NCBI RefSeq assembly: GCF_030013595.1 | Contig: NZ_CP122768.1 | Reading direction: 5' to 3' (one strand) | From: Escherichia coli | GTDB taxonomy: Bacteria > Pseudomonadota > Gammaproteobacteria > Enterobacterales > Enterobacteriaceae | DNA: 64,000 nucleotides | In this document: positions 1 through 64,000 of the stretch, in pieces | Numbering within the stretch: position 1 is the stretch's first letter | How the letters are laid out: every line of letters starts with the position of its first letter | Notes under the pieces: generated by a model | The model's input: only the letters and a program-made list of their open reading frames with translations | Databases searched by the model: none | Told to the model about the DNA's origin: nothing | Translations under genes and position numbers: made by a program

Positions 1-424
1 ATCACTCTCCGGTGCCGGAGGGTGGCTTGGTACGGTCGGCGGATGGATTTCGGGGGCAGTGGCAAACGCAAAAGGTGGTGTTTACACATCGGCAAATCTG
101 AGTGCTTACAGTAACACTATTGTGGATACACCGACGTATTTTGCTTTTGCGAAAGGTGCCGGGCTGATGGGTGAGGCCGGGCCTGAAGCAATCATGCCAC
201 TGACACGGGCAGCGGACGGCTCTCTTGGGGTCAGGGCCATTGGAAATGTGAATGGTGGCGGTGGATTTGTTTATTCTCCCGTGTATCACATCAGCATTCA
301 GAATCAAGGGAGCAATGGCGAGATAGATGCGCGCTCAGCCAGGGGACTGGTGGATCTGATCGACAGCAGGGTTGTGTCAATTATGCAGTCATCGCGTCGG
401 GATGGAGGATTGTACAGTGCCTGA
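1..424 (+). CDS. H: Tail tape measure protein, C-terminal fragment (lambda H-like); 5' end outside window
   Basis: Open frame runs from window edge (frame of pos 2) to TGA at 422-424; position immediately upstream of M/L/K/I/J as in lambda. Confidence 0.6.
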   Translation, partial: SLSGAGGWLGTVGGWISGAVANAKGGVYTSANLSAYSNTIVDTPTYFAFAKGAGLMGEAGPEAIMPLTRAADGSLGVRAIGNVNGGGGFVYSPVYHISIQNQGSNGEIDARSARGLVDLIDSRVVSIMQSSRRDGGLYSA

Positions 425-758
425 GCCTGAAGTTTTTAACTGGATCCCCCGTGAGGGGATGGAGACGACACGAAAGCCATCAGTTATTACGGTAAAGTTT
501 GGTGACGGATATGAACAGCGACGGGCTGGTGGCCTGAATGCGGATCTGAAAACGTTTAAACCGGTATTTCGTGTCACAGATGAATATTCCCGTGCCGCGC
601 TGGACAGTTTTTTATCCCGTCATGCCGGGATTCGTGCTTTTTTGTGGCGTCCGCCAAAACACAACAGGACTGTCCGGGTTGTCTGCAGGGAGTGGAGCAT
701 TTCGGATAATGCCATGTATACCGATTTTAACTGTACCTTTGAAGAGGTCACTCACTGA
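417..758 (+). CDS. M: Minor tail protein M
   Basis: Translation contains the FGDGYxQR...GLNAxLKT...FLWxPP pattern of lambda M; GTG at 417 preceded by GGAGGA (404-409) at ideal spacing, so likely start rather than ORF-track start 372. Confidence 0.7.
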   Translation: MPEPEVFNWIPREGMETTRKPSVITVKFGDGYEQRRAGGLNADLKTFKPVFRVTDEYSRAALDSFLSRHAGIRAFLWRPPKHNRTVRVVCREWSISDNAMYTDFNCTFEEVTH

Positions 759-1456
759 TGCAGGGTATACAGCAGGAAACACTCAATGAGTGCACTAAAA
801 CGGAGCAATCCGCGCTGGTCGTGCTCTGGGAAATTGATCTGACAGAGGTCGGCGGAGAACGTTATTTCTTCTGTAATGAGCAGAACGAAAAAGGTGAACC
901 AGTCACCTGGCAGGGGCGGCAGTATCAGGCTTATCCCATTCAGGGAAGCGGATTTGAGATGAACGGCAAAGGAGCCAGTGCAAGGCCAACGCTTAAAGTC
1001 TCTAATCTGTACGGCATGGTCACCGGGATGGCGGAAGATTTGCAGAGTCTGGTCGGCGGAACGGTGGTCCGGCGTAAGGTTTACGCCCGTTTTCTGGATG
1101 CGGTGAACTTCGTCAACGGAAACAGCGAAGCCGATCCGGAGCAGGAGATTATCAGCCGCTGGCGCATCGAGCAGTGTAGCAATTTAACAGCGGTAAGTGC
1201 CTCCTTTGTACTGTCCACGCCGACGGAAACGGATGGCGCTGTTTTTCCGGGACGTATCATGCTGGCCAACACCTGCACCTGGACCTATCGCGGTGATGAG
1301 TGCGGTTATCACGGTCCGGCGGTCGCGGATGAATATGACCAGCCGACGTCCGATATCACGAAGGATAAATGCAGCAAATGCCTGAGCGGTTGTAAGTTCC
1401 GCAATAACGTCGGCAACTTTGGTGGCTTCCTTTCCATTAACAAACTTTCGCAGTAA
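758..1456 (+). CDS. L: Minor tail protein L
   Basis: 232 aa, near-identical in length and sequence to lambda L as recalled (MQ..QETLNEC...CSKCLSGCKFRNNVGNFGGFLSINKLSQ); start overlaps M stop (TGATG). Confidence 0.9.
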   Translation: MQGIQQETLNECTKTEQSALVVLWEIDLTEVGGERYFFCNEQNEKGEPVTWQGRQYQAYPIQGSGFEMNGKGASARPTLKVSNLYGMVTGMAEDLQSLVGGTVVRRKVYARFLDAVNFVNGNSEADPEQEIISRWRIEQCSNLTAVSASFVLSTPTETDGAVFPGRIMLANTCTWTYRGDECGYHGPAVADEYDQPTSDITKDKCSKCLSGCKFRNNVGNFGGFLSINKLSQ

Positions 1457-1461
1457 ATCCC

Positions 1462-2205
1462 ATGACACAGACAGAATCAGCGATTCTGGCGCACGCCCGG
1501 CGATGTGCGCCAGCGGAGTCGTGCGGCTTCGTGGTAAGCACGCCGGAGGGGGAAAGATATTTCCCCTGCGTGAATATCTCCGGTGAGCCGGAGGCGTATT
1601 TCCGTATGTCGCCGGAAGACTGGCTGCAGGCAGAAATGCAGGGTGAGATTGTGGCGCTGGTCCACAGCCACCCCGGTGGTCTGCCCTGGCTGAGTGAGGC
1701 CGACCGGCGGCTGCAGGTGCAGAGTGATTTGCCGTGGTGGCTGGTTTGCCGGGGGGCGATTCACAAGTTCCGCTGTGTGCCACATCTTTCCGGGCGGCGC
1801 TTTGAGCACGGGGTGACGGACTGTTACACGCTGTTCCGGGATGCTTACCATCTGGCGGGGATTGAGATGCCGGATTTTCATCGCGAGGATGACTGGTGGC
1901 GTCACGGTCAGAATCTCTATCTGGATAATCTGGAGGCCACAGGGCTGTATCAGGTGCCGTTGTCAGCGGCGCAGCCGGGCGATGTGCTGCTGTGCTGTTT
2001 TGGTTCATCGGTGCCGAATCATGCCGCCATTTACTGTGGTGACAGCGAGCTGCTGCACCATATTCCTGAACAACTGAGCAAACGAGAGAGGTACACCGAC
2101 AAATGGCAGCGACGCACACACTCCCTCTGGCGTCACCGGGCATGGCACGCATCTGCCTTTACGGGGATTTGCAACGATTTGGCCGCCGCATCGACCTTCG
2201 AGTGA
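1462..2205 (+). CDS. K: Tail tip assembly protein K (JAMM/MPN plus NlpC/P60 domains)
   Basis: Lambda K-like sequence; JAMM motif HSHPGGLPWLSEAD (HxHx7Sx2D) and NlpC/P60-type Cys (GVTDCYTLF) and His (NHAAIY) visible; 3' end overlaps I. Confidence 0.85.
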   Translation: MTQTESAILAHARRCAPAESCGFVVSTPEGERYFPCVNISGEPEAYFRMSPEDWLQAEMQGEIVALVHSHPGGLPWLSEADRRLQVQSDLPWWLVCRGAIHKFRCVPHLSGRRFEHGVTDCYTLFRDAYHLAGIEMPDFHREDDWWRHGQNLYLDNLEATGLYQVPLSAAQPGDVLLCCFGSSVPNHAAIYCGDSELLHHIPEQLSKRERYTDKWQRRTHSLWRHRAWHASAFTGICNDLAAASTFE

Positions 2206-2750
2206 AAACGGGGTCCGAAGCCATCCGGGCGCTGGCCATGCAGAACCCGGCGTTTCGTCAGAAACTGAGCGACGGCTGGTACCAGGTACGCATTGCCGGG
2301 CGTGATGCAGGTGAAACCGAATTGTCTGCCCGTCTTAATGAGCCGCTGGCAAATGGTGCCGTGATCCACATCGTGCCGCGTCTGGCGGGAGCTAAAAGTG
2401 GCGGTGTTTTTCAGGCAGTGCTGGGTGCGGCGCTGATTGCGGTGGCATGGTGGAACCCTGTGGGCTGGCTGGGTGCCGCGGCTGTATCGGGCATGTATGC
2501 GGCAGGGGCCAGTATGATCCTGGGCGGTGTTGCACAGATGCTGGCCCCTAAACCCAAAACTCCCCGCACACAGACAACGGATAACGGCAAACAGAACACC
2601 TATTTTTCTTCACTGGATAATATGGTTGCCCAGGGCAATGTTCTGCCCGTTCTGTACGGTGAAATGCGCGTGGGATCACGTGTGGTATCTCAGGAGATCA
2701 GCACAGCAGATGAAGGTGATGGTGGTCAGGTTGTGGTGATTGGTCGCTGA
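2103..2750 (+). CDS. I: Tail assembly protein I
   Basis: N-terminus MAATHTLPLASPGMARICLYGDLQRFGRRIDLRVKTG and C-terminus ...VVSQEISTADEGDGGQVVVIGR match lambda I as recalled; overlaps K 3' end. Confidence 0.85.
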   Translation: MAATHTLPLASPGMARICLYGDLQRFGRRIDLRVKTGSEAIRALAMQNPAFRQKLSDGWYQVRIAGRDAGETELSARLNEPLANGAVIHIVPRLAGAKSGGVFQAVLGAALIAVAWWNPVGWLGAAAVSGMYAAGASMILGGVAQMLAPKPKTPRTQTTDNGKQNTYFSSLDNMVAQGNVLPVLYGEMRVGSRVVSQEISTADEGDGGQVVVIGR

Positions 2751-2770
2751 TGCAAAATGTTTTATGTGAA

Positions 2771-2796
2771 ACCGCCTGCGGGCGGTTTTGTCGTTT
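2771..2796 (+). terminator. Hairpin plus T-tract (ACCGCC-TGCG-GGCGGT-TTTGTCGTTT) between I and J; terminator-like element inside the late tail operon
   Basis: Inverted repeat followed by T-rich run read directly from sequence. Confidence 0.3.
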
Positions 2797-2807
2797 CTGG
2801 AGCGTGA

Positions 2808-6209
<3,402 letters not shown>

Positions 6210-6227
6210 ATTTTATAATCCATAACG

Positions 6228-6251
6228 GGCGTCAGAAATGACGCCTTTTTT
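6228..6251 (+). terminator. Intrinsic terminator downstream of J (GGCGTCA-GAAA-TGACGCC + T6)
   Basis: Perfect 7-bp stem, 4-nt loop, followed by TTTTTT. Confidence 0.55.
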
Positions 6252-6275
6252 ATTGCAGAAAAGCGAGAGGTAATT

Positions 6276-6875
6276 ATGCGTAAACTTTATGCCGCCATTT
6301 TGTCCGCAGCCATTTGTCTGGCCGTATCCGGTGCGCCTGCATGGGCGTCTGAGCAGCAGGCCACGCTGAGCGTGGGGTATCTTCATGCCCGGACGAACGT
6401 TCCCGGCAGTGATGATCTGAACGGGATTAACGTGAAATACCGTTATGAGTTTACGGACACACTGGGGATGGTGACGTCATTCAGCTATGCAGGAGACAAG
6501 AATCGCCAGCTGACCCATTACAGCGATACCCGCTGGCATGAAGATTCCGTTCGTAACCGCTGGTTCAGCGTAATGGCGGGGCCGTCTGTGCGCGTGAATG
6601 AATGGTTCAGCGCGTATGCGATGGCGGGTGTGGCTTACAGCCGTGTGTCGACTTTCTCCGGGGATTATCTCCGCGTAACTGACAACAAGGGGAAAACGCA
6701 CGACGTGCTGACCGGAAGTGATGACGGTCGCCACAGCAACACGTCTCTGGCGTGGGGAGCTGGCGTGCAGTTTAACCCGACCGAATCCGTGGCCATTGAT
6801 ATTGCTTATGAAGGCTCCGGCAGTGGCGACTGGCGCACTGACGGTTTCATCGTGGGTGTCGGTTATAAGTTCTGA
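6276..6875 (+). CDS. lom: Outer membrane protein Lom (Ail/Lom/PagC family beta-barrel), prophage moron
   Basis: 199 aa with signal peptide (MRKLYAAILSAAICLAVSGAPAWA) and C-terminal ...GFIVGVGYKF; matches lambda Lom as recalled; flanked by terminators. Confidence 0.85.
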   Translation: MRKLYAAILSAAICLAVSGAPAWASEQQATLSVGYLHARTNVPGSDDLNGINVKYRYEFTDTLGMVTSFSYAGDKNRQLTHYSDTRWHEDSVRNRWFSVMAGPSVRVNEWFSAYAMAGVAYSRVSTFSGDYLRVTDNKGKTHDVLTGSDDGRHSNTSLAWGAGVQFNPTESVAIDIAYEGSGSGDWRTDGFIVGVGYKF

Positions 6876-6901
6876 TTAGCCAGGTAACACAGTGTTATGA
6901 C

Positions 6902-6929
6902 AGCCCGCCGGTTCAGGCGGGCTTTTTTG
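6902..6929 (+). terminator. Intrinsic terminator downstream of lom (AGCCCGCC-GGTTCA-GGCGGGCT + T6)
   Basis: 8-bp perfect stem followed by TTTTTTGT. Confidence 0.55.
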
Positions 6930-6939
6930 TGGGGTGAAT

Positions 6940-9900
6940 ATGGCAGTAAAGATTTCAGGTGTACTGAAAGACGGCACAGGAAAACCGGTACAGAACTGCA
7001 CAATCCAGCTGAAAGCAAAACGTAACAGCACCACGGTGGTGGTGAACACGCTGGCCTCAGAAAATCCGGATGAAGCCGGGCGTTACAGCATGGACGTTGA
7101 GTACGGTCAGTACAGCGTTATTCTGTTGGTGGAAGGATTCCCGCCGTCACATGCCGGGACCATCACCGTGTATGAAGATTCCCGACCCGGTACGCTGAAT
7201 GATTTTCTCGGTGCCATGACGGAGGATGATGCCCGTCCGGAGGCACTGCGCCGTTTTGAACTGATGGTGGAAGAGGTGGCGCGTAACGCGTCCGCGGTGG
7301 CACAGAACACGGCAGCCGCGAAGAAGTCAGCCAGCGATGCCGGCACATCAGCCCGTGAGGCGGCAACCCATGCGACTGATGCTGCAGGCTCAGCACGCGC
7401 AGCCAGCACGTCAGCCGGACAGGCCGCGTCGTCGGCTCAGTCAGCGTCTTCCAGCGCAGGAACGGCATCAACAAAGGCCACTGAAGCGGAAAAAAGTGCT
7501 GCCGCTGCAGAGTCCTCAAAAAGCGCGGCGGCCACCAGTGCCGGTGCGGCGAAAACGTCAGAAACGAATGCCGCAGCGTCACAACAATCAGCAGCCACTT
7601 CTGCATCCACCGCGACTACGAAAGCGTCAGAAGCTGCCACCTCAGCCCGGGATGCGGCGGCCTCAAAAGAGGCAGCGAAATCATCAGAAACGAACGCATC
7701 CTCGAGCGCCAGTAGCGCAGCTTCCTCGGCAACGGCGGCAGGAAATTCCGCGAAGGCGGCAAAAACGTCAGAGACGAACGCCAGGTCTTCTGAAACGGCA
7801 GCGGGACAGAGCGCCTCGGCTGCGGCAGGCTCAAAAACAGCGGCTGCATCATCTGCCAGTGCAGCGTCAACAAGTGCCGGGCAGGCCTCAGCCAGTGCCA
7901 CCGCCGCCGGAAAATCGGCAGAAAGCGCCGCATCGTCTGCTTCAACAGCCACAACGAAGGCTGGCGAAGCCACTGAACAGGCCAGCGCAGCAGCGAGGTC
8001 TGCTTCCGCAGCGAAGACATCCGAAACGAACGCGAAAGCGTCGGAAACCAGCGCAGAATCCTCAAAAACGGCAGCCGCATCGTCCGCCAGTTCGGCAGTG
8101 TCATCGGCATCATCTGCGTCTGCTTCAAAAGATGAGGCGACCAGACAGGCGTCAGCAGCGAAGGGCAGCGCCACGACGGCATCCACGAAGGCGACAGAGG
8201 CAGCTGGCAGTGCGAGGGCAGCAGCTCAGAGCAAAAGTACGGCGGAATCTGCAGCAACGCGCGCTGAGACAGCGGCAAAACGGGCAGAGGATATTGCATC
8301 CGCCGTGGCGCTTGAGGATGCGAGCACGACGAAAAAGGGGATAGTACAGCTCAGCAGTGCGACCAACAGTACGTCTGAAACGCTGGCGGCAACGCCAAAG
8401 GCAGTAAAATCAGCCTATGACAATGCAGAGAAACGTCTGCAGAAAGACCAGAACGGCGCTGATATACCCGATAAGGGACGCTTCCTGAACAACATTAACG
8501 CGGTCAGTAAAACAGACTTTGCTGATAAGCGTGGTATGCGTTATGTGCGGGTTAACGCTCCTGCAGGTGCAACATCTGGAAAATATTACCCTGTTGTTGT
8601 TATGCGTTCTGCTGGCTCAGTAAGCGAACTGGCATCAAGGGTCATTATCACCACGGCAACGCGAACCGCAGGCGATCCGATGAATAACTGCGAGTTTAAC
8701 GGGTTTGTTATGCCTGGTGGCTGGACTGACAGGGGGCGTTATGCTTATGGAATGTTCTGGCAATATCAAAACAATGAACGAGCCATCCACTCAATAATGA
8801 TGAGTAATAAGGGCGATGATTTGCGCTCTGTGTTCTATGTTGATGGTGCTGCTTTCCCTGTTTTTGCGTTTATTGAAGATGGCCTGTCAATATCCGCACC
8901 TGGTGCTGATCTCGTTGTTAATGATACGACCTATAAGTTTGGGGCAACAAATCCAGCGACGGAATGTATCGCGGCGGACGTTATCCTTGATTTTAAGAGT
9001 GGCCGTGGTTTTTATGAGTCCCATTCGTTAATCGTTAACGATAACTTGTCGTGCAAAAAACTTTTTGCCACAGACGAAATTGTAGCGCGTGGTGGTAATC
9101 AGATTCGAATGATAGGTGGGGAGTATGGTGCATTATGGCGTAATGATGGCGCTAAAACTTACCTGCTGCTTACCAATCAAGGTGATGTTTATGGTGGCTG
9201 GAATACATTAAGACCGTTTGCTATTGATAACGCAACCGGCGAACTGGTTATTGGAACCAAACTGTCCGCAAGTCTGAACGGTAATGCATTAACAGCAACA
9301 AAGCTGCAAACGCCAAGACTGGTTTCTGGGGTTGAGTTTGATGGTTCCAGAGATATTACTTTAACCGCTGCGCATGTTGCTGCTTTTGCCAGAAGAGCAA
9401 CGGATACGTATGCCGATGCGGATGGGGGCGTTCCCTGGAATGCCGAATCAGGCGCTTACAATGTCACCCGCTCTGGCAACAGCTATATTCTGGTTAACTT
9501 CTATACCGGAGTCGGAAGTTGCCGGACATTGCAGATGAAGGCGCATTACAGAAATGGAGGTCTGTTCTACCGTTCCTCAAGAGATGGCTATGGTTTTGAG
9601 GAAGACTGGGCAGAAGTTTATACCTCGAAAAATCTTCCACCAGAAAGCTACCCAGTCGGCGCACCAATCCCGTGGCCATCAGATACCGTTCCGTCTGGTT
9701 ATGCCCTGATGCAGGGGCAGACTTTTGACAAATCTGCTTACCCGAAACTTGCAGCCGCTTATCCGTCAGGCGTGATCCCTGATATGCGTGGCTGGACGAT
9801 TAAGGGCAAACCTGCCAGTGGTCGGGCCGTATTGTCTCAGGAACAGGACGGCATTAAATCGCACACCCACAGCGCCAGCGTATCCAGTACGGATTTGGGG

Positions 9901-10293
9901 ACGAAAACCACATCGTCGTTTGATTACGGCACTAAATCCACGAATAACACCGGGGCGCATACGCACAGTGTGAGCGGTACAGCCGCAAGTGCCGGAAACC
10001 ATACTCATAGTGTCACAGGCGCATCAGCAGTCAGCCAGTGGTCACAAAATGGGTCAGTACATAAGGTAGTGTCTGCGGCCAGTGTGAATACAAGTGCTGC
10101 AGGAGCACACACTCATAGTGTCAGCGGCACAGCTGCATCTGCAGGTGCTCACGCACATACTGTCGGTATTGGTGCTCATACGCACTCTGTTGCGATTGGC
10201 TCACATGGACACACTATCACCGTTAACGCTGCTGGTAACGCGGAAAACACCGTCAAAAACATCGCATTTAACTACATTGTGAGGCTTGCATAA
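6940..10293 (+). CDS. stf: Side tail fibre protein (Stf family), ~1117 aa
   Basis: N-terminus [24 protein letters not shown] and C-terminus ...[31 protein letters not shown] match lambda Stf as recalled; ATG at 6940 rather than ORF-track GTG at 6934; contains A/S/T-rich repeat block and HxH repeats. Confidence 0.85.
7261..8341 (+). repeat. Degenerate tandem coding repeat (Ala/Ser/Thr-rich, recurring AAKTSETNA / SAAxSASxATTKAxEA units) inside stf
   Basis: Motif KTSETNA or KSSETNA recurs at least four times in the translated ORF; low-complexity A/S/T composition over ~360 aa. Confidence 0.6.
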
Positions 10294-10877
10294 TGGCATT
10301 CAGAATGAGTGAACAACCACGGACCATAAAAATTTATAATCTGCTGGCCGGAACTAATGAATTTATTGGTGAAGGTGATGCATATATTCCGCCTCATACA
10401 GGTCTGCCAGCAAACAGTACCGATATTGCACCGCCAGATATTCCGGCTGACTTTGTGGCTGTTTTCAACAGTGATGAGGCATCGTGGCATCTCGTTGAAG
10501 ACCATCGGGGTAAAACAGTTTATGACGTGGCATCAGGGGACGCGTTATTTATTTCTGAACTCGGTCCGTTACCGGAAAATGTTACCTGGTTATCGCCGGA
10601 AGGGGAATATCAGAAGTGGAACGGCACAGCCTGGGTGAAAGATGCAGAAGCAGAAAAACTATTCCGGATCCGGGAAGCGGAAGAAACAAAAAACAGCTTG
10701 ATGCAGGTAGCCAGTGAGCATATAGCGCCGCTTCAGGATGCTGTAGATCTGGAGATCGCAACGGAGGAAGAAAACTCGTTGCTGGAAGCCTGGAAGAAGT
10801 ATCGGGTGTTGCTGAACCGTGTTGATACATCAACTGCACCTGATATTGAGTGGCCGGAAGAACCAGACACAATGTAA
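10293..10877 (+). CDS. tfa: Tail fibre assembly protein Tfa
   Basis: 194 aa; [44 protein letters not shown]... matches lambda Tfa as recalled; start overlaps stf stop. Confidence 0.9.
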
Positions 10878-11034
10878 GCGAAAAAGAAAAACCGCAGACA
10901 CGACGTATGCAGGACGTGCTGCGGTTGGCTGGTGAACTTTCGATAGTGCGAGTATTGAATGATTTCCAGCCGTTATTGATTTTATATAACTGTAGTGGAG
11001 TTATTCAACACACAGGCAAAACGGAATAATCTGA

Positions 11035-11073
11035 GAAAAAAGCGTGCTTCGCCAATCAGGGGGGCGAAGCACG
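11035..11073 (-). terminator. Terminator-like hairpin (CGTGCTTCGCC...GGCGAAGCACG) with T-tract on the minus strand, in the tfa-ssrA junction
   Basis: 11-bp inverted repeat preceded on + strand by A6 (T6 on minus strand after the stem). Confidence 0.4.
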
Positions 11074-11243
11074 TCTGAATGACACCTGAAAATTTCCCGT
11101 CCGTTAAGTGTCCGCCCCGAGAGAAGTGGGGAACCATAACACCCTGTCGGGACGCAGAAAGAAACAACACAACTTGCAGGGATATTTCTCGATACTGCGT
11201 CAATGGTGGGGGATGTTAAATTATTACACTTAGTTACAAATAG

Positions 11244-11277
11244 AAAAGCCTCTGACTTCATAAGCAGAGGCTTTTCT
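11244..11277. terminator. Bidirectional terminator-like hairpin (AAAAGCCTCTG-loop-CAGAGGCTTTT) in the tfa-ssrA junction
   Basis: 11-bp inverted repeat flanked by A-run upstream and T-run downstream. Confidence 0.4.
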
Positions 11278-11395
11278 TAAATGCGCGTGCATTTTGCGTG
11301 TATATTTTTGTCTTTTTCTGGTCCGCTCACTGTCTGGTCAGTGTCCATAAGTGACTGTTTTTATAGTCTCTGTCTGGTTGTGGTCCTGTCAAAAG

Positions 11396-11758
11396 TGGTG
11401 GAGCTGGCGGGAGTTGAACCCGCGTCCGAAATTCCTACGTCCTCGGTACTACATGCTTAGTCAGTCTTTACATTCGCTTGCCAGCTGCGGACGGACACGC
11501 CACTAACAAACTAGCCTGATTAAGTTTTAACGCTTCAACCCCAGGCAGGGCTTCCACGCGATCTCTTTTGGGTTTGACCTCTCTTGATCCCCGTCCTAAG
11601 AGCGGAGGCTAGGGAGAGAGGGCTCTAAGCAGGTTATTAAGCTGCTAAAGCGTAGTTTTCGTCGTTTGCGACTATTTTTTGCGGCTTTTTACGAGGCCAA
11701 CCGCCCCTCGGCATGCACCTTGGGTTTCGCAAATCCCGTCGAATCCAGAATCAGCCCC
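11396..11758 (-). ncRNA. ssrA: tmRNA (SsrA, transfer-messenger RNA), 363 nt
   Basis: Reverse complement reads GGGGCTGATTCTGGATTCGACGGGATTTGCGAAACCCAAGGTGCATGCC...GGTTCAACTCCCGCCAGCTCCACCA, i.e. full-length E. coli tmRNA including encoded CCA. Confidence 0.95.
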
Positions 11759-11972
11759 AATGTGTAACGGTAAGTATACCAGATTCATGAGTGCCATGAC
11801 CAGCCTCAATGGCGTTATCGTTAAAGATTTAGCACCCATGTAGCCTGATTTTTATTCGATTAAGCAATGGGATGGCAACATTTGTGTCGGATGTGATAGC
11901 CAATAAGATGTTCATTCGCGCCGCCGGAGAGGGAGGCGCGGTGAGGAACTGGTCAATAATTGGAGTGCAGGT

Positions 11973-12455
11973 TTAACGGTGGGCGTTTTTCATGATACGC
12001 GCTTTATCCACCTGCCATTCGCGCTCTTTGATATCTGAACGTTTATCGTGCTGTTTCTTACCTTTGGCGACGCCGATTTTCACTTTGCACCAGGCATTTT
12101 TCCAGTACAGGGAGAGCGCCACTACGGTATAGCCTTCTCGATTGACGCGACCGTACAATGAGTCCAGTTCGCGCTGGTTGAGAAGTAACTTGCGGGTACG
12201 GGTAGGATCGCACACCACATGCGTGGAGGCCACAGCCATTGGCGTGATGTTAGCGCCAAACAGAAATGCCTCTCCGTCACGCAGAAGGACGTAGCTGTCG
12301 CTGATATTGGCTTTTCCTGCGCGCAGGGATTTAACCTCCCAGCCTTGCAGGGCAAGTCCCGCCTCGAACTCTTCTTCGATAAAGTATTCGTGCCGGGCGC
12401 GCTTGTTAAGCGCGATGGTCGCTGAACCAGGTTTATGTGCTTTTTTCTTCGTCAT
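11973..12455 (-). CDS. smpB: SsrA-binding protein SmpB
   Basis: 160 aa, [45 protein letters not shown]...; adjacent to and co-oriented with ssrA. Confidence 0.95.
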
Positions 12456-12586
12456 AAGCGTCGTGAATCATCGGTAATCTGAAATCGAAAACACCCCATA
12501 TCAATCCTGCGGGGGACAAGGCTCTATCTTAGCATGAACCCGATGTTACCCAGCGCCGGGATAGCGTTTTTTTTACAGCAGGATAA

Positions 12587-13063
12587 ATGATATTATTTGT
12601 TGGATTTTTGTTGATGGAAATTGTTATGCCTCAGATTAGCCGGACCGCACTGGTACCCTACAGCGCGGAGCAAATGTATCAGTTAGTGAATGACGTTCAG
12701 TCTTATCCTCAGTTTTTGCCGGGTTGTACCGGAAGTCGGATTCTGGAGTCCACTCCTGGGCAGATGACTGCGGCGGTAGATGTCTCTAAGGCTGGGATCA
12801 GCAAAACGTTTACTACCCGCAACCAGTTGACCAGTAACCAAAGTATTCTTATGAATCTGGTGGATGGGCCGTTCAAGAAATTGATCGGTGGATGGAAGTT
12901 TACGCCGCTGAGCCAGGAGGCGTGTCGTATCGAGTTTCATCTCGATTTTGAGTTTACCAATAAGTTGATTGAACTCGCCTTTGGTCGCGTGTTTAAAGAG
13001 CTGGCGGCTAATATGGTCCGGGCTTTTACGGTTCGTGCGAAAGAGGTTTACAGTGCCAGGTAA
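12587..13063 (+). CDS. ratA: Ribosome association toxin RatA (SRPBCC/PasT family)
   Basis: 158 aa matching recalled K-12 RatA/YfjG; start may be the internal ATG at 12626 (MPQISR...). Confidence 0.85.
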
Positions 13064-13343
13064 AATTGCCGTTGAGGTGGCTTATGCGCTACCTGAGAAG
13101 CAGTACCTGCAGCGCGTGACGCTGCAGGAGGGCGCGACGGTTGAAGAAGCTATTCGCGCCAGTGGTTTGCTGGAATTGCGTACCGATATCGATTTAACTA
13201 AAAACAAAGTCGGCATTTACAGCCGTCCGGCCAAACTGAGCGATACCGTGCATGATGGCGATAGGGTGGAGATTTATCGTCCTCTCATTGCCGATCCGAA
13301 AGAGCTGCGCAGGCAACGAGCAGAAAAATCAGCGAATAAATAA
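13053..13343 (+). CDS. ratB: RatB / YfjF (RnfH-family protein), 96 aa
   Basis: GTG start at 13053 giving [41 protein letters not shown]...; overlaps ratA 3' end; ORF-track start 12969 is an upstream extension. Confidence 0.8.
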
Positions 13344-13350
13344 CAGACAG

Positions 13351-13379
13351 AAAAAAGGTGCTCATTGAGCACCTTTTTT
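13351..13379. terminator. Bidirectional intrinsic terminator between convergent ratB and bamE (AGGTGCTCA-loop-TGAGCACCT, A5 upstream, T5 downstream)
   Basis: Inverted repeat with flanking A and T runs. Confidence 0.6.
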
Positions 13380-13404
13380 AACGTCTTTGAGAGCAACTTT
13401 ATTA

Positions 13405-13746
13405 TTAGTTACCACTCAGCGCAGGTTTATTATCAATATTGGTCAACACCCCGCTACTATTAAAGGTCAGCGTCAGCGTTTGCTGCGTTACACCTTCATG
13501 ACCTGGTTGCTGGCGGAAGACATAGAACCAGGTATTCGTACCAAATGGATCGGACATCAGCGGTGTACCCAATGCGTACGCAACTTGTTGTTGCGTCATG
13601 CCAACGCGTATTTTGGATACGTCGTTAGCGGTCAGATAATTCCCTTGGTTGATATCAGGACGGTAAACCACTCGCTCCAGAGTGGAACAGCCTGCGGTCA
13701 ACATCAATAGTACTGCTGCTGCAGCAGTCAGCGTTTTACAGCGCAT
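13405..13746 (-). CDS. bamE: Outer membrane protein assembly factor BamE (SmpA lipoprotein)
   Basis: 113 aa, lipoprotein signal (LTAGCS), sequence matches recalled BamE. Confidence 0.95.
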
Positions 13747-13894
13747 AGTGATTTGATTCCTTTTCGGGCCCGAGCAGTACGTGGCTCATCTGTAATATGC
13801 CGATGATAATAGACCTTTCATCACTTTAAAACCTTTTGCTTTCCGGTCTTACGGCGTTTTGCTGTTTACTCTGACCGTGAAGCAGGAAAAAAGT

Positions 13895-15556
13895 TTACGC
13901 CGCAAGTAGTTCTTTCGCATTCGCCAGTGTGTTACGTGTGACTTCACTGCCACCAAGCAGGCGCGCCAGCTCTTGTAACCGCGCTTTTTTATCCAGGGAT
14001 TGCATATGCGTTTCTGTCATCGCACCATCGGTTTCTTTGCTGACAAAATAGTGTTGATGACCACATCCCGCGACTTGTGGCAGGTGGGTAACACACATCA
14101 CCTGAGTTGATTCGCCAAGTTGACGCAGCAGTTTGCCGACAACTGCCGCTGTTGGACCGCTAATCCCTACATCCACTTCATCAAAAATCAGTGCCGGGGT
14201 TTCCATTTTACGCGCCGTGATGACCTGAATTGCCAATGCGATGCGGGACAATTCACCACCGGATGCAACTTTGGCAATAGGCTGCATTGGCTGACCTGGG
14301 TTGGTGGTTACCCGAAACTCAATACGATCAGCGCCGTCAGCGCCCAGGTGATGCTCGTCAAATTTAATATCGATCGTAAACTGCCCATGTGGCATAGAGA
14401 GCGCATGCATACTTTTGGTGATCAGCTGTGCCAACTCATTTGCATAATGCTGGCGTTGCAGGTGTAATGCGTGCGCGGTTTCCAGTGCCTGCTGATGATG
14501 TTTCGTTACCGCCAGCGCGAGCGTTTCTTGTGAGTCGGCCTGATCGTCCAGTTGCTGCTGTTCTTCCAGTAGCGACTGGTAATACTGTGGCAATGCCTCA
14601 GGGCTGACGTGATGTTTACGTGCCAGCGAAATCTGTTTTGAGATGCGCTGTTCAAGTTCAAACAGTCGGTTGGGATCGAGATCCAGACGATCGCAGTAGT
14701 GGCGCAGTTCATCGCTGGCTTCAGTAATCTGGATGGTAGCTTCTTCCAGCATATCAAGTACGCCGGACAGTTTGCTGTCCATGCCAATCAATTCGCTCAC
14801 CAGTTGTTTAGCCGTGTAAAGCTGACTTTGCAGGTTTGCGTCTTCACCGTCGGCCATTACTGCCAATGCATTCTGGCTGGTAGTCAGCAATTGACCGCTG
14901 TTCGCCAGACGTTTGTACTCTTCGTCGATTTGCTCAAACTCTCCGGGCTGCGGATTAAATTCGTTAAGTTCTTTTAATTGGTATTGCAGCAGTTCTGCAC
15001 GGGCGGCGCGTTCCTGACTTAACTGTTGATGATGCGCGAGGTCACGGCAGCTTTGATGCCACAACTGATAACGTGCGGTCATTTCCTGGAGTAGAGAGGT
15101 TTCATTGGCATAGCCATCAAGCAGGAATTTTTGGTGCTCGGGTTTGGTGAGTAACTGATGAGCGTGCTGACCATGGATCTGAATCAGCAACTGACCCAGT
15201 TCGCGCAGTTGTGAAAGAGGAACCGCTGTACCGTTGATAAAACCACGGGAGCGACCATCGCTGCTGATTACGCGACGAAGCAAACATTCATGCCCGTCTT
15301 CAAGCTGGTTTTCTTCCAGCCAGCGCAGGGCCGCTGGCGTATCTTTCAGAGAAAAACGGGCGCACAGGTCGGCACGAGCAGCGCCGGTACGCACCATGTC
15401 GGCTTCAGCGCGACCACCGAGACAAAGGCCGAGGGCATCTATTGCAATAGATTTACCCGCGCCGGTCTCGCCAGTTATTACGGTCATGCCGCTATGAAAA
15501 TCAATCTCAAGCTCACGAACGATAGCAAAGTTGCTGATGGTCAGTTGTGCCAACAT
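13895..15556 (-). CDS. recN: DNA repair protein RecN
   Basis: 553 aa, N-terminal Walker A (GETGAGKS), SMC-like coiled coil, matches recalled RecN. Confidence 0.95.
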
Positions 15557-15566
15557 AGTTGTTTTC

Positions 15567-15622
15567 CTGTATGAAAAACCATTACTGTTATTGTGTACAG
15601 TATAAACTGGTTTTATATACAG
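15567..15622 (-). promoter_or_regulatory. recN SOS operator region: LexA boxes CTGT-N8-ACAG at 15585-15600 and CTGG-N8-ACAG at 15607-15622, plus weaker third site at 15567-15582
   Basis: Palindromic CTGT..ACAG motifs immediately upstream of recN start; matches the known three-operator recN promoter. Confidence 0.65.
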
Positions 15623-15641
15623 TAAAGAGGCTGGCGTAAAA

Positions 15642-16520
15642 TTAGAATAATTTTTTTGACCAGCCGAGCTTGGTGCTTAATGTATTGAAATAACTGTAAT
15701 CTTTCGGATGAATCAGATTCAGATGGTAATCACAGCGACGAATCAGGACATCTTCACCTTCCTGAATCGGCAGTGCTATCTGGCTGTCGCAACTGATTTC
15801 CAGGTCGTTACGGCGATGCGAAAAACGCAGACGGATCGTGCTGCTGCTGTTTATCACCAGCGGTCGCGCTGACAACGTATGCGGGAACATGGGCACCAGG
15901 GTAATCGCATCCAGAGAGGGTGTCAGAATAGGACCGCCCGCAGAGAGGGAATAGGCGGTGGAGCCTGTTGGCGTCGAAATAATCAGGCCATCAGAACGCT
16001 GAGAAAACGCAAAGATCTCGTCGATATACACTTCGAACTCAATCATATGCGCCACTTTGCCAGGATGAAGTACCACTTCGTTAATCGCCGTGCTGATGCG
16101 TTTCTGGCAATCTTGCTGACAAACTTGCGCTTCCAGCAAAAAACGTTTCTCGCTGATGTAGTGGCCTTCCAGCACATCGGCTAATTGTTGCTGGGCGTTA
16201 TCGGGATCAAGGTCGGTCAGGAAACCCAGGTTGCCACGGTTGATTCCAATAACTTTAATATCGTAACGGGCGAGTGTGCGTGCCGCGCCCAGCATATTAC
16301 CGTCGCCACCAACGACTACCGCGAGATCAGCCAGTTGTCCAATCTCCGCGAGCGTGCCAGTTTTCACATTCTTCAGTTGCAGTTCGTGAGCGATTTGCTG
16401 CTCAACGATGACCTCGTAACCTTTTGTGCACAGCCAGCGGTAGAGCATTTCATGTGTTGTCAGTGCAGTGGGGTGCCGTGGGTGTCCCACAATGCCAATA
16501 CACTTGAAATGATTATTCAT
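15642..16520 (-). CDS. nadK: NAD kinase
   Basis: 292 aa, GGDGN motif, matches recalled NadK. Confidence 0.95.
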
Positions 16521-16566
16521 TTTTCCGAGGTCCTTGTTGCGAAGATTGATGACAATGTGAGTGCTT

Positions 16567-16597
16567 CCCTTGAAACCCTGAAACTGATCCCCATAAT
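16567..16597 (+). promoter_or_regulatory. Sigma32 heat-shock promoter of grpE (-35 CCCTTGAAA, 13-bp spacer, -10 CCCCATAAT)
   Basis: Close match to the sigma32 consensus CTTGAAA-N13-15-CCCCATNT upstream of grpE. Confidence 0.6.
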
Positions 16598-16609
16598 AAG
16601 CGAAGTTAG

Positions 16610-17236
<627 letters not shown>

Positions 17237-17258
17237 TTTCTGCTTTCGTAATAAATCA

Positions 17259-17288
17259 CGGCCCAGCATGCGAATGCCGGGCCGTTTT
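17259..17288 (+). terminator. Intrinsic terminator downstream of grpE (CGGCCC-loop-GGGCCG + T4)
   Basis: 6-bp GC stem followed by TTTT. Confidence 0.5.
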
Positions 17289-17290
17289 CG

Positions 17291-18553
17291 TTACTCCGCC
17301 ACACTCTCGCGCAGCGGTTTCACAGGAAAAACTTTTACCTGTTTAATCATATTGTCCTGTACGTCGAGAATATCGATATCGTACTCGCCAATACGTACAC
17401 GGGTGCCCGCGACCGGGATCTCTTCCAGTGCCTCAAGAATGACGCCATTAACCGTTCGTGCATCATCTTCCGGTAGATGCCAGTTAAAGGCTTTGTTGAT
17501 TTCCCGCACGTTGGCGGTGCCATCAATAATCACCGAACCGTCGTTTTGCGGCGTGACCTCTTCGGCAAGTGTTGGCGACATGGACGTGGTGAAATCACCG
17601 ACGATCTCTTCCAGAATATCTTCAACCGTCACCAGTCCCTGAATGTCTCCATACTCGTTGACGACCAGGCCGACTTTCTTTTTGTTGCGCTGAAACTTCA
17701 CCAACTGCGTGCTGAGGGGCGTACCTTCCGGGACAAAATAGATCTCGTCCGCGGCGCGCAGCATGGTTTCTTTGGTGAACTCTTTTTTCTCCGACATCAA
17801 CCGCCAGGCTTCACGTACTCGCAGCATACTGATGGCGTCGTCCAGCGAATCACGGTAGAGCACGATGCGCCCGTGAGGTGAGTGGGATAGTTGGCGCAGA
17901 ATCGATTTCCAGTCATCGTTGATATCAATACCGATAATTTCACTGCGCGGCACCATGATGTCATCAACGGTCATCTTTTCCAGATCGAGCACAGACAGCA
18001 GCATATCCTGATTGCGACGGGAAATTTGTGAGCGCGACTCATGCACGATAGTGCGCAACTCTTCTTTGCTCAAAGAGCCGCTAACCACGATATCGGTTTT
18101 GATACCCATCATGCGCATCAGCATACGGGTGATAGCATTCAGCAACCAGACCAGCGGCATCATCAAAATTTGCAGCGGAGCCAGCAGAAAACTACTCGGA
18201 TAAGCGACTTTTTCCGGGTACAGCGCGGCAATGGTTTTCGGCAATACCTCAGCAAATACTAGTACGACAAAAGTCAGCACACCAGTTGCAATTGCCACGC
18301 CCGCATCGCCGTACAAACGCATCCCAACAATAGTGCCGAGCGCGGAGGCAAGAATATTGACCAGGTTATTGCCGATTAACACCAGGCTTATCAGGCGGTC
18401 TGGCTTACGCAGCAATTTTTCGACGCGTTTGGCCGAGCGATTACCCTGTTTCGCCATATGTCGCAGACGATAGCGGTTGAGGGTCATCATTCCGGTTTCG
18501 GACCCGGAAAAATAGGCTGAAATGACCACCATGATGATCAGAATAATGATCAA
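17291..18553 (-). CDS. yfjD: Inner membrane protein YfjD (DUF21-CBS-CorC/HlyC family putative transporter)
   Basis: 420 aa, N-terminal TM region followed by CBS pair and CorC_HlyC-type C-terminus; matches recalled K-12 YfjD. Confidence 0.9.
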   Translation of the reverse strand: MIIILIIMVVISAYFSGSETGMMTLNRYRLRHMAKQGNRSAKRVEKLLRKPDRLISLVLIGNNLVNILASALGTIVGMRLYGDAGVAIATGVLTFVVLVFAEVLPKTIAALYPEKVAYPSSFLLAPLQILMMPLVWLLNAITRMLMRMMGIKTDIVVSGSLSKEELRTIVHESRSQISRRNQDMLLSVLDLEKMTVDDIMVPRSEIIGIDINDDWKSILRQLSHSPHGRIVLYRDSLDDAISMLRVREAWRLMSEKKEFTKETMLRAADEIYFVPEGTPLSTQLVKFQRNKKKVGLVVNEYGDIQGLVTVEDILEEIVGDFTTSMSPTLAEEVTPQNDGSVIIDGTANVREINKAFNWHLPEDDARTVNGVILEALEEIPVAGTRVRIGEYDIDILDVQDNMIKQVKVFPVKPLRESVAE

Positions 18554-18597
18554 CGTAGTAGTAGAAATGTGTTCCAGGGGAAACTCCTTTTCTGGGT

Positions 18598-19389
18598 TTA
18601 GCTGATTAACTGCTGGACAATTCGGCTGCCGAAGTAGGCCAGTGTCAGAATGACTGCACCCGCAACGTTAAACCAGACGACGCGGCGTCCACGCCATCCT
18701 TCATGATAATGTCCCCACAGCAGCACAATATAGACAAACCACGCCACGATAGAGAGCACGGCCTTGTCGATATTTTCCATGCTAAATAAGTTGTGCATGT
18801 AGAACAGGCCAGTGCAAAGCGTGAGCGTTAGCAGCACCACGCCAATCTGCGTGATGTGGAACATTTTACGCTCGATACTCATTAATGGCGGCATTTCCTG
18901 GTTAAACGCCAGCTTCTTGTTCTTCAGTTGGTAATCAATCCACGCCAGTTGCAGCGCGTACAGGGCGGCGATAATCAGCGTGGCATAGGAAAAGAGCGAT
19001 AAGCCAATGTGCACCAGCATCCCAGGCGTTGCTTCCAGATGAGTGATGTATTCATTGGGCATGAAGGTCGCCAGCGCCAGGTTGATAAGCGCAAAGGCAT
19101 AGACAATGGGTAGCAGCAACCAGCCACGATTGCGAGAAGCCACAATGGTCATTACCGTACAGATCATCAAACTGACCAATGAACCAACGTTCAGCAGGCT
19201 GAGGTTTTGTCCGCTATCACCGTCGGGCAGGATGCGGGCTTCCAGAGCGATTGCGTGGCAGACCAGCGCAATGACCGCAGAAATAATAGCCATGCGCCGC
19301 CAGCCGCCGTTTTTTTGCAGCAGACCGGGAACAATCAGCGCAAGACTGACGGAGTAGGCGACAAGCGCGAGCAGAGCAAAAACGGGCAT
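18598..19389 (-). CDS. ypjD: Inner membrane protein YpjD (CcmC/cytochrome c assembly-like family)
   Basis: Polytopic membrane protein divergent from ffh as in K-12; start placed at internal ATG (MPVFALLALVAY...), ORF-track start 19464 is probably an extension. Confidence 0.8.
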   Translation of the reverse strand: MPVFALLALVAYSVSLALIVPGLLQKNGGWRRMAIISAVIALVCHAIALEARILPDGDSGQNLSLLNVGSLVSLMICTVMTIVASRNRGWLLLPIVYAFALINLALATFMPNEYITHLEATPGMLVHIGLSLFSYATLIIAALYALQLAWIDYQLKNKKLAFNQEMPPLMSIERKMFHITQIGVVLLTLTLCTGLFYMHNLFSMENIDKAVLSIVAWFVYIVLLWGHYHEGWRGRRVVWFNVAGAVILTLAYFGSRIVQQLIS

Positions 19390-19555
19390 AGTGATGTCGA
19401 CAGTTTGAGCAATAAGAAAGAGAAGCAGTATAGCGTCAGGTGAACGCTGCTCCAACCGTTGCATAACAACAAAGACGCCTTCATGTTATACTGCGGCAAA
19501 ATACTGATGATGTGTCGCGATTGCGGCCAACCGTTTCCACCCCAGGCGAGAGACA

Positions 19556-20917
19556 ATGTTTGATAATTTAACCGATCGTTTGTCGCGCACGCTGCGCAAT
19601 ATCAGTGGCCGTGGACGCCTCACTGAAGACAACGTAAAAGATACGCTGCGCGAAGTGCGCATGGCGCTGCTGGAGGCGGACGTCGCTCTGCCGGTAGTGC
19701 GTGAGTTTATCAATCGCGTAAAAGAGAAAGCGGTTGGTCATGAAGTTAATAAGAGCCTGACGCCGGGGCAGGAGTTCGTCAAAATCGTCCGTAACGAACT
19801 GGTTGCGGCGATGGGCGAACAGAACCAGACCCTGAACCTGGCTGCGCAACCGCCAGCGGTCGTGCTGATGGCGGGCCTGCAAGGTGCCGGTAAAACAACC
19901 AGCGTTGGTAAACTCGGTAAGTTCCTGCGCGAGAAGCACAAGAAGAAAGTGCTGGTGGTTTCCGCCGACGTTTATCGCCCGGCGGCAATCAAACAGCTTG
20001 AGACGCTGGCAGAGCAGGTGGGCGTTGATTTCTTCCCTTCTGATGTTGGTCAGAAGCCGGTAGATATCGTTAACGCGGCGCTGAAAGAAGCCAAACTGAA
20101 ATTCTACGACGTGCTGCTGGTGGATACCGCTGGTCGTCTGCACGTTGACGAAGCGATGATGGATGAGATCAAACAAGTCCATGCGTCGATTAATCCGGTT
20201 GAAACCCTGTTTGTGGTTGACGCCATGACCGGTCAGGATGCGGCCAATACGGCAAAAGCATTTAATGAAGCGTTACCGCTTACCGGCGTAGTGTTGACCA
20301 AAGTGGACGGCGATGCCCGCGGCGGTGCGGCACTCTCTATTCGTCACATCACTGGCAAACCGATCAAGTTCCTCGGTGTTGGCGAGAAAACTGAGGCGCT
20401 GGAGCCGTTCCATCCGGACCGCATCGCGTCGCGTATTCTCGGCATGGGCGACGTACTGTCACTGATCGAAGATATCGAAAGCAAAGTTGACCGCGCGCAG
20501 GCAGAGAAATTAGCCAGCAAGCTGAAAAAAGGCGACGGCTTCGATCTCAACGACTTTCTTGAGCAGCTGCGCCAGATGAAAAATATGGGCGGCATGGCTA
20601 GCCTGATGGGCAAGCTGCCGGGCATGGGGCAGATCCCGGATAACGTCAAGTCGCAGATGGACGATAAAGTGCTGGTGCGTATGGAAGCCATCATCAACTC
20701 GATGACGATGAAAGAGCGCGCTAAGCCAGAAATCATCAAAGGTTCGCGTAAGCGTCGTATCGCCGCCGGTTGCGGGATGCAGGTACAGGACGTTAACCGC
20801 CTTCTGAAGCAGTTCGACGACATGCAGCGCATGATGAAGAAAATGAAGAAGGGCGGAATGGCGAAGATGATGAGAAGCATGAAGGGTATGATGCCGCCGG
20901 GATTTCCTGGTCGCTAA
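19556..20917 (+). CDS. ffh: Signal recognition particle protein Ffh
   Basis: 453 aa, SRP54-type GTPase (GLQGAGKTT, DTAGR, TKVDGDARGG) and Met-rich M domain. Confidence 0.95.
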   Translation: MFDNLTDRLSRTLRNISGRGRLTEDNVKDTLREVRMALLEADVALPVVREFINRVKEKAVGHEVNKSLTPGQEFVKIVRNELVAAMGEQNQTLNLAAQPPAVVLMAGLQGAGKTTSVGKLGKFLREKHKKKVLVVSADVYRPAAIKQLETLAEQVGVDFFPSDVGQKPVDIVNAALKEAKLKFYDVLLVDTAGRLHVDEAMMDEIKQVHASINPVETLFVVDAMTGQDAANTAKAFNEALPLTGVVLTKVDGDARGGAALSIRHITGKPIKFLGVGEKTEALEPFHPDRIASRILGMGDVLSLIEDIESKVDRAQAEKLASKLKKGDGFDLNDFLEQLRQMKNMGGMASLMGKLPGMGQIPDNVKSQMDDKVLVRMEAIINSMTMKERAKPEIIKGSRKRRIAAGCGMQVQDVNRLLKQFDDMQRMMKKMKKGGMAKMMRSMKGMMPPGFPGR

Positions 20918-21062
20918 TCGGCCTGGCTTGTTTGCCATTTTGGCACCGGGGTGTGCTCGTCATCCTCACGTACTGCGTGTACGCTCCGGTGACTGCGCGC
21001 ACTCCGGCACCAGACTGGCTGCACCGCCGACGGCCTTTTACAGCAGAGTTAGCAACTGTTGA

Positions 21063-21414
<352 letters not shown>

Positions 21415-21432
21415 TCTGTCACGGTGGTCATG

Positions 21433-21981
21433 ATGAGCAAACAACTCACCGCGCAAGCACCTGTTGATCCCATCGTTTTGGGAAAAATGGGTTCGTCTTA
21501 CGGTATTCGTGGGTGGCTCAGAGTGTTTTCTTCCACCGAAGACGCCGAAAGCATTTTTGACTATCAGCCCTGGTTTATCCAGAAGGCGGGTCAGTGGCAG
21601 CAAGTCCAGCTGGAAAGCTGGAAGCACCACAATCAGGACATGATCATCAAGCTGAAAGGCGTTGACGATCGTGATGCGGCGAACCTGCTGACGAATTGTG
21701 AAATTGTCGTGGATTCATCGCAGCTGCCTCAGCTTGAAGAGGGTGACTACTACTGGAAAGACCTGATGGGCTGCCAGGTAGTAACCACTGAAGGCTACGA
21801 TCTCGGTAAAGTCGTCGATATGATGGAAACCGGATCTAATGACGTTCTCGTCATTAAGGCAAACCTGAAAGATGCGTTTGGTATCAAGGAACGTCTCGTA
21901 CCGTTCCTCGATGGGCAGGTTATCAAGAAAGTCGATCTCACTACTCGTTCAATCGAAGTAGATTGGGATCCTGGTTTTTAA
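21433..21981 (+). CDS. rimM: Ribosome maturation factor RimM
   Basis: 182 aa starting [37 protein letters not shown]. Confidence 0.9.
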
Positions 21982-22011
21982 ACCACCGGATAAACGGTAA
22001 AAGACGGCGCT

Positions 22012-22779
22012 ATGTGGATTGGCATAATTAGCCTGTTTCCTGAAATGTTCCGCGCAATTACCGATTACGGGGTAACTGGCCGGGCAGTTAAAAATGGCCT
22101 GCTGAGCATCCAGAGCTGGAGTCCTCGCGACTTCACGCATGACCGGCACCGTACCGTGGACGATCGTCCTTACGGCGGCGGACCGGGGATGTTAATGATG
22201 GTGCAACCTTTGCGGGACGCCATTCATGCAGCAAAAGCCGCGGCGGGTGAAGGCGCAAAGGTGATTTATCTGTCACCACAGGGACGCAAGCTTGATCAAG
22301 AGGGCGTCAGCGAACTGGCAACGAATCAAAAATTGATTCTGGTGTGCGGTCGCTACGAAGGTATAGATGAGCGCGTGATCCAAACCGAAATTGACGAAGA
22401 ATGGTCAATCGGCGATTACGTTCTCAGTGGTGGTGAGTTACCAGCAATGACGCTGATTGACTCCGTTTCCCGGTTTATTCCGGGAGTACTGGGACATGAA
22501 GCCTCGGCAACGGAAGATTCCTTTGCTGAAGGATTGCTGGATTGCCCGCACTATACGCGGCCTGAGGTGTTAGAAGGGATGGAAGTTCCGTCAGTGTTAC
22601 TGTCGGGCAACCATGCCGAGATACGTCGCTGGCGTTTGAAACAGTCGCTGGGCCGTACCTGGCTTAGAAGACCTGAACTTCTGGAAAACCTGGCTCTGAC
22701 TGAAGAGCAAGCAAGGTTGCTGGCGGAGTTCAAAACGGAACACGCACAACAGCAACATAAACATGATGGGATGGCGTAA
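22012..22779 (+). CDS. trmD: tRNA (guanine37-N1)-methyltransferase TrmD
   Basis: 255 aa, [13 protein letters not shown]..., SPOUT fold motifs. Confidence 0.95.
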
Positions 22780-22817
22780 GCCCCCGAGATATCAGTTTAC
22801 CCAGGATAAGAGATTAA

Positions 22818-23168
<351 letters not shown>

Positions 23169-23196
23169 GATTTCGCTTAAGCGACATCCTGTTAAG

Positions 23197-23227
23197 AAGG
23201 GCTGGCCAATTGGCTGGCCCTTTTTTT
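23197..23227 (+). terminator. Intrinsic terminator after rplS (AAGGGC-loop-GCCCTT + T7)
   Basis: 6-bp stem enclosing palindromic loop, followed by TTTTTTT. Confidence 0.6.
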
Positions 23228-23244
23228 GTCTGTTTGCTCGTGTT

Positions 23245-23727
23245 TTAAGGGGTTGTAATCACCACTGCGACGCGGCGGTTCTCGGCGCGGCCCTGGGCGG
23301 TCTTGTTACTGGCTATGGGATATTTTTTTCCTAAACCCTGTGTGGTGAGATTGCTGCGTGGAATTTTTCCACCCATAGCCCATGCATCGGCCACGACATT
23401 CGCCCGTTTCAATGATAAGCCTTCGTTGTAACTGTCTTCACCATAGTTATCGGTGTGTCCATCCATACGGGCATGTGTTAGCCCTGTCGAGGCCAATTTG
23501 GCTGCCATGGTTTGGATCTGTTGCTGGCTTTCCGGGAGCAATTTGTAGTCATTTTTTGCGAACAGAATGGCATCTGATAAGCCCAGCGACCAGTCGCCGG
23601 CGGATTCAGTAAATCCATAAGATTGCATAGCGACGACTTGCTCAGGAGTAAACTTTCCCTGAGGGGACTGGCAGCCAGTCAGTACTAGCGAGGTGAAAAT
23701 CAGGGGTGCTACCAGGTGCTTTATCAT
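23245..23727 (-). CDS. yfiB: OmpA-family lipoprotein YfiB (activator of DgcN via sequestration of YfiR)
   Basis: 160 aa, lipobox LTGC, C-terminal OmpA-like peptidoglycan-binding motif (NRRVAVVI); last gene of yfiR-yfiN-yfiB. Confidence 0.9.
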   Translation of the reverse strand: MIKHLVAPLIFTSLVLTGCQSPQGKFTPEQVVAMQSYGFTESAGDWSLGLSDAILFAKNDYKLLPESQQQIQTMAAKLASTGLTHARMDGHTDNYGEDSYNEGLSLKRANVVADAWAMGGKIPRSNLTTQGLGKKYPIASNKTAQGRAENRRVAVVITTP

Positions 23728-23742
23728 ATCGATATATCCTTG

Positions 23743-24969
23743 TTATCTCACCAGCTTTTCGGCACGCTGGTGTTTGGCCTGATACATATTGTGATCGGCC
23801 AGCTCTTGTAATTTTTCCGCAGAAGCGTGCGCAATGGTCATTGCGTAACCAATGCTTAATGTCATGGTGGTCTGATGGCCATTATGAAGATCAAACGGGC
23901 GATTAAAGATTTGTGTCAGTGCTGAGCATATCTGCTGCACTTCAGATTCCGACTGTACATCATAGAGCACCATCGCGAATTCATCGCCGCCCAGGCGGTA
24001 TGCTTTATGTTGCAGCCCGCCAAATTCAGCTAACCGTTTTGCGATTTCAATCAAGACTCTATCGCCCGTCGCATGACCCCAGGTATCATTGATATATTTG
24101 AAATTATCGCCATCAAGAAATAGTAACGCCGACGTTTTTCGGGCATCGGAACTGTTCATCAACGTGTTGATACCGCTACGAAACGCTGCGCGGTTAGCCA
24201 GCCCGGTTAATGGGTCATGTAGTGCGGTACGTAGAAGCTGCGCATTTTTGGCCTGTAAACGAAGCTGCCACTCTTCCATTTCATCCAGCAGACTGTTGAA
24301 GTCGAGAGCGAAGCGGTGAAACTCTGCGATACGTTCTTCCGAAACTCGTCGGGAAAAATTGCGGTTGGAACGCACATCATGTACGACATCGGTGATGTTT
24401 TTTAACGCTTCAACCAGACCATTGTGCAAATGGCGGGTGAGGGTAATTGCGATGCCTGATGCCAGCAGAATGCAGGCGGTCAGGACAGCGAGCGAAAACC
24501 AGATGAAATGGCTGATTGAACTGTCGCGAGCGGTTAAGCGAACTTCGCCAATGGTTTCACCATTGTGACGAATCGGCTGAACGATGGGGGCAGGGAAGAG
24601 CCAGTGGCTTATGAAATTACTGGAAGTATCGCCTGGATCCTTACGGGTGTAATGCCAGGATGCCAGAATATTTTGCTGCTTATCACGCACTTCTGCAGTT
24701 GAAAATTGGCCTTGCTGCCCCAGCGCTGCCAGTGTTTCAGTTGCTGCAGAGCCATCGGCAAAAACGACCGCTGCTTCCAGACTGTAAGTCATTGTTGCTG
24801 CTGTCAGTGCCAGGTTTTTTTGCGCGTACTGTTTCAGGGTCAGCACCGAGGTCACGGAAAGCAGCAACCAGATCAGCATCATAGTGATAAATATGCTGGT
24901 CATACTGATGTTGCGTAATGCTCTTTTAAACGTGGGGCGCTTATTAAGAGAATTATCGTTATCCATCAT
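23743..24969 (-). CDS. dgcN: Diguanylate cyclase DgcN (YfiN), membrane-bound GGDEF protein
   Basis: 408 aa, TM-periplasmic-TM-HAMP then GGDEF domain with RLGGDEF active-site motif. Confidence 0.9.
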
Positions 24970-25477
24970 TTTTCTTCCGTGCGAGCATTAAGACATCCGG
25001 GTTGACCTTTACTCCGCTACGCGATAAGGCATCCAGGTTTACGGCAAATCTGACGTCATTATTGTGGATGATCAGACAAAAGGCGCTACCAATAATGCAC
25101 TCGGTATTTTGTTCGGCAATTAATAATAACGCCCTTGACGGATATTGTTCGGTTAATTCCATCTGGAATGTCGGTGACTCGTTGCCAAAATAAAAACCAT
25201 TGCAGCCTGAAATCATCGCCTCTTGTTGAGTGTGAATGATGACAGGCAGATAAGGCAAAGATGTCGCGGCATTCTCTTGTAGGGCGGTACTAAAACGTGA
25301 AGATGAAAAGATACATAACTTTGGTGGCCCTGATAGCGCAGGCCAGCGGGTGTAACTGACAATACCGGAAACCATCATACGCACGTTTTTCGCAACGTCA
25401 GAAGATTCCTGAGCGAGTATTGGTGCTCCCGTCAGCAGGAGAATCAGCAGTAAGAACAGTCGGTGAGAAAAACGCAT
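24959..25477 (-). CDS. yfiR: Periplasmic repressor of DgcN, YfiR
   Basis: 172 aa with signal peptide; first gene of the yfiRNB cluster as in K-12. Confidence 0.9.
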
Positions 25478-25626
25478 TCAGGGATCCTCACCATCTTCGC
25501 TCGAAATGCATCGATATTTTTTCAGAATGCTCATTAAAATATCATTCTTTCATGCGGTCGTCATCAATGTGAGAAATAAAACACAATGAGCAAAATCTCA
25601 TGCTTAATTTATTTGCGGGGGTTTAA

Positions 25627-25992
25627 TTAATTTAATCGTATTGTGCTGGCATTTTCATCAGCCCCTTTTTGCCATACTTCATGCAGTTGGCTGGCATTTT
25701 CAACATTGTTGCAGCTGGCAGGAAAGCTTTTACCGGAAAGTCCTCGGGCATAAGTAAAATCGGTCTGGCAAGTTTTCTTTTGTCCTTCGGCATATCCTTT
25801 AAGGTATAGACCGCGATCCGCCTGTGAATCGCTAAATGCATCGTCATCTTTTATGGTGCTGCCCGATATCGCATCTTCCATACCGACATCATACCAGTCG
25901 GTGCTGGTCAAGGTTGGCGCGTGAGTATAAGGATCAATCTGACATCCGCTAACCAGTAAAGCCAACAAGGGGGCAATAAACTTTTTCATCAT
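25627..25992 (-). CDS. yfiL: Lipoprotein YfiL
   Basis: MMKKFIAPLLALLVSGCQ lipoprotein signal; ORF-track start 26010 is probably an extension. Confidence 0.8.
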   Translation of the reverse strand: MMKKFIAPLLALLVSGCQIDPYTHAPTLTSTDWYDVGMEDAISGSTIKDDDAFSDSQADRGLYLKGYAEGQKKTCQTDFTYARGLSGKSFPASCNNVENASQLHEVWQKGADENASTIRLN

Positions 25993-26037
25993 TTCTTTCT
26001 CCTTTTTCAAAGCATAGCGGATTGTTTTTAAAGGAGG

Positions 26038-26107
26038 TGTAAATTTATTTGTACGAAAATAAGCGTCAAAAGCGCGAATAAATTGCTTGTGTAAATAAAA
26101 ATGTACG
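26038..26107 (+). promoter_or_regulatory. aroF regulatory region with TyrR boxes (TGTAAA-N6-TGTACA at 26038-26055; TGTAAA-N6-TGTACG at 26090-26107)
   Basis: Two close matches to TyrR box consensus TGTAAA-N6-TTTACA upstream of aroF. Confidence 0.6.
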
Positions 26108-26201
26108 AAATATGGATTGAAAACTTTACTTTATGTGTTATCGTTACGTCATCCTCGCTGAGGATCAACTATCGCAAACGAGCATAAACAGGATCGCCAT
26201 C

Positions 26202-27272
26202 ATGCAAAAAGACGCGCTGAATAACGTACATATTACCGACGAACAGGTTTTAATGACTCCGGAACAACTGAAGGCCGCTTTTCCATTAAGCCTGCAACAA
26301 GAAGCCCAGATTGCTGACTCGCGTAAAACCATTTCAGATATTATCGCCGGGCGCGATCCTCGTCTGTTGGTAGTATGTGGTCCTTGTTCCATTCATGATC
26401 CGGAAACTGCTCTGGAATATGCTCGTCGATTTAAAGCCCTTGCCGCAGAGGTCAGCGATAGCCTCTATCTGGTAATGCGCGTCTATTTTGAAAAACCCCG
26501 TACCACTGTCGGTTGGAAAGGGTTGATTAACGATCCCCATATGGATGGCTCTTTTGATGTAGAAGCCGGGCTGCAGATCGCGCGTAAATTGCTGCTTGAG
26601 CTGGTGAATATGGGACTGCCACTGGCGACGGAAGCGTTAGATCCAAATAGCCCGCAATACCTGGGCGATCTGTTTAGCTGGTCAGCAATTGGTGCTCGTA
26701 CAACGGAATCGCAAACTCACCGTGAAATGGCCTCCGGGCTTTCCATGCCGGTTGGTTTTAAAAACGGCACCGACGGCAGCCTTGCAACGGCAATTAACGC
26801 TATGCGTGCCGCCGCCCAGCCGCACCGTTTTGTTGGCATTAACCAGGCAGGGCAGGTTGCGTTGCTACAAACTCAGGGGAATCCGGACGGGCATGTGATC
26901 CTGCGCGGTGGTAAAGCGCCGAACTATAGCCCTGCGGATGTTGCGCAATGTGAAAAAGAGATGGAACAGGCGGGACTGCGCCCGTCTCTGATGGTAGATT
27001 GCAGCCACGGTAATTCCAATAAAGATTATCGCCGTCAGCCTGCGGTGGCAGAATCCGTGGTTGCTCAAATCAAAGATGGCAATCGCTCAATTATTGGTCT
27101 GATGATCGAAAGTAATATCCACGAGGGCAATCAGTCTTCCGAGCAACCGCGCAGTGAAATGAAATACGGTGTATCCGTAACCGATGCCTGCATTAGTTGG
27201 GAAATGACCGATGCCTTGCTGCGTGAAATTCATCAGGATCTGAACGGGCAGCTGACGGCTCGCGTGGCTTAA
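26202..27272 (+). CDS. aroF: DAHP synthase, tyrosine-sensitive (AroF)
   Basis: 356 aa starting [30 protein letters not shown]; ORF-track start 26133 is an extension. Confidence 0.95.
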
Positions 27273-27282
27273 GAGGTTTATT

Positions 27283-28404
27283 ATGGTTGCTGAATTGACC
27301 GCATTACGCGATCAAATTGATGAAGTCGATAAAGCGCTGCTGAATTTATTAGCGAAGCGTCTGGAACTGGTTGCTGAAGTGGGAGAGGTGAAAAGCCGCT
27401 TTGGACTGCCTATTTATGTTCCGGAGCGAGAGGCATCTATGCTGGCCTCGCGTCGTGCAGAGGCGGAAGCTCTGGGTGTACCGCCAGATCTGATTGAGGA
27501 TGTTTTGCGTCGGGTGATGCGTGAATCTTACTCCAGTGAAAACGACAAAGGATTTAAAACGCTTTGTCCGTCACTGCGTCCGGTGGTTATCGTCGGTGGT
27601 GGCGGTCAGATGGGACGTCTGTTCGAGAAGATGCTGGCACTCTCGGGTTATCAGGTGCGGATTCTGGAGCAACATGACTGGGATCGAGCGGCTGATATTG
27701 TTGCCGATGCCGGAATGGTGATTGTTAGTGTGCCCATCCACGTTACTGAACAAGTTATTGGCAAATTACCGCCTTTACCGAAAGATTGTATTCTGGTTGA
27801 TCTGGCATCGGTGAAAAATGGACCATTACAGGCCATGCTGGCGGCGCATGATGGTCCGGTGCTGGGGTTACACCCGATGTTCGGCCCGGACAGCGGTAGC
27901 CTGGCAAAGCAAGTTGTGGTCTGGTGTGATGGACGTAAGCCGGAAGCATACCAATGGTTTCTGGAGCAAATTCAGGTCTGGGGCGCTCGGCTGCATCGTA
28001 TTAGCGCCGTCGAGCACGATCAGAATATGGCGTTTATTCAGGCTCTGCGCCACTTTGCTACTTTTGCTTATGGGCTGCACCTGGCAGAAGAAAATGTTCA
28101 GCTTGAGCAACTTCTGGCACTTTCTTCGCCGATTTACCGCCTTGAGCTGGCGATGGTCGGGCGACTGTTTGCTCAGGATCCGCAGCTTTATGCCGACATC
28201 ATTATGTCGTCAGAGCGTAATCTGGCGTTGATCAAACGTTATTATAAGCGTTTCGGCGAGGCGATTGAGTTGCTGGAGCAGGGCGATAAGCAGGCGTTTA
28301 TTGACAGTTTCCGTAAGGTGGAGCACTGGTTCGGCGATTACGCACAGCGTTTTCAGAGTGAAAGCCGCGTGTTATTGCGTCAGGCGAATGACAGTCGCCA
28401 GTAA
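27283..28404 (+). CDS. tyrA: Bifunctional chorismate mutase / prephenate dehydrogenase TyrA
   Basis: 373 aa, [37 protein letters not shown]... Confidence 0.95.
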
Positions 28405-28411
28405 TAATCCA

Positions 28412-28439
28412 GTGCCGGGTGGCGTGTTTCACCCGGCAC
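28412..28439. terminator. Hairpin between convergent tyrA and pheA (GTGCCGGGT-loop-ACCCGGCAC)
   Basis: 9-bp inverted repeat; flanking T/A runs weak. Confidence 0.35.
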
Positions 28440-28446
28440 GATTTCA

Positions 28447-29607
28447 TTATGCCGGATCGACTGGTACCACATTCTCGCTTGGGTAACAGCCCAGGACTTT
28501 CATCGAGCGAGTGATTTCACCTAGCTCTTTCAACGCCTGTTGCATTTCCGCTGATTCCAGATTGGCCTGAATATCCAGATAAAACATCTCTTCCCACGGG
28601 TTTCCGTGAATCGGGCGTGATTCCAGACGGGTCATAATCAGATTGTGGTTGCGCAGTACCAGCAACGCTTCAACCAGCGCACCAGCTTGTTGGCCGGTCG
28701 CCATTAACAACGTCGTTTTCGCCGGAACCTGGTCAGAAACGTTAATGGCTTTACGTGCCAACACCACAAATCGGGTGAAGTTTTGTCGCTGATTCGCTTC
28801 AATACGCTCCAGTACCTGCAAACCGTACAAAGTGCCGCCAGCTTCGCTTCCCAACGCAGCAATATGCGGTGATTTTGCCTGTGCAACCTTTTCCATTGCC
28901 GCAGACGTACTTTCGGTATATTCAATCTTCCAGTGTGGATAACGATTAAGGAATTTGCTGCATTGCTGGAATGGCTGCGGATGGCTGTAGACCGTATTAA
29001 TGGTGGATAAATCAGTAGTGCCGGAGACCAACAAACAATGGTCGATAGTTAACGTCATCTCGCCAACAATCGACAAACTGGTATGTTGCAGCAGATCGTA
29101 AACGTCGTTTATGGCACCGGAGCTGGTATTTTCAATCGGTACGACGGCATAGTCGGCCTGGCCGGTTTCCACCTGATTAAAAATATCGGCAAATTTGGCG
29201 CAGCCACTTTCAATGAATTGCTCAAAGTGACGGGCAGCGTACTGACGAGCGGCAAGATGTGAATAGGAGCCTTTGGGGCCGAGAAAAGCAATGCGGGCAG
29301 AGTGTGGATTAATTTTATTGAGATGTTGCTGGAGCAAAGCCTGCTGAGTTAATACGGAATCTTCAATGATGAGCTGGAACAGGCGAGTAATGTAATGGGC
29401 GTCCAGATGGTGCGCTTTACCGAGCGTAATTAATCTTTCCAGTAAATCGCGTTCACGATCAATATCACGTACCGGGCGATGCGAGAGCAGTTTGGCTTTT
29501 CCCACCTCGACGGCCAGTTCGCGCCGCTCTGCGAGTAATGCTAATAATTTTTCATCCAGCGCGCTGATTTTCTCTCGCAGCGCCAGTAACGGGTTTTCCG
29601 ATGTCAT
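28447..29607 (-). CDS. pheA: Bifunctional chorismate mutase / prephenate dehydratase PheA
   Basis: 386 aa, [39 protein letters not shown]... Confidence 0.95.
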
Positions 29608-29630
29608 AGTGTTGCCTTTTTGTTATCAAT

Positions 29631-29660
29631 AAAAAAGGCCCCCCGATTTGGGAGGCCTTA
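29631..29660 (-). terminator. pheA attenuator terminator (minus strand GGCCTCCC-AAATC-GGGGGGCC + T6)
   Basis: GC-rich hairpin followed by T-run on the minus strand between pheL and pheA. Confidence 0.7.
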
Positions 29661-29705
29661 TTGTTCGTCTTCGCATTCTGTTTCACACGACGAAACGCCT
29701 CCCAT

Positions 29706-29753
29706 TCAGGGGAAGGTAAAAAAGAATGCGAAGAAAAACGGTGTGTGTTTCAT
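29706..29753 (-). CDS. pheL: pheA leader peptide PheL (15 aa: [15 protein letters not shown], seven Phe codons)
   Basis: Minus-strand ATG AAA CAC ACA CCG TTT TTC TTC GCA TTC TTT TTT ACC TTC CCC TGA read directly. Confidence 0.85.
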   Translation of the reverse strand: [15 protein letters not shown]

Positions 29754-29809
29754 GTTTGTTTCCTTAAGTGACTTCAGTACAGTACCCGTACTGTTTTCAC
29801 GCTGTCAAC

Positions 29810-29832
29810 AAAAAACGCGCCCGAAGGCGCGT
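29810..29832 (-). terminator. Intrinsic terminator downstream of raiA (minus strand AACGCGCC-TTCG-GGCGCGTT + T5)
   Basis: Inverted repeat ACGCGCCCGAAGGCGCGT with A5 on + strand immediately upstream (T5 on minus). Confidence 0.55.
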
Positions 29833-29856
29833 TGGCGATACACTCAATATAAAGGA

Positions 29857-30252
<396 letters not shown>

Positions 30253-30431
30253 TCAAAATGTGTGATGGAAATCTCATAATTTTGTCACTTTTTGTCAACG
30301 AATCTTTTTTGTGAGAAATCGCAGGAAGAGGTGTTTTTTTACTTGAGGAATATCTCAAAGCGAGCCATATTTGATGAGATCGATAGTGACTAAATCGCTT
30401 CAGTTTCACAACTAACAGAATAAAAAAACGG

Positions 30432-30445
30432 CAGCTCAAGGGCTG
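30432..30445. repeat. Target-site duplication, left copy (CAGCTCAAGGGCTG) flanking IS4
   Basis: Identical 14-mer occurs immediately outside both IS4 ends (30432-30445 and 31872-31885); true TSD 12-14 bp depending on end assignment. Confidence 0.7.
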
Positions 30446-31871
30446 TAATGCCAGTCAGTTAAGCAACTTACTGGCTCTTTTTCGGGGCTGTGGGGTATTT
30501 CCAGGGCCTCTCCTTTACCACTCTCGGGAAGGCCCTTTCCCTTCTTGTCGGTAATTTCACAAGTTGTCCCATACTTGCAAGATCGCGCATCAGCTCCGGT
30601 ATACGTCCCGGTGAAGCGCCCTGCAATGTCATCAGCATTCTCATCACCATTCCGCATGATTCTGAGAAACTCAGTTGATTCGGCCAGTAACCTTTCAGAT
30701 GTTCCGCCATTTTAATCATCTGATATCTCACCAGATTATAAGCCAGTAAGACACCCCACAGCTCTTGCTCCACAAGCTCCGGTTTTTTACTTCTCAGCGT
30801 CAGCCTGCTCAGTTGCATCGTCTGTTTTATCTCCCTGTATCCCAGTTCGATTTCCCAGCGATGACTGTACAGATCCGCCATTTCTCCTCCGGGGAAGCGC
30901 ATGGCGTCCGTCATCGACGTCAGCAGATGGCAGACTTTTCCTTTGCGCGTCACGGTCAGCAGGCGGGCTGTCACTTCATTTCCCAGTCCCGGCCACTTTT
31001 TTCGTGCCTGCGGGCTGGTTTTCAGCTTCACCAGATGATCGCCTTTACCCAGTTTTCTGATCTCTTCATATTGCGCTCCCTTTCTGAGAGGTATCATCCA
31101 GTGGCGGTGTTCTCCCGCCAGGCTCCAGGCATTTAACAGTCCCAGTGAGTAATAACCTTTATCCATTAACGTCAGAGTGTTATCGCCGGTTTGTTCTATA
31201 AGTTGCTCAGCAAGCTCATTTTCGCTGTTCTTCATCGTGCCGAAGGCTGCAGCCGTCAGCAGATGGCTGGTCAGTTCCATCTGGCAGACCATTTTGACCT
31301 GCGGGTAGAGCGCCGGGTTCCCGGCATGTGTCTGGCGGGGGAAGGCTGCATCGTTCTCTGGTGTATCCGGTGTGCGCCAGAACACACCATCGATGGCCAG
31401 CAGGGTCAGGCCGCACCAGTGCGGATGCGGCGTGGCGTTATGCCAGAGCTGCGCTGTTTTCGTGAACACGCGGCGGACAGCCTCACTTCCCAGGCGCTGG
31501 CGGGCCTGAATAACGGCACTGGGAGCAACGAAGGGGCGATTGCCCGGCAGCATGATGTCCAGGCGATTCACAATCTGGTGAAGAGGTTCTTTACGCTCAA
31601 GCGCCATGCCAACAATACACCAGACCATCATTTCGAGGGGAAGACGGCGCTTGCGTAGCGTTACAGTACCTGATTCGGCAAGGCAACGAGAGATGAGTTC
31701 GGGATCGAGGTAATCCCCCAGAGAAGTCAGTGGGTTACGCAGAGAATCGTAACGGGATACCAGATCAAGAGCCTGTCCAATGTGCATAAAAAAATCCGGA
31801 AACAAGTGAGCGTTTCCGGATTCTTACACAGCCACTGGATCGGTCAACTGATCCTTAACTGATCGGCATTA
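30446..31871 (-). mobile_element. Insertion sequence IS4 (1426 bp) with imperfect terminal inverted repeats TAATGCCAGTCAGTTAAG / TAATGCCGATCAGTTAAGG
   Basis: Terminal IRs read from sequence, length equals canonical IS4, single IS4-type DDE transposase ORF, flanking direct repeat. Confidence 0.9.
30468..31805 (-). CDS. insG: IS4 family transposase (InsG)
   Basis: 445-aa ORF matching recalled IS4 transposase; true start may be an internal ATG (MHIGQALD...). Confidence 0.9.
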
Positions 31872-31885
31872 CAGCTCAAGGGCTG
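31872..31885. repeat. Target-site duplication, right copy (CAGCTCAAGGGCTG) flanking IS4
   Basis: See left copy. Confidence 0.7.
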
Positions 31886-31908
31886 CCGTTTTGTGTTTCA
31901 GGTTTTTG

Positions 31909-32646
31909 TTATGTATTGCTGCTGTTTGCAGCGATGATTTTCGCTACTTTTTCAGCTTGCGCATTCATCTGCATCTGACGGTATGCATTTTCCATCAGCG
32001 GCAGCGCATCACGCGTCGCCTGGGTATCCGGGTAGTCGCGCAACATGCCTTCTACGCGGTTAACGACGGCAACCCATGCACCACGTTCTGTATAGTACTC
32101 GGCAACGGAGTATTCATATTTCGCCAGACGATCTTTCAGGAATACCAGACGTTTGGTGGCATCGGTGGTGTACTGACTGTTCGGATAGCCGCGCACCAGT
32201 TTGGAAAAGTCACTAAACGCAGCTCGTGCATGTTGAGGATCGCGATCGCTACGATCAACGCCAAAGAACCCTTGCAGCGCACTGTCATCCAGCGCCATAT
32301 TGGTCAGGCCACGCATGTACATGACATAATCGATATTCGGATGGGTCGGGTTAAGGCGAATAAAACGATCGATGGCAGCCTGCGCTAACGGCAAATCGGC
32401 GTTTTTATAGTAGGCGTAGATGAGATCCAGCTGCACCTGCTGCGAATATGGACCAAACGGATAGCGATTATCTAACGCTTCCAGTTGCGTTATTGCCTGT
32501 CTCCAGTTACCGTCCTGCAGCTTTTGTTGTGCAGTCGCGTAAATTTCATTTGGCGGATTATCAGGTACTTCTTCCTTTGACCCCGAGCAACCCGCCAAAA
32601 ACAGGCTTAGTGTGGCGGCTGCCACCAGATATTTCATGCGCGTCAT
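31909..32646 (-). CDS. bamD: Outer membrane protein assembly factor BamD (YfiO), TPR lipoprotein
   Basis: 245 aa, lipobox LAGCSGS, matches recalled BamD. Confidence 0.95.
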
Positions 32647-32780
32647 GACGTTTTGACTTTCCTCAAAATGTAATACGGGAGATTCTCTGTTCCTGCTCCC
32701 GGTTAAGACCAGCTACAATAGCACACTATATTAAACGGCAAAGCCGTAAAACCCCAACGATAAACGAAGAAGCAGTATAT

Positions 32781-33761
32781 ATGGCACAACGAGTACAGCT
32801 CACTGCAACGGTGTCCGAAAACCAACTCGGTCAACGCTTAGATCAGGCTTTGGCCGAAATGTTCCCGGATTATTCACGTTCGCGGATAAAAGAATGGATC
32901 CTCGACCAGCGCGTGCTGGTTAACGGCAAAGTTTGTGATAAGCCGAAAGAAAAAGTATTGGGTGGCGAGCAGGTTGCCATCAACGCTGAGATTGAAGAAG
33001 AAGCGCGTTTTGAACCGCAGGATATCCCGCTGGATATTGTCTATGAAGATGACGATATCATCGTCATTAATAAACCACGCGACCTGGTGGTACATCCTGG
33101 CGCGGGTAACCCGGATGGCACGGTACTGAATGCGTTGCTTCATTATTATCCGCCCATTGCCGATGTACCGCGTGCGGGCATCGTCCATCGTCTGGATAAA
33201 GACACCACCGGCCTGATGGTTGTGGCAAAAACCGTTCCGGCTCAGACGCGTTTAGTCGAATCTTTGCAACGGCGTGAAATTACTCGTGAGTATGAAGCGG
33301 TGGCAATTGGTCATATGACCGCTGGCGGTACAGTAGATGAACCAATCAGCCGCCACCCGACCAAACGTACTCACATGGCGGTGCATCCCATGGGCAAACC
33401 GGCGGTCACTCACTATCGCATCATGGAACACTTCCGTGTGCACACGCGTCTGCGGTTGCGTCTGGAAACTGGACGTACGCACCAGATCCGCGTGCATATG
33501 GCCCATATCACTCATCCGCTGGTGGGCGATCCGGTTTATGGTGGCCGTCCGCGTCCGCCAAAAGGTGCTTCGGAAGCGTTTATCTCCACGCTGCGTAAGT
33601 TTGACCGCCAGGCGCTTCATGCAACCATGCTGCGTCTTTATCACCCAATCTCCGGCATCGAAATGGAATGGCATGCGCCTATTCCACAAGATATGGTGGA
33701 GCTGATTGAGGTGATGCGCGCCGATTTCGAAGAGCATAAAGATGAAGTGGACTGGTTATGA
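32781..33761 (+). CDS. rluD: 23S rRNA pseudouridine(1911/1915/1917) synthase RluD
   Basis: 326 aa, S4 domain plus RluA-family catalytic motif (HRLDKDTTGLMVVAK). Confidence 0.95.
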   Translation: MAQRVQLTATVSENQLGQRLDQALAEMFPDYSRSRIKEWILDQRVLVNGKVCDKPKEKVLGGEQVAINAEIEEEARFEPQDIPLDIVYEDDDIIVINKPRDLVVHPGAGNPDGTVLNALLHYYPPIADVPRAGIVHRLDKDTTGLMVVAKTVPAQTRLVESLQRREITREYEAVAIGHMTAGGTVDEPISRHPTKRTHMAVHPMGKPAVTHYRIMEHFRVHTRLRLRLETGRTHQIRVHMAHITHPLVGDPVYGGRPRPPKGASEAFISTLRKFDRQALHATMLRLYHPISGIEMEWHAPIPQDMVELIEVMRADFEEHKDEVDWL

Positions 33762-34489
33762 GTAAGCTGATTGTCCCGCAGTGGCCCCTGCCAAAAGGTG
33801 TTGCGGCCTGTAGCTCTACTCGTATCGGCGGCGTGAGCTTGCCCCCGTATGACTCGCTCAACCTCGGTGCTCATTGTGGCGATAACCCGGATCACGTTGA
33901 GGAGAATCGCAAGCGACTTTTTGCTGCGGGCAATTTGCCTTCAAAACCGGTCTGGCTTGAGCAGGTACACGGCAGAGATGTGCTTAAGCTTACTGGCGAA
34001 CCTTATGCCTCAAAACGAGCAGATGCCTCTTATAGCAACACGCCGGGCACGGTTTGCGCAGTGATGACTGCCGACTGCCTCCCCGTGCTGTTTTGCAATC
34101 GAGCGGGAACGGAAGTCGCCGCCGCTCATGCTGGCTGGCGTGGACTGTGCGCTGGCGTGTTGGAGGAGACGGTTTCCTGTTTTGCTGATAATCCGGAAAA
34201 TATTCTCGCCTGGTTAGGGCCGGCAATTGGTCCACGCGCGTTTGAAGTGGGGGCGGAGGTTCGCGAGGCGTTTATGGCAGTAGACGCCAAAGCGAGTACA
34301 GCTTTCATTCAGCATGGTGATAAGTATCTGGCGGATATTTATCTCCTTGCCCGGCAGCGTCTGGCGAACGTCGGTGTCGAACAAATTTTCGGCGGCAACC
34401 GTTGTACATATACGGAAAATGAGACTTTCTTCTCTTATCGTCGCGACAAGACCACTGGTCGTATGGCAAGTTTCATTTGGCTGATATAA
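33758..34489 (+). CDS. yfiH: YfiH / PgeF (DUF152 purine nucleoside phosphorylase/laccase-like family)
   Basis: 243 aa, start overlaps rluD stop (ATGA); matches recalled YfiH. Confidence 0.9.
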   Translation: MSKLIVPQWPLPKGVAACSSTRIGGVSLPPYDSLNLGAHCGDNPDHVEENRKRLFAAGNLPSKPVWLEQVHGRDVLKLTGEPYASKRADASYSNTPGTVCAVMTADCLPVLFCNRAGTEVAAAHAGWRGLCAGVLEETVSCFADNPENILAWLGPAIGPRAFEVGAEVREAFMAVDAKASTAFIQHGDKYLADIYLLARQRLANVGVEQIFGGNRCTYTENETFFSYRRDKTTGRMASFIWLI

Positions 34490-34551
34490 CCTAAAGAATC
34501 AAGACGATCCGGTACGCGTGATTTTCTTTTCACATTAATCTGGTCAATAAC

Positions 34552-34579
34552 CTTGAATAATTGAGGGATGACCTCATTT
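34552..34579 (+). promoter_or_regulatory. Sigma32 heat-shock promoter of clpB (-35 CTTGAAT, 14-bp spacer, -10 CCTCATTT)
   Basis: Match to sigma32 consensus upstream of clpB. Confidence 0.5.
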
Positions 34580-34618
34580 AATCTCCAGTAGCAACTTTGA
34601 TCCGTTATGGGAGGAGTT

Positions 34619-37192
34619 ATGCGTCTGGATCGTCTTACTAATAAATTCCAGCTTGCTCTTGCCGATGCCCAATCACTTGCACTCGGGCACGACAACCAAT
34701 TTATCGAACCACTTCATTTAATGAGCGCCCTGCTGAATCAGGAAGGGGGGTCGGTTAGTCCTTTATTAACATCCGCTGGCATAAATGCTGGCCAGTTGCG
34801 CACAGATATCAATCAGGCATTAAATCGTTTACCGCAGGTTGAAGGTACTGGTGGTGATGTCCAGCCATCACAGGATCTGGTGCGCGTTCTTAATCTTTGC
34901 GACAAGCTGGCGCAAAAACGTGGTGATAACTTTATCTCGTCAGAACTGTTCGTTCTGGCGGCACTTGAGTCTCGCGGCACGCTGGCCGACATCCTGAAAG
35001 CAGCAGGGGCGACCACCGCCAACATTACTCAAGCGATTGAACAAATGCGTGGAGGTGAAAGCGTGAACGATCAAGGTGCTGAAGACCAACGTCAGGCTTT
35101 GAAAAAATATACCATCGACCTTACCGAACGAGCCGAACAGGGCAAACTCGATCCGGTGATTGGTCGTGATGAAGAAATTCGCCGTACCATTCAGGTGCTG
35201 CAACGTCGTACTAAAAATAACCCAGTACTGATTGGTGAACCCGGCGTCGGTAAAACTGCCATCGTTGAAGGTCTGGCGCAGCGTATTATCAACGGCGAAG
35301 TGCCGGAAGGGTTGAAAGGCCGCCGCGTACTGGCGCTGGATATGGGCGCGCTGGTGGCTGGGGCGAAATATCGCGGTGAGTTTGAAGAACGTTTAAAAGG
35401 CGTGCTTAACGATCTTGCCAAACAGGAAGGCAACGTCATCCTGTTTATCGACGAATTACATACCATGGTCGGCGCGGGTAAAGCCGATGGCGCAATGGAC
35501 GCCGGAAACATGCTGAAACCGGCGCTGGCGCGTGGTGAATTGCACTGCGTAGGTGCCACGACGCTTGACGAATATCGCCAGTACATCGAAAAAGATGCTG
35601 CGCTGGAACGTCGTTTCCAGAAAGTGTTTGTTGCCGAGCCTTCTGTTGAAGACACCATTGCTATTCTGCGTGGCTTAAAAGAACGTTACGAACTGCACCA
35701 CCATGTGCAAATTACTGACCCGGCAATTGTTGCAGCGGCGACGTTGTCTCATCGCTACATTGCTGACCGTCAGCTGCCGGATAAAGCCATCGACCTGATC
35801 GATGAAGCAGCATCCAGCATTCGTATGCAGATTGACTCAAAACCAGAAGAACTCGACCGACTCGATCGTCGTATCATCCAGCTCAAACTGGAACAACAGG
35901 CGTTAATGAAAGAGTCTGATGAAGCCAGTAAAAAACGCCTGGATATGCTCAACGAAGAACTGAGCGACAAAGAACGTCAGTACTCCGAGTTAGAAGAAGA
36001 GTGGAAAGCAGAGAAAGCATCGCTTTCTGGTACACAGACCATTAAAGCGGAACTGGAACAGGCGAAAATCGCTATTGAACAGGCTCGCCGTGTGGGTGAC
36101 CTGGCGCGGATGTCTGAACTGCAATACGGCAAAATCCCGGAACTGGAAAAGCAACTGGAAGCCGCAACGCAGCTCGAAGGCAAAACTATGCGTCTGTTGC
36201 GTAATAAAGTGACCGACGCCGAAATTGCTGAAGTGCTGGCGCGTTGGACGGGGATTCCGGTTTCTCGCATGATGGAAAGCGAGCGCGAAAAACTGCTGCG
36301 TATGGAGCAAGAGCTGCACCATCGCGTTATTGGTCAGAACGAAGCGGTTGATGCGGTATCTAACGCTATTCGTCGTAGCCGCGCAGGGCTTGCTGACCCG
36401 AATCGCCCGATTGGTTCATTCCTGTTCCTCGGCCCAACCGGTGTGGGGAAAACTGAGCTTTGTAAGGCGCTGGCGAACTTTATGTTTGATAGCGACGAGG
36501 CGATGATCCGTATCGATATGTCCGAGTTTATGGAGAAACACTCGGTGTCTCGTCTGGTTGGTGCGCCTCCGGGATATGTCGGTTATGAAGAAGGTGGCTA
36601 CCTGACCGAAGCGGTGCGTCGTCGTCCGTATTCCGTCATCCTGCTGGATGAAGTGGAAAAAGCGCATCCGGATGTCTTCAACATTCTGTTGCAGGTACTG
36701 GATGATGGGCGTCTGACTGACGGGCAGGGGAGAACGGTCGACTTCCGTAATACGGTTGTCATTATGACCTCTAACCTCGGTTCCGATTTGATTCAGGAAC
36801 GCTTCGGTGAACTGGATTATGCGCACATGAAAGAGCTGGTGCTCGGTGTGGTAAGCCATAACTTCCGTCCGGAATTCATTAACCGTATCGATGAAGTGGT
36901 GGTCTTCCATCCGCTGGGTGAACAGCACATTGCGTCGATTGCGCAGATTCAGTTGAAACGTCTGTACAAACGTCTGGAAGAACGTGGTTATGAAATCCAC
37001 ATTTCTGACGAGGCGCTGAAACTGCTGAGCGAGAACGGTTACGATCCGGTCTATGGTGCACGTCCTCTGAAACGTGCAATTCAGCAGCAGATTGAAAACC
37101 CGCTGGCACAGCAAATACTGTCTGGTGAATTGGTTCCGGGTAAAGTGATTCGCCTGGAAGTTAATGAAGACCGGATTGTCGCCGTCCAGTAA
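34619..37192 (+). CDS. clpB: Chaperone ClpB (Hsp100 disaggregase)
   Basis: 857 aa from [18 protein letters not shown]; two AAA+ modules ([16 protein letters not shown]); ATG at 34619 preceded by GGGAGGAG. Confidence 0.95.
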
Positions 37193-37198
37193 ATGATA

Positions 37199-37226
37199 AA
37201 ACGAGCCCTTCGGGGCTCATTTTTGT
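37199..37226 (+). terminator. Intrinsic terminator after clpB (GAGCCC-TTCG-GGGCTC + T5)
   Basis: Perfect hairpin followed by ATTTTTGT. Confidence 0.6.
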
Positions 37227-37307
37227 CTATAAGTTAGACGGAAAAGACTATATTTAAGATGTTTTGCCTGAAAAATGAGCGAACGATAAAGTTTTTATAT
37301 TTTTCGC

Positions 37308-37335
37308 TTGTCAGGCCGGAATAACTCCTTATAAT
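37308..37335 (+). promoter_or_regulatory. rRNA operon promoter P1 (-35 TTGTCA, 16 bp, -10 TATAAT) with AT-rich UP region upstream
   Basis: Canonical rrn P1 hexamers and spacing. Confidence 0.65.
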
Positions 37336-37426
37336 GCGCCGCCACTGACACGGAACAACGGCAAACACGCCGCCGGGTCAGCGGGGTTCTCCTGAGAACT
37401 TCGGCAGAGAAAGCAAAAATAAATGC

Positions 37427-37454
37427 TTGACTCTGTAGCGGGAAAGCGTATTAT
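37427..37454 (+). promoter_or_regulatory. rRNA operon promoter P2 (-35 TTGACT, 16 bp, -10 TATTAT)
   Basis: Canonical rrn P2 hexamers. Confidence 0.65.
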
Positions 37455-37491
37455 GCACACCCCGCGCCGCTGAGAAAAAGCGAAGCGGCAC

Positions 37492-37511
37492 TGCTCTTTA
37501 ACAATTTATCA
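37492..37511 (+). promoter_or_regulatory. rrn leader boxA antitermination element (TGCTCTTTAACAATTTATCA)
   Basis: Exact match to the rrn boxA sequence. Confidence 0.7.
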
Positions 37512-37636
37512 GGCAATCTGTGTGGGCACTCGAAGATACGGATTCTTAACGTCGCAAGACGAAAAAATGAATACCAAGTCTCAAGAGTGAACACGTAATT
37601 CATTACGAAGTTTAATTCTTTGAGCATCAAACTTTT

Positions 37637-39178
<1,542 letters not shown>

Positions 39179-39263
39179 CCTTAAAGAAGCGTACTTTGCA
39201 GTGCTCACACAGATTGTCTGATAGAAAGTGAAAAGCAAGGCGTCTTGCGAAGCAGACTGATAC

Positions 39264-39339
39264 GTCCCCTTCGTCTAGAGGCCCAGGACACCGCCCTTTC
39301 ACGGCGGTAACAGGGGTTCGAATCCCCTAGGGGACGCCA
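39264..39339 (+). tRNA. gltW: tRNA-Glu (anticodon UUC) in the 16S-23S spacer
   Basis: GTCCCCTTCGTCTAGAGGCCCAGGACACCGCCCTTTCACGGCGGTAACAGGGGTTCGAATCCCCTAGGGGACGCCA. Confidence 0.95.
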
Positions 39340-39532
39340 CTTGCTGGTTTGTGAGTGAAAGTCACCTGCCTTAATATCTCAAAACTCATCTTCGGGTGAT
39401 GTTTGAGATATTTGCTCTTTAAAAATCTGGATCAAGCTGAAAATTGAAACACTGAACAACGAAAGTTGTTCGTGAGTCTCTCAAATTTTCGCAACACGAT
39501 GATGAATCGAAAGAAACATCTTCGGGTTGTGA

Positions 39533-42437
<2,905 letters not shown>

Positions 42438-42529
42438 ACAACGCCGAAGATGTTTTGGCGGATGAGAGAAGATTTTCAGCCTGATACAGATTAACTCAGA
42501 ACGCAGAAGCGGTCTGATGAAACAGAATT

Positions 42530-42649
42530 TGCCTGGCGGCCTTAGCGCGGTGGTCCCACCTGACCCCATGCCGAACTCAGAAGTGAAACGCCGTAGCGCC
42601 GATGGTAGTGTGGGGTCTCCCCATGCGAGAGTAGGGAACTGCCAGGCAT
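42530..42649 (+). rRNA. rrfG: 5S ribosomal RNA (120 nt)
   Basis: TGCCTGGCGGCCTTAGCGCGGTGGTCCCACCTGACCCCATGCCGAACTCAG...GGAACTGCCAGGCAT. Confidence 0.95.
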
Positions 42650-42660
42650 CAAATTAAGCG

Positions 42661-42690
42661 AAAGGCCATCCGTCAGGATGGCCTTTTTGC
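42661..42690 (+). terminator. rRNA operon terminator (AGGCCATCC-GTCAG-GGATGGCCT + T5)
   Basis: 9-bp perfect stem followed by TTTTT just after 5S. Confidence 0.65.
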
Positions 42691-42704
42691 GTTGGTGAAA
42701 AAAA

Positions 42705-42741
42705 TGCCGGATGCGACGCTGGCGCGTCTTATCCAGCTTAC
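42705..42741. repeat. REP (repetitive extragenic palindromic) element
   Basis: GCCGGATGCGACGCTGGCGCGTCTTATCCAGCTTACG resembles REP consensus. Confidence 0.5.
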
Positions 42742-42994
42742 GCAGGCACGATAGGGGGCAGCTTATTCCTCCACATACGCCAGCGAATACGGCTTCCCCA
42801 ACTTGCTCACTTCCATATGTGTCCTCCTTACCAGAAATCTATCCTTAAGCTCCTTAATAACCATTTTCCTGCTAACTAAATTCATGGTTAAGGTTGCATA
42901 ATGGTGCGCAACAAATGTATAACATTTTCTTTACCAAAAAAATAAACAACAGCGACCGACAAAAGCATCGGATTACGGCAGGAGATATAATGGC

Positions 42995-44293
42995 ATGGCT
43001 GAAAGTACTGTAACGGCAGACAGCAAACTGACAAGTAGTGATACTCGTCGCCGCATTTGGGCAATTGTGGGGGCCTCTTCAGGTAATCTGGTCGAGTGGT
43101 TCGATTTCTATGTCTACTCGTTCTGTTCACTCTACTTCGCCCACATCTTCTTCCCTTCCGGGAACACGACGACTCAACTACTGCAAACAGCAGGTGTTTT
43201 TGCTGCGGGATTTCTGATGCGCCCGATAGGCGGTTGGCTATTTGGCCGCATAGCCGATAAACATGGTCGCAAAAAATCGATGCTGTTATCGGTGTGTATG
43301 ATGTGTTTCGGCTCACTGGTTATCGCCTGTTTGCCAGGCTACGAAACAATCGGTACCTGGGCTCCGGCATTATTGCTTCTTGCTCGTTTATTCCAGGGAT
43401 TATCCGTTGGCGGAGAATATGGCACCAGCGCCACCTATATGAGTGAAGTTGCCGTTGAAGGGCGCAAAGGTTTTTACGCATCATTTCAGTATGTGACGTT
43501 GATCGGCGGGCAATTGCTAGCTCTACTGGTTGTCGTGGTTTTACAACACACCATGGAAGACGCTGCACTCAGAGAGTGGGGATGGCGTATTCCTTTCGCG
43601 TTAGGAGCTGTGTTAGCTGTTGTGGCGTTGTGGTTACGTCGTCAGTTAGATGAAACTTCACAACAAGAAACACGCGCTTTAAAAGAAGCTGGATCTCTGA
43701 AAGGATTATGGCGCAATCGCCGTGCATTCATCATGGTTCTCGGTTTTACCGCTGCGGGCTCCCTTTGTTTCTATACCTTCACCACTTATATGCAGAAGTA
43801 TCTGGTAAATACTGCGGGAATGCATGCCAACGTGGCGAGTGGCATTATGACTGCCGCATTGTTTGTATTCATGCTTATTCAACCACTTATTGGCGCGCTG
43901 TCGGATAAGATTGGTCGTCGTACCTCAATGTTATGTTTCGGTTCGCTGGCAACCATTTTTACCGTTCCTATTCTCTCAGCATTGCAGAACGTTTCTTCGC
44001 CTTATGCCGCTTTTGGTCTGGTGATGTGCGCCCTGCTGATAGTGAGTTTTTATACTTCAATCAGTGGAATACTGAAGGCTGAGATGTTCCCGGCACAGGT
44101 TCGCGCATTAGGCGTTGGTCTGTCATATGCGGTCGCCAATGCTATATTTGGTGGCTCAGCAGAGTATGTAGCGTTGTCGCTGAAATCAATAGGAATGGAA
44201 ACAGCCTTCTTCTGGTATGTGACCTTGATGGCCGTGGTGGCGTTTCTGGTTTCTTTGATGCTACATCGCAAAGGGAAGGGGATGCGCCTTTAA
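42995..44293 (+). CDS. kgtP: Alpha-ketoglutarate permease KgtP (MFS transporter)
   Basis: 432 aa, 12-TM MFS with [11 protein letters not shown] motif; matches recalled KgtP. Confidence 0.9.
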
Positions 44294-44634
44294 TTATGCG
44301 CCAACTGCCAGACGGTATAGCCAGTAGTTGCACCGGCGACATCCCAGGTAAAATCTTTCCAGCTCCAGCCGCTCCCCTCGGGGCGGCTATCCCAAAGTTC
44401 TTTTGACGCGCCCAGCCCAACAGAGAACATCAGCCCGAAAGTGGCACTGCGATCGCGACTCATCCCCTGATGCTGTGCATATTCATTTCCGGCGGCGGAA
44501 AGCATCGCCGAGGCGATAAAGTGTTGAGCTTTATCCTGCCCGCTCCAGCTATCGTTAGCCATATGGCTGCATCCAGAAAGTAACAATAGCGAGCAGACAA
44601 AAAGAATACGCAAAACGTGGCCTCCAAAAAACAA
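44290..44634 (-). CDS. yfiM: Lipoprotein YfiM
   Basis: Lipobox LLLSGCSH; ORF-track start is TTG, true start uncertain (alternative TTG at 44613); 3' end overlaps kgtP stop by 4 nt. Confidence 0.75.
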
Positions 44635-44658
44635 ACCCCGTACAGGACGGGGTTGTGA

Positions 44659-46017
44659 TTACAGGATGCGGCTAATTAATCGGTCGATGCGGATACGGCG
44701 CAAACGGCGGATGAGTTTACGAACCTTCACCGGATAATCGGCAATACTTTGCAGATCGCGATAGTGCTTAACGATGGTGGTATGCTCGCGGATCAGCTCC
44801 AGTTCTTTCTCTCGCTGCGGCGCAAGCTCCAGTTGTGGATCGTGGATCAAAATGGCGTTTTCCAGATCCAGACGCCAGGCGCGCGGGTTCAGGTTATTAC
44901 CGGTGATCAACATCCACTTATCATCAACCCACATCCCTTTCAGGTGATAGGTGTTGTCGTCATCTTTCCATAACCGAACCACTAGCTGGTCAGTATTGAC
45001 GTAATACTGCAAACGGCTCAGGAAACGACGCAGATTGATCTCATAGAGATAAGGCAATGCGCCAATTATCTTGAAAGGTTCATCTTCCGGAATGTAGAAG
45101 TCGTTCGCGGTTTTATCACCAACAATAATTTCGACCTTTTTCCCTTCGCGCAGCAACTGGATAATATTGCGCACAAGGATTGCTGGCAGGTTGAAGTATG
45201 GCGTACAGATGGTTAGTTTCTGCTCGGCACAAGGCATAAGATGGAAAATGGTCTTGTTCAACAGACTCGATTTCCCCAGCCCCACTAGCGGCGTTACGGA
45301 AAGCTGATCGTTGTCGGCATCGCCCTGGAAATGATAAGCGGCATCACGCAGCTCCTGGCGGAACAGACGAATATCGTTCTTGATTTCCGGGCTTTTTGGC
45401 CGATTAACATCATCCAGACGATTAACGCCGCGGCCATTCATAATATTCTGTGTAACCCATTCAAACATAATGTCTGACATCTTACGGTTACGGATCAGAT
45501 GATAACGGTCGTAGCGATATTTATCGTGCTGATGCAGGTAAACATCGTTCAGGCTGGCACCGCTATAAAGTACGCTATCGTCGATGATAAAGCCTTTAAA
45601 GTGCAGAACACCAAGGGCTTCACGGGTATTGATTGGCACGCCATAAACCGGAACATCTACGCCCGGATTTTCCTGCGCCATGCGGCAGTACCAGTCAGCG
45701 TTAGTGTTAGATGCCGCAGCGCCAATGCGTCCACGTTGTGCACGATGCCAGTCGACCAGCACCCGCACATCCAGTTCAGGACGCTGCCTTTTAGCCTCAT
45801 ACAACGCGTTCAGAATGCCTTTGCCACCGTCATCCTGTTCGAGATACAGGGCGACAATGCAAATGCGCTGCTTCGCGCTGGCTATTTTTTCCAGCAGCGT
45901 CTCCCGGAAGTCGGCGGGAGCGTAAAAGAAATCGACATCATCAACTGATTGAGAAATCTTGGGTAGTTGGGCAAGGTGTTGTTGATGTTTATTACGCTTA
46001 AATTTTGACAACATCAC
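44659..46017 (-). CDS. pssA: CDP-diacylglycerol--serine O-phosphatidyltransferase PssA (PLD superfamily)
   Basis: 451 aa, two HKD-like motifs (HFKGFIID, HLKGMWVD). Confidence 0.95.
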   Translation of the reverse strand: MMLSKFKRNKHQQHLAQLPKISQSVDDVDFFYAPADFRETLLEKIASAKQRICIVALYLEQDDGGKGILNALYEAKRQRPELDVRVLVDWHRAQRGRIGAAASNTNADWYCRMAQENPGVDVPVYGVPINTREALGVLHFKGFIIDDSVLYSGASLNDVYLHQHDKYRYDRYHLIRNRKMSDIMFEWVTQNIMNGRGVNRLDDVNRPKSPEIKNDIRLFRQELRDAAYHFQGDADNDQLSVTPLVGLGKSSLLNKTIFHLMPCAEQKLTICTPYFNLPAILVRNIIQLLREGKKVEIIVGDKTANDFYIPEDEPFKIIGALPYLYEINLRRFLSRLQYYVNTDQLVVRLWKDDDNTYHLKGMWVDDKWMLITGNNLNPRAWRLDLENAILIHDPQLELAPQREKELELIREHTTIVKHYRDLQSIADYPVKVRKLIRRLRRIRIDRLISRIL

Positions 46018-46127
46018 AGTGCATTTCTTCTCTGTTCATTGAAGGGTCCTCTGTGCAATGCAGACGACATAAGCGGGCAATAATAACACCAGTCCCGATT
46101 AAGTGGTCAACATTTCCAGTACCTTAC

Positions 46128-48788
46128 TCATGATTCCTCGCGCTGGGCAAGATTTAGCGTAAGCCCAACGATCCCCTCTTCGAGCTGGATATCAACGTTA
46201 AACCCGAGCTTGCGGGCCAGCGCCACCATGCCACGATTGTTTGGCATCGTAATACCATTCAGACGTTGCAGTCCGTGATCTCGCGTATAGGTAATCAACT
46301 TTTCCATTAAGCGTCGACCTAAGCCTAACCCTTTGAGATCCGAGCGAACCAGCACGGCAAATTCGGCATCGATGTTATCAGGGTCGGAGATCGCACGCGT
46401 GACGCCGAGGATCTCTTCCGTTTGTTCAATACGTCGTACTGCTACAAACGCCATTTCCCGATCGTAGTCGATCTGCGTCATGTTGGCTAAATCTTCATGG
46501 GTAAATTCGTTGATCTCGCTAAAGTAGCGGTAATAAAGATCTTCTTTGGTGACTCGCGAAATGAACTGCTGAAGTTGTGGCTCATCTTCTGGCAAAATCG
46601 GGCGGAACAAGCAGCGTTCACCGTTTTTCAATTCTACCCATTCTTCCAGCTGATGCGGATAAGGGCGCACTGCCAGCCGGCTCTCGTTATCGCCTTCAAA
46701 CGGCGCGATATCCAGCGTGACATCCAGCGCGGTAAATTCACTGCCAGAAGCCAGCAAAGGATGAATGTCCAGACGTTGAATTTCCGGGCAATCGACAATC
46801 AAGTTGGAAACCTGCACCAGAAGCTGGCTCAAGCCTGCAACATCCAATGGGCGTAGCGCACTGCGCGCACGAATCTTTTTACTTTTGATCCCCTGAATAA
46901 CCAGATAGCGGGCCAGGTTCATGTTTAGCGGCGGTAGTGCGACGACGGCTTGATCTTCAGGACGCCACTCCACACCGCCTTCGCCCAGCATGATCAACGG
47001 CCCGAAAACCGGATCGTGCTCAACCACAACCCGCAACTCCTGAGCGCCAGCACGGTTAGCCATACTTTGCACCAACAGGCCGTGGATCCGCGCCTGCGGC
47101 CAGGCCATTTTTACGCGATCGAAAATAGCGTTTGCCGCTTGCTGGACTTCATTAGCTGTACGCAGGTAGAGCATTACGCCCTGAACTTCCGATTTATGTG
47201 GAATATCCGGCGAACGCAATTTCAGCGCCACCGGATAACCAATCTGTTCGGCAATATGCACCGCTTCGGTGCTATCGCTGGCAATCCAGGTGGGGAGCGT
47301 GTTCATGCCATACGCTTGCAGGATGGGCTGAACTTCATGGGTATCGAGCGACGTAGCCCCTTCGGCAATCGCCTGTTGCAACAGAAGATGTGCTTCTGCG
47401 GTATTGGAGGTCAGATTGCTGGGCAACGCCGGCGTTTCGCGTAGTTGCTTCTGATTACGTCGGTACTCCACCATATGCATAAAAGCAGTGATGGTTCCTT
47501 CCGGCGTGCGATAGGTCGGCAGCCCGGCTTCACTGAATAATCGTCGTGCCTCTTGAGAGGAGTGCTCGCCGCACCAGTTCGTCAGCAGAGAAACATACTT
47601 GCTGCGGGGATGATGCTTTACCGCTTCAATTAATACTTGCGCGCTTTCTGTTGCGGGAGCAGCGGCGCTGGGCGAATGAATAACCATCAGCGCATCAAAA
47701 TCCTGGCTGTGGAGCAGAATGTCCAGCGTTTTGACATAATGCTCGCTGCTGGCGTCATCGCGTAGATCGAGCGGGTTAGAGATTGCCACATGTCCTGGCA
47801 GTGCATCGCGCAGTTTCTGGCAGGTTTCTTCGCTTAGCGTTGCCAGCTTGCCATTGCGTGACCATAAGGCATCCAGCGCCAGCGCGGCAGGCGCAGCACC
47901 GTTGCTGATAATCATCAACCGGTCGCCACGCAGCGGGCGCATATGGCTAAGGGTTTCCACCGCCGAAAACAGCTCGTGGGTGTCCTGTACCCGCAACAAA
48001 CCGGCACGCTGAATAGCCGCATCCCACGCCGGATCCATTCCTGCCGTGGTGTTCAACAGACGTTGAGCCGCCGGACTACGTCCGCTTTTAATCACCAGAA
48101 TCGGTTTATTGCGCGAGGCACTACGGGCCGCCGAAACAAAGCGTCGCGCGTCGCTTAACTGTTCGAGATAGAGCAGGATGGCGCTGGTTTTACTGTCGCG
48201 CGCCAGATAGTCGAGCAATTCATCAACGTCGATATCCAGGCTGTCGCCAAGCGCAATAAAGTAGGAAAAGCCCATCTCACGCTGTTGCGCCCAGTCGAGG
48301 ATGGTGTTGGAGACGGCAGCCGATTGCGAAATAAACGCCAGCTTGCCGCGTTTAATCGGCACAGGTGAAAAGCTGGCATTTAGACCTTGCCAGGGAGCCA
48401 GTAAACCCAGACTGTTTGGTCCTAGCAGGCGCATGTTATGGCGCAGGGCGCAGGCGCGGAGATCTTCGTGTTGCGATGCCGGGGCGGAAAGAATAATGCA
48501 GGTTTTACAGCCTTTCTCGCCGAGCTCTTCCAGAAGAGCAAGATTACGGCTGGCATTGGTACATAAAACCGCAAGGTCGGGTGTAAAGGGCAAGCTGGCA
48601 ATATCCGGCCAGGCCAACACACCCAACACCGCTTTCCAGGCAGGCGTCACCGGGAGTACCGGTCCGTTAAAGCCTCCCGCCAGCAGGTTACGCATCATCA
48701 GGTAACCTGCTCGATTGGGTTTCATCGATGCGCCAATTACCGCAATCGATTTTGGTCGCAATAGTGCTTCCAGTCCTCGCTGACTCAT
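46128..48788 (-). CDS. yfiQ: Protein lysine acetyltransferase YfiQ/PatZ/Pka (NDP-forming acyl-CoA synthetase-like plus GNAT domain)
   Basis: 886 aa, CoA-binding/ATP-grasp N-terminal region and C-terminal GNAT; matches recalled YfiQ. Confidence 0.9.
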   Translation of the reverse strand: MSQRGLEALLRPKSIAVIGASMKPNRAGYLMMRNLLAGGFNGPVLPVTPAWKAVLGVLAWPDIASLPFTPDLAVLCTNASRNLALLEELGEKGCKTCIILSAPASQHEDLRACALRHNMRLLGPNSLGLLAPWQGLNASFSPVPIKRGKLAFISQSAAVSNTILDWAQQREMGFSYFIALGDSLDIDVDELLDYLARDSKTSAILLYLEQLSDARRFVSAARSASRNKPILVIKSGRSPAAQRLLNTTAGMDPAWDAAIQRAGLLRVQDTHELFSAVETLSHMRPLRGDRLMIISNGAAPAALALDALWSRNGKLATLSEETCQKLRDALPGHVAISNPLDLRDDASSEHYVKTLDILLHSQDFDALMVIHSPSAAAPATESAQVLIEAVKHHPRSKYVSLLTNWCGEHSSQEARRLFSEAGLPTYRTPEGTITAFMHMVEYRRNQKQLRETPALPSNLTSNTAEAHLLLQQAIAEGATSLDTHEVQPILQAYGMNTLPTWIASDSTEAVHIAEQIGYPVALKLRSPDIPHKSEVQGVMLYLRTANEVQQAANAIFDRVKMAWPQARIHGLLVQSMANRAGAQELRVVVEHDPVFGPLIMLGEGGVEWRPEDQAVVALPPLNMNLARYLVIQGIKSKKIRARSALRPLDVAGLSQLLVQVSNLIVDCPEIQRLDIHPLLASGSEFTALDVTLDIAPFEGDNESRLAVRPYPHQLEEWVELKNGERCLFRPILPEDEPQLQQFISRVTKEDLYYRYFSEINEFTHEDLANMTQIDYDREMAFVAVRRIEQTEEILGVTRAISDPDNIDAEFAVLVRSDLKGLGLGRRLMEKLITYTRDHGLQRLNGITMPNNRGMVALARKLGFNVDIQLEEGIVGLTLNLAQREES

Positions 48789-48819
48789 ACCGGTCTCCCG
48801 CAGAAGTGACCGAATGATT

Positions 48820-49518
48820 TTAAACGCTTTCTAACTGTTCTGCTGTGATGCTACCCAGATGTTGCGTTTTTCCTGCCAGATAGCGTGTTTTAAAGCGGGT
48901 AAAATGCTCGCCTAACCCTGCCGCCGCCCCGGTATCGCCGGCCATATCTAACAGTGCGATGGCTACTTCGGCAGTACAATATTGGCCTTCAGCCTGGGCT
49001 TCACGCAGGCGATAGGCAGAAAGCCGGGAAAGATCGACGGAAATGACGGGAAGATTATCCAGATACGGACTTTTACGAAACATCTTGCGAGCTTCAGGCC
49101 AGGTACCATCGAGCATGATAAATAGCGGAGGCTTACCGGCAGGTGGTGTGAAGATCACTTCCCGTTGCTCATCAGCATACGAGGCGGGAAAGACCACCAT
49201 TGGCTGATAGTCCGGGTTTTGTACCAGATCCAGCAAATCTAGCGAGGGTTCGGTACGCGACCATTGAAACGCAACGGTATCAGGCAAAATATCAGCAATC
49301 AGACGCCCGGTATTACTGGGCTTCATTGGCTCGGTGTCGAACATCAGCAAACAGAAGCGACTTTTTGCTTGTGCTGGGGTAATTGTCGAACAGAGACATA
49401 ATTTCTCTGGCAAAAGACAGCGTTGGCAGCGACGAACGCGATTACCGCGGGCAAGAAAAGGACGTGTTGCGCGCGCAATACGCTCGGCGCGTAACTGGAG
49501 AACAGCGTTTTCGGTCAT
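48820..49518 (-). CDS. yfiP: DTW-domain protein YfiP (TapT-like tRNA aminocarboxypropyltransferase)
   Basis: CxxC...CxC motif and DGTW motif; start placed at internal ATG (MTENAVLQL...). Confidence 0.85.
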   Translation of the reverse strand: MTENAVLQLRAERIARATRPFLARGNRVRRCQRCLLPEKLCLCSTITPAQAKSRFCLLMFDTEPMKPSNTGRLIADILPDTVAFQWSRTEPSLDLLDLVQNPDYQPMVVFPASYADEQREVIFTPPAGKPPLFIMLDGTWPEARKMFRKSPYLDNLPVISVDLSRLSAYRLREAQAEGQYCTAEVAIALLDMAGDTGAAAGLGEHFTRFKTRYLAGKTQHLGSITAEQLESV

Positions 49519-49586
49519 AAGAGAGCGTCGAAAAAACGCCATTGTCGCAGAGGAGAAAACGGGGCACAAGATGCGCCCCGGTAAGA

Positions 49587-50006
49587 TTAAAGAGATTCGT
49601 TCAGCCAGCTATCAAACGGCGCTTTCGGTACTGCGCCATTAAGCATGTCGACAACCTGACCGTTTTTGAAAATCATGATCGTCGGTATACTACGAATTCC
49701 AAAGCGACTGCTTAATTCACGTTCAGCTTCGGTATTCACTTTCACAAAGCGCACTTTACCGCTACGCTCTTGCGCGACATCTTCAAAAATTGGTGCGAAA
49801 TTACGGCAGGGGCCGCACCACGGTGCCCAGAAGTCGATCACCACAGGTAGATCATCTTTCAGCAATTTGTCGAGCGTTTCACCGGTCGCGTTAATCACCT
49901 CTCCGTCAAACAAGTCGTGACCGCAGCGTCCGCATTTTGCCGCATCTTCGATCCGATCGTCGGGAATGCGATTGATGGCCTGACAATGGGTACAAACGGT
50001 ATTCAT
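49587..50006 (-). CDS. trxC: Thioredoxin 2 (TrxC) with N-terminal zinc-finger
   Basis: 139 aa, CxxC-x-CxxC zinc motif and WCGPC active site. Confidence 0.95.
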
Positions 50007-50212
50007 AACTAACCTCGGGATGAGTAAGGAGACTTATCGGCAACGACGCCGGTATGTTTCTAATATGTTACATATTATCGGGGACATTGTTCCAGACAAC
50101 AATCTGTTTTATTCAATAGGTATGATAGTCGTAGGCTTTGGTACGAAATCATGGCGAACCGCGCGGACTTCGGGTAATCTGCGCGCTTCGCGCAGCGCTG
50201 GTGGAGAAAAGC

Positions 50213-51250
50213 ATGAACGATGAAATGAAAGGTAAAAGCGGCAAGGTCAAAGTGATGTATGTCCGCAGTGATGATGATTCTGATAAACGTACCCACAACC
50301 CGCGTACCGGGAAAGGGGGCGGGCGTCCAGGAAAATCTCGTGCTGACGGTGGCCGTCGCCCCGCCCGCGATGACAAACAGAGTCAGCCCCGTGATCGCAA
50401 GTGGGAAGAGTCGCCGTGGCGCACAGTTTCCCGCGCGCCGGGTGATGAGACGCCGGAAAAGGCCGATCACGGTGGCATCAGTGGTAAAAGTTTTATTGAT
50501 CCGGAAGTGTTGCGTCGTCAGCGTGCGGAAGAAACCCGCGTCTACGGCGAAAATGCATGTCAGGCACTGTTCCAGAGCCGTCCGGAAGCGATTGTTCGCG
50601 CCTGGTTTATCCAGAGTGTAACGCCGCGTTTTAAAGAAGCCTTGCGCTGGATGGCAGCAAACCGCAAAGCGTACCATGTGGTAGATGAAGCGGAACTGAC
50701 AAAAGCGTCAGGCACGGAACATCACGGCGGCGTTTGCTTCCTGATCAAAAAGCGTAATGGTACAACCGTGCAGCAGTGGGTAAGCCAGGCAGGCGCGCAG
50801 GATTGTGTACTGGCGCTGGAAAACGAATCTAACCCGCATAACCTGGGTGGCATGATGCGCAGCTGCGCGCACTTCGGCGTGAAAGGCGTTGTGGTGCAGG
50901 ATGCGGCACTGCTGGAGTCGGGTGCGGCTATCCGTACCGCAGAAGGCGGCGCAGAGCACGTTCAGCCGATTACTGGCGACAACATTGTTAACGTGCTGGA
51001 TGATTTCCGTGAGGCAGGTTACACCGTAGTGACCACTTCCAGCGAGCAGGGGAAACCGCTGTTCAAAACCAGTCTGCCAGCGAAAATGGTACTGGTGCTG
51101 GGTCAGGAATATGAAGGGTTACCGGATGCCGCACGCGATCCGAACGATTTGCGCGTGAAGATTGATGGTACTGGCAACGTTGCCGGGCTAAATATCTCTG
51201 TTGCAACCGGTGTTTTGCTTGGTGAATGGTGGCGTCAGAATAAAGCCTGA
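50213..51250 (+). CDS. yfiF: SpoU-family RNA 2'-O-methyltransferase YfiF
   Basis: 345 aa from [14 protein letters not shown]; basic low-complexity N-terminus plus SpoU methylase domain; ORF-track start 50138 is an extension. Confidence 0.85.
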
Positions 51251-51297
51251 TAAATCAGCCGGGTGGCAACGCTGCCATCCGGCGTTTTCCTGCAAAT

Positions 51298-51987
51298 TTA
51301 CTCACTTTCTGCCGGTAATACTGGCATCCAGTCAATCGGTTTCTCGCCACGTTGTTCCAGCCACTGATTTGCCAGCACAAAATGGTTGCAGCCAAAGAAC
51401 CCACGATGCGCCGAAAGCGGTGATGGATGCGGCGCTTTCAGTACGTGATGGCGTTGTTTATCAATAATCGCCCCTTTCTTCTGTGCATGTGATCCCCACA
51501 ACAAAAACACCACGCCTTCGCGGTGCTGGTTAATCAGGCTGATGACTTTATCGGTGAAGGTCTCCCAGCCGAGGCTGGCGTGGGAATGCGCCTGACCTGC
51601 GCGAACCGTCAACACAGTATTGAGTAGCAGAACGCCCTGACGCGCCCAGCTTTCAAGATAACCATGATTAGGGCGGGTGAAACCGGGAATAGTATTTTCC
51701 AGCTCTTTATACATATTCAGCAGTGACGGCGGTGTCGCAATGCCGGGGCGAACGGAAAATGCCAGACCATGCGCCTGTCCCGGTCCGTGATAAGGATCCT
51801 GGCCGAGAATCACCACTTTAACGTCACCCAACTCTGTAAAGCGGAACGCGTTAAAGACATCCTTTTGTGGCGGATAGATAGTGACGCCGGACTGCCGCTC
51901 GCTGGCGACGGTCTGTAGGGTATTAAGAAAATAGGGTTGTTGCTTCTCTTCAGCCAGCACGTCATGCCAGGTTAATTCGTTTGCCAT
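51298..51987 (-). CDS. ung: Uracil-DNA glycosylase
   Basis: 229 aa, [20 protein letters not shown]..., GQDPYHG motif. Confidence 0.95.
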
Positions 51988-52117
51988 CTCGCTCTCCCGC
52001 GAATCTTCAATCCGCCTAGCTTAACTGCTTCTTTCTACAGAACAAAATCATGCTCATTTTTTAGACTTAAACGAGTGCAAAAAAATGTAAATTGGTAAAA
52101 TTTCACACCTGCATAAG

Positions 52118-52184
52118 TTGATGTAAAACAATAAAATCCATTTGCGACCATACTTGATGTGTGGTTTTTATTGATTTAAATCAA
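52118..52184 (+). promoter_or_regulatory. grcA (yfiD) promoter region with two FNR/CRP-type sites: TTGAT-GTAA-AACAA (52118-52131) and perfect TTGAT-TTAA-ATCAA (52171-52184), centres 53 bp apart
   Basis: Palindromes read from sequence; arrangement matches the known tandem FNR sites of yfiD. Confidence 0.6.
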
Positions 52185-52291
52185 AGATTCAAGGGTGTTT
52201 GAGGAGTATATATACACTCAAGCAACAATAGTTTTACCAATTGGCCGCGACAGGCTGAACAAATCAAATAATTTTGCCGGGGAGGCATCAC

Positions 52292-52675
52292 ATGATTACA
52301 GGTATCCAGATTACTAAAGCCGCTAACGACGATCTGCTGAACTCTTTCTGGCTGCTGGACAGCGAAAAAGGCGAAGCGCGTTGCATCGTTGCGAAAGCAG
52401 GTTTTGCAGAAGACGAAGTGGTTGCAGTAAGCAAACTGGGTGACATTGAGTACCGTGAAGTTCCAGTAGAAGTGAAACCAGAAGTTCGCGTTGAAGGTGG
52501 TCAACACCTGAACGTAAACGTTCTGCGTCGTGAAACTCTGGAAGATGCAGTTAAGCATCCGGAAAAATATCCGCAGCTGACCATCCGTGTATCCGGTTAT
52601 GCAGTTCGCTTTAACTCTCTGACTCCGGAACAGCAGCGCGACGTTATCGCTCGTACCTTTACTGAAAGCCTGTAA
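52292..52675 (+). CDS. grcA: Autonomous glycyl radical cofactor GrcA (YfiD)
   Basis: 127 aa from [33 protein letters not shown]...[13 protein letters not shown] glycyl-radical motif. Confidence 0.95.
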
Positions 52676-52697
52676 GGCTTAAGTAGCAAGTTACTAA

Positions 52698-52727
52698 GCG
52701 GAAGAGGGCGACCTCTTCCGCTTTTTT
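52698..52727. terminator. Bidirectional intrinsic terminator between convergent grcA and eamB (GCGGAAGAG-loop-CTCTTCCGC + T6)
   Basis: 9-bp perfect stem followed by TTTTTT. Confidence 0.65.
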
Positions 52728-52729
52728 CA

Positions 52730-53317
52730 TTAATAGAAAATGCGTACCGCGCAATAGACCAGCAGCAGCGCGAGCACGATATTTAACTGGCGACCATACT
52801 GGCGAAACAATCGCTGAAACAGGTGCCCCGCCAGCGCCCAGCACACATTGCCAAACGTCCCAATCATCGCCAGCAAAACGCTGACGCCAACTACCCAGCT
52901 TAGCGCCTGCGTTTGCGGCAGGACAAACGTCGACAGTGCCGTAACGCCATACAAAATGATTTTGACGTTCACAAACTGCAAAGCAAAGCTGGCCCAAAAG
53001 CTGATTGGTTTTGCCTGAAGTCCGTCTTCCTTTGTTGGACTGGTAGCGATTTTCCATGCCAGCCAGACAATGTATGCCGCTCCTGCCCAGCTCAACAGAT
53101 GCACTGCTGCCGGGTCGATAACAGCCAGTGAAAACGAAATTCCCGCACACAGCAACATGACGATTAAAAATCCCAGACTCATCCCTGCCAGCACGCGGGT
53201 ACTCTGACGAAATCCGTGCGATGTGGCTGAGCTAAGGGCGAGAATATTGTTCGGTCCTGGCGTCATGGCGGTAATCAGGGTGTAAGTCCAAAAAGCACTT
53301 AAAAGGGTCGGTGTCAC
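52730..53317 (-). CDS. eamB: Cysteine/O-acetylserine efflux protein EamB (YfiK, LysE family)
   Basis: 195 aa, 6-TM LysE-type protein matching recalled EamB. Confidence 0.9.
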   Translation of the reverse strand: MTPTLLSAFWTYTLITAMTPGPNNILALSSATSHGFRQSTRVLAGMSLGFLIVMLLCAGISFSLAVIDPAAVHLLSWAGAAYIVWLAWKIATSPTKEDGLQAKPISFWASFALQFVNVKIILYGVTALSTFVLPQTQALSWVVGVSVLLAMIGTFGNVCWALAGHLFQRLFRQYGRQLNIVLALLLVYCAVRIFY

Positions 53318-53419
53318 TTGTTATCTCCTCTGTTTTGGTAGACAGTACCCGACACGTAACATTTAAAAAAATGAATGTTTTTACATTCTAAATTCGATAT
53401 TTTCGATAGGTTTGGGGTT

Positions 53420-54301
53420 ATGGATCTGCGCCGTTTTATTACGCTTAAAACTGTGGTGGAAGAGGGTTCCTTTTTGCGAGCTTCGCAAAAATTGTGCTGC
53501 ACACAATCGACGGTGACTTTTCATATTCAGCAGCTTGAGCAGGAGTTCTCAGTCCAGTTATTTGAGAAAATTGGTCGACGAATGTGCCTTACCCGCGAAG
53601 GAAAAAAGCTGCTGCCGCACATCTATGAACTCACCAGAGTGATGGATACCCTTCGTGAGGCTGCCAAAAAAGAGTCGGATCCGGACGGGGAACTACGCGT
53701 TGTTTCAGGCGAAACGTTGCTTTCTTACCGAATGCCGCAGGTGTTGCAGCGTTTTCGGCAACGCGCACCAAAAGTGCGTTTATCGTTGCAGTCTCTGAAC
53801 TGTTACGTGATCCGTGATGCGCTACTGAATGATGAGGCTGATGTCGGCGTCTTTTACCGCGTAGGGAATGATGATGCTCTGAACCGACGAGAGTTGGGTG
53901 AACAATCACTGGTGCTGGTGGCTTCACCGCAAATTAAAGATGTCGATTTTACTGAGCCGGGAAGACATAACGCCTGTAGTTTTATTATCAATGAACCGCA
54001 ATGTGTCTTCCGCCAGCTATTTGAGAGCACGCTGCGCCAGCGACGGATCACGGTGGAAAACACCATTGAGCTTATAAGTATCGAAAGCATCAAGCGTTGT
54101 GTCGCGGCAAATATCGGGGTCAGTTACCTGCCGCGCTTTACAGTGGCAAATGAACTTGCGAGTGGCGAATTAATCGAATTGCCTTTTGGCGAACAGTCGC
54201 AGACCATTACGGCAATGTGCGCTCACCATGCCGGAAAAGCGGTTAGCCCGGCGATGCACATTTTTATTCAGTGTGTTGAAGAGTGTTTTTTGCCGGGATA
54301 A
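53420..54301 (+). CDS. yfiE: LysR-family transcriptional regulator YfiE
   Basis: 293 aa from MDLRRFITLKTVVEEGSFLRASQKL (LysR HTH); divergent from eamB. Confidence 0.85.
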   Translation: MDLRRFITLKTVVEEGSFLRASQKLCCTQSTVTFHIQQLEQEFSVQLFEKIGRRMCLTREGKKLLPHIYELTRVMDTLREAAKKESDPDGELRVVSGETLLSYRMPQVLQRFRQRAPKVRLSLQSLNCYVIRDALLNDEADVGVFYRVGNDDALNRRELGEQSLVLVASPQIKDVDFTEPGRHNACSFIINEPQCVFRQLFESTLRQRRITVENTIELISIESIKRCVAANIGVSYLPRFTVANELASGELIELPFGEQSQTITAMCAHHAGKAVSPAMHIFIQCVEECFLPG

Positions 54302-54305
54302 AAAT

Positions 54306-54329
54306 AATGCCGGGCTTAAACCCGGCATT
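54306..54329. terminator. Hairpin between convergent yfiE and srmB (AATGCCGGG-loop-CCCGGCATT)
   Basis: 9-bp inverted repeat; T-run present on minus strand side. Confidence 0.5.
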
Positions 54330-54333
54330 GAGA

Positions 54334-55668
54334 TTACTCTTCTGTCGTTTGCGGTGGCACGCCCGTTCCGCTCGGTTTACGGCGCTTACCAATATTTTTG
54401 GTGTCGCGATGGCGTTTTTTCACCCGCGGCTTCTCTTTCTCTTTAGCTTTTTTCTTCTCGGCGCGTTTTGCCAGTACTTTCTTCGATGGCTTGCCGGTCT
54501 GCTTCTCGCTTGGCGCACGCGTTTTCGGGCGTAACTCATCAATTACACGAGCTTTAATTGGCTCTTCAATATAGCGACCAACTTTGCCCAGCAGCAGATG
54601 GTCATGGGCTTCTACCAGCGAAATTGCGGTGCCTTTACGACCGGCGCGCGCGGTACGTCCGATACGGTGCAAATAAGTATCACCACTGCGCGGCATATCG
54701 AAGTTAAAGACGTGGCTGACGTCTGGAATGTCGATACCGCGTGCAGCAACGTCGGTGGCAACCAGTACGTTTACGCGGCCTTCGGTCAAACGCTTGATCG
54801 CTTCGTTACGCTTGCCCTGTACCATCTCACCTTCGAGATAGCAGTTGTTGATGCCCGCTTCGCGCAGCCAGTTTGCCAGCTCATGCACACGCTCACGCTT
54901 ACGCACAAACACAATTGAGCGGGTCGCTTCCGGCTGTTTTAACAGATGCACCAGCAATGCGGTTTTATGTTCCAGGTCATCGGCGCGGTAATACCACTGA
55001 TGAATTTTTTTGCGCTCACGGGTGGACGGATTGGCAGAAACCTCCACCGGATCTTCCAGCAGACGCTCGGCAAAGTCCTGAATCGCATCGCCTTCCAGCG
55101 TTGCCGAAAAGAGCAGGGTCTGTTTACGCCAGCGCGTTTCGCCAGCAATATGTTCGATATCCTGAGCGAAGCCCATATCCAGCATACGGTCTGCTTCGTC
55201 GAGAATCAGCGTTTCAACCGCGCGGCAATCGAAGTTCTCTTCTTTTATGTATTGCAGCAGACGTCCGGTCGTGGCGACCACGATGTCCTGATTTTCGCTG
55301 AACACTTCCGCGTGGTTCATATAGGCTACGCCGCCGGTGATGGTGGCGATATCCAGATGCGTATGTTTCGCCAGTTCGCGGGCATGATCGGCCACCTGCA
55401 TCGCCAGCTCGCGAGTTGGGGTGAGGATCAAAATACGCGGCGGACCGGATTTCTTACGTGGGAAATCGAGCAGGTGCTGCAACGCTGGCAGCAGATACGC
55501 CGCCGTTTTACCGGTGCCTGTCGGCGCAGAACCGAGTACATCACGGCCATCGAGCGCAGGCGGAATGGCGGCAGCCTGAATGGCGGTCGGGCGAGTGAAA
55601 CCTTTATCCTGGAGGGCTTCCAGCAGGCTTTCGTCGAGTTCAAGTTCGGAAAAAGTCGTTACAGTCAT
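54334..55668 (-). CDS. srmB: ATP-dependent RNA helicase SrmB (DEAD-box)
   Basis: 444 aa, motifs [27 protein letters not shown]; lysine-rich C-terminus. Confidence 0.95.
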
Positions 55669-55799
55669 GTTCTACCTCTGTGTGGGGCGCTGATTATAGA
55701 CGTTACGGCTGCAATCTTCATCTGTTTGTATGGATATCGCTTCTCGGGTATTGTTCTCACCCGGTGCTATCGCCGTTTTTCCTGCAAGGTTTTATTTTC

Positions 55800-56537
55800 A
55801 TGTCACAGTCTACATCCGTGCTTCGTCGTAATGGATTTACTTTTAAACAGTTTTTTGTTGCTCACGATCGTTGTGCGATGAAAGTGGGAACGGATGGCAT
55901 TTTGCTGGGCGCATGGGCACCGGTGGCTGGGGTAAAACGTTGCCTTGATATCGGCGCGGGTAGCGGGTTGCTGGCATTAATGCTGGCGCAGCGAACCGAT
56001 GACAGCGTAATGATTGATGCAGTTGAACTGGAAAGTGAAGCTGCCGCGCAGGCGCAGGAAAATATCAACCAGTCCCCGTGGGCAGAGCGGATTAACGTCC
56101 ATACGGCGGATATTCAGCAGTGGATCACACAGCAGACAGTACGCTTCGATTTAATCATCAGTAACCCACCTTACTATCAGCAGGGAGTAGAGTGCTCGAC
56201 ACCTCAACGGGAACAGGCTCGCTATACCACTACGCTTGATCACCCATCGTTGCTGACCTGTGCGGCGGAGTGCATTACCGAAGAGGGATTTTTCTGCGTG
56301 GTGCTGCCAGAGCAGATTGGTAATGGTTTTACTGAACTGGCATTAAGTATGGGCTGGCATTTACGTTTGCGGACGGATGTGGCGGAAAACGAAGCGCGAC
56401 TGCCGCATCGGGTGCTGCTGGCATTCTCCCCGCAGGCGGGAGAATGCTTTAGCGATCGCTTAGTCATTCGTGGGCCAGACCAGAACTATTCCGAAGCGTA
56501 TACGGCGCTGACCCAGGCTTTTTATCTGTTTATGTAA
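55800..56537 (+). CDS. yfiC: tRNA1(Val) (adenine37-N6)-methyltransferase YfiC (TrmN6)
   Basis: 245 aa from [19 protein letters not shown]; NPPY motif (IISNPPYY); 3' end overlaps nadB 3' end by 16 nt. Confidence 0.85.
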
Positions 56538-58144
56538 TGATTGCCGGGGGAAAGGATCGATGGACCGGAATGCGTGAGCAGTTCCGGATAATCCAGCGTG
56601 AAATGCAACCCCCGACTCTCCTTGCGCATCATCGCACAGCAAACAATCAACTCGGCAACCTGTACCAGATTACGCAGCTCCAGCAAATTATTTGAGACGC
56701 GGAAATGGGCGTAATATTCGTCTATTTCTTGTTGGAGCATGGTTATCCGCCGCAGGGCGCGTTCCAGGCGCTTCGTTGTGCGCACAATGCCAACGTAATC
56801 CCACATAAACAGACGTAGCTCGTGCCAGTTATGTTGAATCACCACCCGTTCGTCAGGGTTCTCAACGCGGCTTTCATCCCACGGCGGTAACGTACTGACG
56901 CCGTGGGCATAAGGCATACATCTGGTGATATCTTCTGCCGCCGACCAGCCATAGACCAGACACTCCAGCAAGGAGTTAGAGGCCATGCGGTTAGCGCCGT
57001 GTAAGCCGGTATAACTCACTTCGCCAATGGCATACAAACCCTCGACGTCCGTACGCCCATGATCATCAACCATTACACCACCGCAGGTATAGTGTGCAGC
57101 AGGCACAATCGGTACCGGTTCTTGTGTGAGATCAATCCCCAGCCCGAGCAACTTTTCATAGATCATCGGGAAATGCTGGCGAATAAAATCGGCAGGCTTA
57201 TGGCTGATGTCGAGATACATACAATCCGCACCGAGGCGTTTCATTTCATGATCAATAGCGCGGGCGACAATATCGCGCGGGGCCAGTTCGCCGCGCTCAT
57301 CGAAATCGGGCATAAAACGCGTGCCATCCGGGCGCTTGAGATAAGCGCCTTCGCCGCGCAGTGCTTCTGTTAACAGGAAATTGCGTGCCTGTGGGTGATA
57401 CAGTGCGGTAGGGTGGAACTGATTAAATTCGAGATTGGCAACCCGGCAGCCTGCGCGCCACGCCATAGCAATGCCATCGCCAGAAGAAATATCTGGATTG
57501 GTGGTGTACTGATAAACCTTCGACGCACCGCCGGTTGCCAGTACCACTGCTTTTGCGTGGCAGGTTTCCACCGTTTCTTTATTTCGGTTCCATACCCACG
57601 CGCCAACAACCCGTCGCGTGCCCGGCAGGCCAATTTTGTCAGAGACAATCAGATCAACCGCGTTGCTGCGCTCCAGCACACGAATATTCGGATGGTTCTG
57701 CGCCTTGCTCACCAGCGTGGATTGTACTTCTCTACCGGTGGCGTCGGCGGCATGAAGAATACGACGGTGACTATGTCCACCTTCACGGGTCAGATGGTAG
57801 CTTTCTTCGCCATTCGGTTGAACGTGGGTATCAAACAAAACCCCCTGGTCAATTAACCATTGCACACAGGAACGAGCATTGCTGGCGACAAATTCAACTG
57901 CATGGCGATCGCAAATACCAGCCCCGGCAATCAATGTGTCTTCCACATGCGAGTCAATGCTGTCAGTTTCATCAAACACGGCGGCAATACCGCCCTGGGC
58001 ATAAAATGTTGAACCTTCCGTTACCGGGCCTTTACTTAGAACGATGACCTGATGCTGATCAGCCAGGCGCAGCGCCAGTGAAAGTCCGGCTGCGCCGCTA
58101 CCGATAATCAACACGTCACATGAATGATCAGGGAGAGTATTCAT
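56522..58144 (-). CDS. nadB: L-aspartate oxidase NadB
   Basis: 540 aa, FAD-binding GSGAAGLS motif, matches recalled NadB. Confidence 0.95.
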
Positions 58145-58399
58145 TTTCTTTGTTTAATTTACTAAACACGGTTTGGTCAGCATAGCATCATGTTGTGCGA
58201 TTAAACACCTGCTATTTTAATATTTGTTACAGTGGCTAAACACGCTGACGCAGGGCGGCGAGAAAAAGAGAAGTTACTGGCTGGTGGAGGATTAGGTGGT
58301 GAAATAAAAAGGCCGTTGGGTTACTCTTCAGGCAGTTAAATGGGCATTTCTACACAGATAATGCGATGTTCAGATTCTGTAGACTTATAATGATAGATA

Positions 58400-58555
58400 A
58401 TGATCCGTCTACAGCATGACAAACAAAAACAGATGCGTTACGGAACTTTACAAAAACGAGACACTCTAACCCTTTGCTTGCTCAAATTGCAGCTAATGGA
58501 GTGGCGTTTCGATAGCGCGTGGAAATTTGGTTTGGGGAGACTTTACCTCGGATGA
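58400..58555 (+). CDS. rseD: Small leader ORF upstream of rpoE (51 codons, MIRLQHDKQKQMRYGTLQKRDTLTLCLLKLQLMEWRFDSAWKFGLGRLYLG), stop overlapping rpoE start as ATGA; consistent with rseD
   Basis: Translated by hand in the +1 frame relative to rpoE; ATG at 58400, TGA at 58553-58555; too short for the supplied ORF track. Confidence 0.5.
   Translation: MIRLQHDKQKQMRYGTLQKRDTLTLCLLKLQLMEWRFDSAWKFGLGRLYLG
58442..58469 (+). promoter_or_regulatory. SigmaE-dependent rpoE promoter (-35 GGAACTT, 16 bp, -10 TCTAA)
   Basis: Match to sigmaE consensus; corresponds to the autoregulated rpoE promoter. Confidence 0.6.
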
Positions 58556-59127
58556 GCGAGCAGTTAACGGACCAGGTCCTGGTTGAACGGGTCCAGAAGG
58601 GAGATCAGAAAGCCTTTAACTTACTGGTAGTGCGCTATCAGCATAAAGTGGCGAGTCTGGTTTCCCGCTATGTGCCGTCGGGTGATGTTCCCGATGTGGT
58701 ACAAGAAGCTTTTATTAAAGCCTATCGTGCGCTGGATTCGTTCCGGGGAGATAGCGCTTTTTATACATGGCTGTATCGGATTGCTGTAAATACAGCGAAA
58801 AATTACCTGGTTGCTCAGGGGCGTCGTCCACCTTCCAGTGATGTGGATGCCATTGAAGCTGAAAACTTCGAAAGTGGCGGCGCGTTGAAAGAAATTTCGA
58901 ACCCTGAGAACTTAATGTTGTCAGAAGAACTGAGACAGATAGTTTTCCGAACTATTGAGTCCCTCCCGGAAGATTTACGCATGGCAATAACCTTGCGGGA
59001 GCTGGATGGCCTGAGCTATGAAGAGATAGCCGCTATCATGGATTGTCCGGTAGGTACGGTGCGTTCACGTATCTTCCGAGCGAGGGAAGCTATTGATAAC
59101 AAAGTTCAACCGCTTATCAGGCGTTGA
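58552..59127 (+). CDS. rpoE: RNA polymerase sigma factor RpoE (sigma-24, ECF)
   Basis: 191 aa from MSEQLTDQVLVERVQKGDQKAFNLLVVRYQHKVASLV; ORF-track start 58519 is an in-frame extension. Confidence 0.95.
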   Translation: MSEQLTDQVLVERVQKGDQKAFNLLVVRYQHKVASLVSRYVPSGDVPDVVQEAFIKAYRALDSFRGDSAFYTWLYRIAVNTAKNYLVAQGRRPPSSDVDAIEAENFESGGALKEISNPENLMLSEELRQIVFRTIESLPEDLRMAITLRELDGLSYEEIAAIMDCPVGTVRSRIFRAREAIDNKVQPLIRR

Positions 59128-59159
59128 CGATAGCGGGATACTGGATAAGGGTATTAGGC

Positions 59160-59810
59160 ATGCAGAAAGAACAACTTTCCGCTTTAATGGATGGCGAAAC
59201 GCTGGATAGTGAGCTGCTTAACGAACTGGCTCATAACCCAGAAATGCAGAAAACCTGGGAAAGCTATCACTTAATCCGTGACTCAATGCGGGGTGATACT
59301 CCCGAGGTGCTCCATTTCGATATCTCTTCACGCGTGATGGCCGCCATTGAAGAAGAGCCAGTACGTCAACCGGCGACATTGATCCCGGAAGCCCAGCCTG
59401 CGCCGCATCAATGGCAGAAAATGCCATTCTGGCAGAAAGTACGTCCGTGGGCGGCACAGCTTACCCAAATGGGCGTAGCCGCATGCGTATCGCTTGCAGT
59501 TATCGTTGGCGTCCAGCACTATAATGGACAATCTGAAACGTCCCAGCAGCCCGAAACGCCGGTATTTAATACACTGCCGATGATGGGTAAAGCCAGCCCG
59601 GTAAGCCTGGGAGTACCTTCTGAAGCGACCGCAAACAATGGTCAACAGCAGCAGGTACAGGAGCAGCGTCGTCGCATTAATGCAATGTTGCAGGATTACG
59701 AACTGCAACGCCGACTCCACTCTGAACAGCTTCAGTTTGAGCAGGCGCAAACCCAGCAAGCCGCTGTACAGGTGCCAGGAATTCAAACTTTAGGAACGCA
59801 ATCGCAGTAA
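59160..59810 (+). CDS. rseA: Anti-sigma-E factor RseA
   Basis: 216 aa from MQKEQLSALMDGETLDSELLNELAHNPEMQKTW. Confidence 0.9.
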   Translation: MQKEQLSALMDGETLDSELLNELAHNPEMQKTWESYHLIRDSMRGDTPEVLHFDISSRVMAAIEEEPVRQPATLIPEAQPAPHQWQKMPFWQKVRPWAAQLTQMGVAACVSLAVIVGVQHYNGQSETSQQPETPVFNTLPMMGKASPVSLGVPSEATANNGQQQQVQEQRRRINAMLQDYELQRRLHSEQLQFEQAQTQQAAVQVPGIQTLGTQSQ

Positions 59811-60766
59811 TGAAGCAACTTTGGTTTGCCATGTCATTAGTGACAGGTAGCCTGTTATTCTCTGCTAACGCCTCGGCCACTCCCGCGTCCGGGGCGTTAT
59901 TACAGCAGATGAACCTGGCCAGTCAGTCACTGAATTACGAGCTGTCATTCATCAGCATCAATAAACAGGGTGTTGAGTCTCTGCGTTATCGACATGCACG
60001 CCTCGATAACCGTCCTCTTGCACAATTGTTGCAAATGGATGGCCCGCGCCGGGAAGTGGTACAGCGCGGCAATGAAATCAGCTATTTTGAACCGGGACTT
60101 GAACCGTTCACGCTTAATGGCGATTACATTGTTGATTCTCTGCCATCGCTCATCTATACCGATTTCAAACGCCTTTCTCCTTACTACGACTTTATCTCCG
60201 TCGGGCGGACGCGTATTGCTGATCGTCTTTGCGAAGTTATTCGCGTGGTTGCCCGAGATGGTACACGCTACAGCTACATCGTGTGGATGGACACCGAATC
60301 GAAATTACCGATGAGGGTTGATCTCCTTGATCGCGATGGTGAAACGCTGGAACAATTTCGCGTGATTGCTTTTAATGTCAATCAGGAAATCAGCAGCAGT
60401 ATGCAGACGCTGGCGAAGGCAAATTTGCCGCCGTTGCTTTCTGTTCCTGTAGGTGAAAAAGCTAAATTCAGCTGGACGCCAACCTGGTTGCCACAGGGTT
60501 TTAGCGAAGTTTCCAGTAGTCGACGTCCGCTACCGACGATGGACAACATGCCTATCGAATCACGTCTCTATTCCGACGGATTATTCAGCTTCTCGGTAAA
60601 CGTTAACCGCGCTACGCCATCGAGCACCGATCAGATGTTGCGCACCGGGCGCAGAACCGTCAGTACAAGCGTACGTGATAACGCCGAAATCACCATTGTC
60701 GGTGAACTGCCGCCGCAAACGGCGAAACGCATTGCCGAGAATATTAAGTTCGGGGCAGCGCAATGA
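59810..60766 (+). CDS. rseB: Sigma-E regulatory protein RseB
   Basis: 318 aa with signal peptide, start overlaps rseA stop. Confidence 0.95.
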   Translation: MKQLWFAMSLVTGSLLFSANASATPASGALLQQMNLASQSLNYELSFISINKQGVESLRYRHARLDNRPLAQLLQMDGPRREVVQRGNEISYFEPGLEPFTLNGDYIVDSLPSLIYTDFKRLSPYYDFISVGRTRIADRLCEVIRVVARDGTRYSYIVWMDTESKLPMRVDLLDRDGETLEQFRVIAFNVNQEISSSMQTLAKANLPPLLSVPVGEKAKFSWTPTWLPQGFSEVSSSRRPLPTMDNMPIESRLYSDGLFSFSVNVNRATPSSTDQMLRTGRRTVSTSVRDNAEITIVGELPPQTAKRIAENIKFGAAQ

Positions 60767-61242
60767 TCAAAGAGTGGGCTACCGTCGTCTCCTGGGAAAA
60801 CGGGCAGGCGCTGGTCAGTTGTGATGTTAAAGCCTCATGCAGCAGCTGCGCTTCACGTGCCGGTTGCGGTAGCCGCGTGTTGAATAAACTTGGCCCGCAA
60901 ACCACGCATACTATTGTCGTACCCTGTGATGAGCCGTTAGTGCCGGGGCAAAAAGTAGAATTAGGAATCGCCGAAGGCAGCCTGCTTAGCTCCGCATTAC
61001 TGGTTTATATGTCGCCGTTGATGGGACTATTCCTCATCGCTTCACTATTTCAGCTACTCTTTGCTTCAGATATTGCAGCATTATGCGGTGCGATTCTCGG
61101 TGGCGTTGGTGGATTCCTGATTGCACGTGGCTGCTCTCGAAAGTTTGCTGCCCGGTCTGAATGGCAACCGATCATCTTAAGCGTGGCATTGCCGCCTGGC
61201 CTTGTGCGATTTGAAACATCTTCGGAAGACGCGAGCCAGTGA
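60763..61242 (+). CDS. rseC: Sigma-E regulatory protein RseC
   Basis: 159 aa, Cys-rich N-terminus and two TM segments; overlaps rseB stop. Confidence 0.95.
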   Translation: MIKEWATVVSWENGQALVSCDVKASCSSCASRAGCGSRVLNKLGPQTTHTIVVPCDEPLVPGQKVELGIAEGSLLSSALLVYMSPLMGLFLIASLFQLLFASDIAALCGAILGGVGGFLIARGCSRKFAARSEWQPIILSVALPPGLVRFETSSEDASQ

Positions 61243-61439
61243 TTTCACTGGCTTTGTTGCATTTTGCATAACAAATGCGAGGACGTTTCCAGATACCACA
61301 ATCCATACGGTATGAACATTTCCTCGCCTCAATGTTGTAGTGTAGAATGCGGCGTTTCTATTAATACAGACGTTAAGCTCAGAACAGCGACTTCTAAAAG
61401 CCTGGTTAACCGGGCATTAAGGCACAATAATCATACTTT

Positions 61440-63239
<1,800 letters not shown>

Positions 63240-63254
63240 CCCTTAGGAGTTGGC

Positions 63255-64000
63255 ATGGCGAATATGTTTGCCCTGATTCTGGTGATTGCCACACTAGTGA
63301 CGGGCATTTTATGGTGCGTGGATAAATTCTTTTTCGCACCTAAACGGCGGGAACGTCAGGCAGCGGCGCAGGCGGCTGCCGGTGACTCACTGGATAAAGC
63401 AACGCTGAAGAAAGTTGCGCCGAAGCCTGGCTGGCTGGAAACCGGTGCTTCTGTTTTTCCGGTGCTGGCTATCGTATTGATTGTGCGTTCGTTTATTTAT
63501 GAACCGTTCCAGATCCCGTCAGGTTCGATGATGCCGACTCTGTTAATCGGTGATTTTATTCTGGTAGAGAAGTTTGCTTATGGCATTAAAGATCCTATCT
63601 ACCAGAAAACGCTGATCGAAACCGGTCATCCGAAACGCGGCGATATCGTGGTCTTTAAATATCCGGAAGATCCAAAGCTTGATTACATCAAGCGCGCGGT
63701 GGGTTTACCGGGCGATAAAGTCACTTATGATCCGGTCTCAAAAGAGCTGACGATTCAACCGGGATGCAGTTCCGGCCAGGCGTGTGAAAACGCGCTGCCG
63801 GTCACCTACTCCAACGTGGAACCGAGCGATTTCGTTCAGACCTTCTCACGCCGTAATGGTGGGGAAGCGACCAGCGGATTCTTTGAAGTGCCGAAAAACG
63901 AAACCAAAGAAAATGGAATTCGTCTTTCCGAGCGTAAAGAGACACTGGGTGATGTGACGCACCGCATTCTGACAGTGCCGATTGCGCAGGACCAGGTGGG
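63255..64000 (+). CDS. lepB: Signal peptidase I (LepB), 5' portion; continues beyond window end
   Basis: MANMFALILVIATLVTGILWCVDKFFFAPKRRE...SGSMMPTLLIGDFILVEKFAYGIKDPIYQ (catalytic Ser region); no stop before position 64000. Confidence 0.9.
   Translation, partial: MANMFALILVIATLVTGILWCVDKFFFAPKRRERQAAAQAAAGDSLDKATLKKVAPKPGWLETGASVFPVLAIVLIVRSFIYEPFQIPSGSMMPTLLIGDFILVEKFAYGIKDPIYQKTLIETGHPKRGDIVVFKYPEDPKLDYIKRAVGLPGDKVTYDPVSKELTIQPGCSSGQACENALPVTYSNVEPSDFVQTFSRRNGGEATSGFFEVPKNETKENGIRLSERKETLGDVTHRILTVPIAQDQV

Follow-up and report, generated by a model that had tools for sequence, protein, structure and literature searches.

Related Systems

Type II toxin–antitoxin (TA) modules, e.g., MazEF and RelBE, are small operons of two overlapping genes, in which the overexpressed toxin inhibits growth. 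The ratA-ratB operon of Escherichia coli, whose genes are named pasT-pasI in the UPEC strain CFT073, has the same overlapping two-gene form, and one of the products of the annotated ratA gene also inhibits growth when overexpressed. A different relationship was described by Fino et al. (2020, PMC7424257), who identified RatA/PasT as a homologue of Coq10, with no toxicity at any expression level and without a link between PasT and PasI. The deletion mutants had respiratory and oxidative-stress defects, which were complemented by human Coq10. The published K-12 ratA mutant forms small colonies and grows poorly on succinate, and it is rescued by Q2, ubiB, or human Coq10 (PMC7424257; 10.64898/2026.05.04.722385). 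The second of these sources, a preprint, reports the binding of ubiquinone-8 (Q8) by RatA, a Q8 shuttle, and the interaction of RatA with the Ubi metabolon, and proposes to rename the protein UbiM (ubiM).

A described relative of RatB is RnfH. The Rnf1 complex of Azotobacter vinelandii includes RnfH as a cytoplasmic subunit without a cofactor, in contact with RnfB and a long helix of RnfC (PMC12174285), and for Legionella a bacterial two-hybrid assay showed that the RatB homologue binds an RnfB homologue (PMC11445079). It is only in beta- and gammaproteobacteria that ratA has ratB at its side, the two being co-transcribed there, whereas Coq10 has no RnfH-type companion (PMC7424257). The neighborhood of smpB, a START protein, RnfH, and SmpA was noted across the beta- and gammaproteobacteria by Iyer et al. 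(2006, PMC1779556), and Hudson et al. (2014, PMC4131195) listed it among the commonest neighbors of smpB. The smpB-ratAB neighborhood considered below is thus a previously described one, not a new one.

Anatomy of the smpB-ratA-ratB Locus

The locus lies in a stretch of 64,000 nt of E. coli DNA (contig NZ_CP122768.1, assembly GCF_030013595.1), which is referred to as the window and to which all positions relate. The following features were recognized:

11396–11758, minus strand: ssrA (tmRNA), found by ARAGORN; full-length match to Rfam RF00023, 292.8 bits; tag peptide ANDENYALAA
11973–12455, minus strand: smpB (SsrA-binding protein, 160 aa); Pfam PF01668, E = 1.5e-57
12456–12625, no strand: divergent control region of 170 nt, from the smpB ATG to the real ratA ATG; takes in the 39 nt that K-12 annotation wrongly assigns to ratA codons 1–13
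12567–12574: T-tract 5′ of the ratA extended −10 element
12588–12596, plus strand: predicted ratA extended −10 element, TG-A-TATTAT, from cross-species conservation
12587–13063, plus strand: long ratA ORF as annotated (158 aa); Pfam Polyketide_cyc, E = 1.8e-38
12626–13063, plus strand: real ratA coding sequence (145 aa; pasT, yfjG), beginning at an invariant ATG
13040–13045, plus strand: ratB Shine-Dalgarno sequence AAGAGG, within ratA, 7 nt 5′ of the GTG
13053–13343, plus strand: ratB (yfjF, pasI; 96 aa, GTG start); Pfam PF03658 Ub-RnfH, E = 1.9e-35
13351–13379, both strands: bidirectional intrinsic terminator AAAAAAGGTGCTCAATGAGCACCTTTTTT, a 13-bp perfect stem between an A-run and a T-run
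13405–13746, minus strand: bamE (smpA); Pfam BamE, E = 1.2e-27, and NCBIfam equivalog; convergent with ratB
13895–15556, minus strand: recN

The initial annotation had described the span 11973–13343 as a ribosome-targeting toxin pair, ratA-ratB, divergent from smpB. The span takes in smpB besides ratA-ratB, and ssrA falls outside it. The gene identities proposed there are borne out by Pfam and NCBIfam matches above the curated cut-offs for SmpB, RatA, and RatB, with SmpB reaching 222 bits against the NCBIfam equivalog NF003843 (cut-off 130). The divergent orientation is also as described, with smpB on the minus strand and both rat genes on the plus strand. Both partners of the trans-translation system are present, a full-length SmpB and a tmRNA that carries its tag reading frame and matches the full Rfam model. 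The gap between smpB and ratA, which amounts to 131 nt in the old annotation, extends to 170 nt when it is measured to the real ratA start.

As had been remarked, the GTG of ratB overlaps the 3′ end of ratA. The shared 11 nt run from the GTG at 13053, within the final codons of ratA (TAC AGT GCC AGG TAA), to the end of that gene at 13063. The AAGAGGTnTACAGTG block, which contains the ratB Shine-Dalgarno sequence, is present in all of the 12 commonest ratA-ratB junction strings listed. Since both the GTG and the Shine-Dalgarno sequence of ratB sit within ratA, the overlap suggests translational coupling, so that ratB would be expressed in dependence on ratA. At the other end of ratB, the terminator, which was found by a terminator scan, separates ratB from the convergent bamE.

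The alignment with K-12 that the initial annotation had suggested confirms the conserved arrangement. The block from ssrA to recN aligns without gaps at 98.27% nucleotide identity, and the gene order, strands, and overlap are those of K-12 smpB, ratA (yfjG, b2619), and yfjF (ratB, b2618), with nothing but point substitutions within smpB-ratA-ratB. The control region between smpB and ratA is identical in 170/170 nt. The SmpB and BamE proteins show zero amino-acid differences, and RatB carries the single substitution S65T. RatA likewise differs by one residue, Q145R (158-aa numbering), from the K-12 protein used in the published assays.

Start Codon and Promoter of ratA

The start of ratA was examined in 79 species, anchored on the beginning of the tblastn match. 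Without exception, the 80 loci have the ATG at 12626, which corresponds to 'Met14' of the K-12 protein. Between this codon and K-12 Met1 (12587) lie 12 codons, which contain an in-frame stop in 23 of 79 loci, and the spacing between the promoter block and the ATG is shifted by ±1 nt in 12/79. The Met1–Met14 codons show no periodicity, with a variability by codon position of 1.03/1.21/1.00, compared to 0.09/0.09/1.04 in the next 14 codons. The whole control region is variable across species and lacks codon periodicity, except for the promoter and Shine-Dalgarno blocks. The alignment of the NCBIfam model begins at residue 14 of the long ORF, and the PGAP annotation of ratA is already the 438-nt form. 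An open, ATG-initiated extension is nevertheless kept in 53/79 species, which counts against the revised start. As judged from the comparison as a whole, the real start of ratA is ATG 12626, giving a protein of 145 aa, and the first 13 codons of the 158-aa ORF are noncoding.

The conserved element of this segment is the motif TGnTAnnAT, which is present in 79/79 species loci, 37–39 nt 5′ of the start codon. It lies in the upstream conserved block GATAAATGnTATTATTT, with a T-tract before it. The 'Met1' ATG (12587–12589) is itself conserved in 67/79 loci; its TG is the TG of the extended −10, and its conservation is explained by this membership and not by a translation start. By its conservation and position, the element at 12588–12596 is predicted to be the extended −10 sigma-70 element of the ratA promoter. 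The automatic promoter scan missed the ratA promoter, since it has no good −35 hexamer, and the block surfaced only through the cross-species comparison. A short conserved ATGGAAAT-like stretch immediately 5′ of the ATG at 12626 probably represents the ribosome-binding site of ratA.

These observations agree with the experiments of Fasnacht et al. (2025, PMC11988751), who located the −10 box inside the annotated ratA ORF and the transcription start site (TSS) downstream of Met1. Mutations of the −10 box abolish the ratA mRNA, the M1S change weakens the promoter, and the native promoter yields only the Met14 form. The published mapping of the TSS and the −10 box transfers to the window because the region is identical to that of K-12. 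From the comparative analysis and the verbal description given in the paper, we infer that the published −10 box is exactly 12588–12596. At the sequence level, the species comparison provides independent confirmation of the experimentally revised start. An upstream promoter may still give rise to the long RatA form under some other condition. A SignalP prediction for the N-terminal extension of RatA is mentioned in the same paper (PMC11988751); a signal peptide was rejected on account of the M1S and M14I results, together with the absence of coding conservation.

RatA as a Coq10 Homologue

The SRPBCC/START fold that had been assigned to RatA is supported by the match to PF03364 (Polyketide_cyc), which scores 132 bits (cut-off 23.4) and covers the profile in full (1–126 of 126). 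This full-length START match is common to RatA and the Coq10/CC1736 family. RatA also matches PDB 1t17 with E = 1.6e-19 over 137 residues; this entry is Caulobacter CC1736, the structural prototype for Coq10-like proteins.

The published complementation by human Coq10 and the binding of Q8 by RatA make the two proteins functionally equivalent. They differ in that RatA is bacterial and cytosolic and has no mitochondrial targeting sequence. Native RatA is thus a lipid-binding protein of the START/SRPBCC fold, a bacterial homologue of Coq10 that binds ubiquinone-8 and assists respiration, the Q8 binding being taken from the literature on the K-12 protein.

RatB as an RnfH-Type Protein

RatB consists of a stand-alone beta-grasp domain of the RnfH family, passing the threshold of the family profile. 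The match to PF03658 scores 121.4 bits (cut-off 23.7), with positions 1–83 of the 83-position profile aligned to residues 5–87 of the 96 in RatB, and the match to the NCBIfam equivalog NF002490 scores 154.7 bits (cut-off 75). The related structures are PDB 2hj1 (E = 3.2e-28), an HI0395-type UPF0125 protein, and chain H of PDB 8ahx (E = 1.4e-13), which is RnfH in the Rnf1 complex of A. vinelandii. Both belong, together with RatB, to the Pfam family Ub-RnfH. RatB is distinguished from RnfH by its additional C-terminal tail beyond this domain, which is basic, and by its location beside ratA and smpB and not in an rnf or rsx operon. The K-12 record of yfjF reads 'putative component of the Rsx system', which is an annotation only.

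The match to the RnfH structure, the contacts with RnfB in Azotobacter and Legionella, and the Rsx annotation in K-12 lead to our best guess on the role of RatB, namely that it may be an adaptor docking on a membrane redox subunit of the RnfB/RsxB type. Against this guess, RatB was undetectable for its investigators, and ratA alone complemented all deletion phenotypes. The deletion of ratB is viable, the expression of ratB collapses when ratA is deleted, and the authors of these experiments call the function of RatB elusive (preprint 10.64898/2026.05.04.722385).

Toxin–Antitoxin Interpretation

The designation of ratA-ratB as a toxin pair in the initial annotation echoes the NCBIfam and RefSeq names, which still contain the word 'toxin'. 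According to this interpretation, ratA-ratB is a type II TA module in which 70S formation is blocked by the binding of RatA to the 50S subunit and RatB is the antitoxin, which would suit the vicinity of smpB-ssrA. The NCBIfam equivalog NF007999 is titled 'type II toxin-antitoxin system RatA family toxin', and RatA is likewise called a toxin in RefSeq and in the K-12 annotation. The original 2011 study, as presented in later papers, reported 50S binding and the inhibition of 70S formation. The overexpression of the 158-aa ORF causes growth arrest and reduces polysomes (PMC11988751), and co-overexpression of pasI was reported by Norton and Mulvey, as cited in the preprint 10.64898/2026.05.04.722385, to alleviate long-form toxicity in liquid culture. 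The overlapping two-gene operon also has the appearance of a TA module, and its smpB neighborhood is conserved.

The overexpressed annotated ORF gives two proteins, only the Met1 form of which is toxic, and Fasnacht et al. traced the toxicity to overexpression of the mis-annotated 158-aa form, which is not made by cells (PMC11988751). This form requires the 13 N-terminal codons, which lie 5′ of the mapped TSS and which behave in the species comparison as promoter or leader instead of coding sequence; unlike the toxin of a type II module, it is not a product of the native promoter. The non-toxic 145-aa form is the sole form detected under all tested conditions (PMC11988751; 10.64898/2026.05.04.722385), and even the long form shows no specific co-sedimentation with 50S subunits (PMC11988751). 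The original authors, by the accounts of PMC7424257 and 10.64898/2026.05.04.722385, found neither a RatA-RatB complex nor neutralization.

The properties of RatB also differ from those of type II antitoxins, as it lacks a DNA-binding domain, forms no complex with RatA, and is dispensable. In the profile search, no DNA-binding or antitoxin-like domain was found in RatB, with Ub-RnfH as the sole match, and the homologues with solved structures comprise a beta-grasp protein and a subunit of a redox complex. RatB is very probably not an antitoxin. In most lineages, mitochondria included, ratA occurs without ratB (PMC7424257), and the PADLOC defense-system models gave zero matches to SmpB, RatA, and RatB.

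TA modules are accessory and patchy in their distribution, and often mobile or present in several copies. Of 5426 complete E. coli genomes, 5425 contain the 2.5-kb block of the present locus, at a median of one site each. The species comparison, for which one genome per species was scanned, yielded 80 Enterobacteriaceae loci. In these, ratB is directly 3′ of ratA in 80/80, smpB is divergent from ratA in 79/79, and bamE is convergent with ratB in 78/78 evaluable loci. The GTG of ratB occupies the aligned position in 77 of the 80 loci and lies 6 nt upstream in the other 3. The variation of both genes falls mostly on third codon positions, the bits lost by codon position being 0.22/0.12/1.14 for ratA (140 codons) and 0.42/0.30/1.29 for ratB. 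Such a distribution and variation are those of a vertically inherited housekeeping operon, single-copy and syntenic, and not of a mobile TA module, and the span 11973–13343 is a housekeeping cluster of the E. coli core genome.

The TA interpretation is very improbable, and for native conditions it is essentially refuted already. The initial annotation was accurate in anatomy and context, and its functional label is outdated by the publications of 2020 to 2026, with which the core gene set, the promoter within the 13-codon extension, and the domain content of RatB agree.

The locus is very probably a housekeeping cluster of ribosome rescue genes, a Coq10-type RatA, and an RnfH-like RatB, and not a TA module. 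In the proposed scheme, SmpB and the downstream ssrA provide ribosome rescue by trans-translation. A sigma-70 promoter with the extended −10 element TGATATTAT produces a short-leader ratA-ratB mRNA, whose translation from ATG 12626 gives the 145-aa lipid-binding Coq10 homologue. RatB would be translated from the GTG inside the 3′ end of ratA, in a manner coupled to ratA, and this cofactor-less, ubiquitin-like protein of the RnfH type may serve as an accessory adaptor on a membrane redox complex. For this scheme, the present analysis supplies the identity of each gene, the real start codon of ratA, the block conserved at its promoter, the ratA-ratB overlap, and the core-genome status; the TSS, the Met14-only product, the Q8 binding, the respiratory phenotypes, and the complementation by human Coq10 come from the literature.

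Implications for Annotation

The locus is textbook E. coli core genome, already known, and is of little value for discovery. Its practical value is that of a warning on annotation. K-12, RefSeq, and NCBIfam entries continue to use the names 'ribosome association toxin RatA' and 'type II TA system toxin', and the 158-aa ratA model of K-12 holds the promoter within its first 13 codons. The counts of TA modules and the clones of the annotated ratA ORF inherit this artifact. The start-codon test in 79 species, based on the invariant ATG, the conserved TGnTATTAT block, the in-frame stops, and the loss of periodicity, is applicable to other doubtful starts.

Relation to smpB and ssrA

Throughout the beta- and gammaproteobacteria, ratA-ratB is closely linked to smpB, which the respiratory model leaves unaccounted for and which counts against it. 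Two related proposals address the linkage. In the first, ratA-ratB has a second, translation-linked role, either by the binding of RatB, as a TGS-like beta-grasp protein, to tmRNA, the ribosome, or SmpB, or by a shared regulation of rescue and respiration. The arrangement in which smpB and ratA-ratB diverge and bamE converges on ratB is invariant in 78–80 species of Enterobacteriaceae. A possible interaction of RnfH with tmRNA was suggested by Iyer et al. (PMC1779556), and a moonlighting function on the ribosome was left possible by Fino et al. (PMC7424257). Within the shared 170 nt, the ATAAATGnTATTATTT block is conserved and is overlapped by promoter-like hexamers of the minus strand; however, these matches are weak (9/12) and their −35 region is unconserved. 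Moreover, the partners known for RnfH are subunits of redox complexes and not RNA, and all phenotypes of the ratAB deletion concern respiration, with rescue by either ratA or human Coq10 (PMC7424257; 10.64898/2026.05.04.722385). Adjacency of unrelated housekeeping genes is also commonly conserved. A second role of this kind is considered very unlikely.

The other proposal starts from the invariant pairing of smpB and ratA-ratB around one promoter block and reads it as a sign of a functional link, in which RatB would act in tmRNA-SmpB rescue, or the delivery of ubiquinone would be co-regulated with rescue. It is regarded as distinctly unlikely.

The housekeeping reading, with its respiratory RatA, remains the preferred one, and ssrA itself follows the cluster less faithfully than ratAB does. 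A first blastn search found ssrA in 36/80 species loci, and a further examination by ARAGORN and direct reading indicated that the remaining absence is real, with ssrA present in the DNA examined beyond smpB in only 35/73 evaluable species. In the remaining species, genes for a BapA-like giant adhesin or for type I secretion directly follow smpB.

Prophage at the 3′ End of ssrA

Nucleotide identity with K-12 reaches as far as the CCA 3′ end of ssrA, at position 11396, and ends exactly there. Beyond this point lies, in the window, a lambda-like prophage whose tail-fibre end faces ssrA, whereas K-12 carries CP4-57, a P4-like cryptic prophage with the integrase beside ssrA. The lambda-like tail genes fill the window from position 1 to ~10877 and end 518 nt from ssrA. 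Their main features are:

2811–6209, 6276–6875, and 6934–10293: largest prophage ORFs
10293–10877: tail fibre assembly gene

The tail module matches phages such as 2H10 and mEp332 over 78–88% of the 11.4-kb query, with ~95–96% identity. The prophage extends past the left end of the window, and no second copy of the ssrA 3′ end, as the other att site, was found within the window. In 15 other species, P4-type integrases are located ~200 nt past ssrA, and the 32 sequences compared over the 600 nt that follow ssrA form 19 unrelated groups. The end of the K-12 identity at the CCA, the presence of CP4-57 at this site in K-12, the integrases, and the 19 unrelated groups together make sound the earlier remark that the ssrA 3′ end is a hotspot of prophage integration. 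The particular junction between prophage and ssrA found in the window is rare, as it occurs in 8/5426 complete E. coli genomes, and its closest carriers (99.8%) are porcine ETEC strains.

The ratA Gene Model and Its Upstream Region

The initial annotation implied for ratA the 158-aa open reading frame, which is the K-12 gene model. The first 13 codons of this frame, window positions 12587–12625, are the promoter and leader of the gene and not a coding sequence. The RefSeq record of K-12 still lists the long model and calls its product "ribosome association toxin RatA". The short model is used in the genomes annotated by PGAP, yet the product is still named there as a toxin. A further feature lies a little upstream of the −10 element of ratA:

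12552–12577, plus strand: short GC stem-loop with 8–9 consecutive T after it

The T-tract is strongly conserved in the comparison between species. The stem-loop and the tract could act as an UP-like element for ratA, or as a signal tied to the divergent smpB promoter.

The junction between ratA and ratB varies between species. A RatA of 147 aa, with two additional C-terminal codons, occurs in eight species with Citrobacter-type loci (L010, L011, L012 and others). In at least three of these eight, the conserved GTG of ratB is located 6 nt upstream of the aligned start, and as a result the two genes overlap by 17 nt, and not by 11 nt. One locus carries a truncated ratB of 47 codons.

Conservation of the smpB Neighbourhood

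The gene ssrA does not directly follow smpB in 38 of the 73 evaluable species of Enterobacteriaceae, among them Citrobacter, Salmonella arizonae, Trabulsiella, Kluyvera, Buttiauxella and Yokenella (loci L007, L019, L020, L026, L039, L061, L073, L080 and 30 more). In those species, the place after smpB is taken by a BapA-like giant adhesin with Ig repeats or by the ABC/HlyD genes of its type I secretion:

Locus positions 1 to ~2350, 38 loci: adhesin or type I secretion genes

The adjacency of smpB and ssrA is therefore less conserved than that of smpB and ratA-ratB.

The ssrA Gene and the Adjoining Prophage

At position 11438, 43 nt from the 3′ end of the gene, the ssrA of the window has C where K-12 has T, the only base by which the two genes differ. 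A phage that integrates usually brings its own version of the part of ssrA in which this position falls, and that version takes the place of the resident one. Three more substitutions relative to K-12 are located just upstream of the gene, at 11770–11793, in a region that also holds a promoter-like site whose second hexamer is TATACT. The other side of ssrA is occupied by a phage:

1–11395: lambda-like prophage, with the tail-fibre end, not the integrase, towards the 3′ end of ssrA

On its left side the prophage extends beyond the window; a search of the window for another copy of the 3′ end of ssrA found none. Among 5426 complete genomes of E. coli, just 8 have exactly this 593-nt junction of prophage and ssrA, and its best matches are porcine ETEC strains. 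The candidate sRNA family IS009 of Rfam gives a full-length match (213.9 bits) at 10636–10834, inside the tail fibre assembly gene of the prophage. The match is probably due to conservation of this phage gene and not to a separate RNA.

Differences in RecN

RecN differs from the K-12 protein at ten positions, six of which (I360T, R362H, Q366L, Q370H, E373N and D381K) are tightly clustered:

14416–14479, minus strand: cluster of RecN differences from K-12, recN codons 360–381

Because six of only ten differences lie in this one cluster, it appears to be a small recombinant tract within the coiled-coil region.

Follow-up and report, generated by a model that had tools for sequence, protein, structure and literature searches.

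The window, by which we mean the whole stretch of 64,000 nucleotides of Escherichia coli DNA that was analysed, very probably carries an ordinary E. coli pheL-pheA attenuator with the common, ancestral allele of the leader peptide (Thr4, codon ACA), and the difference from K-12 at this codon is effectively neutral. The first-pass annotation, which was made from the letters of the window, had presented this Thr codon as a departure from K-12 and as a strain marker rather than a functional change. Alignment with K-12, a count of alleles across complete E. coli genomes, comparison with other Escherichia species and predicted folds of the leader RNA all bear on this description, and they lead to a different view of which of the two alleles is the variant.

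The pheL leader, its attenuator and the surrounding genes

The pheL leader-peptide ORF occupies 29706..29753 on the minus strand, where translation gives 15 amino acids and an end of the form UUC_CCC_UGA; reading the same interval on the plus strand was rejected, as its translation is nonsense. Codon 4 (29742..29744, minus strand) is ACA, encoding Thr, exactly as had been read at first pass, and the alignment sets it against ATA (Ile) in K-12, with 29743 as the polymorphic base. Seven of the 15 codons on the minus strand encode Phe, arranged as FFF, FFF and F, and the 3' end of the gene, ACC TTC CCC TGA, carries the UUC_CCC_UGA that marks group A pheL. E. coli E2865 and CH4796 have an annotated pheL (RefSeq protein WP_001386991.1) with exactly this DNA sequence, and under this accession the Thr4 allele is already known. 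A precomputed match to Pfam PF28163 (PheL) is on record for the pheL of GenBank chromosome CP057738.1, whose DNA is the same as that of the window.

The ORF forms part of a complete Phe_leader attenuator RNA (29629..29754, minus strand), matched by Rfam RF01859 over model positions 1-125 of 125 with a score of 132.2 bits (E = 1.4e-24), where the gathering score is 55. Since this match is full-length, pheL is no chance ORF. Both the MFE structure and the Rfam consensus structure place the long 1:2 (pause/protector) hairpin at 29663..29739 on the minus strand, corresponding to nt 39-115 of the 149-nt leader. Its 5' arm is made up of the Pro and Phe codons; pairing begins at the G of codon 5, which leaves codon 4 just outside. 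A 2:3 antiterminator, in which GGGAGGCG would pair with the terminator's 5' arm (GGCCUCCC), is predicted at 29649..29704 (minus strand) by a fold of 29645-29708 on that strand. When region 1 and the 3' terminator arm are left out in silico, this fold has an energy of -23.3 kcal/mol (z = -4.35), and the antiterminator is predicted to be mutually exclusive with the terminator once region 1 is masked. The 3:4 intrinsic terminator, which is the attenuator proper, was located at 29629..29659 (minus strand) by a terminator scan and by folds. It has a 10-bp GC-rich stem (29659..29635) followed by a U run and stands 22 nt before the pheA ATG. The regulated gene, pheA (28447..29607, minus strand), lies directly downstream of the leader on the same strand and encodes the bifunctional chorismate mutase/prephenate dehydratase (Pfam CM_2 and PDT; RefSeq annotation of homologous loci).

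Set beside the group A pheL of Enterobacteria (Gurvich et al. 2011, PMC3082878) and Rfam RF01859, the pheL of the window is a typical member and shows no differences. In group A pheL as in the window, a short ORF contains a run of Phe codons and ends in UUC_CCC_UGA, and the structures for pausing, antitermination and termination come between it and pheA.

The gene set of the locus is standard for E. coli, with aroF and tyrA on the plus strand and pheA, pheL, raiA and bamD on the minus strand. An IS4-family transposase (30468-31805, minus strand; 445 aa; Pfam Nterm_IS4 and DDE_Tnp_1) sits between raiA and bamD; CP057738.1 has the same raiA/IS4 transposase/bamD arrangement, and the E. coli regions that match best likewise carry an IS4 annotation. 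A TTGACA hexamer at 29803..29808 (minus strand), recognised from its sequence only, is the likely -35 element of the pheL-pheA promoter. A consensus scanner called no sigma-70 promoter at pheL-pheA, where the -35 is a perfect TTGACA and the -10 is too weak. The terminator hairpin of raiA (AACGCGCCTTCGGGCGCGTT followed by a T run; 29814-29833, minus strand) abuts this hexamer, and because the hairpin runs directly into it the tail of the raiA terminator would overlap the pheA promoter.

Comparison with K-12, allele frequencies and polarity

Window positions 29560-29860 (minus strand, 301 bp) were aligned with three RefSeq E. coli chromosomes. The K-12 derivative JM109 has ATA, translated as Ile, at pheL codon 4, and MG1655 differs by exactly one base from the window's 61-mer centred on this codon. 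The first-pass statement that K-12 has ATA/Ile was accurate, and it is ATA, not ACA, that K-12 shows in the alignment. Over the 301 bp K-12 and the window differ at only two positions, 29743 (C in the window, T in K-12; codon 4) and 29775 (G in the window, A in K-12). Measured against the textbook K-12 pheL (WP_010723158.1), 47 of the 48 bases of the ORF are alike and both locus and mechanism are the same; the stretch that begins with codon 5 and runs past the terminator to the pheA start shows no difference at all. The seven Phe codons and the downstream hairpin had been described as intact, and translation, together with a terminator identical to that of K-12, confirms this. In S. flexneri 2a the nucleotide sequence of pheL is that of K-12 (PMC3082878).

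The second difference in the leader region (29775, minus strand, from the alignment) is a G in the window and an A in K-12 and E2865. It lies downstream of the promoter hexamers and upstream of the Shine-Dalgarno sequence of pheL, and is the one base by which the window departs from E2865, pheL itself being without differences. The 48-nt ORF, the peptide, the attenuator RNA and the gene context are identical between the window and the WP_001386991.1 pheL of E2865, O157:H7, 042, S88, ATCC 25922 and EC958. Not one of 5,425 complete RefSeq E. coli genomes matches the 301-bp leader region exactly, and the best match over 24 kb among complete RefSeq E. coli genomes is 98.9%. The notion that the codon-4 change is unique to the window was rejected: the base that sets the 301 bp apart is 29775, and G is common there, the G-carrying 61-mer having an exact match in 685 of the 5,425 complete E. 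coli genomes. CP057738.1 (GCA_013896775.1) is identical to the window over all 3,161 bp compared, pheL included; the haplotype of the window is real and deposited, though absent from the RefSeq complete E. coli set.

Alleles were counted in 5,422 complete E. coli genomes with 61-base queries centred on codon 4, for which only an exact match reaches 99% identity. As shares of a RefSeq set biased towards laboratory derivatives of K-12 and clinical clones, and not as natural population frequencies, the Thr4 (ACA) 61-mer of the window accounts for 3,560 genomes (65.7%), the Ile4 (ATA) 61-mer of K-12 for 1,383 (25.5%), an allele combining Thr4 with Ile13 (ACC->ATC, RefSeq WP_001700969.1) for 428 (7.9%) and other alleles for about 51 (0.9%). 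Genome N96, sampled from this last group, has a synonymous ACG at codon 4. In total, at least 3,988 of the 5,422 complete genomes (73.6% of this set) have Thr at codon 4, and strains with a Thr allele include O157:H7, 042, S88, ATCC 25922 and EC958. RefSeq product names ('phe operon leader peptide' vs 'pheA operon leader peptide PheL') were tried as a proxy for the allele and set aside as unreliable, PCN061 having the K-12 61-mer under the other label. The survey of pheL alleles suggested at first pass thus places Thr4 in the majority. The marker half of the first-pass description is misleading on this count, Thr4 being carried by at least 73.6% of the complete genomes; its other half, neutrality, is well supported.

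Polarity was assessed with a degenerate pattern for the 11-aa tail of PheL, run on contigs at one genome per species, which returned at least 120 Enterobacterales loci; E. fergusonii, E. marmotae and Salmonella are not among the pheL loci listed. All four of the non-coli Escherichia species among the matches listed have Thr at position 4, namely E. albertii (MKHT, codon ACT), E. whittamii (MKQT, ACG), Escherichia sp. E1V33 (MKQT, ACG) and Escherichia sp. MOD1-EC7003 (MKHT, ACA). Since Thr is present in all four, by parsimony Thr4 is ancestral in Escherichia and the Ile4 of K-12 is derived. Ile4 would have arisen by a single C->T transition in the lineage leading to K-12-type strains. The polarity implied at first pass, with Thr4 as a departure from K-12, would be the reverse of the actual one: the ACA of the window appears as the common and ancestral state, whereas the ATA of K-12 appears as a derived minority allele.

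Across the wider family the position is far from fixed. Among the at least 120 Enterobacterales species listed with an identical tail, the residue before Pro is L in 29, T in 28, V in 19, K in 16, I in 13, F in 11, Q in three and H in one; 19 different codons are used there, and the two residues ahead of it also vary. The occurrence of eight residues agrees with the variability stated for group A pheL, in which only the initiator AUG, the Phe codons and UUC_CCC_UGA are invariant (PMC3082878). ATA before Pro is unused among the at least 120 other Enterobacterales pheL listed, the 13 with Ile having ATC (10) or ATT (3), and among these matches the ATA of K-12 is an unusual codon choice for the pheL family.

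Two further features of this collection stand apart from codon 4. At least nine species (Kluyvera, Klebsiella and one Enterobacter sp.) have an apparent GTG instead of ATG as the start of pheL, for example GTGAAACTCATC in Klebsiella oxytoca. The metagenome-assembled 'Enterobacter sp. UW_MP_ENTER5_1' has two different pheL leaders on two contigs, MVRKPFFF... (also found in Serratia grimesii) and MKQTPFFF... (the Enterobacter type), which suggests a mixed or contaminated bin.

Codon 4 and the attenuation decision

Phe-dependent attenuation at pheA is established for K-12 (cited in PMC3082878 and PMC9291695), and from the near-identity of the two sequences we infer the same regulation of pheA in the window. 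The ribosome on pheL would act as the sensor of Phe-tRNA supply. RNA polymerase would pause after the 1:2 hairpin, and the ribosome translating pheL would free the paused polymerase; in vitro, the pause hairpin of pheL responds to NusA (PMC9291695). When Phe-tRNA is ample the ribosome would get to the UGA, the 1:2 and 3:4 hairpins would form and transcription would end before pheA. When Phe-tRNA is scarce the ribosome would stall on the seven Phe codons and cover region 1; the 2:3 antiterminator would then form and RNA polymerase would continue into pheA.

Codon 4 corresponds to nt 34-36 of the 149-nt leader, and pairing in the fold starts only at nt 39. The codon is upstream (5') of every attenuator stem, and columns 1-15 of the Rfam consensus, codon 4 among them, are unpaired. 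Leaders with ACA and with AUA have the identical MFE structure, both at -51.7 kcal/mol, and their ensemble energies are -54.22 (ACA) vs -54.16 (AUA). Because codon 4 would be read ahead of the Phe run and lies 5' of all stems, the choice between Thr and Ile there would play no part in the decision. The first-pass expectation that attenuation is unaffected is in keeping with these models, which place codon 4 outside the stems, predict the same fold for both alleles and give no sign of a change.

Incidental +1 frameshifting at CCC_UGA is reported for pheL, and it stays at the wild-type level in constructs with only the last three wild-type codons (PMC3082878). Further upstream, an effect on frameshifting (2-fold) is reported for just one residue, the Pro at -10 (pheL codon 5), and frameshifting has no effect on pheA expression (PMC3082878). 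That Thr4 and Ile4 would be neutral for pheA expression is well supported, since the predicted attenuation structures fold alike, the position is variable across species and the one upstream residue with a reported influence on frameshifting is codon 5.

A third PheL protein allele, T13I, is found in E. coli 4012, SL124 and ACN001, among the 428 carriers in a set of 5,409 complete genomes. Its codon 13 is homologous to window positions 29715-29717 and the changed base, unlike codon 4, falls inside the 1:2 stem. In the one Ile13 leader that was folded, a U of the hairpin loop is additionally replaced by A (UGAAAGGG vs UGAAUGGG). This leader is predicted to keep the same structure, with an MFE of -50.6 vs -51.7 kcal/mol, a gap that reflects the codon 13 and loop changes together. 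Relative to CCC_UGA, codon 13 occupies position -2, at which a change to Gly raises frameshifting by about 50% (PMC3082878).

A functional role for codon 4 is very improbable. It would require that ACA, in place of the rare AUA, alters the speed or the frequency with which the leader ribosome starts and arrives at the Phe run, and so shifts basal read-through into pheA. Coupling to the polymerase would be shifted, and the window would carry the efficiently translated form, with the K-12 allele either tuned or slightly impaired. Codons 3-5 can influence translation efficiency in general, and AUA is a rare codon in E. coli, read by a low-abundance tRNA. Codon 4 would lie inside the footprint of the initiating ribosome, and the absence of ATA at this position among the at least 120 other Enterobacterales species listed, despite 13 with Ile, points the same way. 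Across those species, however, eight residues and 19 codons are tolerated at position 4, the ATA allele has been kept in about a quarter of complete E. coli genomes, and both alleles are predicted to fold into one and the same RNA structure. The sufficiency of the last three wild-type codons for wild-type frameshifting, with no reported role for upstream residues even in this side reaction (PMC3082878), likewise argues against it. A small kinetic difference between leader ribosomes on the ACA and ATA alleles may nevertheless exist.

Were there such an effect, it might be the ATA of K-12-type strains, and not the ACA of the window, that constitutes the functional variant, through an attenuation slightly sensitive to the minor tRNA-Ile or through a slower leader ribosome; we regard this as highly improbable. 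If true, the split between Thr4 and Ile4 would be a small lineage-specific re-tuning of phenylalanine biosynthesis, the effect would belong to K-12 and the window would still be in the unmodified ancestral state. A sequencing or assembly error as the source of ACA has a negligible probability, given that the same ACA 61-mer occurs in 3,560 independent complete genomes, that the base blocking a 100% match over the 301 bp is 29775 and not codon 4, and that the independent chromosome CP057738.1 is identical over 3,161 bp including pheL.

K-12 as the reference for pheL

An ordinary attenuator with the ancestral Thr4 allele, effectively neutral relative to K-12, is the reading we prefer. Its biological weight is small, as that of an ordinary polymorphism, and Thr4 in the window tells only that the strain is without the K-12-type allele. 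It carries a caution for the species as a whole: the sequence of K-12 does not always represent E. coli at large, and the textbook pheL with Ile4 would be a derived minority form. Before a difference from K-12 is named as a variant, its polarity should be established from the population and from outgroups.

Follow-up and report, generated by a model that had tools for sequence, protein, structure and literature searches.

IS4 at the bamD terminator of Escherichia coli: a recurrent insertion at a preferred target

Introduction

Between bamD and raiA, in a 64,000-nucleotide stretch of Escherichia coli DNA (contig NZ_CP122768.1; hereafter, the window), an IS4 element interrupts what reads as the bamD terminator. 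The locus raises the question of why the element is there. The first-pass annotation of the sequence treated the insertion chiefly as a regulatory event, expecting bamD read-through and possibly altered raiA expression. We propose instead, with a probability that we put at roughly 0.85, that an intact IS4 transposed into a target preferred by its transposase, and that the bamD terminator is the best such target in the window, recurrently struck and tolerated.

Results

The element lies on the minus strand at positions 30446 to 31871 (1,426 bp) and is 99.5% identical, across its whole length, to insG as found in K-12-type and HB101 genomes. Its terminal inverted repeats, TAATGCCAGTCAGTTAAG and TAATGCCGATCAGTTAAG (IRR, 30446-30463; IRL, 31854-31871), match at 16 of 18 positions, and its length and TAATGCC ends agree with the 1,400-1,650 bp and the -AATR end signature of the IS4 subgroup (PMC2266710, Table 1). 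The transposase reading frame (30468-31787, minus strand) is intact. Counted from its ATG, the protein has 439 aa; PGAP, which names the product "IS4-like element IS4 family transposase", starts at the TTG at 31805 and obtains 445 aa. A profile search against NCBIfam NF033592 (transpos_IS4_1) returned 304.5 bits, where the cutoff is 115, and an identical protein carries the Pfam domains PF13006 (Nterm_IS4) and PF01609 (DDE_Tnp_1). The element is a standard, intact IS4 of the IS4 family, IS4 subgroup, and its identity had been correctly recognized in the earlier reading of the sequence. It resembles K-12 insG, the founding member of the family, in length, in its 18-bp imperfect repeats starting TAATGCC, in its single DDE transposase with both of these domains and in its long target duplication. 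It differs in that the resident K-12 copy occupies another chromosomal site, and in a TCA>TAA change at 30469, which shortens the transposase by 3 aa relative to the common 442/448-aa form.

Exact copies of a 14-bp sequence, CAGCTCAAGGGCTG, flank the element on the left (30432-30445) and on the right (31872-31885), as the annotation had stated; because the bases flanking each copy differ, the duplication is exactly 14 bp. Beyond it, the left target arm (30422-30431) consists of an A7 run and CGG, which on the bamD sense strand become CCG and the U7 tail of the terminator, and the right arm, CCGTTTTGTG (31886-31895), reads CACAAAACGG on that strand and supplies the 5' base of the terminator stem. 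Joining the flanks through a single copy of CAGCTCAAGGGCTG yields AAAAAAACGGCAGCTCAAGGGCTGCCGTTTTGTG, which is the true empty bamD-raiA site of a K-12-type genome (L004), where the single-copy sequence and the reconstructed hairpin are both present. Folding of this empty site on the bamD sense strand gives an 11-bp stem (7 G/C-rich pairs and 4 A-U pairs), a 6-nt loop and the U7 tail, at -16.8 kcal/mol (z -6.0), so that by sequence and shape it is a predicted intrinsic terminator; a literature search for a bamD terminator found nothing. The bamD coding sequence (31909-32646, minus strand) ends with a stop codon at 31909-31911; the hairpin begins 16 nt past it and IS4 lies 37 nt from it, which corrects the distance of 38 bp given earlier for the terminator.

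The staggered cuts fall in the stem (CGG/CAGC...GCTG/CCG, slashes marking the cuts), and not in the loop as had been proposed: what was duplicated is the loop together with the top 4 bp of both stem arms. The expectation that the insertion splits the hairpin is nevertheless confirmed by folding, which recovers it in neither half and leaves, on the raiA side, a 4-bp stem alone before the U7 tract. The description of the terminator as bidirectional applies to its shape, since A7 and T-rich runs flank the stem, but not to its function: no genes converge on the site, bamD and raiA both being on the minus strand. At 14 bp, the duplication is longer than the 10-13 bp given for the IS4 subgroup (PMC2266710). 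Among the 25 distinct IS4 sites described below, however, duplications of 14 bp occur in 4, alongside lengths of 11 bp (3), 12 bp (13) and 13 bp (6). The copy in the window is not atypical, and the published range appears too narrow.

To what extent could this location have been anticipated? From 30 loci, 25 distinct IS4 sites were obtained, and the target model built on the 24 sites other than bamD consists of an A-run, 3 bp, a cut, CNSC...GSNG, a second cut, 3 bp and a T-run, with duplications of 11-14 bp. In the pooled-arm profile of the 25 sites, A prevails at positions -9 to -4 (32-46 of 52), G at -2 (35 of 52) and C at +1 (41 of 52) and +4 (44 of 52). A weight matrix trained on 24 sites, with the bamD site excluded, placed bamD first among 62,560 window positions, scanned at four spacings, with 26.6 bits at exactly the observed cuts. 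The second-best target in the window is the pheA attenuator, 790 bp away, and the third-ranked position scores 17.9 bits. Since the bamD site ranks first under an independently trained model, and since it has been occupied in both orientations by separate events (see below), its location is not random, which weighs against the view that IS4 hit the terminator by chance. De Palmenaer et al. can be cited in support of the explanation proposed here.

Most of the 25 sites are located at gene 3' ends, and terminators carrying IS4 in a similar way include those of rpoD, eno, aroA, adhE/tdk, glmS and ssb. In just over half of the sites (13 of 25), folding is better than at the 1st percentile for random segments (Mann-Whitney test, p = 4e-10). 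About 10 of 25 are not hairpins, which implies that IS4 recognizes sequence arms and not terminators as such. Hairpin complementarity as a targeting requirement was accordingly rejected: perfect complementarity of the 3-bp flanks was found in 10 of 26 sites, and about 10 of 25 do not fold. The enrichment of terminators among surviving IS4 copies may be due in part to selection. At single-gene 3'-end sites we saw no clear orientation bias, with some 6 copies co-directional with the gene and 3 opposed (counted by eye).

The bamD-raiA site was then compared across 5,426 complete E. coli genomes, an empty site being called at a query coverage of at least 80%. It is empty in 5,009 of them. IS4 is present in the orientation of the window in 336 and inverted, at the same cut points, in 70, a split that counts genomes and not insertion events. 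Together these 406 genomes represent about 7-7.5% of the set, and occupancy among genomes carrying IS4 is approximately 15%. The element at bamD is thus a known one at a recurrent hotspot, a real but ordinary polymorphism that RefSeq has already annotated in hundreds of genomes. The pheA attenuator, by contrast, was found intact in 5,425 of 5,425 genomes, without a single IS4.

Such a distribution might go back to a single ancient insertion that was inherited vertically or passed on through recombination; the inverted copies would then have arisen by inversion in place, and no hotspot would be involved. Some of the material could be read in this way: flanks and IS4 alike are identical in the window, L001 and L005; relative to the window, two other copies in the same orientation (L036 and L037) show 7-8 SNPs in the flanks and 3-5 within IS4, which could reflect divergence after one old event; and one copy of the duplication in L036 has since mutated, suggesting an old insertion. 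The inverted copies, however, make a single origin very improbable. The 18-bp inverted repeats offer no plausible route for inversion in place, and the inverted elements show four further IS4 differences. Among the inverted copies, L002 has a 14-bp duplication. That of L003, 13 bp long and present on both sides, matches a 13-nt empty haplotype, and the L003 flanks differ by 1 SNP from the empty site of UPEC 536. The IS4 variants of the insertion classes differ from one another by 3-7 nt. Taken together, the flank haplotypes, the IS4 variants and the 13-bp duplication, which belongs to a lineage whose loop is shorter, point to three or more independent insertions at bamD.

It remains to be asked what the insertion would do to its neighbours. 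The raiA coding sequence (29857-30198, minus strand) starts 247 nt past the right end of IS4, in line with the earlier estimate of about 250 bp, and the transposase does read toward it, as the annotation had pointed out. The regulatory interpretation, in which a chance hit matters through bamD read-through and through altered raiA expression caused by transposase or read-through transcription, draws on this arrangement, on the destruction of the hairpin on both sides of the element and on the lack of a convincing terminator between the transposase stop and raiA, where a terminator scan and folding found only the 4-bp stem before U7. Other features argue against it. The predicted raiA core promoter (30228-30276, minus strand) is intact about 180-220 bp beyond the end of IS4, with a CRP-like site, TGTGATGGAAATCTCA, at 30261-30276, a -10 element, TATGCT, at 30235-30240 and a start near 30228; control of raiA by cAMP-CRP has been reported (PMC8778775), and the positions given here are our own prediction. 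A consensus scan found no outward promoter-like site from IS4 toward raiA. Inverted copies persist in the population, yet cannot exert the same transcriptional effect.

IS4 also appears to bring a terminator-like structure of its own. At its left end (31788-31825, minus strand) a hairpin with a 15-bp stem, a 6-nt loop and a U7 tract ending at the transposase ATG folds at -18.4 kcal/mol (z -6.2), matching the lost terminator in stability, and it faces bamD some 120 nt beyond the stop codon. This hairpin may stand in for the lost terminator on bamD transcripts and may act as a shield against transcription arriving from outside. A simple consensus terminator scan did not list it, which we ascribe to an extension of the stem that uses up the T-run, and folding was used in its place. 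A promoter-like site (31820-31847, minus strand; TTGACC, 16 nt, AAGAAT, with TG), identified by consensus match only, places its -10 over the 5' arm of the hairpin, so that only transcripts entering from outside would hold the whole structure. Three GATC sites (31838, 31850 and 31861) lie in the same left end. Two inward-facing hairpins at the right end, considered as terminators for the inverted copies, were rejected because they did not surpass shuffled sequence (z -1.2 and -1.8).

From this arrangement we would expect bamD transcripts to end at the IS4-borne hairpin and U-run, or by Rho, and raiA expression to be little changed; any effect on bamD read-through or on raiA is probably small. 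Together with the target ranking and the separate events in both orientations, these considerations leave a random hit of mainly regulatory significance unlikely. The insertion is probably tolerated because of its position, past the bamD stop and about 220 bp before the raiA promoter, where it strikes neither coding sequence nor core promoter. That it is close to neutral we read from two things only, its frequency and the presence of both orientations. A literature search for IS4 together with raiA and bamD found nothing usable.

Discussion

We suggest that IS4 arrived by cut-and-paste transposition, through the DDE mechanism typical of its family, at a site that its transposase prefers. The target is two-armed and roughly symmetric, each arm comprising an A-run of about 5-6, 3 bp with G favoured at -2, the cut, and C-N-S-C; the arms are separated by 11-14 bp, and the stagger of the cuts varies with this separation. 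Intrinsic terminators with a G+C-rich stem between an A-run and a T-run match this pattern. On each strand at bamD, joining of the element's ends would have taken place 3 bp within the stem, and repair of the gaps would have doubled the 14 bp of loop and upper stem, destroying the hairpin. Such insertions have arisen three or more times, with the element facing either way, and persist in about 7.5% of complete E. coli genomes.

Could the site instead have been selected repeatedly for a beneficial change in bamD or raiA expression? Its occupancy in 406 of 5,426 genomes and in some 15% of IS4 carriers, and its gain on at least three occasions, would be in keeping with selection, and the absence of IS4 from the second-best target shows selection acting on which sites we observe. 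We nonetheless consider this improbable. Both orientations are present at bamD, the hotspot is predicted by target preference alone, and IS4 sits similarly at many other terminators, from rpoD to ssb; the empty pheA attenuator, for its part, speaks for purifying selection against polarity and not for positive selection at bamD.

The preference for A/T-flanked terminators has possible precedents. Mayaux et al., writing in Gene in 1984, are said to have described an IS4 insertion in the pheS,T attenuator and to have given an AAA-N20-TTT target rule; a literature search on an IS4 target rule, on IS4 with the pheS attenuator and on IS4 with terminators or hairpins found nothing usable. The likeness is that IS4 enters a terminator-type hairpin lying between an A run and a T run, and the bamD site fits the rule exactly (AAA CGG, 14 bp, CCG TTT). 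In contrast to a fixed N20, the spacing from A-run to T-run ranges over 17-20 bp in the 25 sites analyzed here, and the rule is extended by preferences for C (+1, +4) and for G (-2). The bamD site also ends a transcription unit, so that, unlike an attenuator hit, an insertion there should not alter a downstream gene of the same operon. IS231A, for which Hallet et al. reportedly defined in 1994 a GGG-N5-CCC target flanked by A/T tracts, belongs to the same IS family and shares the symmetric G+C core, the A/T-rich arms and duplications of similar length (10-12 bp), but it is a different element, with a Bacillus host and another core consensus. Tn7 at attTn7, downstream of glmS, likewise inserts just past an essential gene and spares its coding sequence, using the terminator as a safe harbour, and one IS4 copy (L019) lies at the glmS 3' end. 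Tn7, however, uses a dedicated target-selector protein that reads the end of the glmS coding sequence, whereas the apparent cue for IS4 is a short symmetric motif, degenerate and present at many terminators. Finally, RNA fold-back shields the transposases of IS10 and IS50 from outside transcription. IS4 resembles them in placing a strong hairpin over the transposase start region, and differs in that its hairpin is followed by a U-run and may terminate transcription, not only block translation.

We offer a broader proposal, tentatively and with the odds somewhat against it: IS4 may behave as a "terminator hopper", reading both arms of A/T-flanked terminators and cutting a constant 3 bp inside each, with the target, and not the enzyme, setting a duplication of 11-14 bp and the element's own hairpin and U-run replacing the lost terminator while shielding the transposase gene. 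Were this true, operon-end insertions would be nearly neutral, which would explain both the recurrence at bamD, rpoD, eno, aroA and adhE/tdk and the absence at the pheA attenuator.

The insertion is of little importance for the biology of bamD or raiA, being a common and apparently tolerated polymorphism. Its value is modest and lies in providing a clean natural example of target choice by an insertion sequence: the same stretch of 14 bp (or 13 bp) has been struck independently in both orientations, and the cut positions follow the hairpin arms and not a fixed stagger. An equally good target, the pheA attenuator, lies close by and is never occupied, so that the locus shows preference in targeting alongside purifying selection. 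To genome annotators, the A-run/T-run motif of terminators indicates where IS4 polymorphisms and IS4-mediated inversions are to be expected.

The element downstream of bamD and the hairpin that it splits

On the minus strand, pheA (28447-29607), the Phe leader (29629-29754, an Rfam match), raiA (29857-30198), the inserted element (30446-31871) and bamD (31909-32646) lie together, and rluD (32781-33761) lies on the plus strand. This element has a length of 1,426 bp and ends (TAATGCCAGTCAGTTAAG and TAATGCCGATCAGTTAAG) that are identical at 16/18 positions, and the exact direct repeat CAGCTCAAGGGCTG stands on both sides of it (30432-30445 and 31872-31885). The bases adjoining the two copies differ, so that the duplication is exactly 14 bp, as the first-pass annotation had read it. 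The sole ORF is on the minus strand and reads toward raiA, as that annotation had it; counted from an ATG at 31787 it encodes 439 aa, and from the TTG chosen by PGAP 445 aa. It scores 304.5 bits against NCBIfam transpos_IS4_1 (cutoff 115), and an identical protein carries the Pfam domains Nterm_IS4 and DDE_Tnp_1. At the DNA level the element shares 99.5% identity with the insG copies found in K-12-type genomes. The element is IS4 itself, and agrees with it in every feature tested except that the duplication falls outside the 10-13 bp published for the IS4 subgroup (PMC2266710).

At 30469 this copy has TAA where the common IS4 variant has TCA, and its transposase therefore lacks the last three residues (439/445 aa rather than 442/448 aa). 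The identical short transposase is present at at least 10 distinct sites with clean duplications, and the variant looks active. Three GATC (Dam) sites (31838, 31850 and 31861) are clustered in the outermost 34 nt of the left end, one inside the terminal repeat and one overlapping a -35-like TTGACC; there are none in the right-end repeat. IS10 and IS50 are under Dam control, which this left-end cluster resembles. Elsewhere in the window, Rfam matches IS009 RNA (10636-10834), tmRNA (ssrA, 11396-11758), RyfD (34500-34638), a complete rRNA operon with a tRNA in its spacer (37637-42647) and AsrC, antisense to rseC (60727-61558), a layout that fits the K-12 region at ~2.7 Mb in reversed orientation.

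Deleting IS4 and one repeat copy joins the flanks into AAAAAAACGGCAGCTCAAGGGCTGCCGTTTTGTG, and exactly this sequence, the hairpin that had been reconstructed earlier, is found in the bamD-raiA spacer of a K-12-type genome. Read as RNA from the bamD sense strand, it forms an 11-bp stem (AAAACGGCAGC/GCUGCCGUUUU) with a 6-nt loop and a U7 tail, starting 16 nt after the bamD stop (-16.8 kcal/mol, z -6.0; -18.9 kcal/mol, z -5.0 with flanks included); the empty site has all the sequence features of an intrinsic terminator and is predicted to act as one. The first-pass annotation was right to place IS4 in this hairpin and to state that neither side keeps the full stem, but the cuts lie in the stem and not, as it had proposed, in the loop (CGG|CAGC...GCTG|CCG), and the loop and upper stem are what is duplicated. 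Each half, on the bamD side and on the raiA side, retains just a 4-bp CAGC/GCUG stem, and its folding energy does not stand out from that of shuffled sequence (z -1.7 and -2.0).

IS4 target preference

Using three exact transposase variants, we gathered 30 further IS4 loci, which gave 25 distinct sites with clean duplications. Duplication lengths were 11 bp (3), 12 bp (13), 13 bp (6) and 14 bp (4), and 14 bp is hence a normal minority outcome for IS4 in the sampled sites. Pooling both arms (n=52), A is favoured from position -9 to -4 relative to the cut (32-46/52), G at -2 (35/52), and C at +1 (41/52) and +4 (44/52). This profile describes a target composed of an A-run, N-G-S, the cut, C-N-S-C ... 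G-S-N-G, the second cut, S-C-N and a T-run, with variable spacing between the two arms. A weight matrix built from 24 sites, with bamD left out, was scanned over the window minus IS4 (62,560 positions, four spacings). The bamD site ranked first, at the observed cuts and with the 14-bp spacing (26.6 bits), followed by the pheL-pheA attenuator terminator (24.4 bits) and, well below, by the next best site (17.9 bits). A preference of IS4 for particular targets also has published support (De Palmenaer et al., 2008).

Of the 25 sites, 13 have a more stable fold than the 1st percentile of random 27-30-mers drawn from the window (Mann-Whitney p = 4e-10). By gene calls, ~14 are located at the 3' end of a gene or between convergent genes, including adhE/tdk, rpoD/mug, aroA, mukB, glmS, glgP, eno and ssb/yjcB; about ten sites are not hairpins, and three or four lie in coding sequence. 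In our reading, what the transposase recognises is the sequence of the arms in duplex DNA and not a terminator in itself; terminators with an A-run on one side and a T-run on the other would happen to fit those arms, and selection would let such insertions survive. As early as 1984, Mayaux et al. reportedly described IS4 in the pheS,T attenuator together with an AAA-N20-TTT rule, which the bamD site fits exactly.

The second-best target (29635-29659, predicted cut site 29641-29654) lies 790 bp from the bamD site, and is intact in 5,425/5,425 matching E. coli genomes. It presumably stays unoccupied because IS4 at that position would come between pheA and its promoter, whereas the bamD site follows a stop codon and precedes a gene with its own predicted promoter. 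This contrast would fit target preference combined with purifying selection.

Among the gathered loci, IS4 occupies the shared terminator of convergent adhE and tdk in both orientations in different genomes, and another copy lies shortly beyond glmS, close to the Tn7 attachment site. In GCA_052122925.1 (CM125673.1), two copies with hybrid flanks (ldtD|IS4|ycaL and aroA|IS4|mukB) do not have matching duplications, which indicates that the chromosome has been inverted between the IS4 copies at the terminators of aroA and mukB.

A recurrent insertion hotspot

Among 5,426 complete E. coli genomes, the bamD-raiA site is empty in 5,009 (400-nt reconstruction as query, coverage >=80%), holds IS4 in the orientation of the window in 336 (junction coverage >=80%), and holds it inverted in 70, for which the query was a synthetic junction with IS4 flipped and its position unchanged. 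SCU-313 carries an inverted copy with the same 14-bp duplication as the window, and UPEC132 an inverted copy with a 13-bp duplication, CAGCTCAAGGCTG. This 13-nt version, with a loop one base shorter, is the empty site of UPEC 536, whose flanks are 1 SNP from those of UPEC132. Pairwise comparison of the flanks of the window, SCU-313 and UPEC132 gives 12-14 SNPs over 1,300 bp, and 7 nt separate the inverted copies from the copy in the window; these differences in flanks and IS4 copies show that at least three independent insertions have taken place, in each of which both cuts fell 3 bp inside the stem. Two further genomes with IS4 in the same orientation as the window (L036 and L037) are separated from it by 7-8 SNPs in the flanks and 3-5 SNPs in IS4, and may represent a fourth event or an old one. 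In L036 (AR Bank #0349), the right repeat copy has a G>A change (CAGCTCAAGGACTG), a post-insertion mutation which suggests that the insertion in that lineage is not recent.

IS4 occurs in 2,685/5,426 genomes at 5,488 places, and the bamD site therefore holds ~7% of all copies. The first-pass annotation missed that this is a preferred target and a recurrent hotspot. Hundreds of RefSeq genomes already carry an annotation of the insertion; our literature search found no paper joining IS4 with raiA and bamD. In strain HCP5S3_I2 (1-2460 of the fetched locus), the place of pheL-pheA next to raiA is taken by genes for an ATP-dependent nuclease and a truncated DNA methyltransferase, which points to an island or a rearrangement downstream of raiA.

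Consequences for bamD and raiA

The expectation of bamD read-through and possibly altered raiA expression was probably overstated. On the raiA side, the window's only match to the CRP consensus TGTGA-N6-TCACA with <=1 mismatch is at 30261-30276, and a TATGCT -10 at 30235-30240 predicts a raiA start near 30228, which centres the CRP site ~41 nt before it; control of raiA by cAMP-CRP, ppGpp and FNR has been reported (PMC8778775). The predicted core promoter is untouched, since IS4 ends ~218 bp upstream of the predicted start. Folding found no good terminator between the transposase stop and raiA, so weak read-out toward raiA is possible, and no Rfam families mapped to the bamD-raiA spacer. The persistence of both IS4 orientations in nature argues against a strong orientation-dependent effect.

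In the window's orientation, bamD transcripts would enter IS4 at its left end, where a 15-bp hairpin ~47-84 nt inside the element (31825 down to 31790) has a U7 tract ending at the transposase ATG and matches or exceeds the lost terminator in stability (-18.4 kcal/mol, z -6.2). If it terminates, the bamD 3' UTR would lengthen from about 47 nt to about 121 nt. Rho would also have access to untranslated read-through RNA. The 5' arm of the hairpin contains the -10 of a promoter-like site (TTGACC, 16 nt, AAGAAT), and IS4's own transcript is therefore predicted to lack the arm that outside transcripts contain. IS10 and IS50 are shielded from outside transcription by a comparable arrangement, which this overlap resembles. 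It is possible, if somewhat doubtful, that terminators are a habitat to which IS4 has become adapted, with cuts at fixed positions in the arms and a hairpin of its own to replace the one lost.

Follow-up and report, generated by a model that had tools for sequence, protein, structure and literature searches.

The small RNA gene ryfD occupies the yfiH–clpB gap of Escherichia coli and encloses the sigma32 promoter of clpB, with a predicted end-to-end helix built from the start of clpB

The window analysed here, a stretch of 64 kb, is E. coli DNA, and the region of interest lies where yfiH (+ strand, stop at 34489) is followed on the same strand by clpB (34619..37192). The two genes are separated by a gap of 129 bp (34490..34618), as given in the preliminary description. 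The true start of clpB is the ATG at 34619, which has GGGAGGAG directly 5′ of it; the ATG at 34607 that appears in the list of open reading frames is an in-frame upstream ATG within the Shine-Dalgarno (SD) tract and is not the true start. From the end of yfiH to past codon 25 of clpB the sequence is the same as that of K-12 at every base, and of 5426 complete E. coli genomes 5425 carry the 501-bp stretch from 34300 to 34800, each with an identity of at least 95%. The RefSeq records of the best-matching strains annotate only yfiH and clpB across 34300-34800.

The gap is the gene of a known small RNA (sRNA), RyfD, which extends from 34497 to 34639 on the + strand and is 143 nt long. In an Rfam scan, family RF02768 (Ysr155_RyfD) matches 34500..34638 with 125.3 bits (gathering score 42, E = 6e-27), and the match spans the full model (positions 1-140 of 140) and occurs on the + strand only. 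The K-12 ncRNA gene ryfD (b4609, 2734153..2734295, − strand) maps to 34497..34639 (+) with 100% identity, such that the two agree in sequence, position, strand, 143-nt length and 21-nt overlap with clpB, with no sequence-level difference between them. RyfD thus spans the whole 129-bp gap on the clpB strand, runs 21 nt into clpB, and encloses the sigma32 promoter; a tentative suggestion in the preliminary description that RyfD lies beside clpB is borne out by both the family match and the K-12 identity. The same yfiH–clpB context for RyfD is seen in 75 other species, and a search of the 64 kb with a purpose-built covariance model found no second copy, RyfD being single-copy in the window. An RNA on the opposite strand was considered and rejected; that strand folds less well, and across this region the Rfam scan gave no match on it above E = 1.

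Published data obtained on the identical K-12 sequence place both ends of the RNA. RyfD of K-12 was first reported by Kawano et al. 2005 (cited in PMC9808575), and three methods, among them enrichment for 5′-triphosphates, identified its 5′ end as a site of transcription initiation (PMC3415461 Table S2). Term-seq places a very strong 3′ end at K-12 position 2734153, corresponding to 34639 in the window, where it is labelled 'primary ryfD / internal clpB' (PMC7815308). In the available part of the SMRT-Cappable-seq data there is also an rluD|yfiH|ryfD transcript class that begins at the rluD promoter (PMC6131387 Supplementary Data 2). Among the transcript classes listed there, the rluD-promoter class is not listed as reaching clpB (PMC6131387), although this is weak evidence because SMRT-Cappable-seq size-selects long molecules. 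A northern blot has confirmed the Yersinia relative, Ysr155/RyfD, which is made constitutively and independently of Hfq (PMC3672283). Both the sRNA and the clpB promoter are already known from K-12, Rfam and published transcriptome maps, and because RyfD is catalogued and the clpB heat-shock promoter is well known, the locus is real but ordinary; the gain in annotation is an sRNA gene at 34497..34639, which is missing from this strain's standard RefSeq annotation, together with a correction of the clpB leader.

RyfD is predicted to be transcribed from an extended −10 promoter, TGaTATAAC, at 34482..34490 (+ strand), which lies over the last codons and stop of yfiH. Read by eye from the sequence, the hexamer TATAAC (34485-90) ends exactly 7 nt 5′ of the annotated RyfD start at A34497, and a weak −35-like element, ATGGCA, lies at 34463-68 (+) with a 16-nt spacer to this −10. 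A sigma70 scan of 34200-34900 returned no promoter; the scan demands T as the final base of the −10 hexamer, and TGaTATAAC was missed because its final hexamer base is C. Variants of the TGnTATAAC or TGnGATAAC type occur 9–10 nt 5′ of the helix arm described below in 69 of 72 species, and this conservation is confounded because the motif also encodes the C-terminus of YfiH (W-L-I-stop).

It is established that transcription of E. coli clpB depends on sigma32 and is induced by heat, as reported by Kitagawa et al. 1991 and by Squires et al. 1991. The sigma32 promoter is at 34552..34579 (+ strand), with the −35 element CTTGAA (34552-57), a 14-nt spacer, and the −10 element CCTCATTT (34572-79), the latter resembling CCCCATNT and the spacing being within the 13–15 nt range for promoters of this class. 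CTTGAA-N14-CCTCATTT is the single match to a sigma32-type pattern in the 64-kb window, compared with a mean of 0.03 matches in dinucleotide-preserving shuffles, 3 of 100 of which contained any. Across 75 species the CTTGAA never varies, and the −10 varies little or not at all, each position being kept in at least 90% of species. The preliminary description had this promoter as CTTGAAT-N14, and while the promoter itself stands, with a unique motif and a mapped start, the spacing needs amending, being 13 nt if the 7-mer CTTGAAT is taken and 14 nt with CTTGAA. The transcript start is at A34587 (+), from the clpB operon (b2592) start that the available part of the SMRT-Cappable-seq data lists at K-12 2734205 on the − strand (PMC6131387 Supplementary Data 2). 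When mapped onto the window this base is 8 nt past the last base of CCTCATTT, a distance in keeping with a start from this promoter. Because the clpB transcript starts at 34587, the heat-shock leader (34587..34618, +) is only 32 nt, and the long clpB 5′ leader that had been described does not hold; the long RNA made from upstream is RyfD, a distinct transcript that starts at 34497 and mostly stops at 34639.

Fold prediction gives RyfD a minimum free energy (MFE) of −52 kcal/mol (z = −5.6), and the MFE structure reproduces the terminal helix of the RF02768 consensus structure. This helix joins the two ends of the RNA and has two parts, all on the + strand. First, in the outer part (P1a), the 5′ arm AAGACGAUCCGG (34501..34512), which begins 12 nt past the yfiH stop, pairs with 34625..34636, a 3′ arm that consists of clpB codons 3–6 (CUG GAU CGU CUU). 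Secondly, in the inner part (P1b), ACGCGUGAUUU (34514..34524) pairs in both the MFE and the Rfam consensus structures with 34614..34624, a strand that contains the end of the SD tract, the spacer, the clpB AUG (34619-21) and codon 2. P1a and P1b together make a terminal helix of about 23 bp with one bulged U between them that encloses a multiloop of about 110 nt, and the annotated RyfD ends sit 4 nt (5′) and 3 nt (3′) beyond it. Within the multiloop a CUCC anti-SD (34583..34586, +) is predicted to pair with GGAG (34610-34613); all four pairs are invariant in 75 species, so that they show conservation but cannot inform on covariation. Immediately 3′ of this CUCC comes A34587, the sigma32 start. 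A small internal hairpin, UGAGG/CCUCA (34562..34576, +), lies in the promoter spacer in the RNAalifold consensus, with 98.7% of cells paired and a G-C to A-U double change in four sequences, and an alternative Rfam pairing (CCUUGA/UUGAGG plus GAUG/CAUU) fits about as well. We note that the terminator scan also flagged this hairpin as hairpin-plus-T-like.

The position of the sigma32 start relative to this structure has a large predicted effect on the clpB ribosome binding site (RBS). The predicted cost of opening 34606-34631 is 29.6 kcal/mol in a transcript that begins at 34497 and 13.5 kcal/mol in one that begins at 34587. The RBS of the sigma32 transcript is predicted to be much more open because that transcript starts one base after the anti-SD and has no 5′ arm, although it still requires the predicted 13.5 kcal/mol for opening.

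The conservation of the helix was examined by scanning species-representative genomes with a degenerate clpB-start pattern in which all synonymous positions were left free. This yielded 120 loci, 108 of which are ClpB starts, and the upstream arm is present at 80 of the 108 and absent from 28. The arm carriers include the Enterobacteriaceae, Erwiniaceae, Yersiniaceae, Pectobacteriaceae, Photorhabdus, Xenorhabdus and Hafnia psychrotolerans, with Tatumella and H. psychrotolerans being recognised as carriers by an alignment-free duplex scan; the arm is absent from Providencia, Morganella, Moellerella, Edwardsiella, Hafnia paralvei, Budvicia, Rosenbergiella and a few others, as well as from the Vibrionaceae and Colwellia. 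The arm-to-arm duplex energy in RyfD-bearing species is −22.4 kcal/mol versus −10.3 kcal/mol upon shuffling, and in species without the arm it is −10.2 kcal/mol versus −9.3 kcal/mol.

Several patterns of substitution bear on this helix. In 75 distinct Enterobacterales RyfD sequences the outer 10 pairs of P1a are paired in 750 of 750 cells. There are 42 one-sided changes in the P1a 5′ arm across the 75 species, and all are A>G or C>U with a wobble pair kept, while the G and U positions of this arm, at which no transition is tolerated, are invariant. In the 12 pairs of the outer helix, G-U or U-G occurs on the + strand in 63 cells; the opposite strand would have C-A mismatches at these places, which points to pairing of RNA on the clpB strand. 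In Tatumella a P1a A-U pair has become U-A, compensated by a synonymous CTT>CTA change in clpB (2 cells). In the inner helix there are both-sided changes at two pairs of P1b beside the AUG, and, despite a lineage-variable P1b 5′ strand, predictions for 93% of species have the AUG paired within the first 45 nt of the RNA, with a mean probability of 0.84 versus 0.42 when the segment is shuffled.

The number of cells with both-sided changes and the covariation score exceed those of all 500 shuffles and of all slid controls, although kinship alone can beat shuffles. The counts were made both on a plain MAFFT alignment and on an alignment fitted to the structure model, and exceed the controls on both; the inner-helix counts come partly from the structure-fitted alignment and are weaker on the plain MAFFT alignment (helix 1 being 83.6% paired), which aligns the variable P1b 5′ strand poorly. 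Because there is hardly any variation in the 3′ arm or in the anti-SD/SD pairs, Tatumella is the one lineage that provides two-sided covariation in the outer helix, and overall the covariation counts favour the helix and are supportive but fall short of proof.

The coding side of the helix shows a corresponding constraint. Codons 2–6 of clpB are near-frozen at synonymous sites in RyfD-bearing species (entropy 0–0.18 bit), with Leu6 being CTT in 72 of 72. Variation is back at 34639, which is both the last RyfD nucleotide and the third position of codon 7, and Leu codons farther downstream reach about 2 bits; in species that lack the 5′ arm the clpB-start 17-mer occurs in 18 variants. From these sequence comparisons the patterns suggest that the shape of RyfD has been selected jointly with the first clpB codons, and the inferred end-to-end helix, with the synonymous-site freezing, is new here, as a modest addition to what is known of the locus.

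The relationship to the Yersinia Ysr155/RyfD is close in organization, with a shared family model (RF02768), gene context, overlap with the 5′ end of clpB, terminal helix and internal sigma32 promoter. The two differ between the outer helix and the promoter, with a reported 79% identity and 93% coverage to E. coli, and the inner helix covers the AUG with GCGCAUGAC in Yersinia and with ACGCGUGAU in E. coli.

The RyfD 3′ end at 34639 is not a canonical intrinsic terminator, because no U-tract follows the helix; the terminal helix is followed by ACUAAUAAAUUCC, there is no short-loop hairpin, and the terminator scan found no terminator-like site ending near 34639. The Rho score at this end is 1.28 (p = 3e-8), which is under the two-fold criterion of its authors yet among their significant regions (PMC7815308), and the 800-nt windows used for the score also take in sigma32-initiated clpB reads. 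It is equally possible that the end forms by trimming back to the helix after cleavage or termination downstream. The clpB mRNA is affected by RNase G, in an analysis that an overlapping sRNA obscured (PMC4191395), and papers on RNase III and RNase E/III arrays mention clpB only by way of the rrsG-clpB spacer or a reference list. RyfD resembles the 5′ UTR-derived sRNAs that arise by premature 3′ ends (PMC7815308) in being a discrete sRNA with its 3′ end in the 5′ part of a same-strand gene. However, its start is not common with that of the main mRNA, the clpB start at 34587 being inside RyfD, and it has no U-tract terminator and, by this score, an apparently weak Rho dependence.

RyfD probably also has partners in trans. 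A near-invariant segment at 34578..34592 (+), UUAAUCUCCAGUAGC, is complementary to the 5′ end of the lpp mRNA, and pairs with GCUACAUGGAGAUUAA of K-12 lpp through 15 bp and one bulge at −24.5 kcal/mol, covering the first 16 nt of that mRNA. With a 31-nt RyfD segment scored against an empirical null, the lpp match is in the top 0.08% of 8528 windows, but it is not unique in strength, as a few unrelated windows in the 64 kb equal its score; most columns of 34578-92 are invariant in 75 species. The complementarity fits a contact between RyfD and the lpp 5′ UTR recorded in a TRIC-seq preprint (2025). In Salmonella, RyfD ranks with the most abundant of the sRNAs bound by ProQ (PMC8136791), a RaiZ-RyfD interaction has been recovered by RIL-seq (PMC9438474), RyfD elutes in heavy complexes and is without any ORF (PMC9808575), and its overexpression leads to less biofilm and less swarming (PMC4606813). 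It does not have the features of an Hfq-dependent sRNA, being without a U tail, reportedly Hfq-independent, and ProQ-associated. Its similarity to the ProQ-associated structured sRNAs such as RaiZ and the Sib RNAs lies in its high degree of structure, its Hfq independence and its abundance in ProQ co-immunoprecipitates; it differs from these in that its end is a closing helix of long range, from which 3 nt (ACU) overhang, rather than a terminator hairpin and U tail, and in that it overlaps a coding start. No mechanism for RyfD is given in the literature that could be searched.

Taking the sequence comparisons and fold predictions together, we consider it quite probable that the region is a RyfD gene with an embedded sigma32 promoter in which the end-to-end helix sets the ends of RyfD and insulates ClpB from upstream transcription. 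The ends of RyfD would be joined by the ~23-bp helix, with the CUCC:GGAG anti-SD pairing added, such that in transcripts starting at or upstream of 34497 the clpB SD tract, start codon and codons 2–6 would be locked in a duplex. Transcripts that bear the 5′ arm would tend to end at the foot of the helix, whereas sigma32 transcripts, beginning one base past the anti-SD and without the 5′ arm, would have a far more open RBS. The helix would thus have two jobs, the first to define and protect the ends of RyfD, and the second to shield ClpB synthesis from constitutive upstream transcription and leave its control to sigma32; RyfD, once free, probably acts in trans via 34578-92. The data suggest that the heat-shock promoter is placed such that its transcript escapes the RyfD structure. 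If this is true, the locus is a clean case of promoter choice deciding the translatability of an mRNA, and of synonymous sites in the first codons of a conserved chaperone gene being held fixed by RNA structure.

A stricter and more extended form of this proposal can be put forward only tentatively, and we lean somewhat against its holding in full. In this form the helix would be a promoter-selective insulator, with upstream transcripts, whether from the RyfD promoter or from rluD-yfiH read-through, being stopped or trimmed at clpB +21 and untranslatable, and the transcript of the sigma32 promoter in the loop of this RNA, which begins one base past the anti-SD, escaping both fates. The freed RyfD segment would pair with the lpp 5′ end, thereby tying an RNA that the disaggregase locus makes constitutively to the envelope protein of highest abundance.

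A simpler explanation, which we regard as possible but rather unlikely, is that RyfD is solely a stable RNA, either trans-acting or functionless, that the helix serves to stabilise it, that there is no control of clpB, and that read-through is negligible or harmless. This would accommodate the abundance of RyfD, its binding by ProQ and its RNA partners, as well as overexpression phenotypes (reduced biofilm and swarming) that are unrelated to ClpB, and a closed end-to-end helix is a common means of protecting RNA from exonucleases; moreover, no cis effect of RyfD on clpB is described in the literature that could be searched. However, the helix is made from the start codon and RBS of clpB rather than from neutral sequence, and the sigma32 start is exactly one base beyond the anti-SD, choices that look costly and specific if they are without consequence in cis. 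In addition, every transcript passing through the region from upstream must carry the occluding arm.

RyfD could alternatively be mainly a processing product, either of rluD-yfiH read-through or of decay in the clpB region, that is trimmed to the helix. The helix is long and the two ends of RyfD project 4 nt and 3 nt beyond it, as exonuclease trimming would leave them, and the rluD|yfiH|ryfD class in the available part of the SMRT-Cappable-seq data, the sigma70 scan without a promoter in 34200-34900, and the RNase G effect on clpB mRNA with its overlapping sRNA (PMC4191395) all accord with such an origin. We nonetheless think it improbable as the main source, as the RyfD 5′ end was recovered by 5′-triphosphate enrichment and by two other start-site methods, and the extended −10 sits at exactly the right distance, with its spacing to the helix kept in 69 of 72 species. 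Origins from its own promoter and from processing can coexist.

The involvement of a heat-shock gene with a sequestered SD and AUG, as in known RNA thermometers, raises the possibility that the long leader is a thermometer or a regulated attenuator, with heat or a signal letting transcripts from the RyfD promoter into clpB for a sigma32-independent induction of ClpB. Coverage downstream of the RyfD 3′ end is about one third of that upstream (1132 versus 3220 reads; PMC7815308), which could reflect such passage but which the internal sigma32 start explains, and the Yersinia authors speculated about riboswitch-like leaders, although the level of Yersinia Ysr155/RyfD is unchanged with temperature (PMC3672283). 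For the long transcript, opening the RBS is predicted to cost 32.6, 29.6, 27.5 and 26.2 kcal/mol at 30, 37, 42 and 45 °C, and because this cost drops so little over this range, leaving a long and nearly perfect helix (~23 bp, one bulge) far from melting and with no melting predicted between 30 and 45 °C, a thermometer was rejected and we hold this explanation as a whole to be very improbable. The likeness to heat-shock thermometers (rpoH mRNA, ROSE, fourU) therefore extends to the heat-shock gene and to the sequestration of SD and start codon by upstream sequence, whereas the RyfD helix is long, stable and predicted not to melt, and the heat-induced transcript starts downstream of the structure instead.

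It is scarcely credible that there is no selected RNA structure here and that DNA-level elements (two promoters and a protein-binding inverted repeat) together with clpB codon and N-terminal constraints account for the conservation, for although two promoters and a translation start do constrain the sequence, and the invariance of the 3′ arm and SD leaves most pairs without covariation information, the 63 G-U or U-G cells of the outer helix would be mismatched in a palindrome of DNA, as they would on the opposite strand, the freezing of codons 2–6 is limited to arm-bearing species and stops at the end of the helix, Tatumella has its compensatory change, and the opposite strand folds worse, with no Rfam match above E = 1 there.

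Two minor observations concern the surroundings of the gene. Canonical terminators upstream of the promoter are present in 7 of 28 species without RyfD and in 2 of 80 with it, a contrast between the two groups that is suggestive only. The flank 3′ of clpB, which had also been proposed for an sRNA search, was rejected as a site for one, its sole Rfam signal being a match to Ysr197 that stays below threshold and covers the region of the rrn promoters; this flank contains only an ordinary terminator (37203-18) and the rrnG P1 and P2 promoters.

The scan of species-representative genomes for clpB starts recovered loci with and without the RyfD 5′ arm. In the lineages lacking the RyfD 5′ arm (L003, L035, L038, L048, L076, L085, L098, L105 and those of the Vibrionaceae, e.g. 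L034 and L096), a sigma32-type promoter is retained upstream of clpB, and the synonymous sites of clpB codons 2–6 vary freely. A canonical hairpin-plus-U terminator is present 5′ of the promoter at seven of the 28 loci without the arm, compared to two of the 80 RyfD-bearing loci, both of these being marginal. The genus Hafnia is divided, with the arm present in H. psychrotolerans and absent from H. paralvei.

A segment of RyfD at 34578–34592 (+), UUAAUCUCCAGUAGC, shows complementarity to the very start of the lpp mRNA of K-12, GCUACAUGGAGAUUAA (L122, from record position 1757383), and the two are predicted to form a duplex of 15 bp with a single bulged A. Both the anti-Shine-Dalgarno CUCC and the start of the sigma32 transcript, the clpB heat-shock mRNA, lie within this lpp-complementary segment.

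A short way past the 3′ end of RyfD, at 34653–34663 (+), the synonymous sites of clpB codons 9–12 (AAA TTC CAG CTT) are also unusually uniform among the RyfD-bearing species, with entropies of 0.25–0.76 bit. Folding of the sigma32 transcript is predicted to pair CCAG (34650–34653, codons 10–11) with CUGG of codons 3–4.

A second ATG in frame with clpB is located at 34607–34609 (+), 12 nt to the 5′ side of the true start and within the Shine-Dalgarno tract (ATGGGAGGAGTTATG). A mechanical list of open reading frames begins clpB at 34607, and we reject this assignment: both the annotation of K-12 and the conserved N-terminal sequence MRLDRLT place the start at 34619. The short ClpB80 isoform begins at an internal GTG, 35063–35065 (+), with GGAGGTGA upstream at 35052–35059, in agreement with the second clpB coding sequence annotated in K-12 (2731600..2733729).

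The preliminary description had also pointed to the clpB 3′ flank as a place to look for a small RNA, but none is present there. Instead, an ordinary intrinsic terminator at 37203–37218 (+), GAGCCCTTCGGGGCTC then ATTTTTGT, is followed by the rrnG P1 (37308–37335 (+), TTGTCA-16-TATAAT) and P2 (37427–37454 (+), TTGACT-16-TATTAT) promoters. A sub-threshold Rfam match to the Yersinia small RNA Ysr197 (37263–37500 (+); 49 bits, where the gathering score is 167) runs up to the end of the searched stretch, where the alignment stops. It covers the promoters and leader of rrn, a conserved region, and therefore appears to reflect rrn upstream conservation and not a small RNA gene.

Elsewhere in the window, Rfam matches above the gathering score correspond to IS009 (10636–10834 (+)), tmRNA (11396–11758 (−)), the Phe leader (29629–29754 (−)), StyR-44 within the rrnG spacer (39417–39525 (+)) and AsrC, antisense to rseC (60727–61558 (−)). 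The rrnG 16S, tRNA, 23S and 5S genes are likewise matched.

Follow-up and report, generated by a model that had tools for sequence, protein, structure and literature searches.

The DNA from position 52100 to 52291 of the window (the whole 64-kb stretch of Escherichia coli DNA that was analysed) is the promoter and 5′ leader of grcA (yfiD), as identified from the sequence and the ORF list. The locus is almost certainly the E. coli yfiD/grcA promoter with its two FNR sites. The initial annotation had reported tandem FNR-type palindromes upstream of grcA, including a perfect TTGAT-N4-ATCAA, with centres 53 bp apart; both palindromes were located, and their centres, at 52124.5 and 52177.5, are separated by that distance when measured directly. 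The dual-FNR grcA promoter is already known in detail, and its mechanism gains nothing new here. The geometry of the box pair across species extends this known biology; it does not define a new kind of system.

The ung-grcA locus

A 304-bp spacer (51988-52291) separates the divergent genes ung and grcA, the latter starting with the ATG at 52292 (Table 1). Its GC content is 37%, compared with 52% for the 64-kb window. The spacer has a copy number of 1 in 5,425 of 5,426 complete E. coli genomes, where it is annotated as upstream of grcA. It shares 301 of 304 bases with K-12 MG1655. The three SNPs lie at 51998, 52110 and 52230, none of them within the FNR boxes, and 52230 alone falls in a known element, the PdhR box. 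The encoded GrcA differs from the K-12 protein solely by Y38F; codon 38 (52403-52405) specifies Phe here and Tyr in K-12, and the Phe form is that of the E. albertii protein and a common variant.

Table 1. Features of the ung-grcA region, in window coordinates.
Feature	Position	Strand	Basis or remark
ung (uracil-DNA glycosylase), divergent neighbour	51298..51987	-	bounds the regulatory spacer; ORF list, K-12 annotation
Distal FNR box, TTGATGTAAAACAA	52118..52131		1 mismatch to TTGAT-N4-ATCAA; centre 52124.5 = -93.5
Inter-box spacer, 39 bp	52132..52170		fixed length, variable sequence
Proximal FNR box, TTGATTTAAATCAA	52171..52184		0 mismatches, palindrome; centre 52177.5 = -40.5
Probable -10 element, TATATA	52207..52212	+	cross-species conservation with loci aligned at the proximal box; distance to the start putative
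Predicted ArcA region, three weak direct-repeat elements	52208..52239	-	coordinate conversion from Park 2013
grcA transcription start	52218	+	converted from K-12 coordinates in the literature
PdhR repressor box in the leader, centre ~ +17	52226..52242		Anzai 2020 box, K-12 alignment
Shine-Dalgarno GGAGG, 6 nt 5′ of the ATG	52281..52285	+	sequence; invariant among E. coli alleles
grcA (yfiD) CDS, 127 aa, autonomous glycyl-radical cofactor	52292..52675	+	ORF list, RefSeq annotation of identical sequence, protein comparison
grcA intrinsic terminator, strong	52696..52723	+	12-bp stem then T run; terminator scan

Two further observations concern the surroundings of the promoter. The 16 kb from 44000 to 60000 of the window are 100% identical to the pig isolates HCP5S3_I2 and LCP30S3_I5, and the next best genomes reach 99.0%. 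A conserved AT-rich block at 52076-52100 precedes the distal FNR box by ~30-45 bp in most Enterobacterales (loci L009-L085), with the consensus TGAAAATTTACAAAA and the E. coli version TGCAAAAAAATGTAAATTGGTAAAA. This block could be part of the ung promoter or the site of another factor.

Agreement with the characterised K-12 promoter

The characterised K-12 yfiD promoter, as later papers cite it from Green, Baldwin & Richardson 1998 and Marshall et al. 2001, has FNR sites at -40.5 and -93.5, and the present locus is the same one. K-12 and the window agree in gene neighbours, boxes, 53-bp spacing, -10 region, leader and Shine-Dalgarno sequence, and the box pair is base-for-base the same.

Published constructs and genome-wide data identify these boxes as the mapped sites. 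According to the PMC10208419 supplement, the yfiD promoters of Green 1998 and Marshall 2001 were rebuilt there from oligonucleotides. The wild-type yfiD forward primer begins acccgcataagttgatgtaaaaca. The 'yfiD-m' primer (acccgcataagttTatgtaaaaAaataaaatcc...) alters exactly the G and C of TTGATGTAAAACAA and is termed an 'FNR II' core-motif substitution; the 78-bp 'yfiD-P1' begins 3′ of the distal box, retains TTGATTTAAATCAA alone and is termed an upstream-FNR-site deletion (PMC10208419). The published yfiD constructs respond to oxygen, and under full anaerobiosis the output of both yfiD-m and yfiD-P1 is far above that of the wild type (PMC10208419). In the yfiD/ung region, two PWM-scored FNR sites are listed, TTGATTTAAATCAA at 2714579 with a score of 17.25 and TTGTTTTACATCAA at 2714632 with a score of 13.87 (Myers 2013, PMC3688515). 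They are 53 bp apart and map exactly onto 52171-52184 and 52118-52131, respectively. The K-12 FNR ChIP-seq peak at 2,714,605 falls between both boxes, and yfiD is classed as FNR-activated with its activating site at -40.5 (Myers 2013, PMC3688515).

The K-12 alignment, the constructs and the Myers 2013 sites thus bear out the match to the known dual-FNR yfiD/grcA architecture proposed in the initial annotation, and the division of labour that it described, activation from the proximal site and down-modulation from the distal one, agrees with the published functional description. For the present strain we infer in vivo FNR occupancy, the regulatory signs and the start site by transfer from K-12, on the basis of sequence identity.

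Promoter core, start site and leader

Published K-12 coordinates were placed on the window by an inferred conversion (window position = 2768741 - U00096.3 coordinate; U00096.3 = U00096.2 + 1978), anchored on grcA at 2716066-2716449 in U00096.3. Position 52218 is reached as the transcription start both from the ArcA site of Park 2013 (-10/+22) and from the proximal FNR box of Myers 2013 (-40.5). With +1 at 52218, the FNR boxes are centred at -40.5 and -93.5. In K-12, the mapped start is adjoined by a ChIP peak of sigma-70 at 2714546 (Myers 2013, PMC3688515).

A strict consensus scan of the region found no sigma-70 promoter. This is expected, because the promoter is activator-dependent, and it does not count as evidence against a start at this position. 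The TATA core at 52207-52210 of the probable -10 element is near-invariant across species. It is preceded by an extended TGn in many other genera, where E. coli has GAG, and the hexamer sits one base nearer the mapped start than in the canonical arrangement.

The leader comprises 74 nt (52218-52291). Its predicted fold, compared with shuffled sequences, revealed no significant structure (z = -0.30), and an Rfam scan of 51900-52800 gave no match near the gathering score, only sub-threshold noise of the miRNA type. A structured or known RNA in the region was rejected on these two grounds.

Conservation of the box pair

For the cross-species set, GTDB representative genomes were scanned once with GrcA, which yielded 80 loci, or 81 including the window. 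An FNR-type box pair lies upstream of grcA in 62 of the 81 loci (window counted). The offset between the boxes is exactly 53 bp in 56 of these 62 and 52 bp in the other 6; every offset other than 53 bp occurs at most six times among the 81 loci. The pair is present in Escherichia, Citrobacter, Enterobacter, Klebsiella, Kosakonia, Cedecea, Hafnia and Edwardsiella, and also in Yersinia, Serratia, Rahnella, Dickeya, Pectobacterium, Brenneria, Erwinia and Mixta. Synteny of ung and grcA is kept in 61/61 loci having the pair. The distance from the proximal box to the ATG ranges from 110 to 160 bp.

The distal box might serve the ung promoter, placing ung under FNR control instead of, or besides, damping grcA. 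Its position is 137.5 bp 5′ of the ung start codon, and both genes share the spacer. Across loci, however, the distal box sits anywhere from 112 to 300 bp from the ung start but holds a constant 53 bp to the proximal box of grcA, which ties it to the grcA promoter rather than to ung. Mutation of the distal box raises output in isolated 130-bp constructs free of ung (PMC10208419), and no FNR control of ung was found in the sources searched. A role in ung expression is thus very unlikely.

As parts of the grcA promoter, the two boxes differ in quality. Of the 62 paired loci, 36 have a perfect proximal box. The distal box is perfect in none: 49 copies carry one mismatch and 13 carry two, with a right arm that reads AACAA in 43/62 and AACAT in 10/62. 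Such an asymmetry is a prediction of the affinity-difference model. Because the distal box never reaches consensus in 62 loci and its offset is fixed, the comparison suggests that low distal affinity is under selection across Enterobacterales; the conserved imperfection would serve to hold affinity low. It also suggests that the microaerobic peak of expression is an ancient, conserved design and not a peculiarity of K-12. Conserved FNR control of yfiD has been noted before (PMC1805755). We found no statement in the literature of the fixed 53-bp geometry or of an always-imperfect distal box.

Within E. coli, both 14-bp boxes are unchanged in seven alleles whose spacers range from 100% to 93.8% identity. 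Most substitutions among these alleles fall in the 39 bp between the boxes, including the TTGAT at 52154. A 79-bp query spanning both boxes is merely 90-95% identical in 2,943 E. coli genomes.

Other lineages show other layouts. In Pasteurellaceae (L048-L078), the 200 bp upstream of grcA contain two FNR-type boxes 42-44 bp apart (for example L060, L053, L050, L065 and L071), and a near-consensus -35 with an extended -10 (TTGAnn...TGATAAAAT) lies just 3′ of the boxes. This dual-site layout differs from that of Enterobacterales. Pantoea (L054, L069, L075) and Plesiomonas (L081) carry a single FNR-type box and lack the distal 53-bp box, so that the damping site was lost or never present in these lineages.

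Sequence and statistics of the FNR boxes

Both boxes are inverted repeats of the FNR type, with TTGA and TCAA cores 6 bp apart. TTGAT-N4-ATCAA has one perfect match in the 64-kb window, the proximal grcA box. Allowing up to one mismatch gives five matches, two of which are the grcA boxes. With up to two mismatches, 41 matches were observed in the window and 31 expected, which is no enrichment; the signal therefore lies in the quality and the pairing of the two boxes. We estimated how often chance would produce them from 400,000 first-order Markov simulations of 304-bp sequences. The composition of the spacer itself (GC 0.37) was used because the spacer is AT-rich relative to the window. A perfect FNR box arose with P = 0.0015, and a perfect box together with a second, non-overlapping box of at most one mismatch with P = 4.8e-5. 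No simulated pair had a spacing of 52-54 bp in 400,000 sequences. Chance origin of the box pair is excluded.

CRP and FNR form one family and recognise related inverted repeats, and the palindromes could belong to CRP, alone or together with FNR, at a promoter that answers carbon source and not oxygen. The proximal box has three mismatches to TGTGA-N6-TCACA. Three-mismatch matches to this consensus are, however, at background (394 in the window), and the best match in the spacer also has three; the box cores read TTGA...TCAA and not GTGA...TCAC. On the strength of the background-level consensus scan and the wrong cores, CRP sites were rejected. The presence of FNR at both boxes by ChIP-seq and PWM (Myers 2013, PMC3688515) and the oxygen response of the published constructs (PMC10208419) also count against CRP, a reading that we consider extremely improbable. 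That the FNR boxes are instead functionless AT-rich palindromes, thrown up by chance in a spacer of 37% GC for a motif unenriched at up to two mismatches, has a negligible probability and is already refuted by the composition-matched simulation (P ~ 5e-5 for the pair), by the invariance of the boxes within E. coli where the DNA between them varies, by the 53-bp pair in 56 species and by published binding and mutational data.

DNA between the boxes

Among E. coli strains, no other part of the ung-grcA spacer is as polymorphic as the 39 bp between the FNR boxes; across 56 species their length is constant. They contain an imperfect inverted repeat, ACCATAC (52147-52153) and GTGTGGT (52159-52165), and a T5 tract at 52165-52169. 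Folded as DNA, the repeat is distinct from shuffled sequence at z = -5.5 but reaches just -3.6 kcal/mol. The repeat is confined to Escherichia, Citrobacter, Enterobacter and related genera and may serve as a protein-binding site or as a bending tract. An IHF ChIP-chip signal is flagged over this region (Myers 2013, PMC3688515).

Two other assignments in the inter-box DNA were rejected. The hairpin at 52146-52166 was considered as a terminator; it lies upstream of the start, no upstream gene reads toward it, and it occurs in only a few genera. The TTGAT at 52154-52158 was considered as a third FNR half-site; it is a half-site only and mutates freely among E. coli strains.

PdhR and ArcA elements

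Anzai 2020 assigns a PdhR box, AATTGGTaaaACCAtTg, to position 2714529, between grcA and ung, and describes the GGTnnnACC core as necessary for tight PdhR binding. Among the rows of its Table 1 that are listed, the grcA/ung gSELEX peak of 6,197 ranks second, after pdhR at 9,889. In the aligned leader, K-12 has CAATGGTTTTACCAATT and the window has CAATAGTTTTACCAATT, owing to a G-to-A change at 52230. Positions 52230-52238 accordingly read AGTTTTACC: the GGTnnnACC core has become AGTnnnACC, and the intact core of a AATTGGTnnnACCAATT box is not present. By alignment, the leader element is the ortholog of the known PdhR box, with its core mutated in this strain. Since the GGT of the core reads AGT, the box is predicted to be a weaker one than almost all other E. 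coli carry. The A allele at 52230 may partly release grcA from PdhR repression.

The allele is rare. A 41-mer from K-12 that covers the start site and the PdhR box, and contains GGTTTTACC, is found exactly in 5,399 of 5,425 E. coli genomes. The corresponding 41-mer of the window, with A at 52230, is found exactly in 5 of 5,425 complete E. coli genomes, all of them pig-derived. Across species, the PdhR box and core are kept in about 50 of the 80 loci, the box mostly with 1-2 mismatches.

Like grcA, the PdhR-repressed promoters pdhR-aceEF-lpd, ndh and cyoABCDE have a AATTGGTnnnACCAATT-type box just 3′ of the start. As with those promoters, the grcA/ung gSELEX peak is among the strongest in the listed rows of Anzai 2020. 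Unlike them, the box in the window has AGT instead of GGT in its core.

As a separate observation, other swine ETEC carry this grcA-promoter allele, yet they are only 98.9% identical over the 16 kb from 44000 to 60000. This combination suggests transfer of the promoter allele between strain backgrounds, or mosaic flanks.

A scan with a simple ArcA direct-repeat consensus gave background-level matches only and was rejected as a guide, and the published site was therefore adopted. The Park 2013 supplement lists this site, TGGTAAAACCATTGTTGCTTGAGTGTATATAT, at 2714524-2714555 (-10/+22), and the K-12 ArcA ChIP peaks of that study lie at 2714537 and 2714570. The sign of the ArcA effect differs between reports. 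In the Park 2013 data, the effect on yfiD is negative; Wyborn 2002 is cited for a positive effect, and Park 2013 reads the ArcA activation of Wyborn 2002 as disrupted FNR binding.

Proposed mechanism and comparison with related promoters

The arrangement described above is consistent with the following scheme. As oxygen falls, [4Fe-4S]-FNR dimers would first fill the perfect, high-affinity box at -40.5 (52171-52184). FNR bound there, overlapping the -35 region of a promoter that lacks a usable -35 element, would recruit RNA polymerase as a class II activator. Transcription from ~52218 would then yield the 74-nt leader followed by grcA. Under full anaerobiosis, the larger pool of active FNR would also fill the weaker box at -93.5 (52118-52131), and the upstream dimer, five helical turns away on the same face of the DNA, would damp activation. 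Because the distal box damps only once active FNR rises under full anaerobiosis, expression would peak under microaerobic conditions, when GrcA is needed: GrcA would act as a spare glycyl-radical domain that repairs oxygen-cleaved pyruvate formate-lyase. PdhR bound at +17 (52226-52242) would add repression that is relieved by pyruvate, and ArcA would also bind, from -10 to +22.

Published observations on K-12 agree with several of these steps. FNR at -93.5 suppresses activation from -40.5, and alpha-CTD is not involved (PMC3445967). Expression of yfiD is maximal under microaerobic conditions (PMC10208419). The gene is induced on an anaerobic-to-microaerobic shift, and its regulation is annotated as ArcA(+), FNR(+/-) and PdhR(-). 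Nothing in the sequence was found to contradict the dual-FNR explanation.

Simple class II FNR promoters such as dmsA, narG and nirB, with one site near -41.5, resemble the proximal half of this promoter, where the proximal box overlaps the -35 region and stands in for it. yfiD is listed among the operons that FNR activates directly from sites at -40.5 or -41.5 (Myers 2013, PMC3688515). The grcA promoter differs from the simple class II promoters in its second, weaker box, which gives a peak at intermediate oxygen and not a plain switch. The distal half resembles CRP at -117.5 of guaB and in tandem-CRP test promoters, where, as at yfiD, an upstream activator-type protein lowers transcription (PMC3445967). 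The CRP cases act through the alpha-CTD of RNA polymerase, in contrast to yfiD, where damping proceeds without alpha-CTD (PMC3445967).

The grcA promoter is a textbook case of a non-monotonic response produced by one transcription factor and two sites of different affinity, and it is already in use as an oxygen-responsive part in metabolic engineering. The conserved 53-bp geometry and the imperfection of the distal box in many genera of Enterobacterales support the affinity-difference model. We advance tentatively, as possible but somewhat short of probable, the joint proposal that the A at 52230 partly releases grcA from PdhR and that low affinity of the distal box has been selected across Enterobacterales, making the microaerobic peak ancient. 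If the release from PdhR is real, a pig-associated lineage would make more GrcA at low pyruvate.

Follow-up and report, generated by a model that had tools for sequence, protein, structure and literature searches.

Two tail-to-tail gene overlaps in Escherichia coli, trmN/nadB and kgtP/yfiM: probable products of coding constraint, with a candidate nadB hairpin inside trmN

The convergent pairs trmN/nadB and kgtP/yfiM overlap at their 3' ends by 16 and 4 nt, respectively, in a 64,000-nucleotide stretch of Escherichia coli DNA (the window). We consider it likely, with a probability a little under 80%, that these are passive, constraint-locked junctions, where transcripts are dealt with by Rho termination and by hairpins embedded in the partner gene. 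Both would then be ordinary, tightly packed convergent junctions in the core genome of Enterobacteriaceae. The overlaps would be by-products of the position of the first in-frame stop, held afterwards by coding constraint, and each mRNA would end inside the partner gene because the junctions have no spacer. The arrangement itself is common, and both overlaps are already annotated in the RefSeq genome of K-12, catalogued as excludons and published. New here is a hairpin for the nadB RNA end that appears to be written inside the coding sequence of trmN.

All four products clear the curated NCBIfam cut-offs, with matches that span essentially the full length of each protein. TrmN matches the equivalog model NF047853 (421.6 bits against a cut-off of 350, residues 2-245), NadB matches NF006567 (1047 bits against 629, residues 2-536), KgtP, a transporter of the MFS type, matches NF007710 (951.7 bits against 550, full length) and YfiM matches NF008028 (193 bits against 117), with 406 YfiM homologues retrieved. 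The last four residues of NadB (YINR) lie outside the family profile.

The trmN stop on the plus strand is TAA at 56535-56537, and the nadB stop on the minus strand, also TAA, is the reverse complement of 56522-56524, which is the junction between the Phe and Tyr codons of TrmN. On the trmN side, the 16 nt hold the codons Y-L-F-M-stop and the final base of the Phe codon, and on the nadB side the codons Y-I-N-R-stop and the final base of the preceding His codon. At the other pair, kgtP stops with TAA at 44291-44293 and yfiM with the reverse complement of 44290-44292. The two stops interlock as YTAR with two positions in common. Four nucleotides is the most common length for a convergent overlap.

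Both pairs consist of real genes on opposite strands with reciprocal, conserved stops, and the two overlaps, as proposed by the sequence-only reading, hold up in the sequence, the open reading frames, RefSeq and the NCBIfam matches. That reading named different stop or start assignments as what could remove the overlaps. This does not apply, with the stops being fixed by the sequence, and start codons are irrelevant because the overlap is at the 3' ends. The same overlaps are annotated in MG1655 (nadB 2710420-2712042 with yfiC 2712027-2712764, and yfiM 2724128-2724451 with kgtP 2724448-2725746) and in the RefSeq annotation of the closest strain. Over 2.6 kb, the window differs from strain HCP5S3_I2 by a single base, and its identity to most E. 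coli is about 97-98%. The features are listed in the table.

Table. Coordinates in the window of the genes, overlaps, transcript regions and structures discussed in the text.
Feature	Position	Strand	Description	Basis
trmN (yfiC) CDS	55800..56537	+	tRNA(1)(Val) m6A37 methyltransferase, 245 aa, C-terminus FYLFM*	ORF and RefSeq (closest strain, K-12)
nadB CDS	56522..58144	-	L-aspartate oxidase, 540 aa	ORF and RefSeq annotation
kgtP CDS	42995..44293	+	alpha-ketoglutarate:H+ symporter, 432 aa	ORF and RefSeq annotation
yfiM CDS	44290..44613	-	YfiM-family (DUF2279) lipoprotein, 107 aa	ORF and RefSeq annotation
trmN/nadB tail-to-tail overlap	56522..56537	both	16 nt	sequence, identical in K-12
kgtP/yfiM tail-to-tail overlap	44290..44293	both	4 nt, TTAA in the window, TTAG in K-12	
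Candidate stem-loop in nadB 3' untranslated RNA	56471..56515	-	within trmN codons 224-239	comparative model
Perfect 10-bp inverted repeat GCATTCTCCC/GGGAGAATGC	56423..56449		in trmN, 73-99 nt past the nadB stop	single-sequence fold
kgtP 3' UTR	44294..44375	+	antisense through the yfiM 3' end	Term-seq (PMC7815308)
Rho zone for kgtP read-through	44376..44999	+	antisense to yfiM and the pssA 3' end	PMC7815308
Predicted hairpin AGCCGCUCC..GGGCGGCU	44367..44388	+ (kgtP-sense)	in yfiM codons for SRPxGSGW	single-sequence fold

Using TrmN (71-97% identity), we gathered 80 loci from Enterobacteriaceae, 79 of which carry both genes. Among these 79 species, 76 share an overlap of exactly 16 nt. The three exceptions overlap by 8, 8 and 12 nt; behind them are a deletion of 1 nt, a junction duplicated in tandem over 14 nt and a nadB tail that has become shorter. 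The TrmN C-terminus is FYLFM* in 79 of the 80 species, with codons that vary synonymously. On the opposite strand, the Phe-Tyr codons TTY-TAY read RTARAA, and the TAR within it, in the nadB frame, is always a stop. In the species alignment, the nadB stop is TAA in species with TTT for the TrmN Phe and TAG in those with TTC, and the NadB tail [HY][IM][NK][RK] likewise tracks the synonymous sites of TrmN. The final conserved motif of NadB, SGPS[VI]LSP, stops 2-3 codons short of the trmN stop.

The exact length of the overlap follows because the FYLFM* ending forces a stop in the nadB frame right next to this NadB motif. NadB runs through 4-5 unconstrained codons and then meets the stop forced by Phe-Tyr, which gives 16 nt. 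The alignment shows this stop-codon lock at work, and it sets the overlap without any need for selection on the overlap itself.

The trmN/nadB overlap is a derived state, with relatives outside Enterobacteriaceae having a spacer instead. In a relative with 50% TrmN identity, the genes are convergent with a 70-nt spacer, and an 8-bp hairpin lies 8 nt past the nadB stop. In a second relative a transporter gene separates trmN from nadB, and in a third there is no nadB at the trmN locus. The nadB gene of Yersinia pestis has a 3' intergenic region of 282 bp (PMC6299119).

The kgtP/yfiM overlap is retained despite considerable sequence variation. The last three residues of YfiM are AHN in the window and TRH in K-12. 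When E. coli genomes are grouped by the identity of the 121-nt kgtP/yfiM junction to the window, 104 have at least 95%, 3,875 have 90-95% and 1,438 have 80-90%. All three deeply diverged E. coli alleles that we inspected keep the 4-nt overlap, as do six of seven other genera (Salmonella, Enterobacter, Citrobacter, Kosakonia, Cronobacter and Buttiauxella). In Klebsiella michiganensis, the two genes are separated by a 2-nt gap. One E. coli strain has IS600 between kgtP and yfiM, and two laboratories routinely place operons at the yfiM-kgtP "intergenic" site (PMC12421378, PMC13425233). Evidently this junction can be disrupted, because both the natural IS600 and the engineered operon insertions occur there.

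In terms of numbers, overlaps of this kind are not rare. E. coli has 75 convergent overlapping gene pairs, and such overlaps arise by loss or movement of a stop codon and are more conserved than non-overlapping neighbours (PMC4161906). The chromosomal part of the window has five convergent junctions, two of them overlapping. This is unremarkable because there are about 75 such pairs among about 370 convergent operon junctions (PMC4161906, PMC4161252), for a binomial estimate of P ~0.26. That the overlaps are conserved exactly across genera is a different matter; this is not due to chance and is explained by coding constraint.

Consensus scans found no intrinsic terminator at either overlap junction, with match counts at the level of shuffled sequences, and a G+C-rich hairpin followed by a U tract past the stop is lacking at both. 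At the neighbouring convergent junctions yfiF/ung, grcA/eamB and yfiE/srmB, the genes lie 47, 54 and 32 nt apart, and every one of these gaps contains a strong hairpin terminator of 10-12 bp. These results bear out the sequence-only reading where it saw no intergenic room and no terminator at the two overlaps. Its wording that there is no room for terminators is correct for intergenic terminators, but 3'-end signals do exist inside the partner coding sequences, as a conserved stem-loop for nadB and probably as hairpins for kgtP (both below). It was also right that the convergent transcripts overlap, since both pairs are in a list of excludons (PMC12288877) and kgtP 3' ends fall in yfiM (PMC7815308). 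The overlap of the coding sequences adds little to this, because transcripts overlap at the 3' end in 276 of 370 convergent operon junctions (75%, by 286 nt on average), with or without overlap of the coding sequences (Conway et al., PMC4161252). As for the scope for antisense interference seen in that reading, interference is a possibility at both loci, and we found no evidence that requires it.

Transcription of kgtP in K-12 continues through yfiM in the antisense direction until Rho stops it (PMC7815308). Term-seq by Adams et al. reports kgtP-strand 3' ends at MG1655 2724397(-) and 2724366(-), classed as "antisense yfiM" (PMC7815308). K-12 coordinates map 1:1 to the window at this locus, with no indels, which places these ends at 44344 and 44375, inside yfiM and 51 and 82 nt beyond the end of kgtP. 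The printed sequences span from -50 to +10 of each 3' end, which we checked on an end internal to kgtP with a listed distance of 157 nt. A region of Rho termination is called in the same study at MG1655 2723742(-), with a Rho score of 18.97 (P 8.7e-91), corresponding to window position 44999, 706 nt past the kgtP stop. Read counts in the 800-nt scoring windows upstream and downstream of it are 576 and 24 in untreated cells, and 1045 and 826 with bicyclomycin (PMC7815308).

Past the kgtP stop there are hairpins at +27 to +44 (in K-12) and at +74 to +95. The +51 end of K-12 is 7 nt beyond a 7-bp hairpin. The +82 end falls at the boundary of the 5' arm and the loop of the second, conserved hairpin (44367-44388), and not just past a hairpin. 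The sequence of this second hairpin is kept in eight of nine genera, with no compensatory changes. It has the lowest value in the scan of yfiM with the recoding test described below (z -1.80, n=9, background sd ~0.5), and the kgtP-sense strand over the last 45 yfiM codons has z from -1.1 to -1.8 (n=9). The C/G ratio after the kgtP stop is 1.35-1.56. An embedded structure serving kgtP in yfiM is, on these comparisons, suggestive only. On the opposite side, a structure serving yfiM in the end of kgtP (minus strand) gave no signal, with z of -0.30 to -0.69.

At the nadB/trmN junction, the Term-seq study has neither a 3' end called for nadB or trmN nor a Rho region, whatever the condition (PMC7815308), and the SMRT-Cappable-seq supplements contain no nadB or trmN 3' ends. 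There is no Rfam family at this junction. Default RNAalifold on the 80 species finds no structure past either of the two stops (-3.1 and -1.3 kcal/mol, 0-1 covarying pairs), and does not predict the nadB stem-loop. This stem-loop surfaced only once a profile of synonymous entropy along trmN indicated two complementary blocks.

The profile, made with 77 species, has one dip, at codons 226-240, where entropy is 0.53 compared with a gene mean of 0.72. The codons with the lowest synonymous entropy in trmN are those of the two stem-loop arms. In the first arm, R224 is CGY, G225 is GGG in 73 of 77 species and P226 is CCA in 60 of 72. In the second, L237 is CTG (73/77), T238 is ACC (72/77) and Q239 is CAG (68/69). 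The GGG at G225 is a rare codon, and the least variable of the 12 Gly codons of trmN; CCA is favoured at P226, whereas the most frequent codon is CCG at six of the seven remaining conserved Pro positions. The ten codons between the arm blocks vary freely.

In nadB sense, the complementary blocks are 5'-UGGGUCAG, pairing with CUGGCCCA-3'. The model has 16 pairs (56515-56500 with 56471-56486) and a 13-nt loop, and it begins 7 nt past the nadB stop. On the nadB strand the hairpin is followed by CGAAUGACUAAG, and a U tract is absent. In this model 84.3% of cells are paired, compared with 37-44% when the partner is slid. Changes on both sides occur at six helix pairs, which 3 of 500 shuffles matched, and double changes occur in 45 helix cells, which none of 500 shuffles matched. 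The helix pair 40-56 alternates repeatedly among G-C, A-U and G.U across genera, and it couples an amino-acid replacement at TrmN residue 229 to a silent substitution in codon 234.

Read as trmN-sense RNA, the helix is poorer: 67% of cells pair, versus 84% on the nadB strand, and two near-invariant U.G pairs turn into A.C. Variable wobble states also favour the nadB strand, with 102 cells as G.U versus 28 as A.C. The stem-loop region, on the trmN-sense strand, is followed by the U-rich FYLFM codons, ahead of the stop of trmN itself. We considered this combination as an intrinsic terminator of trmN and rejected it, given its position before the trmN stop and the two fixed A.C mismatches.

In a recoding test, TrmN was synonymously recoded with the protein and the codon usage of the gene held constant. 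Over 77 species, the native 60 nt past the nadB stop have a mean folding energy of -23.7 kcal/mol, against -16.0 kcal/mol after recoding, for a mean z of -2.07. The opposite strand of the same region has a z of -0.91. Among 78 scan windows covering trmN and nadB on both strands, that of the stem-loop is the most extreme (z -2.38; nadB background -0.2, sd 0.4). The stem-loop of E. coli itself is weak, at -16.2 kcal/mol and a recoding z of -0.84. The last 30 codons of nadB (plus strand) gave no signal for a structure serving trmN, with z from +0.06 to -1.05.

Further into trmN, the 10-bp inverted repeat at 56423-56449 is of Escherichia type, with four invariant pairs remaining in the consensus fold. 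It was rejected as a conserved element: 61.5% of its cells pair, 188 of 500 shuffles do equally well, and the -2 register is as good. This hairpin serves as an internal negative control for the tests applied to the nadB stem-loop.

The scheme that we propose for nadB is like that of kgtP: the stop, 7 nt, a stem-loop, and then a possibly rut-like stretch with more C than G. Taken as raw values, the C/G ratios are 1.45 at +76-150 and 2.00 at +151-225 past the nadB stop. Rho would terminate nadB transcription further downstream, and 3'-to-5' exonucleases would trim the transcript back to the hairpin. For trmN and yfiM, the transcripts probably have diffuse ends made by Rho, antisense to nadB and kgtP. 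The nadB part of this model is purely comparative.

A stronger version of the nadB story may be imagined, which we regard as unlikely. In this version, the stem-loop would have been rebuilt inside trmN at the base of Enterobacteriaceae when the spacer was lost, and would have dictated TrmN codons ever since. It would set the stability of nadB mRNA, and trmN would depend on transcription of nadB. If true, the rare GGG and the CCA would be fixed by the hairpin, and the covariation of residue 229 with the synonymous site of codon 234 would have the same origin. A coding sequence would then be the terminator and stabiliser of its neighbour, with trmN tied to the NadR-controlled nadB.

Alternatively, the two pairs could be functional convergent excludons, in which the overlaps would be maintained for the repression that transcription of one gene exerts on its partner, by collision of RNA polymerases or by RNase III cutting the duplex of sense and antisense RNA. 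Examples would be the NadR-controlled nadB acting against trmN, and the highly transcribed kgtP against yfiM. ExcludonFinder names both "nadB-yfiC" and "yfiM-kgtP" among 165 convergent excludons of the MG1655 "excludome", defined by overlap of RNA-seq coverage in at least 50% of 58 samples, and 146 of these 165 pairs have 3'-end signals inside the transcription unit of the neighbour (PMC12288877). Excludon pairs also have higher synteny than other pairs, and both overlaps are conserved across genera. In addition, reads at kgtP/yfiM are asymmetric, with 576 in the upstream 800-nt window of the Rho call on the kgtP strand versus 30 in 800 nt on the yfiM strand, a stretch spanning yfiM and the kgtP antisense (PMC7815308). 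The perfect conservation of the overlaps and the excludon listing are thus also predicted by selected regulatory coupling, which counts against the passive model.

Still, we find selected repression improbable. Overlapping 3' transcripts are the rule among convergent operons, as stated above (PMC4161252), and the stop-codon lock together with the abutting protein constraints fully explains the conservation. The kgtP/yfiM junction tolerates IS600 and engineered operons (PMC12421378, PMC13425233), and an evident functional link between the partners is absent in each pair. The literature that we searched holds no functional experiment specific to either locus. Sense and antisense transcripts do overlap, and we found no support for this having been selected as a regulatory device.

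A further explanation, which we consider very unlikely, is bidirectional termination of the collision type. Here the embedded hairpins would pause RNA polymerase in both directions, and head-on and trailing collisions would release the transcripts without Rho. Hairpins without U tracts do adjoin both junctions, and this mechanism is described for hundreds of convergent pairs of E. coli (bioRxiv 10.1101/2022.10.23.513370). However, collision terminators are described as independent of Rho (bioRxiv 10.1101/2022.10.23.513370), whereas kgtP read-through is sensitive to bicyclomycin, with a 19-fold increase and a Rho score of 18.97 (PMC7815308). The nadB hairpin markedly favours a single strand. 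The efficiency of such terminators also rises with expression, and expression of nadB, trmN and yfiM is probably too low for efficient collisions, judging by the lack of called 3' ends. Finally, an annotation artefact, with a mis-set stop or a spurious gene such as yfiM, is refuted: short ORFs of this kind (107 aa) are sometimes over-called as a general point, but the sequence itself dictates the stops, each of the four proteins has a full-length match to a curated equivalog or subfamily model of NCBIfam, and orthologues have the same ends across dozens of genera.

Three modest points go beyond the overlaps themselves. The stop-codon lock is a worked example of an overlap length frozen across a bacterial family without selection for overlap. 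The comparative evidence that an mRNA 3'-end hairpin can be carried in the coding sequence of a neighbour, and be visible in its synonymous sites, bears on codon optimisation, recoding and models of synonymous constraint. For users of the "yfiM-kgtP intergenic region", the intergenic space is nil, and insertions placed there cut the mapped 3' untranslated region of kgtP.

When compared with known convergent overlapping pairs, both junctions have the usual features of two real genes on opposite strands, with reciprocal stops in frame and a short overlap. What sets trmN/nadB apart from the typical case is a nadB stop hard-wired by the invariant Phe-Tyr of the partner, resulting in 16 nt throughout the family. 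They also resemble convergent excludons, in the concept of Lasa and Cossart, as adjacent convergent genes with overlapping transcripts, both listed as such (PMC12288877). This listing is by RNA-seq coverage alone, whereas the defining outcome of an excludon is mutual exclusion of expression by interference or RNase III. Bidirectional intrinsic terminators, as apparently seen at yfiF/ung, grcA/eamB and yfiE/srmB, also have one hairpin region serving a convergent junction. In contrast, trmN/nadB and kgtP/yfiM have no spacer, and no U-tract hairpin toward nadB or kgtP.

The closest likeness is to the Rho-terminated mRNAs described by Dar and Sorek in 2018 (PMC6061677), which have a protective stem-loop without a U tract and a rut site just downstream. 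Both nadB and kgtP have a stable stem-loop just past the coding sequence with no U-rich sequence. For nadB, the likeness lies in a stable, conserved stem-loop, the absence of a U tract and, as a candidate rut site, a stretch with more C than G just downstream, and the stem-loop seems to fit the protective hairpin of this type. For kgtP, it lies in the +51 end located 7 nt past a 7-bp hairpin and in the bicyclomycin-sensitive termination downstream. Unlike the hairpins of that study, which lie in untranslated spacer, the one proposed here would sit in the coding sequence of the convergent gene and be kept through its synonymous sites.

In E. coli, the junction between the convergent genes kgtP (+) and yfiM (-), which overlap by 4 nt at 44290-44293, forms a hot spot of polymorphism (window 44230-44350; compared with database loci L002 and L092). 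Three allele classes are found over these 121 nt, with identities of about 100%, 91-93% and 81%. The window allele is rare, being present in 104 of 5,425 genomes. Its differences from K-12 fall to the yfiM side of the overlap; for the third allele they fall to the kgtP side. The two sets of differences therefore meet at the overlap itself, a pattern that suggests recombination at this point. An insertion was also found, with IS600 placed exactly between kgtP and yfiM in E. coli Z1323MEC0002 (database locus L093, 580-1736), so that the pair is uncoupled in nature. In this strain kgtP is annotated with 430 aa, compared to 432.

In terms of transcript ends, K-12 Term-seq data (PMC7815308) show that a strong 3' end lies within kgtP, at 157 nt past the start codon (MG1655 2725589, window about 43152). 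This end has four entries in the three-condition table, of which the two considered here are in different growth-condition sheets. Its Rho score is 0.75, hence it is not Rho-dependent, and it may represent premature termination or processing in the 5' region of kgtP. On the yfiM strand, a Rho termination region with a score of 3.05 is called just past pssA, 12 nt before the yfiM start (MG1655 2724116, window about 44625), where reads fall from 179 to 30 (PMC7815308). This drop suggests that yfiM is shielded in part from read-through out of pssA.

As for the second overlapping pair, trmN (yfiC) and nadB, with a 16-nt overlap at 56522-56537 in the window, Escherichia sp. ESNIH1 has a 14-nt tandem duplication (TCTCTTTATGTAGT) of the junction (about 3725-3752 of database locus L034), which leaves an overlap of 8 nt instead of 16 and alters the NadB tail. 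Over 2.6 kb, the window and its closest database strain, HCP5S3_I2, differ by one base, with C versus A at 56547, in the variable NadB tail.

The window also contains several mobile elements. The P2-like prophage adjoins raiA and, besides the genes listed below, encodes a Hok/Gef toxin, Com with a DNA methyltransferase, and an ATP-dependent nuclease.

Mobile elements and their positions in the window
Feature	Position	Details
P2-like prophage	1-29700	portal, terminase, capsid, tail, lysis and Ogr/Delta genes
IS3-family transposase	about 15216-16444	splits prophage tail-fibre gene
IS4 copy	30468-31805	between raiA and bamD

Lastly, the convergent gap between yfiE and srmB is 32 nt in the window (54302-54333) versus 208 nt in K-12, where an extra element has presumably been inserted. 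In K-12, Rho termination regions are found inside both partners, at 2714601+ and 2713962- (PMC7815308).

What the first reader, a model, noticed from the sequence alone, without database searches (positions are those of the whole stretch)
58400..58555. 51-codon leader ORF translationally coupled to rpoE (absent from the ORF track)
Reading the frame whose TGA overlaps the rpoE ATG (ATGA at 58552-58555) back to the first in-frame ATG after a TAG gives a 51-codon ORF starting at 58400. The sigmaE-type promoter GGAACTT-N16-TCTAA (58442-58469) lies inside it, so only transcripts from further upstream would encode it. This fits what I recall of the rseD leader peptide described for rpoE.
Basis: partly seen in the sequence, partly recalled or inferred. 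Interest (0 to 1): 0.3.

Follow-up and report, generated by a model that had tools for sequence, protein, structure and literature searches.

The report
Known rpoE leader ORF, rseD

Summary
A 51-codon ATG ORF runs from 58400 to 58555 (+), and its TGA overlaps the rpoE ATG (ATGA, 58552-58555). A perfect sigma-E-type promoter (GGAACTT-N16-TCTAA, 58442-58469) lies inside it. The ORF is identical at 156 of 156 bases to E. coli K-12 rseD (b4725). It scores 104 bits against NCBIfam NF033697 "leader_RseD" (cutoff 35). RefSeq annotates it as "rpoE leader peptide RseD" in every listed E. coli record. The literature describes the operon as rseD-rpoE-rseA-rseB-rseC, and rseD translation has been shown by a lacZ fusion and by PIRT-Seq.

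My comparative work adds three points:
- The ATGA overlap follows from RpoE starting Met-Ser. It is present in 75 of 83 gammaproteobacterial loci whether or not an ORF is there.
- An RseD-like ORF of about 51-54 codons exists only in Escherichia, Shigella, Salmonella and Citrobacter.
- The frame shows no codon periodicity, and its dN/dS is about 0.5-2.4, against 0.01-0.04 for rpoE.

So what is conserved is regulatory DNA and RNA, not a peptide. That fits a leader ORF that matters because it is translated, not for its product. Verdict: already known, low interest.

The parts
58400..58555 (+). rseD, a 51-codon leader ORF (rpoE leader peptide RseD), including its TGA stop
   Evidence: ORF listed. 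Identical at 156/156 nt to K-12 b4725. Coincides with the RefSeq rseD CDS. NCBIfam NF033697 at 104 bits against a cutoff of 35.
58394..58396 (+). In-frame TAG that closes the rseD frame upstream, one codon before the ATG
   Evidence: Read directly from the sequence. Frame stop list.
58552..58555 (+). ATGA overlap of the rpoE start codon (58552-58554) and the rseD stop codon (58553-58555)
   Evidence: The overlap follows from RpoE starting Met-Ser and is conserved in 75 of 83 gammaproteobacterial loci.
58442..58469 (+). Sigma-E-dependent autoregulated rpoE promoter (called P6 in the Klein nomenclature, formerly P2): -35 GGAACTT at 58442-58448, 16-nt spacer, -10 TCTAA at 58465-58469. It lies inside rseD codons 15-24.
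   Evidence: Sequence. Only perfect match in the window. GGAACTT and CTCTAA are conserved across 17 Enterobacteriaceae. Literature: PMC6358824 and PMC8595263. The transcription start, inferred at about 58475-58477, was not measured here.
58534..58540 (+). rpoE Shine-Dalgarno sequence GGGGAGA, which lies inside rseD codons 45-47
   Evidence: Sequence. GGAGA is invariant in 17 Enterobacteriaceae.
58521..58552 (+). GGA motifs in the rpoE leader at 58521-58523, 58536-58538 (in the SD) and 58550-58552 (overlapping the ATG). These are candidate CsrA binding sites.
   Evidence: Positions read and conserved. [quoted passage not shown] CsrA binds rpoE RNA from -133 to +19 with a Kd of 5 nM and represses an rpoE'-'lacZ fusion (PMC5694010). 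Assigning these particular GGA motifs to the footprinted sites is inference.
58552..59127 (+). rpoE (sigma-E, 191 aa), the gene served by the leader
   Evidence: The mechanical ORF starts at GTG 58519, but the annotated start is ATG 58552.
58386..58391 (+). Perfect TATAAT hexamer 8 nt upstream of the rseD ATG, conserved across Enterobacteriaceae. It is probably the -10 of one of the distal rpoE promoters.
   Evidence: Alignment: ACTTATAAT is present in 14 of the 17 sequences. It has no good -35, so the sigma-70 scan did not call it. Assignment to a named promoter was not verified.
58476..58483 (+). Conserved 5' end of the inferred sigma-E transcript (GCUUGCUC), predicted to pair with rpoE codons 2-4 (GAGCGAGC, 58554-58561)
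   Evidence: Minimum-free-energy fold. The pairing is kept in 27-29 of 29 Enterobacterales sequences but has no compensatory changes. The fold z-score is -0.8, which is not significant. This is a lead only.

Best explanation
This is rseD, the known leader ORF of the E. coli rseD-rpoE-rseA-rseB-rseC operon.

Shown by sequence:
- The ORF is identical to K-12 rseD.
- It ends in an ATGA overlap with rpoE.
- It contains the sigma-E promoter, the rpoE Shine-Dalgarno sequence and GGA motifs.

From the literature:
- rpoE is transcribed from six promoters, five of them distal to the sigma-E-dependent one.
- rseD is translated.
- CsrA binds the rpoE leader at the SD and the start codon and represses translation.

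Inferred mechanism:
- On long transcripts from the distal promoters, ribosomes translate rseD through the region that holds the rpoE ribosome-binding site. They terminate at UGA one base past the rpoE AUG, then reinitiate there or unmask the site. This raises sigma-E synthesis; I recall about two-fold from Yakhnin 2017.
- Transcripts from the internal sigma-E promoter start at about 58476, lack the rseD start, and depend on rpoE's own SD alone.

The comparative data indicate that the act of translation matters, not the peptide. The frame evolves with dN/dS near 1 and without codon periodicity. Its conserved blocks coincide with the promoter elements and the rpoE 5' UTR.
For: Identity:
- 156/156 nt match to b4725.
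- The RefSeq rseD CDS is at the same coordinates.
- NF033697 equivalog at 104 bits against a cutoff of 35.
- The region is present in 5,425 of 5,426 complete E. coli genomes at 99% identity or more, and every listed record annotates rseD there.
- Proteins named RseD occur in E. coli, Shigella and Citrobacter.

Literature:
- Operon name and promoters upstream of or within rseD: PMC8595263.
- EcoCyc lists rseD among leader peptides: bioRxiv 10.1101/2020.07.18.207399.
- Translation detected by PIRT-Seq and earlier by a chromosomal lacZ translational fusion: PMC12350097.
- Six promoters, with P6 autoregulated by sigma-E: PMC6358824.
- CsrA binding and repression: PMC7652899 and PMC5694010.

Translation rather than peptide:
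- Minimum substitutions at codon positions 1/2/3 are 61/66/47 in rseD against 25/12/247 in rpoE across the same 17 genomes.
- Nei-Gojobori dN/dS is 0.5-2.4 for rseD, 0.01-0.04 for rpoE and 0.03-0.13 for rseA among Escherichia, Salmonella and Citrobacter. rseD dS is below rpoE dS in nine of the ten pairs.
- The start codon differs between Escherichia and Salmonella/Citrobacter because of a 1-nt indel.
- Only 7 of 35 Enterobacterales loci carry an ATG-ORF of at least 45 codons in this frame.
Against: - No Shine-Dalgarno-like sequence precedes the rseD ATG, so how it is initiated is unclear.
- The primary paper showing coupling (Yakhnin 2017) and the promoter-mapping paper (Klein 2016) are not held. 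The magnitude of coupling and the exact transcription start sites rest on my recollection and on citing papers.
- The ATGA overlap is forced by RpoE's Met-Ser and so does not argue for coupling by itself.
- The predicted RBS-masking structure is no more stable than shuffled sequence (z = -0.8) and has no covariation support.
- The dN/dS estimates come from only 47 codons and five lineages, so they have wide uncertainty.
Confidence: 0.92

Rival explanations
1. RseD is a functional small protein that acts in trans in the envelope stress response, for example as a fourth Rse regulator. Under this reading the ORF is maintained for its product.
For: - It is translated in vivo (PMC12350097).
- An ORF of 51-54 codons is open in Escherichia, Salmonella and Citrobacter despite a start-site indel.
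- The segment is essentially invariant across 5,425 E. coli genomes.
- The rse gene name implies a suspected regulatory role.
Against: - dN/dS is about 0.5-2.4 and there is no third-position excess, whereas rpoE and rseA in the same genomes show strong purifying selection.
- The frame is truncated or lacks an ATG in most other Enterobacterales, including Enterobacter and Klebsiella.
- The conserved residues coincide with the sigma-E promoter and the rpoE UTR/SD.
- There is no Pfam or PDB relative.
- Invariance within E. coli is equally explained by the dense regulatory elements.
Confidence: 0.06
2. The ORF is an incidental open frame across regulatory DNA. Any translation is noise with no consequence for rpoE.
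For: - A frame open for at least 52 codons arises in 2.9% of shuffles.
- The ATGA is forced by RpoE's Met-Ser.
- There is no SD before the ATG.
- There is no peptide-level constraint.
- The ORF is not conserved outside a narrow clade.
Against: - Published experiments reported translation of rseD by lacZ fusion, cited in PMC12350097.
- As I recall from Yakhnin 2017, rpoE translation falls by more than 50% when coupling is lost.
- PIRT-Seq detected rseD independently.
- An ATG-ORF of at least 51 codons occurs in only 0.7% of shuffles.
Confidence: 0.02

Closest known systems
rseD (b4725) of Escherichia coli K-12, 'rpoE leader peptide RseD' (NCBIfam NF033697; ORF51 of Yakhnin et al. 2017)
   Same: Identical sequence (156/156 nt, 51/51 aa). 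Same position between nadB and rpoE. Same ATGA overlap and same internal sigma-E promoter.
   Different: Nothing within the ORF. The window differs from K-12 only at four bases further upstream in the intergenic region (58169, 58200, 58201, 58234).
idlP (ORF27)-iraD of E. coli, a CsrA-controlled upstream ORF translationally coupled to the downstream gene (Park et al. 2017, PMC5574718; reviewed in PMC7652899)
   Same: A short upstream ORF that slightly overlaps the start of a stress-regulator gene. Expression of the downstream gene depends on translation of the upstream ORF. Both are linked to the Csr system.
   Different: At iraD, CsrA represses the upstream ORF, and repression of iraD is entirely indirect through coupling. 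At rpoE, CsrA is reported to bind the rpoE SD and start codon directly, and coupling to rseD is an additional, partial contribution. There is no sequence relationship.
Classical attenuation leader peptides (trpL, hisL, thrL, pheL and others)
   Same: A short ORF in the leader of an operon, listed together with rseD as 'leader peptides' in EcoCyc.
   Different: There is no terminator or antiterminator hairpin downstream: 0 terminator-like sites were found in 58050-58650. There is no run of regulatory codons. The ORF overlaps the downstream start codon instead of ending well upstream of it. The logic is coupling, not transcription attenuation.

Membership tests
RseD, rpoE leader peptide (NCBIfam NF033697, equivalog) | Sequence scores above the curated cutoff of the family model | tested here: met
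   104.2 bits against a cutoff of 35, E = 3.2e-30, residues 7-51 aligned to profile positions 1-45 of 45.
RseD, rpoE leader peptide (NCBIfam NF033697, equivalog) | Identity with the type gene, E. coli K-12 rseD b4725 | tested here: met
   Exact 156-nt match to the reverse complement of NC_000913.3 2710009-2710164.
RseD, rpoE leader peptide (NCBIfam NF033697, equivalog) | Located immediately upstream of rpoE, same strand, with its stop codon overlapping the rpoE start codon | tested here: met
   TGA at 58553-58555 and rpoE ATG at 58552-58554. Same arrangement as the RefSeq annotation.
RseD, rpoE leader peptide (NCBIfam NF033697, equivalog) | The ORF is translated in vivo | not testable with these tools
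   Literature only: PIRT-Seq detection and a chromosomal lacZ translational fusion (PMC12350097 citing Yakhnin 2017).
RseD, rpoE leader peptide (NCBIfam NF033697, equivalog) | Translational coupling: rpoE translation depends partly on rseD translation | not testable with these tools
   Reported by Yakhnin et al. 2017. The paper is not held, so this rests on my recollection of its abstract. The ATGA geometry is compatible with coupling but is forced by Met-Ser.
Sigma-E (RpoE)-dependent promoter | -35 GGAACTT and -10 TCNAA separated by about 16 nt (consensus of Rhodius et al. 2006, from my own knowledge) | tested here: met
   GGAACTT-N16-TCTAA at 58442-58469. Only perfect match in the window. 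Both elements are conserved in 17 Enterobacteriaceae. Described in the literature as the autoregulated promoter P6.
CsrA-repressed leader | GGA motifs overlapping the SD and start codon of the regulated gene, and CsrA binding | tested here: inconclusive
   GGA motifs are present and conserved at 58521-58523, 58536-58538 (SD) and 58550-58552 (start). Binding itself comes only from the literature (Kd 5 nM, PMC5694010; three sites, PMC7652899).
Attenuation-type leader peptide | Intrinsic terminator and alternative hairpins between the leader ORF and the structural gene | tested here: not met
   0 terminator-like sites in 58050-58650. The ORF runs into the structural gene with no spacer. No Rfam leader family matches.
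Conserved small-protein gene (peptide under purifying selection) | Excess of third-position or synonymous change, with dN/dS well below 1 | tested here: not met
   Codon-position substitutions are 61/66/47, against 25/12/247 in rpoE. dN/dS is 0.5-2.4, against 0.01-0.04 for rpoE.

The most novel reading that the evidence does not exclude
rseD is not a conserved peptide gene. It is a lineage-restricted open frame (Escherichia, Shigella, Salmonella, Citrobacter) laid over promoter and 5'-UTR DNA, and its only function is that ribosomes pass through it.

Under this reading, the invariant 5' end of the sigma-E transcript (UUGCUC, 58478-58483) pairs with rpoE codons 2-4, and together with an SD/AUG hairpin (58530-58553) it forms an RBS-masking element. 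Translation of rseD on long transcripts would open that element. Distal-promoter and sigma-E-promoter mRNAs would then differ in translational efficiency.

A further possibility is that the conserved TATAAT at 58386-58391 yields a leaderless or nearly leaderless rseD mRNA in E. coli.
Probability: 0.3. Interest if true: 0.3.

Novelty: already known. Interest (0 to 1): 0.07.

Why it matters
It matters mainly as a quality check. A tool-less reading of raw sequence correctly recovered a small annotated gene that length-thresholded ORF lists miss. Biologically, rseD is part of the published control circuit of sigma-E, an essential envelope-stress regulator.

The small addition here is comparative evidence that the peptide sequence is not under purifying selection and that the ORF is confined to a narrow enterobacterial clade. 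This favours a purely cis-acting role through translational coupling over a trans-acting RseD protein. That question appears to have been left open when the gene was named.

Tried and rejected
- **Rfam scan** of 58000-58800 at E <= 1: no RNA family.
- **Sigma-70 promoter and intrinsic terminator scan** of 58050-58650: nothing found, so there is no attenuator.
- **Pfam**: only a sub-threshold DUF7878 hit at 12.7 bits against a cutoff of 25, rejected.
- **PDB sequence search**: nothing.
- **Primary papers**: Yakhnin 2017 (by DOI and by PMC5686586) and Klein 2016 (PMC5087721) are not held. Exact transcription start sites, CsrA footprints and the coupling magnitude could not be read directly. Searches for a held paper stating the rseD-rpoE coupling result found none.
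- **Leader RNA folding**: folds of the sigma-E transcript leader and of the rseD-containing leader were no more stable than shuffles (z = -0.8 and -1.4). The consensus fold of 29 Enterobacterales leaders showed essentially no covariation, with one pair carrying a double change. I do not claim a structure.
- **The ATGA overlap as evidence for the ORF**: considered and rejected, because it is dictated by RpoE's Met-Ser.
- **One-mismatch sigma-E-like motifs** at 32838-32865 and 54151-54178: at chance level (0.86 expected) and not pursued.

Full report
**1. Observation**

- An ATG at 58400 is preceded in frame by TAG at 58394-58396.
- It opens a 51-codon frame (MIRLQHDKQKQMRYGTLQKRDTLTLCLLKLQLMEWRFDSAWKFGLGRLYLG) that ends with TGA at 58553-58555.
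- The rpoE ATG is at 58552-58554, so the two genes share ATGA.
- GGAACTT (58442-58448), a 16-nt spacer and TCTAA (58465-58469) lie within codons 15-24 of the frame.

The surrounding genes are nadB (divergent, 56522-58144, minus strand), rpoE, rseA, rseB and rseC. At the default 60-aa threshold the ORF list shows only rpoE here.

**2. Is it more than chance?**

In 20,000 dinucleotide-preserving shuffles of the intergenic region, an ATG-ORF of at least 51 codons ending on the fixed TGA occurred in 0.7%. A frame open for at least 52 codons occurred in 2.9%. This is unusual but not overwhelming.

The promoter motif is the only perfect GGAACTT-N16-TCNAA in the 64 kb.

The ATGA overlap carries no weight by itself. 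RpoE begins Met-Ser (ATG AGC), and ATGA is present at the rpoE start in 35 of 35 Enterobacterales and 40 of 48 other gammaproteobacterial loci, most of which have no long ORF upstream.

**3. Identity**

- The nadB-rpoE region is present in 5,425 of 5,426 complete E. coli genomes. Every listed record annotates "rseD: rpoE leader peptide RseD" under it.
- In a 100%-identical strain the RefSeq rseD CDS maps exactly to window 58400-58555, and rpoE maps to 58552.
- K-12 MG1655 annotates rseD as b4725 at 2710009-2710164, complement. The window ORF is identical to it at all 156 bases. The window differs from K-12 only at 58169, 58200, 58201 and 58234 over 58145-59127.
- The peptide scores 104.2 bits against NCBIfam NF033697 "leader_RseD", an equivalog model with a cutoff of 35.
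- Database homologues named RseD come from E. coli, Shigella and Citrobacter.
- There is no Pfam family above threshold, no PDB relative and no Rfam match.

**4. Literature**

- EcoCyc lists rseD among leader peptides (bioRxiv 10.1101/2020.07.18.207399).
- PIRT-Seq detected rseD as translated and notes earlier validation by a chromosomal lacZ translational reporter, citing Yakhnin et al. 2017 (PMC12350097).
- rpoE has six promoters. The sigma-E-autoregulated one is P6 (formerly P2). P2 and P3 respond to LPS defects, and P4 is RpoS-dependent (PMC6358824 and PMC5736990).
- CsrA binds three sites in the rpoE mRNA, two of them overlapping the SD and the initiation codon, and represses translation (PMC7652899).
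- Independently, CsrA binds rpoE RNA from -133 to +19 with a Kd of 5 nM and represses an rpoE'-'lacZ fusion (PMC5694010).
- The primary papers (Yakhnin 2017, Klein 2016) are not held. My statement that loss of coupling lowers rpoE translation by more than half is from memory of the Yakhnin abstract and was not verified here.

**5. Comparative anatomy (new work here)**

I fetched 80 rpoE loci from one genome per species, plus Salmonella, K. pneumoniae and C. freundii loci.

An alignment of 17 Enterobacteriaceae upstream regions shows that conservation is concentrated in five discrete blocks:
- ACTTATAAT (TATAAT at 58386-58391)
- CAAAAACA..GCGTAACGGAACTT, ending in the sigma-E -35
- CTCTAA, the -10
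- TGCTTGCTCA (58475-58484, the inferred 5' end of the sigma-E transcript)
- the last ~55 nt before rpoE, which hold the GGA motifs and the SD GGGGAGA at 58534-58540

Between the blocks there are frame-shifting indels.

An RseD-like ORF is open in these lineages:
- E. albertii: 51 aa
- Salmonella: 54 aa, MEDKTCLQHDKQKQMRNGTLRNIDTLTCCLLIVRLMEWRFESAWKFGLGRHYLG
- Citrobacter: 51-54 aa, with 40 aa called from the internal Met in C. amalonaticus

Salmonella and Citrobacter start at an ATG that overlaps the TATAAT. Escherichia has a 1-nt insertion that closes that frame and creates its own ATG at 58400.

Elsewhere the frame is shorter or has no start:
- Enterobacter: 21-35 codons, or no ATG
- K. pneumoniae: 31 codons
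- Overall, 15 of 35 Enterobacterales loci have no ATG in the frame, and only 7 of 35 have an ATG-ORF of at least 45 codons. Three of those seven (L016, L019, L020) resemble RseD only in their C-terminal tail.

**6. Is the peptide under selection?**

It is not detectably so.
- Across the 17 genomes, minimum substitutions at codon positions 1/2/3 of the rseD frame are 61/66/47. In rpoE in the same genomes they are 25/12/247.
- Among E. coli, E. albertii, Salmonella, C. freundii and Citrobacter FP75, Nei-Gojobori dN/dS for the shared 47 codons is 0.5-2.4, mostly around 0.8-1. For rpoE it is 0.01-0.04 and for rseA 0.03-0.13.
- rseD dS (0-0.24) is lower than rpoE dS (0.06-0.40) in nine of the ten pairs. 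That points to nucleotide-level constraint at "synonymous" sites.
- Within E. coli, the 181-nt segment 58380-58560 is at least 99% identical in all 5,425 genomes. The wider 556-nt query, which adds mostly upstream intergenic sequence, falls to 95-99% in 1,063 genomes.

The pattern is that of dense regulatory DNA and RNA that happens to be open, and is translated, in one clade. The sample is small (47 codons, five lineages), so this is suggestive and not decisive.

**7. Mechanism**

The parts that are shown are the geometry, the identity and the conserved elements. From the literature come translation of rseD, the multiple promoters and CsrA binding and repression. The rest is inferred:
- Transcripts from the distal promoters carry the rseD AUG. 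Ribosomes translating rseD traverse the rpoE SD and terminate at UGA one base beyond the rpoE AUG. They then reinitiate there or keep the site accessible.
- Sigma-E-promoter transcripts start at about 58476, cannot encode full-length RseD, and use rpoE's own SD, which CsrA can occlude.
- There is no SD-like sequence before the rseD AUG.

A predicted fold of the sigma-E transcript pairs its 5' end (58476-58483) with rpoE codons 2-4 (58554-58561) and puts the SD and AUG in a hairpin (58530-58537 with 58546-58553). The 5'-end pairing is retained in 27-29 of 29 Enterobacterales sequences. Both sides are invariant, however, so there is no covariation, and the fold is no more stable than shuffles (z = -0.8). 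I record it only as a lead.

**8. Comparison with known systems, and verdict**

- This is a member of the RseD family, and in fact the type sequence itself.
- It works like the idlP-iraD coupled upstream ORF from the same regulatory network. The difference is that CsrA is reported to act directly on the rpoE ribosome-binding site, not on the upstream ORF.
- It is not an attenuation-type leader. No terminator is present, and there is no spacer between the ORF and rpoE.

Interest is low. The only mildly new element is the comparative evidence that favours a cis-acting role through translation alone over a functional RseD peptide.

Noticed in passing
window 58386-58391 (+): A perfect TATAAT hexamer 8 nt upstream of the rseD ATG. 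The ACTTATAAT block around it is present in 14 of 17 aligned Enterobacteriaceae, although the flanking sequence varies. A start about 7 nt downstream would make the E. coli rseD mRNA leaderless or nearly so. In Salmonella and Citrobacter the annotated rseD-like ATG overlaps this hexamer and would be excluded from such a transcript. There is no good -35, and the sigma-70 scan missed it. I could not check which of the published distal promoters this is.
   Followed up: partly
window 58476-58483 and 58554-58561 (+): The invariant block TGCTTGCTCA at the inferred 5' end of the sigma-E transcript is complementary to rpoE codons 2-4 (GAGCGAGC). The pairing is kept in 27-29 of 29 Enterobacterales leaders, even where the intervening UTR is unalignable. 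It has no compensatory changes, and the fold is not significant.
   Followed up: partly
window 58390-58402 compared with L084 1335-1350 and L087: A 1-nt indel (GATAATGATCC in Escherichia, GATAA-GACC in Salmonella and Citrobacter) moves the start codon of the leader ORF. Escherichia starts at 58400, while Salmonella and Citrobacter start 10 nt further upstream and have 54 codons. The frame stays open in both lineages.
   Followed up: yes
window 58496-58555 (+): An in-frame ATG (Met33 of RseD) lies about 20 nt downstream of the inferred sigma-E transcription start. It would give a 19-codon mini-ORF (MEWRFDSAWKFGLGRLYLG) that still ends on the rpoE ATGA. Enterobacter species have an ATG two codons further upstream (21 aa), and several other genera have 19-35-codon versions. 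Whether sigma-E transcripts are also coupled through such a mini-ORF is untested.
   Followed up: partly
window 58169, 58200, 58201, 58234: These are the only differences from K-12 MG1655 over 58145-59127, and all lie in the nadB-proximal part of the intergenic region. The window is therefore from a non-K-12 E. coli. It is 100% identical to strain 7/2 and strain VTB96959v over 58145-58700.
   Followed up: partly
window 58519-59127 (+): The mechanical ORF for rpoE starts at GTG 58519 (202 aa). The annotated start is ATG 58552 (191 aa).
   Followed up: yes
window 54151-54178 (+) and 32838-32865 (-): Two one-mismatch matches to the sigma-E promoter pattern (TGAACTT-N16-TCGAA and GGAACAT-N16-TCTAA). 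Three hits in total, against 0.86 expected by chance, is not significant: 8 of 100 shuffles had at least 3.
   Followed up: no
L084 1161-1340 (+) (Salmonella enterica): A further 59-aa gene is called immediately upstream of, and abutting, the 54-aa rseD-like ORF in one Salmonella assembly. It has no Pfam hit and is possibly a spurious call in the open frame.
   Followed up: no
protein P0016: A partial RseD identical to the E. coli N-terminus is labelled Pseudomonas aeruginosa. It sits on a 320-nt contig and diverges after residue 26 (SVSYTHL). This looks like contamination or an assembly chimera, not a genuine Pseudomonas gene.
   Followed up: no
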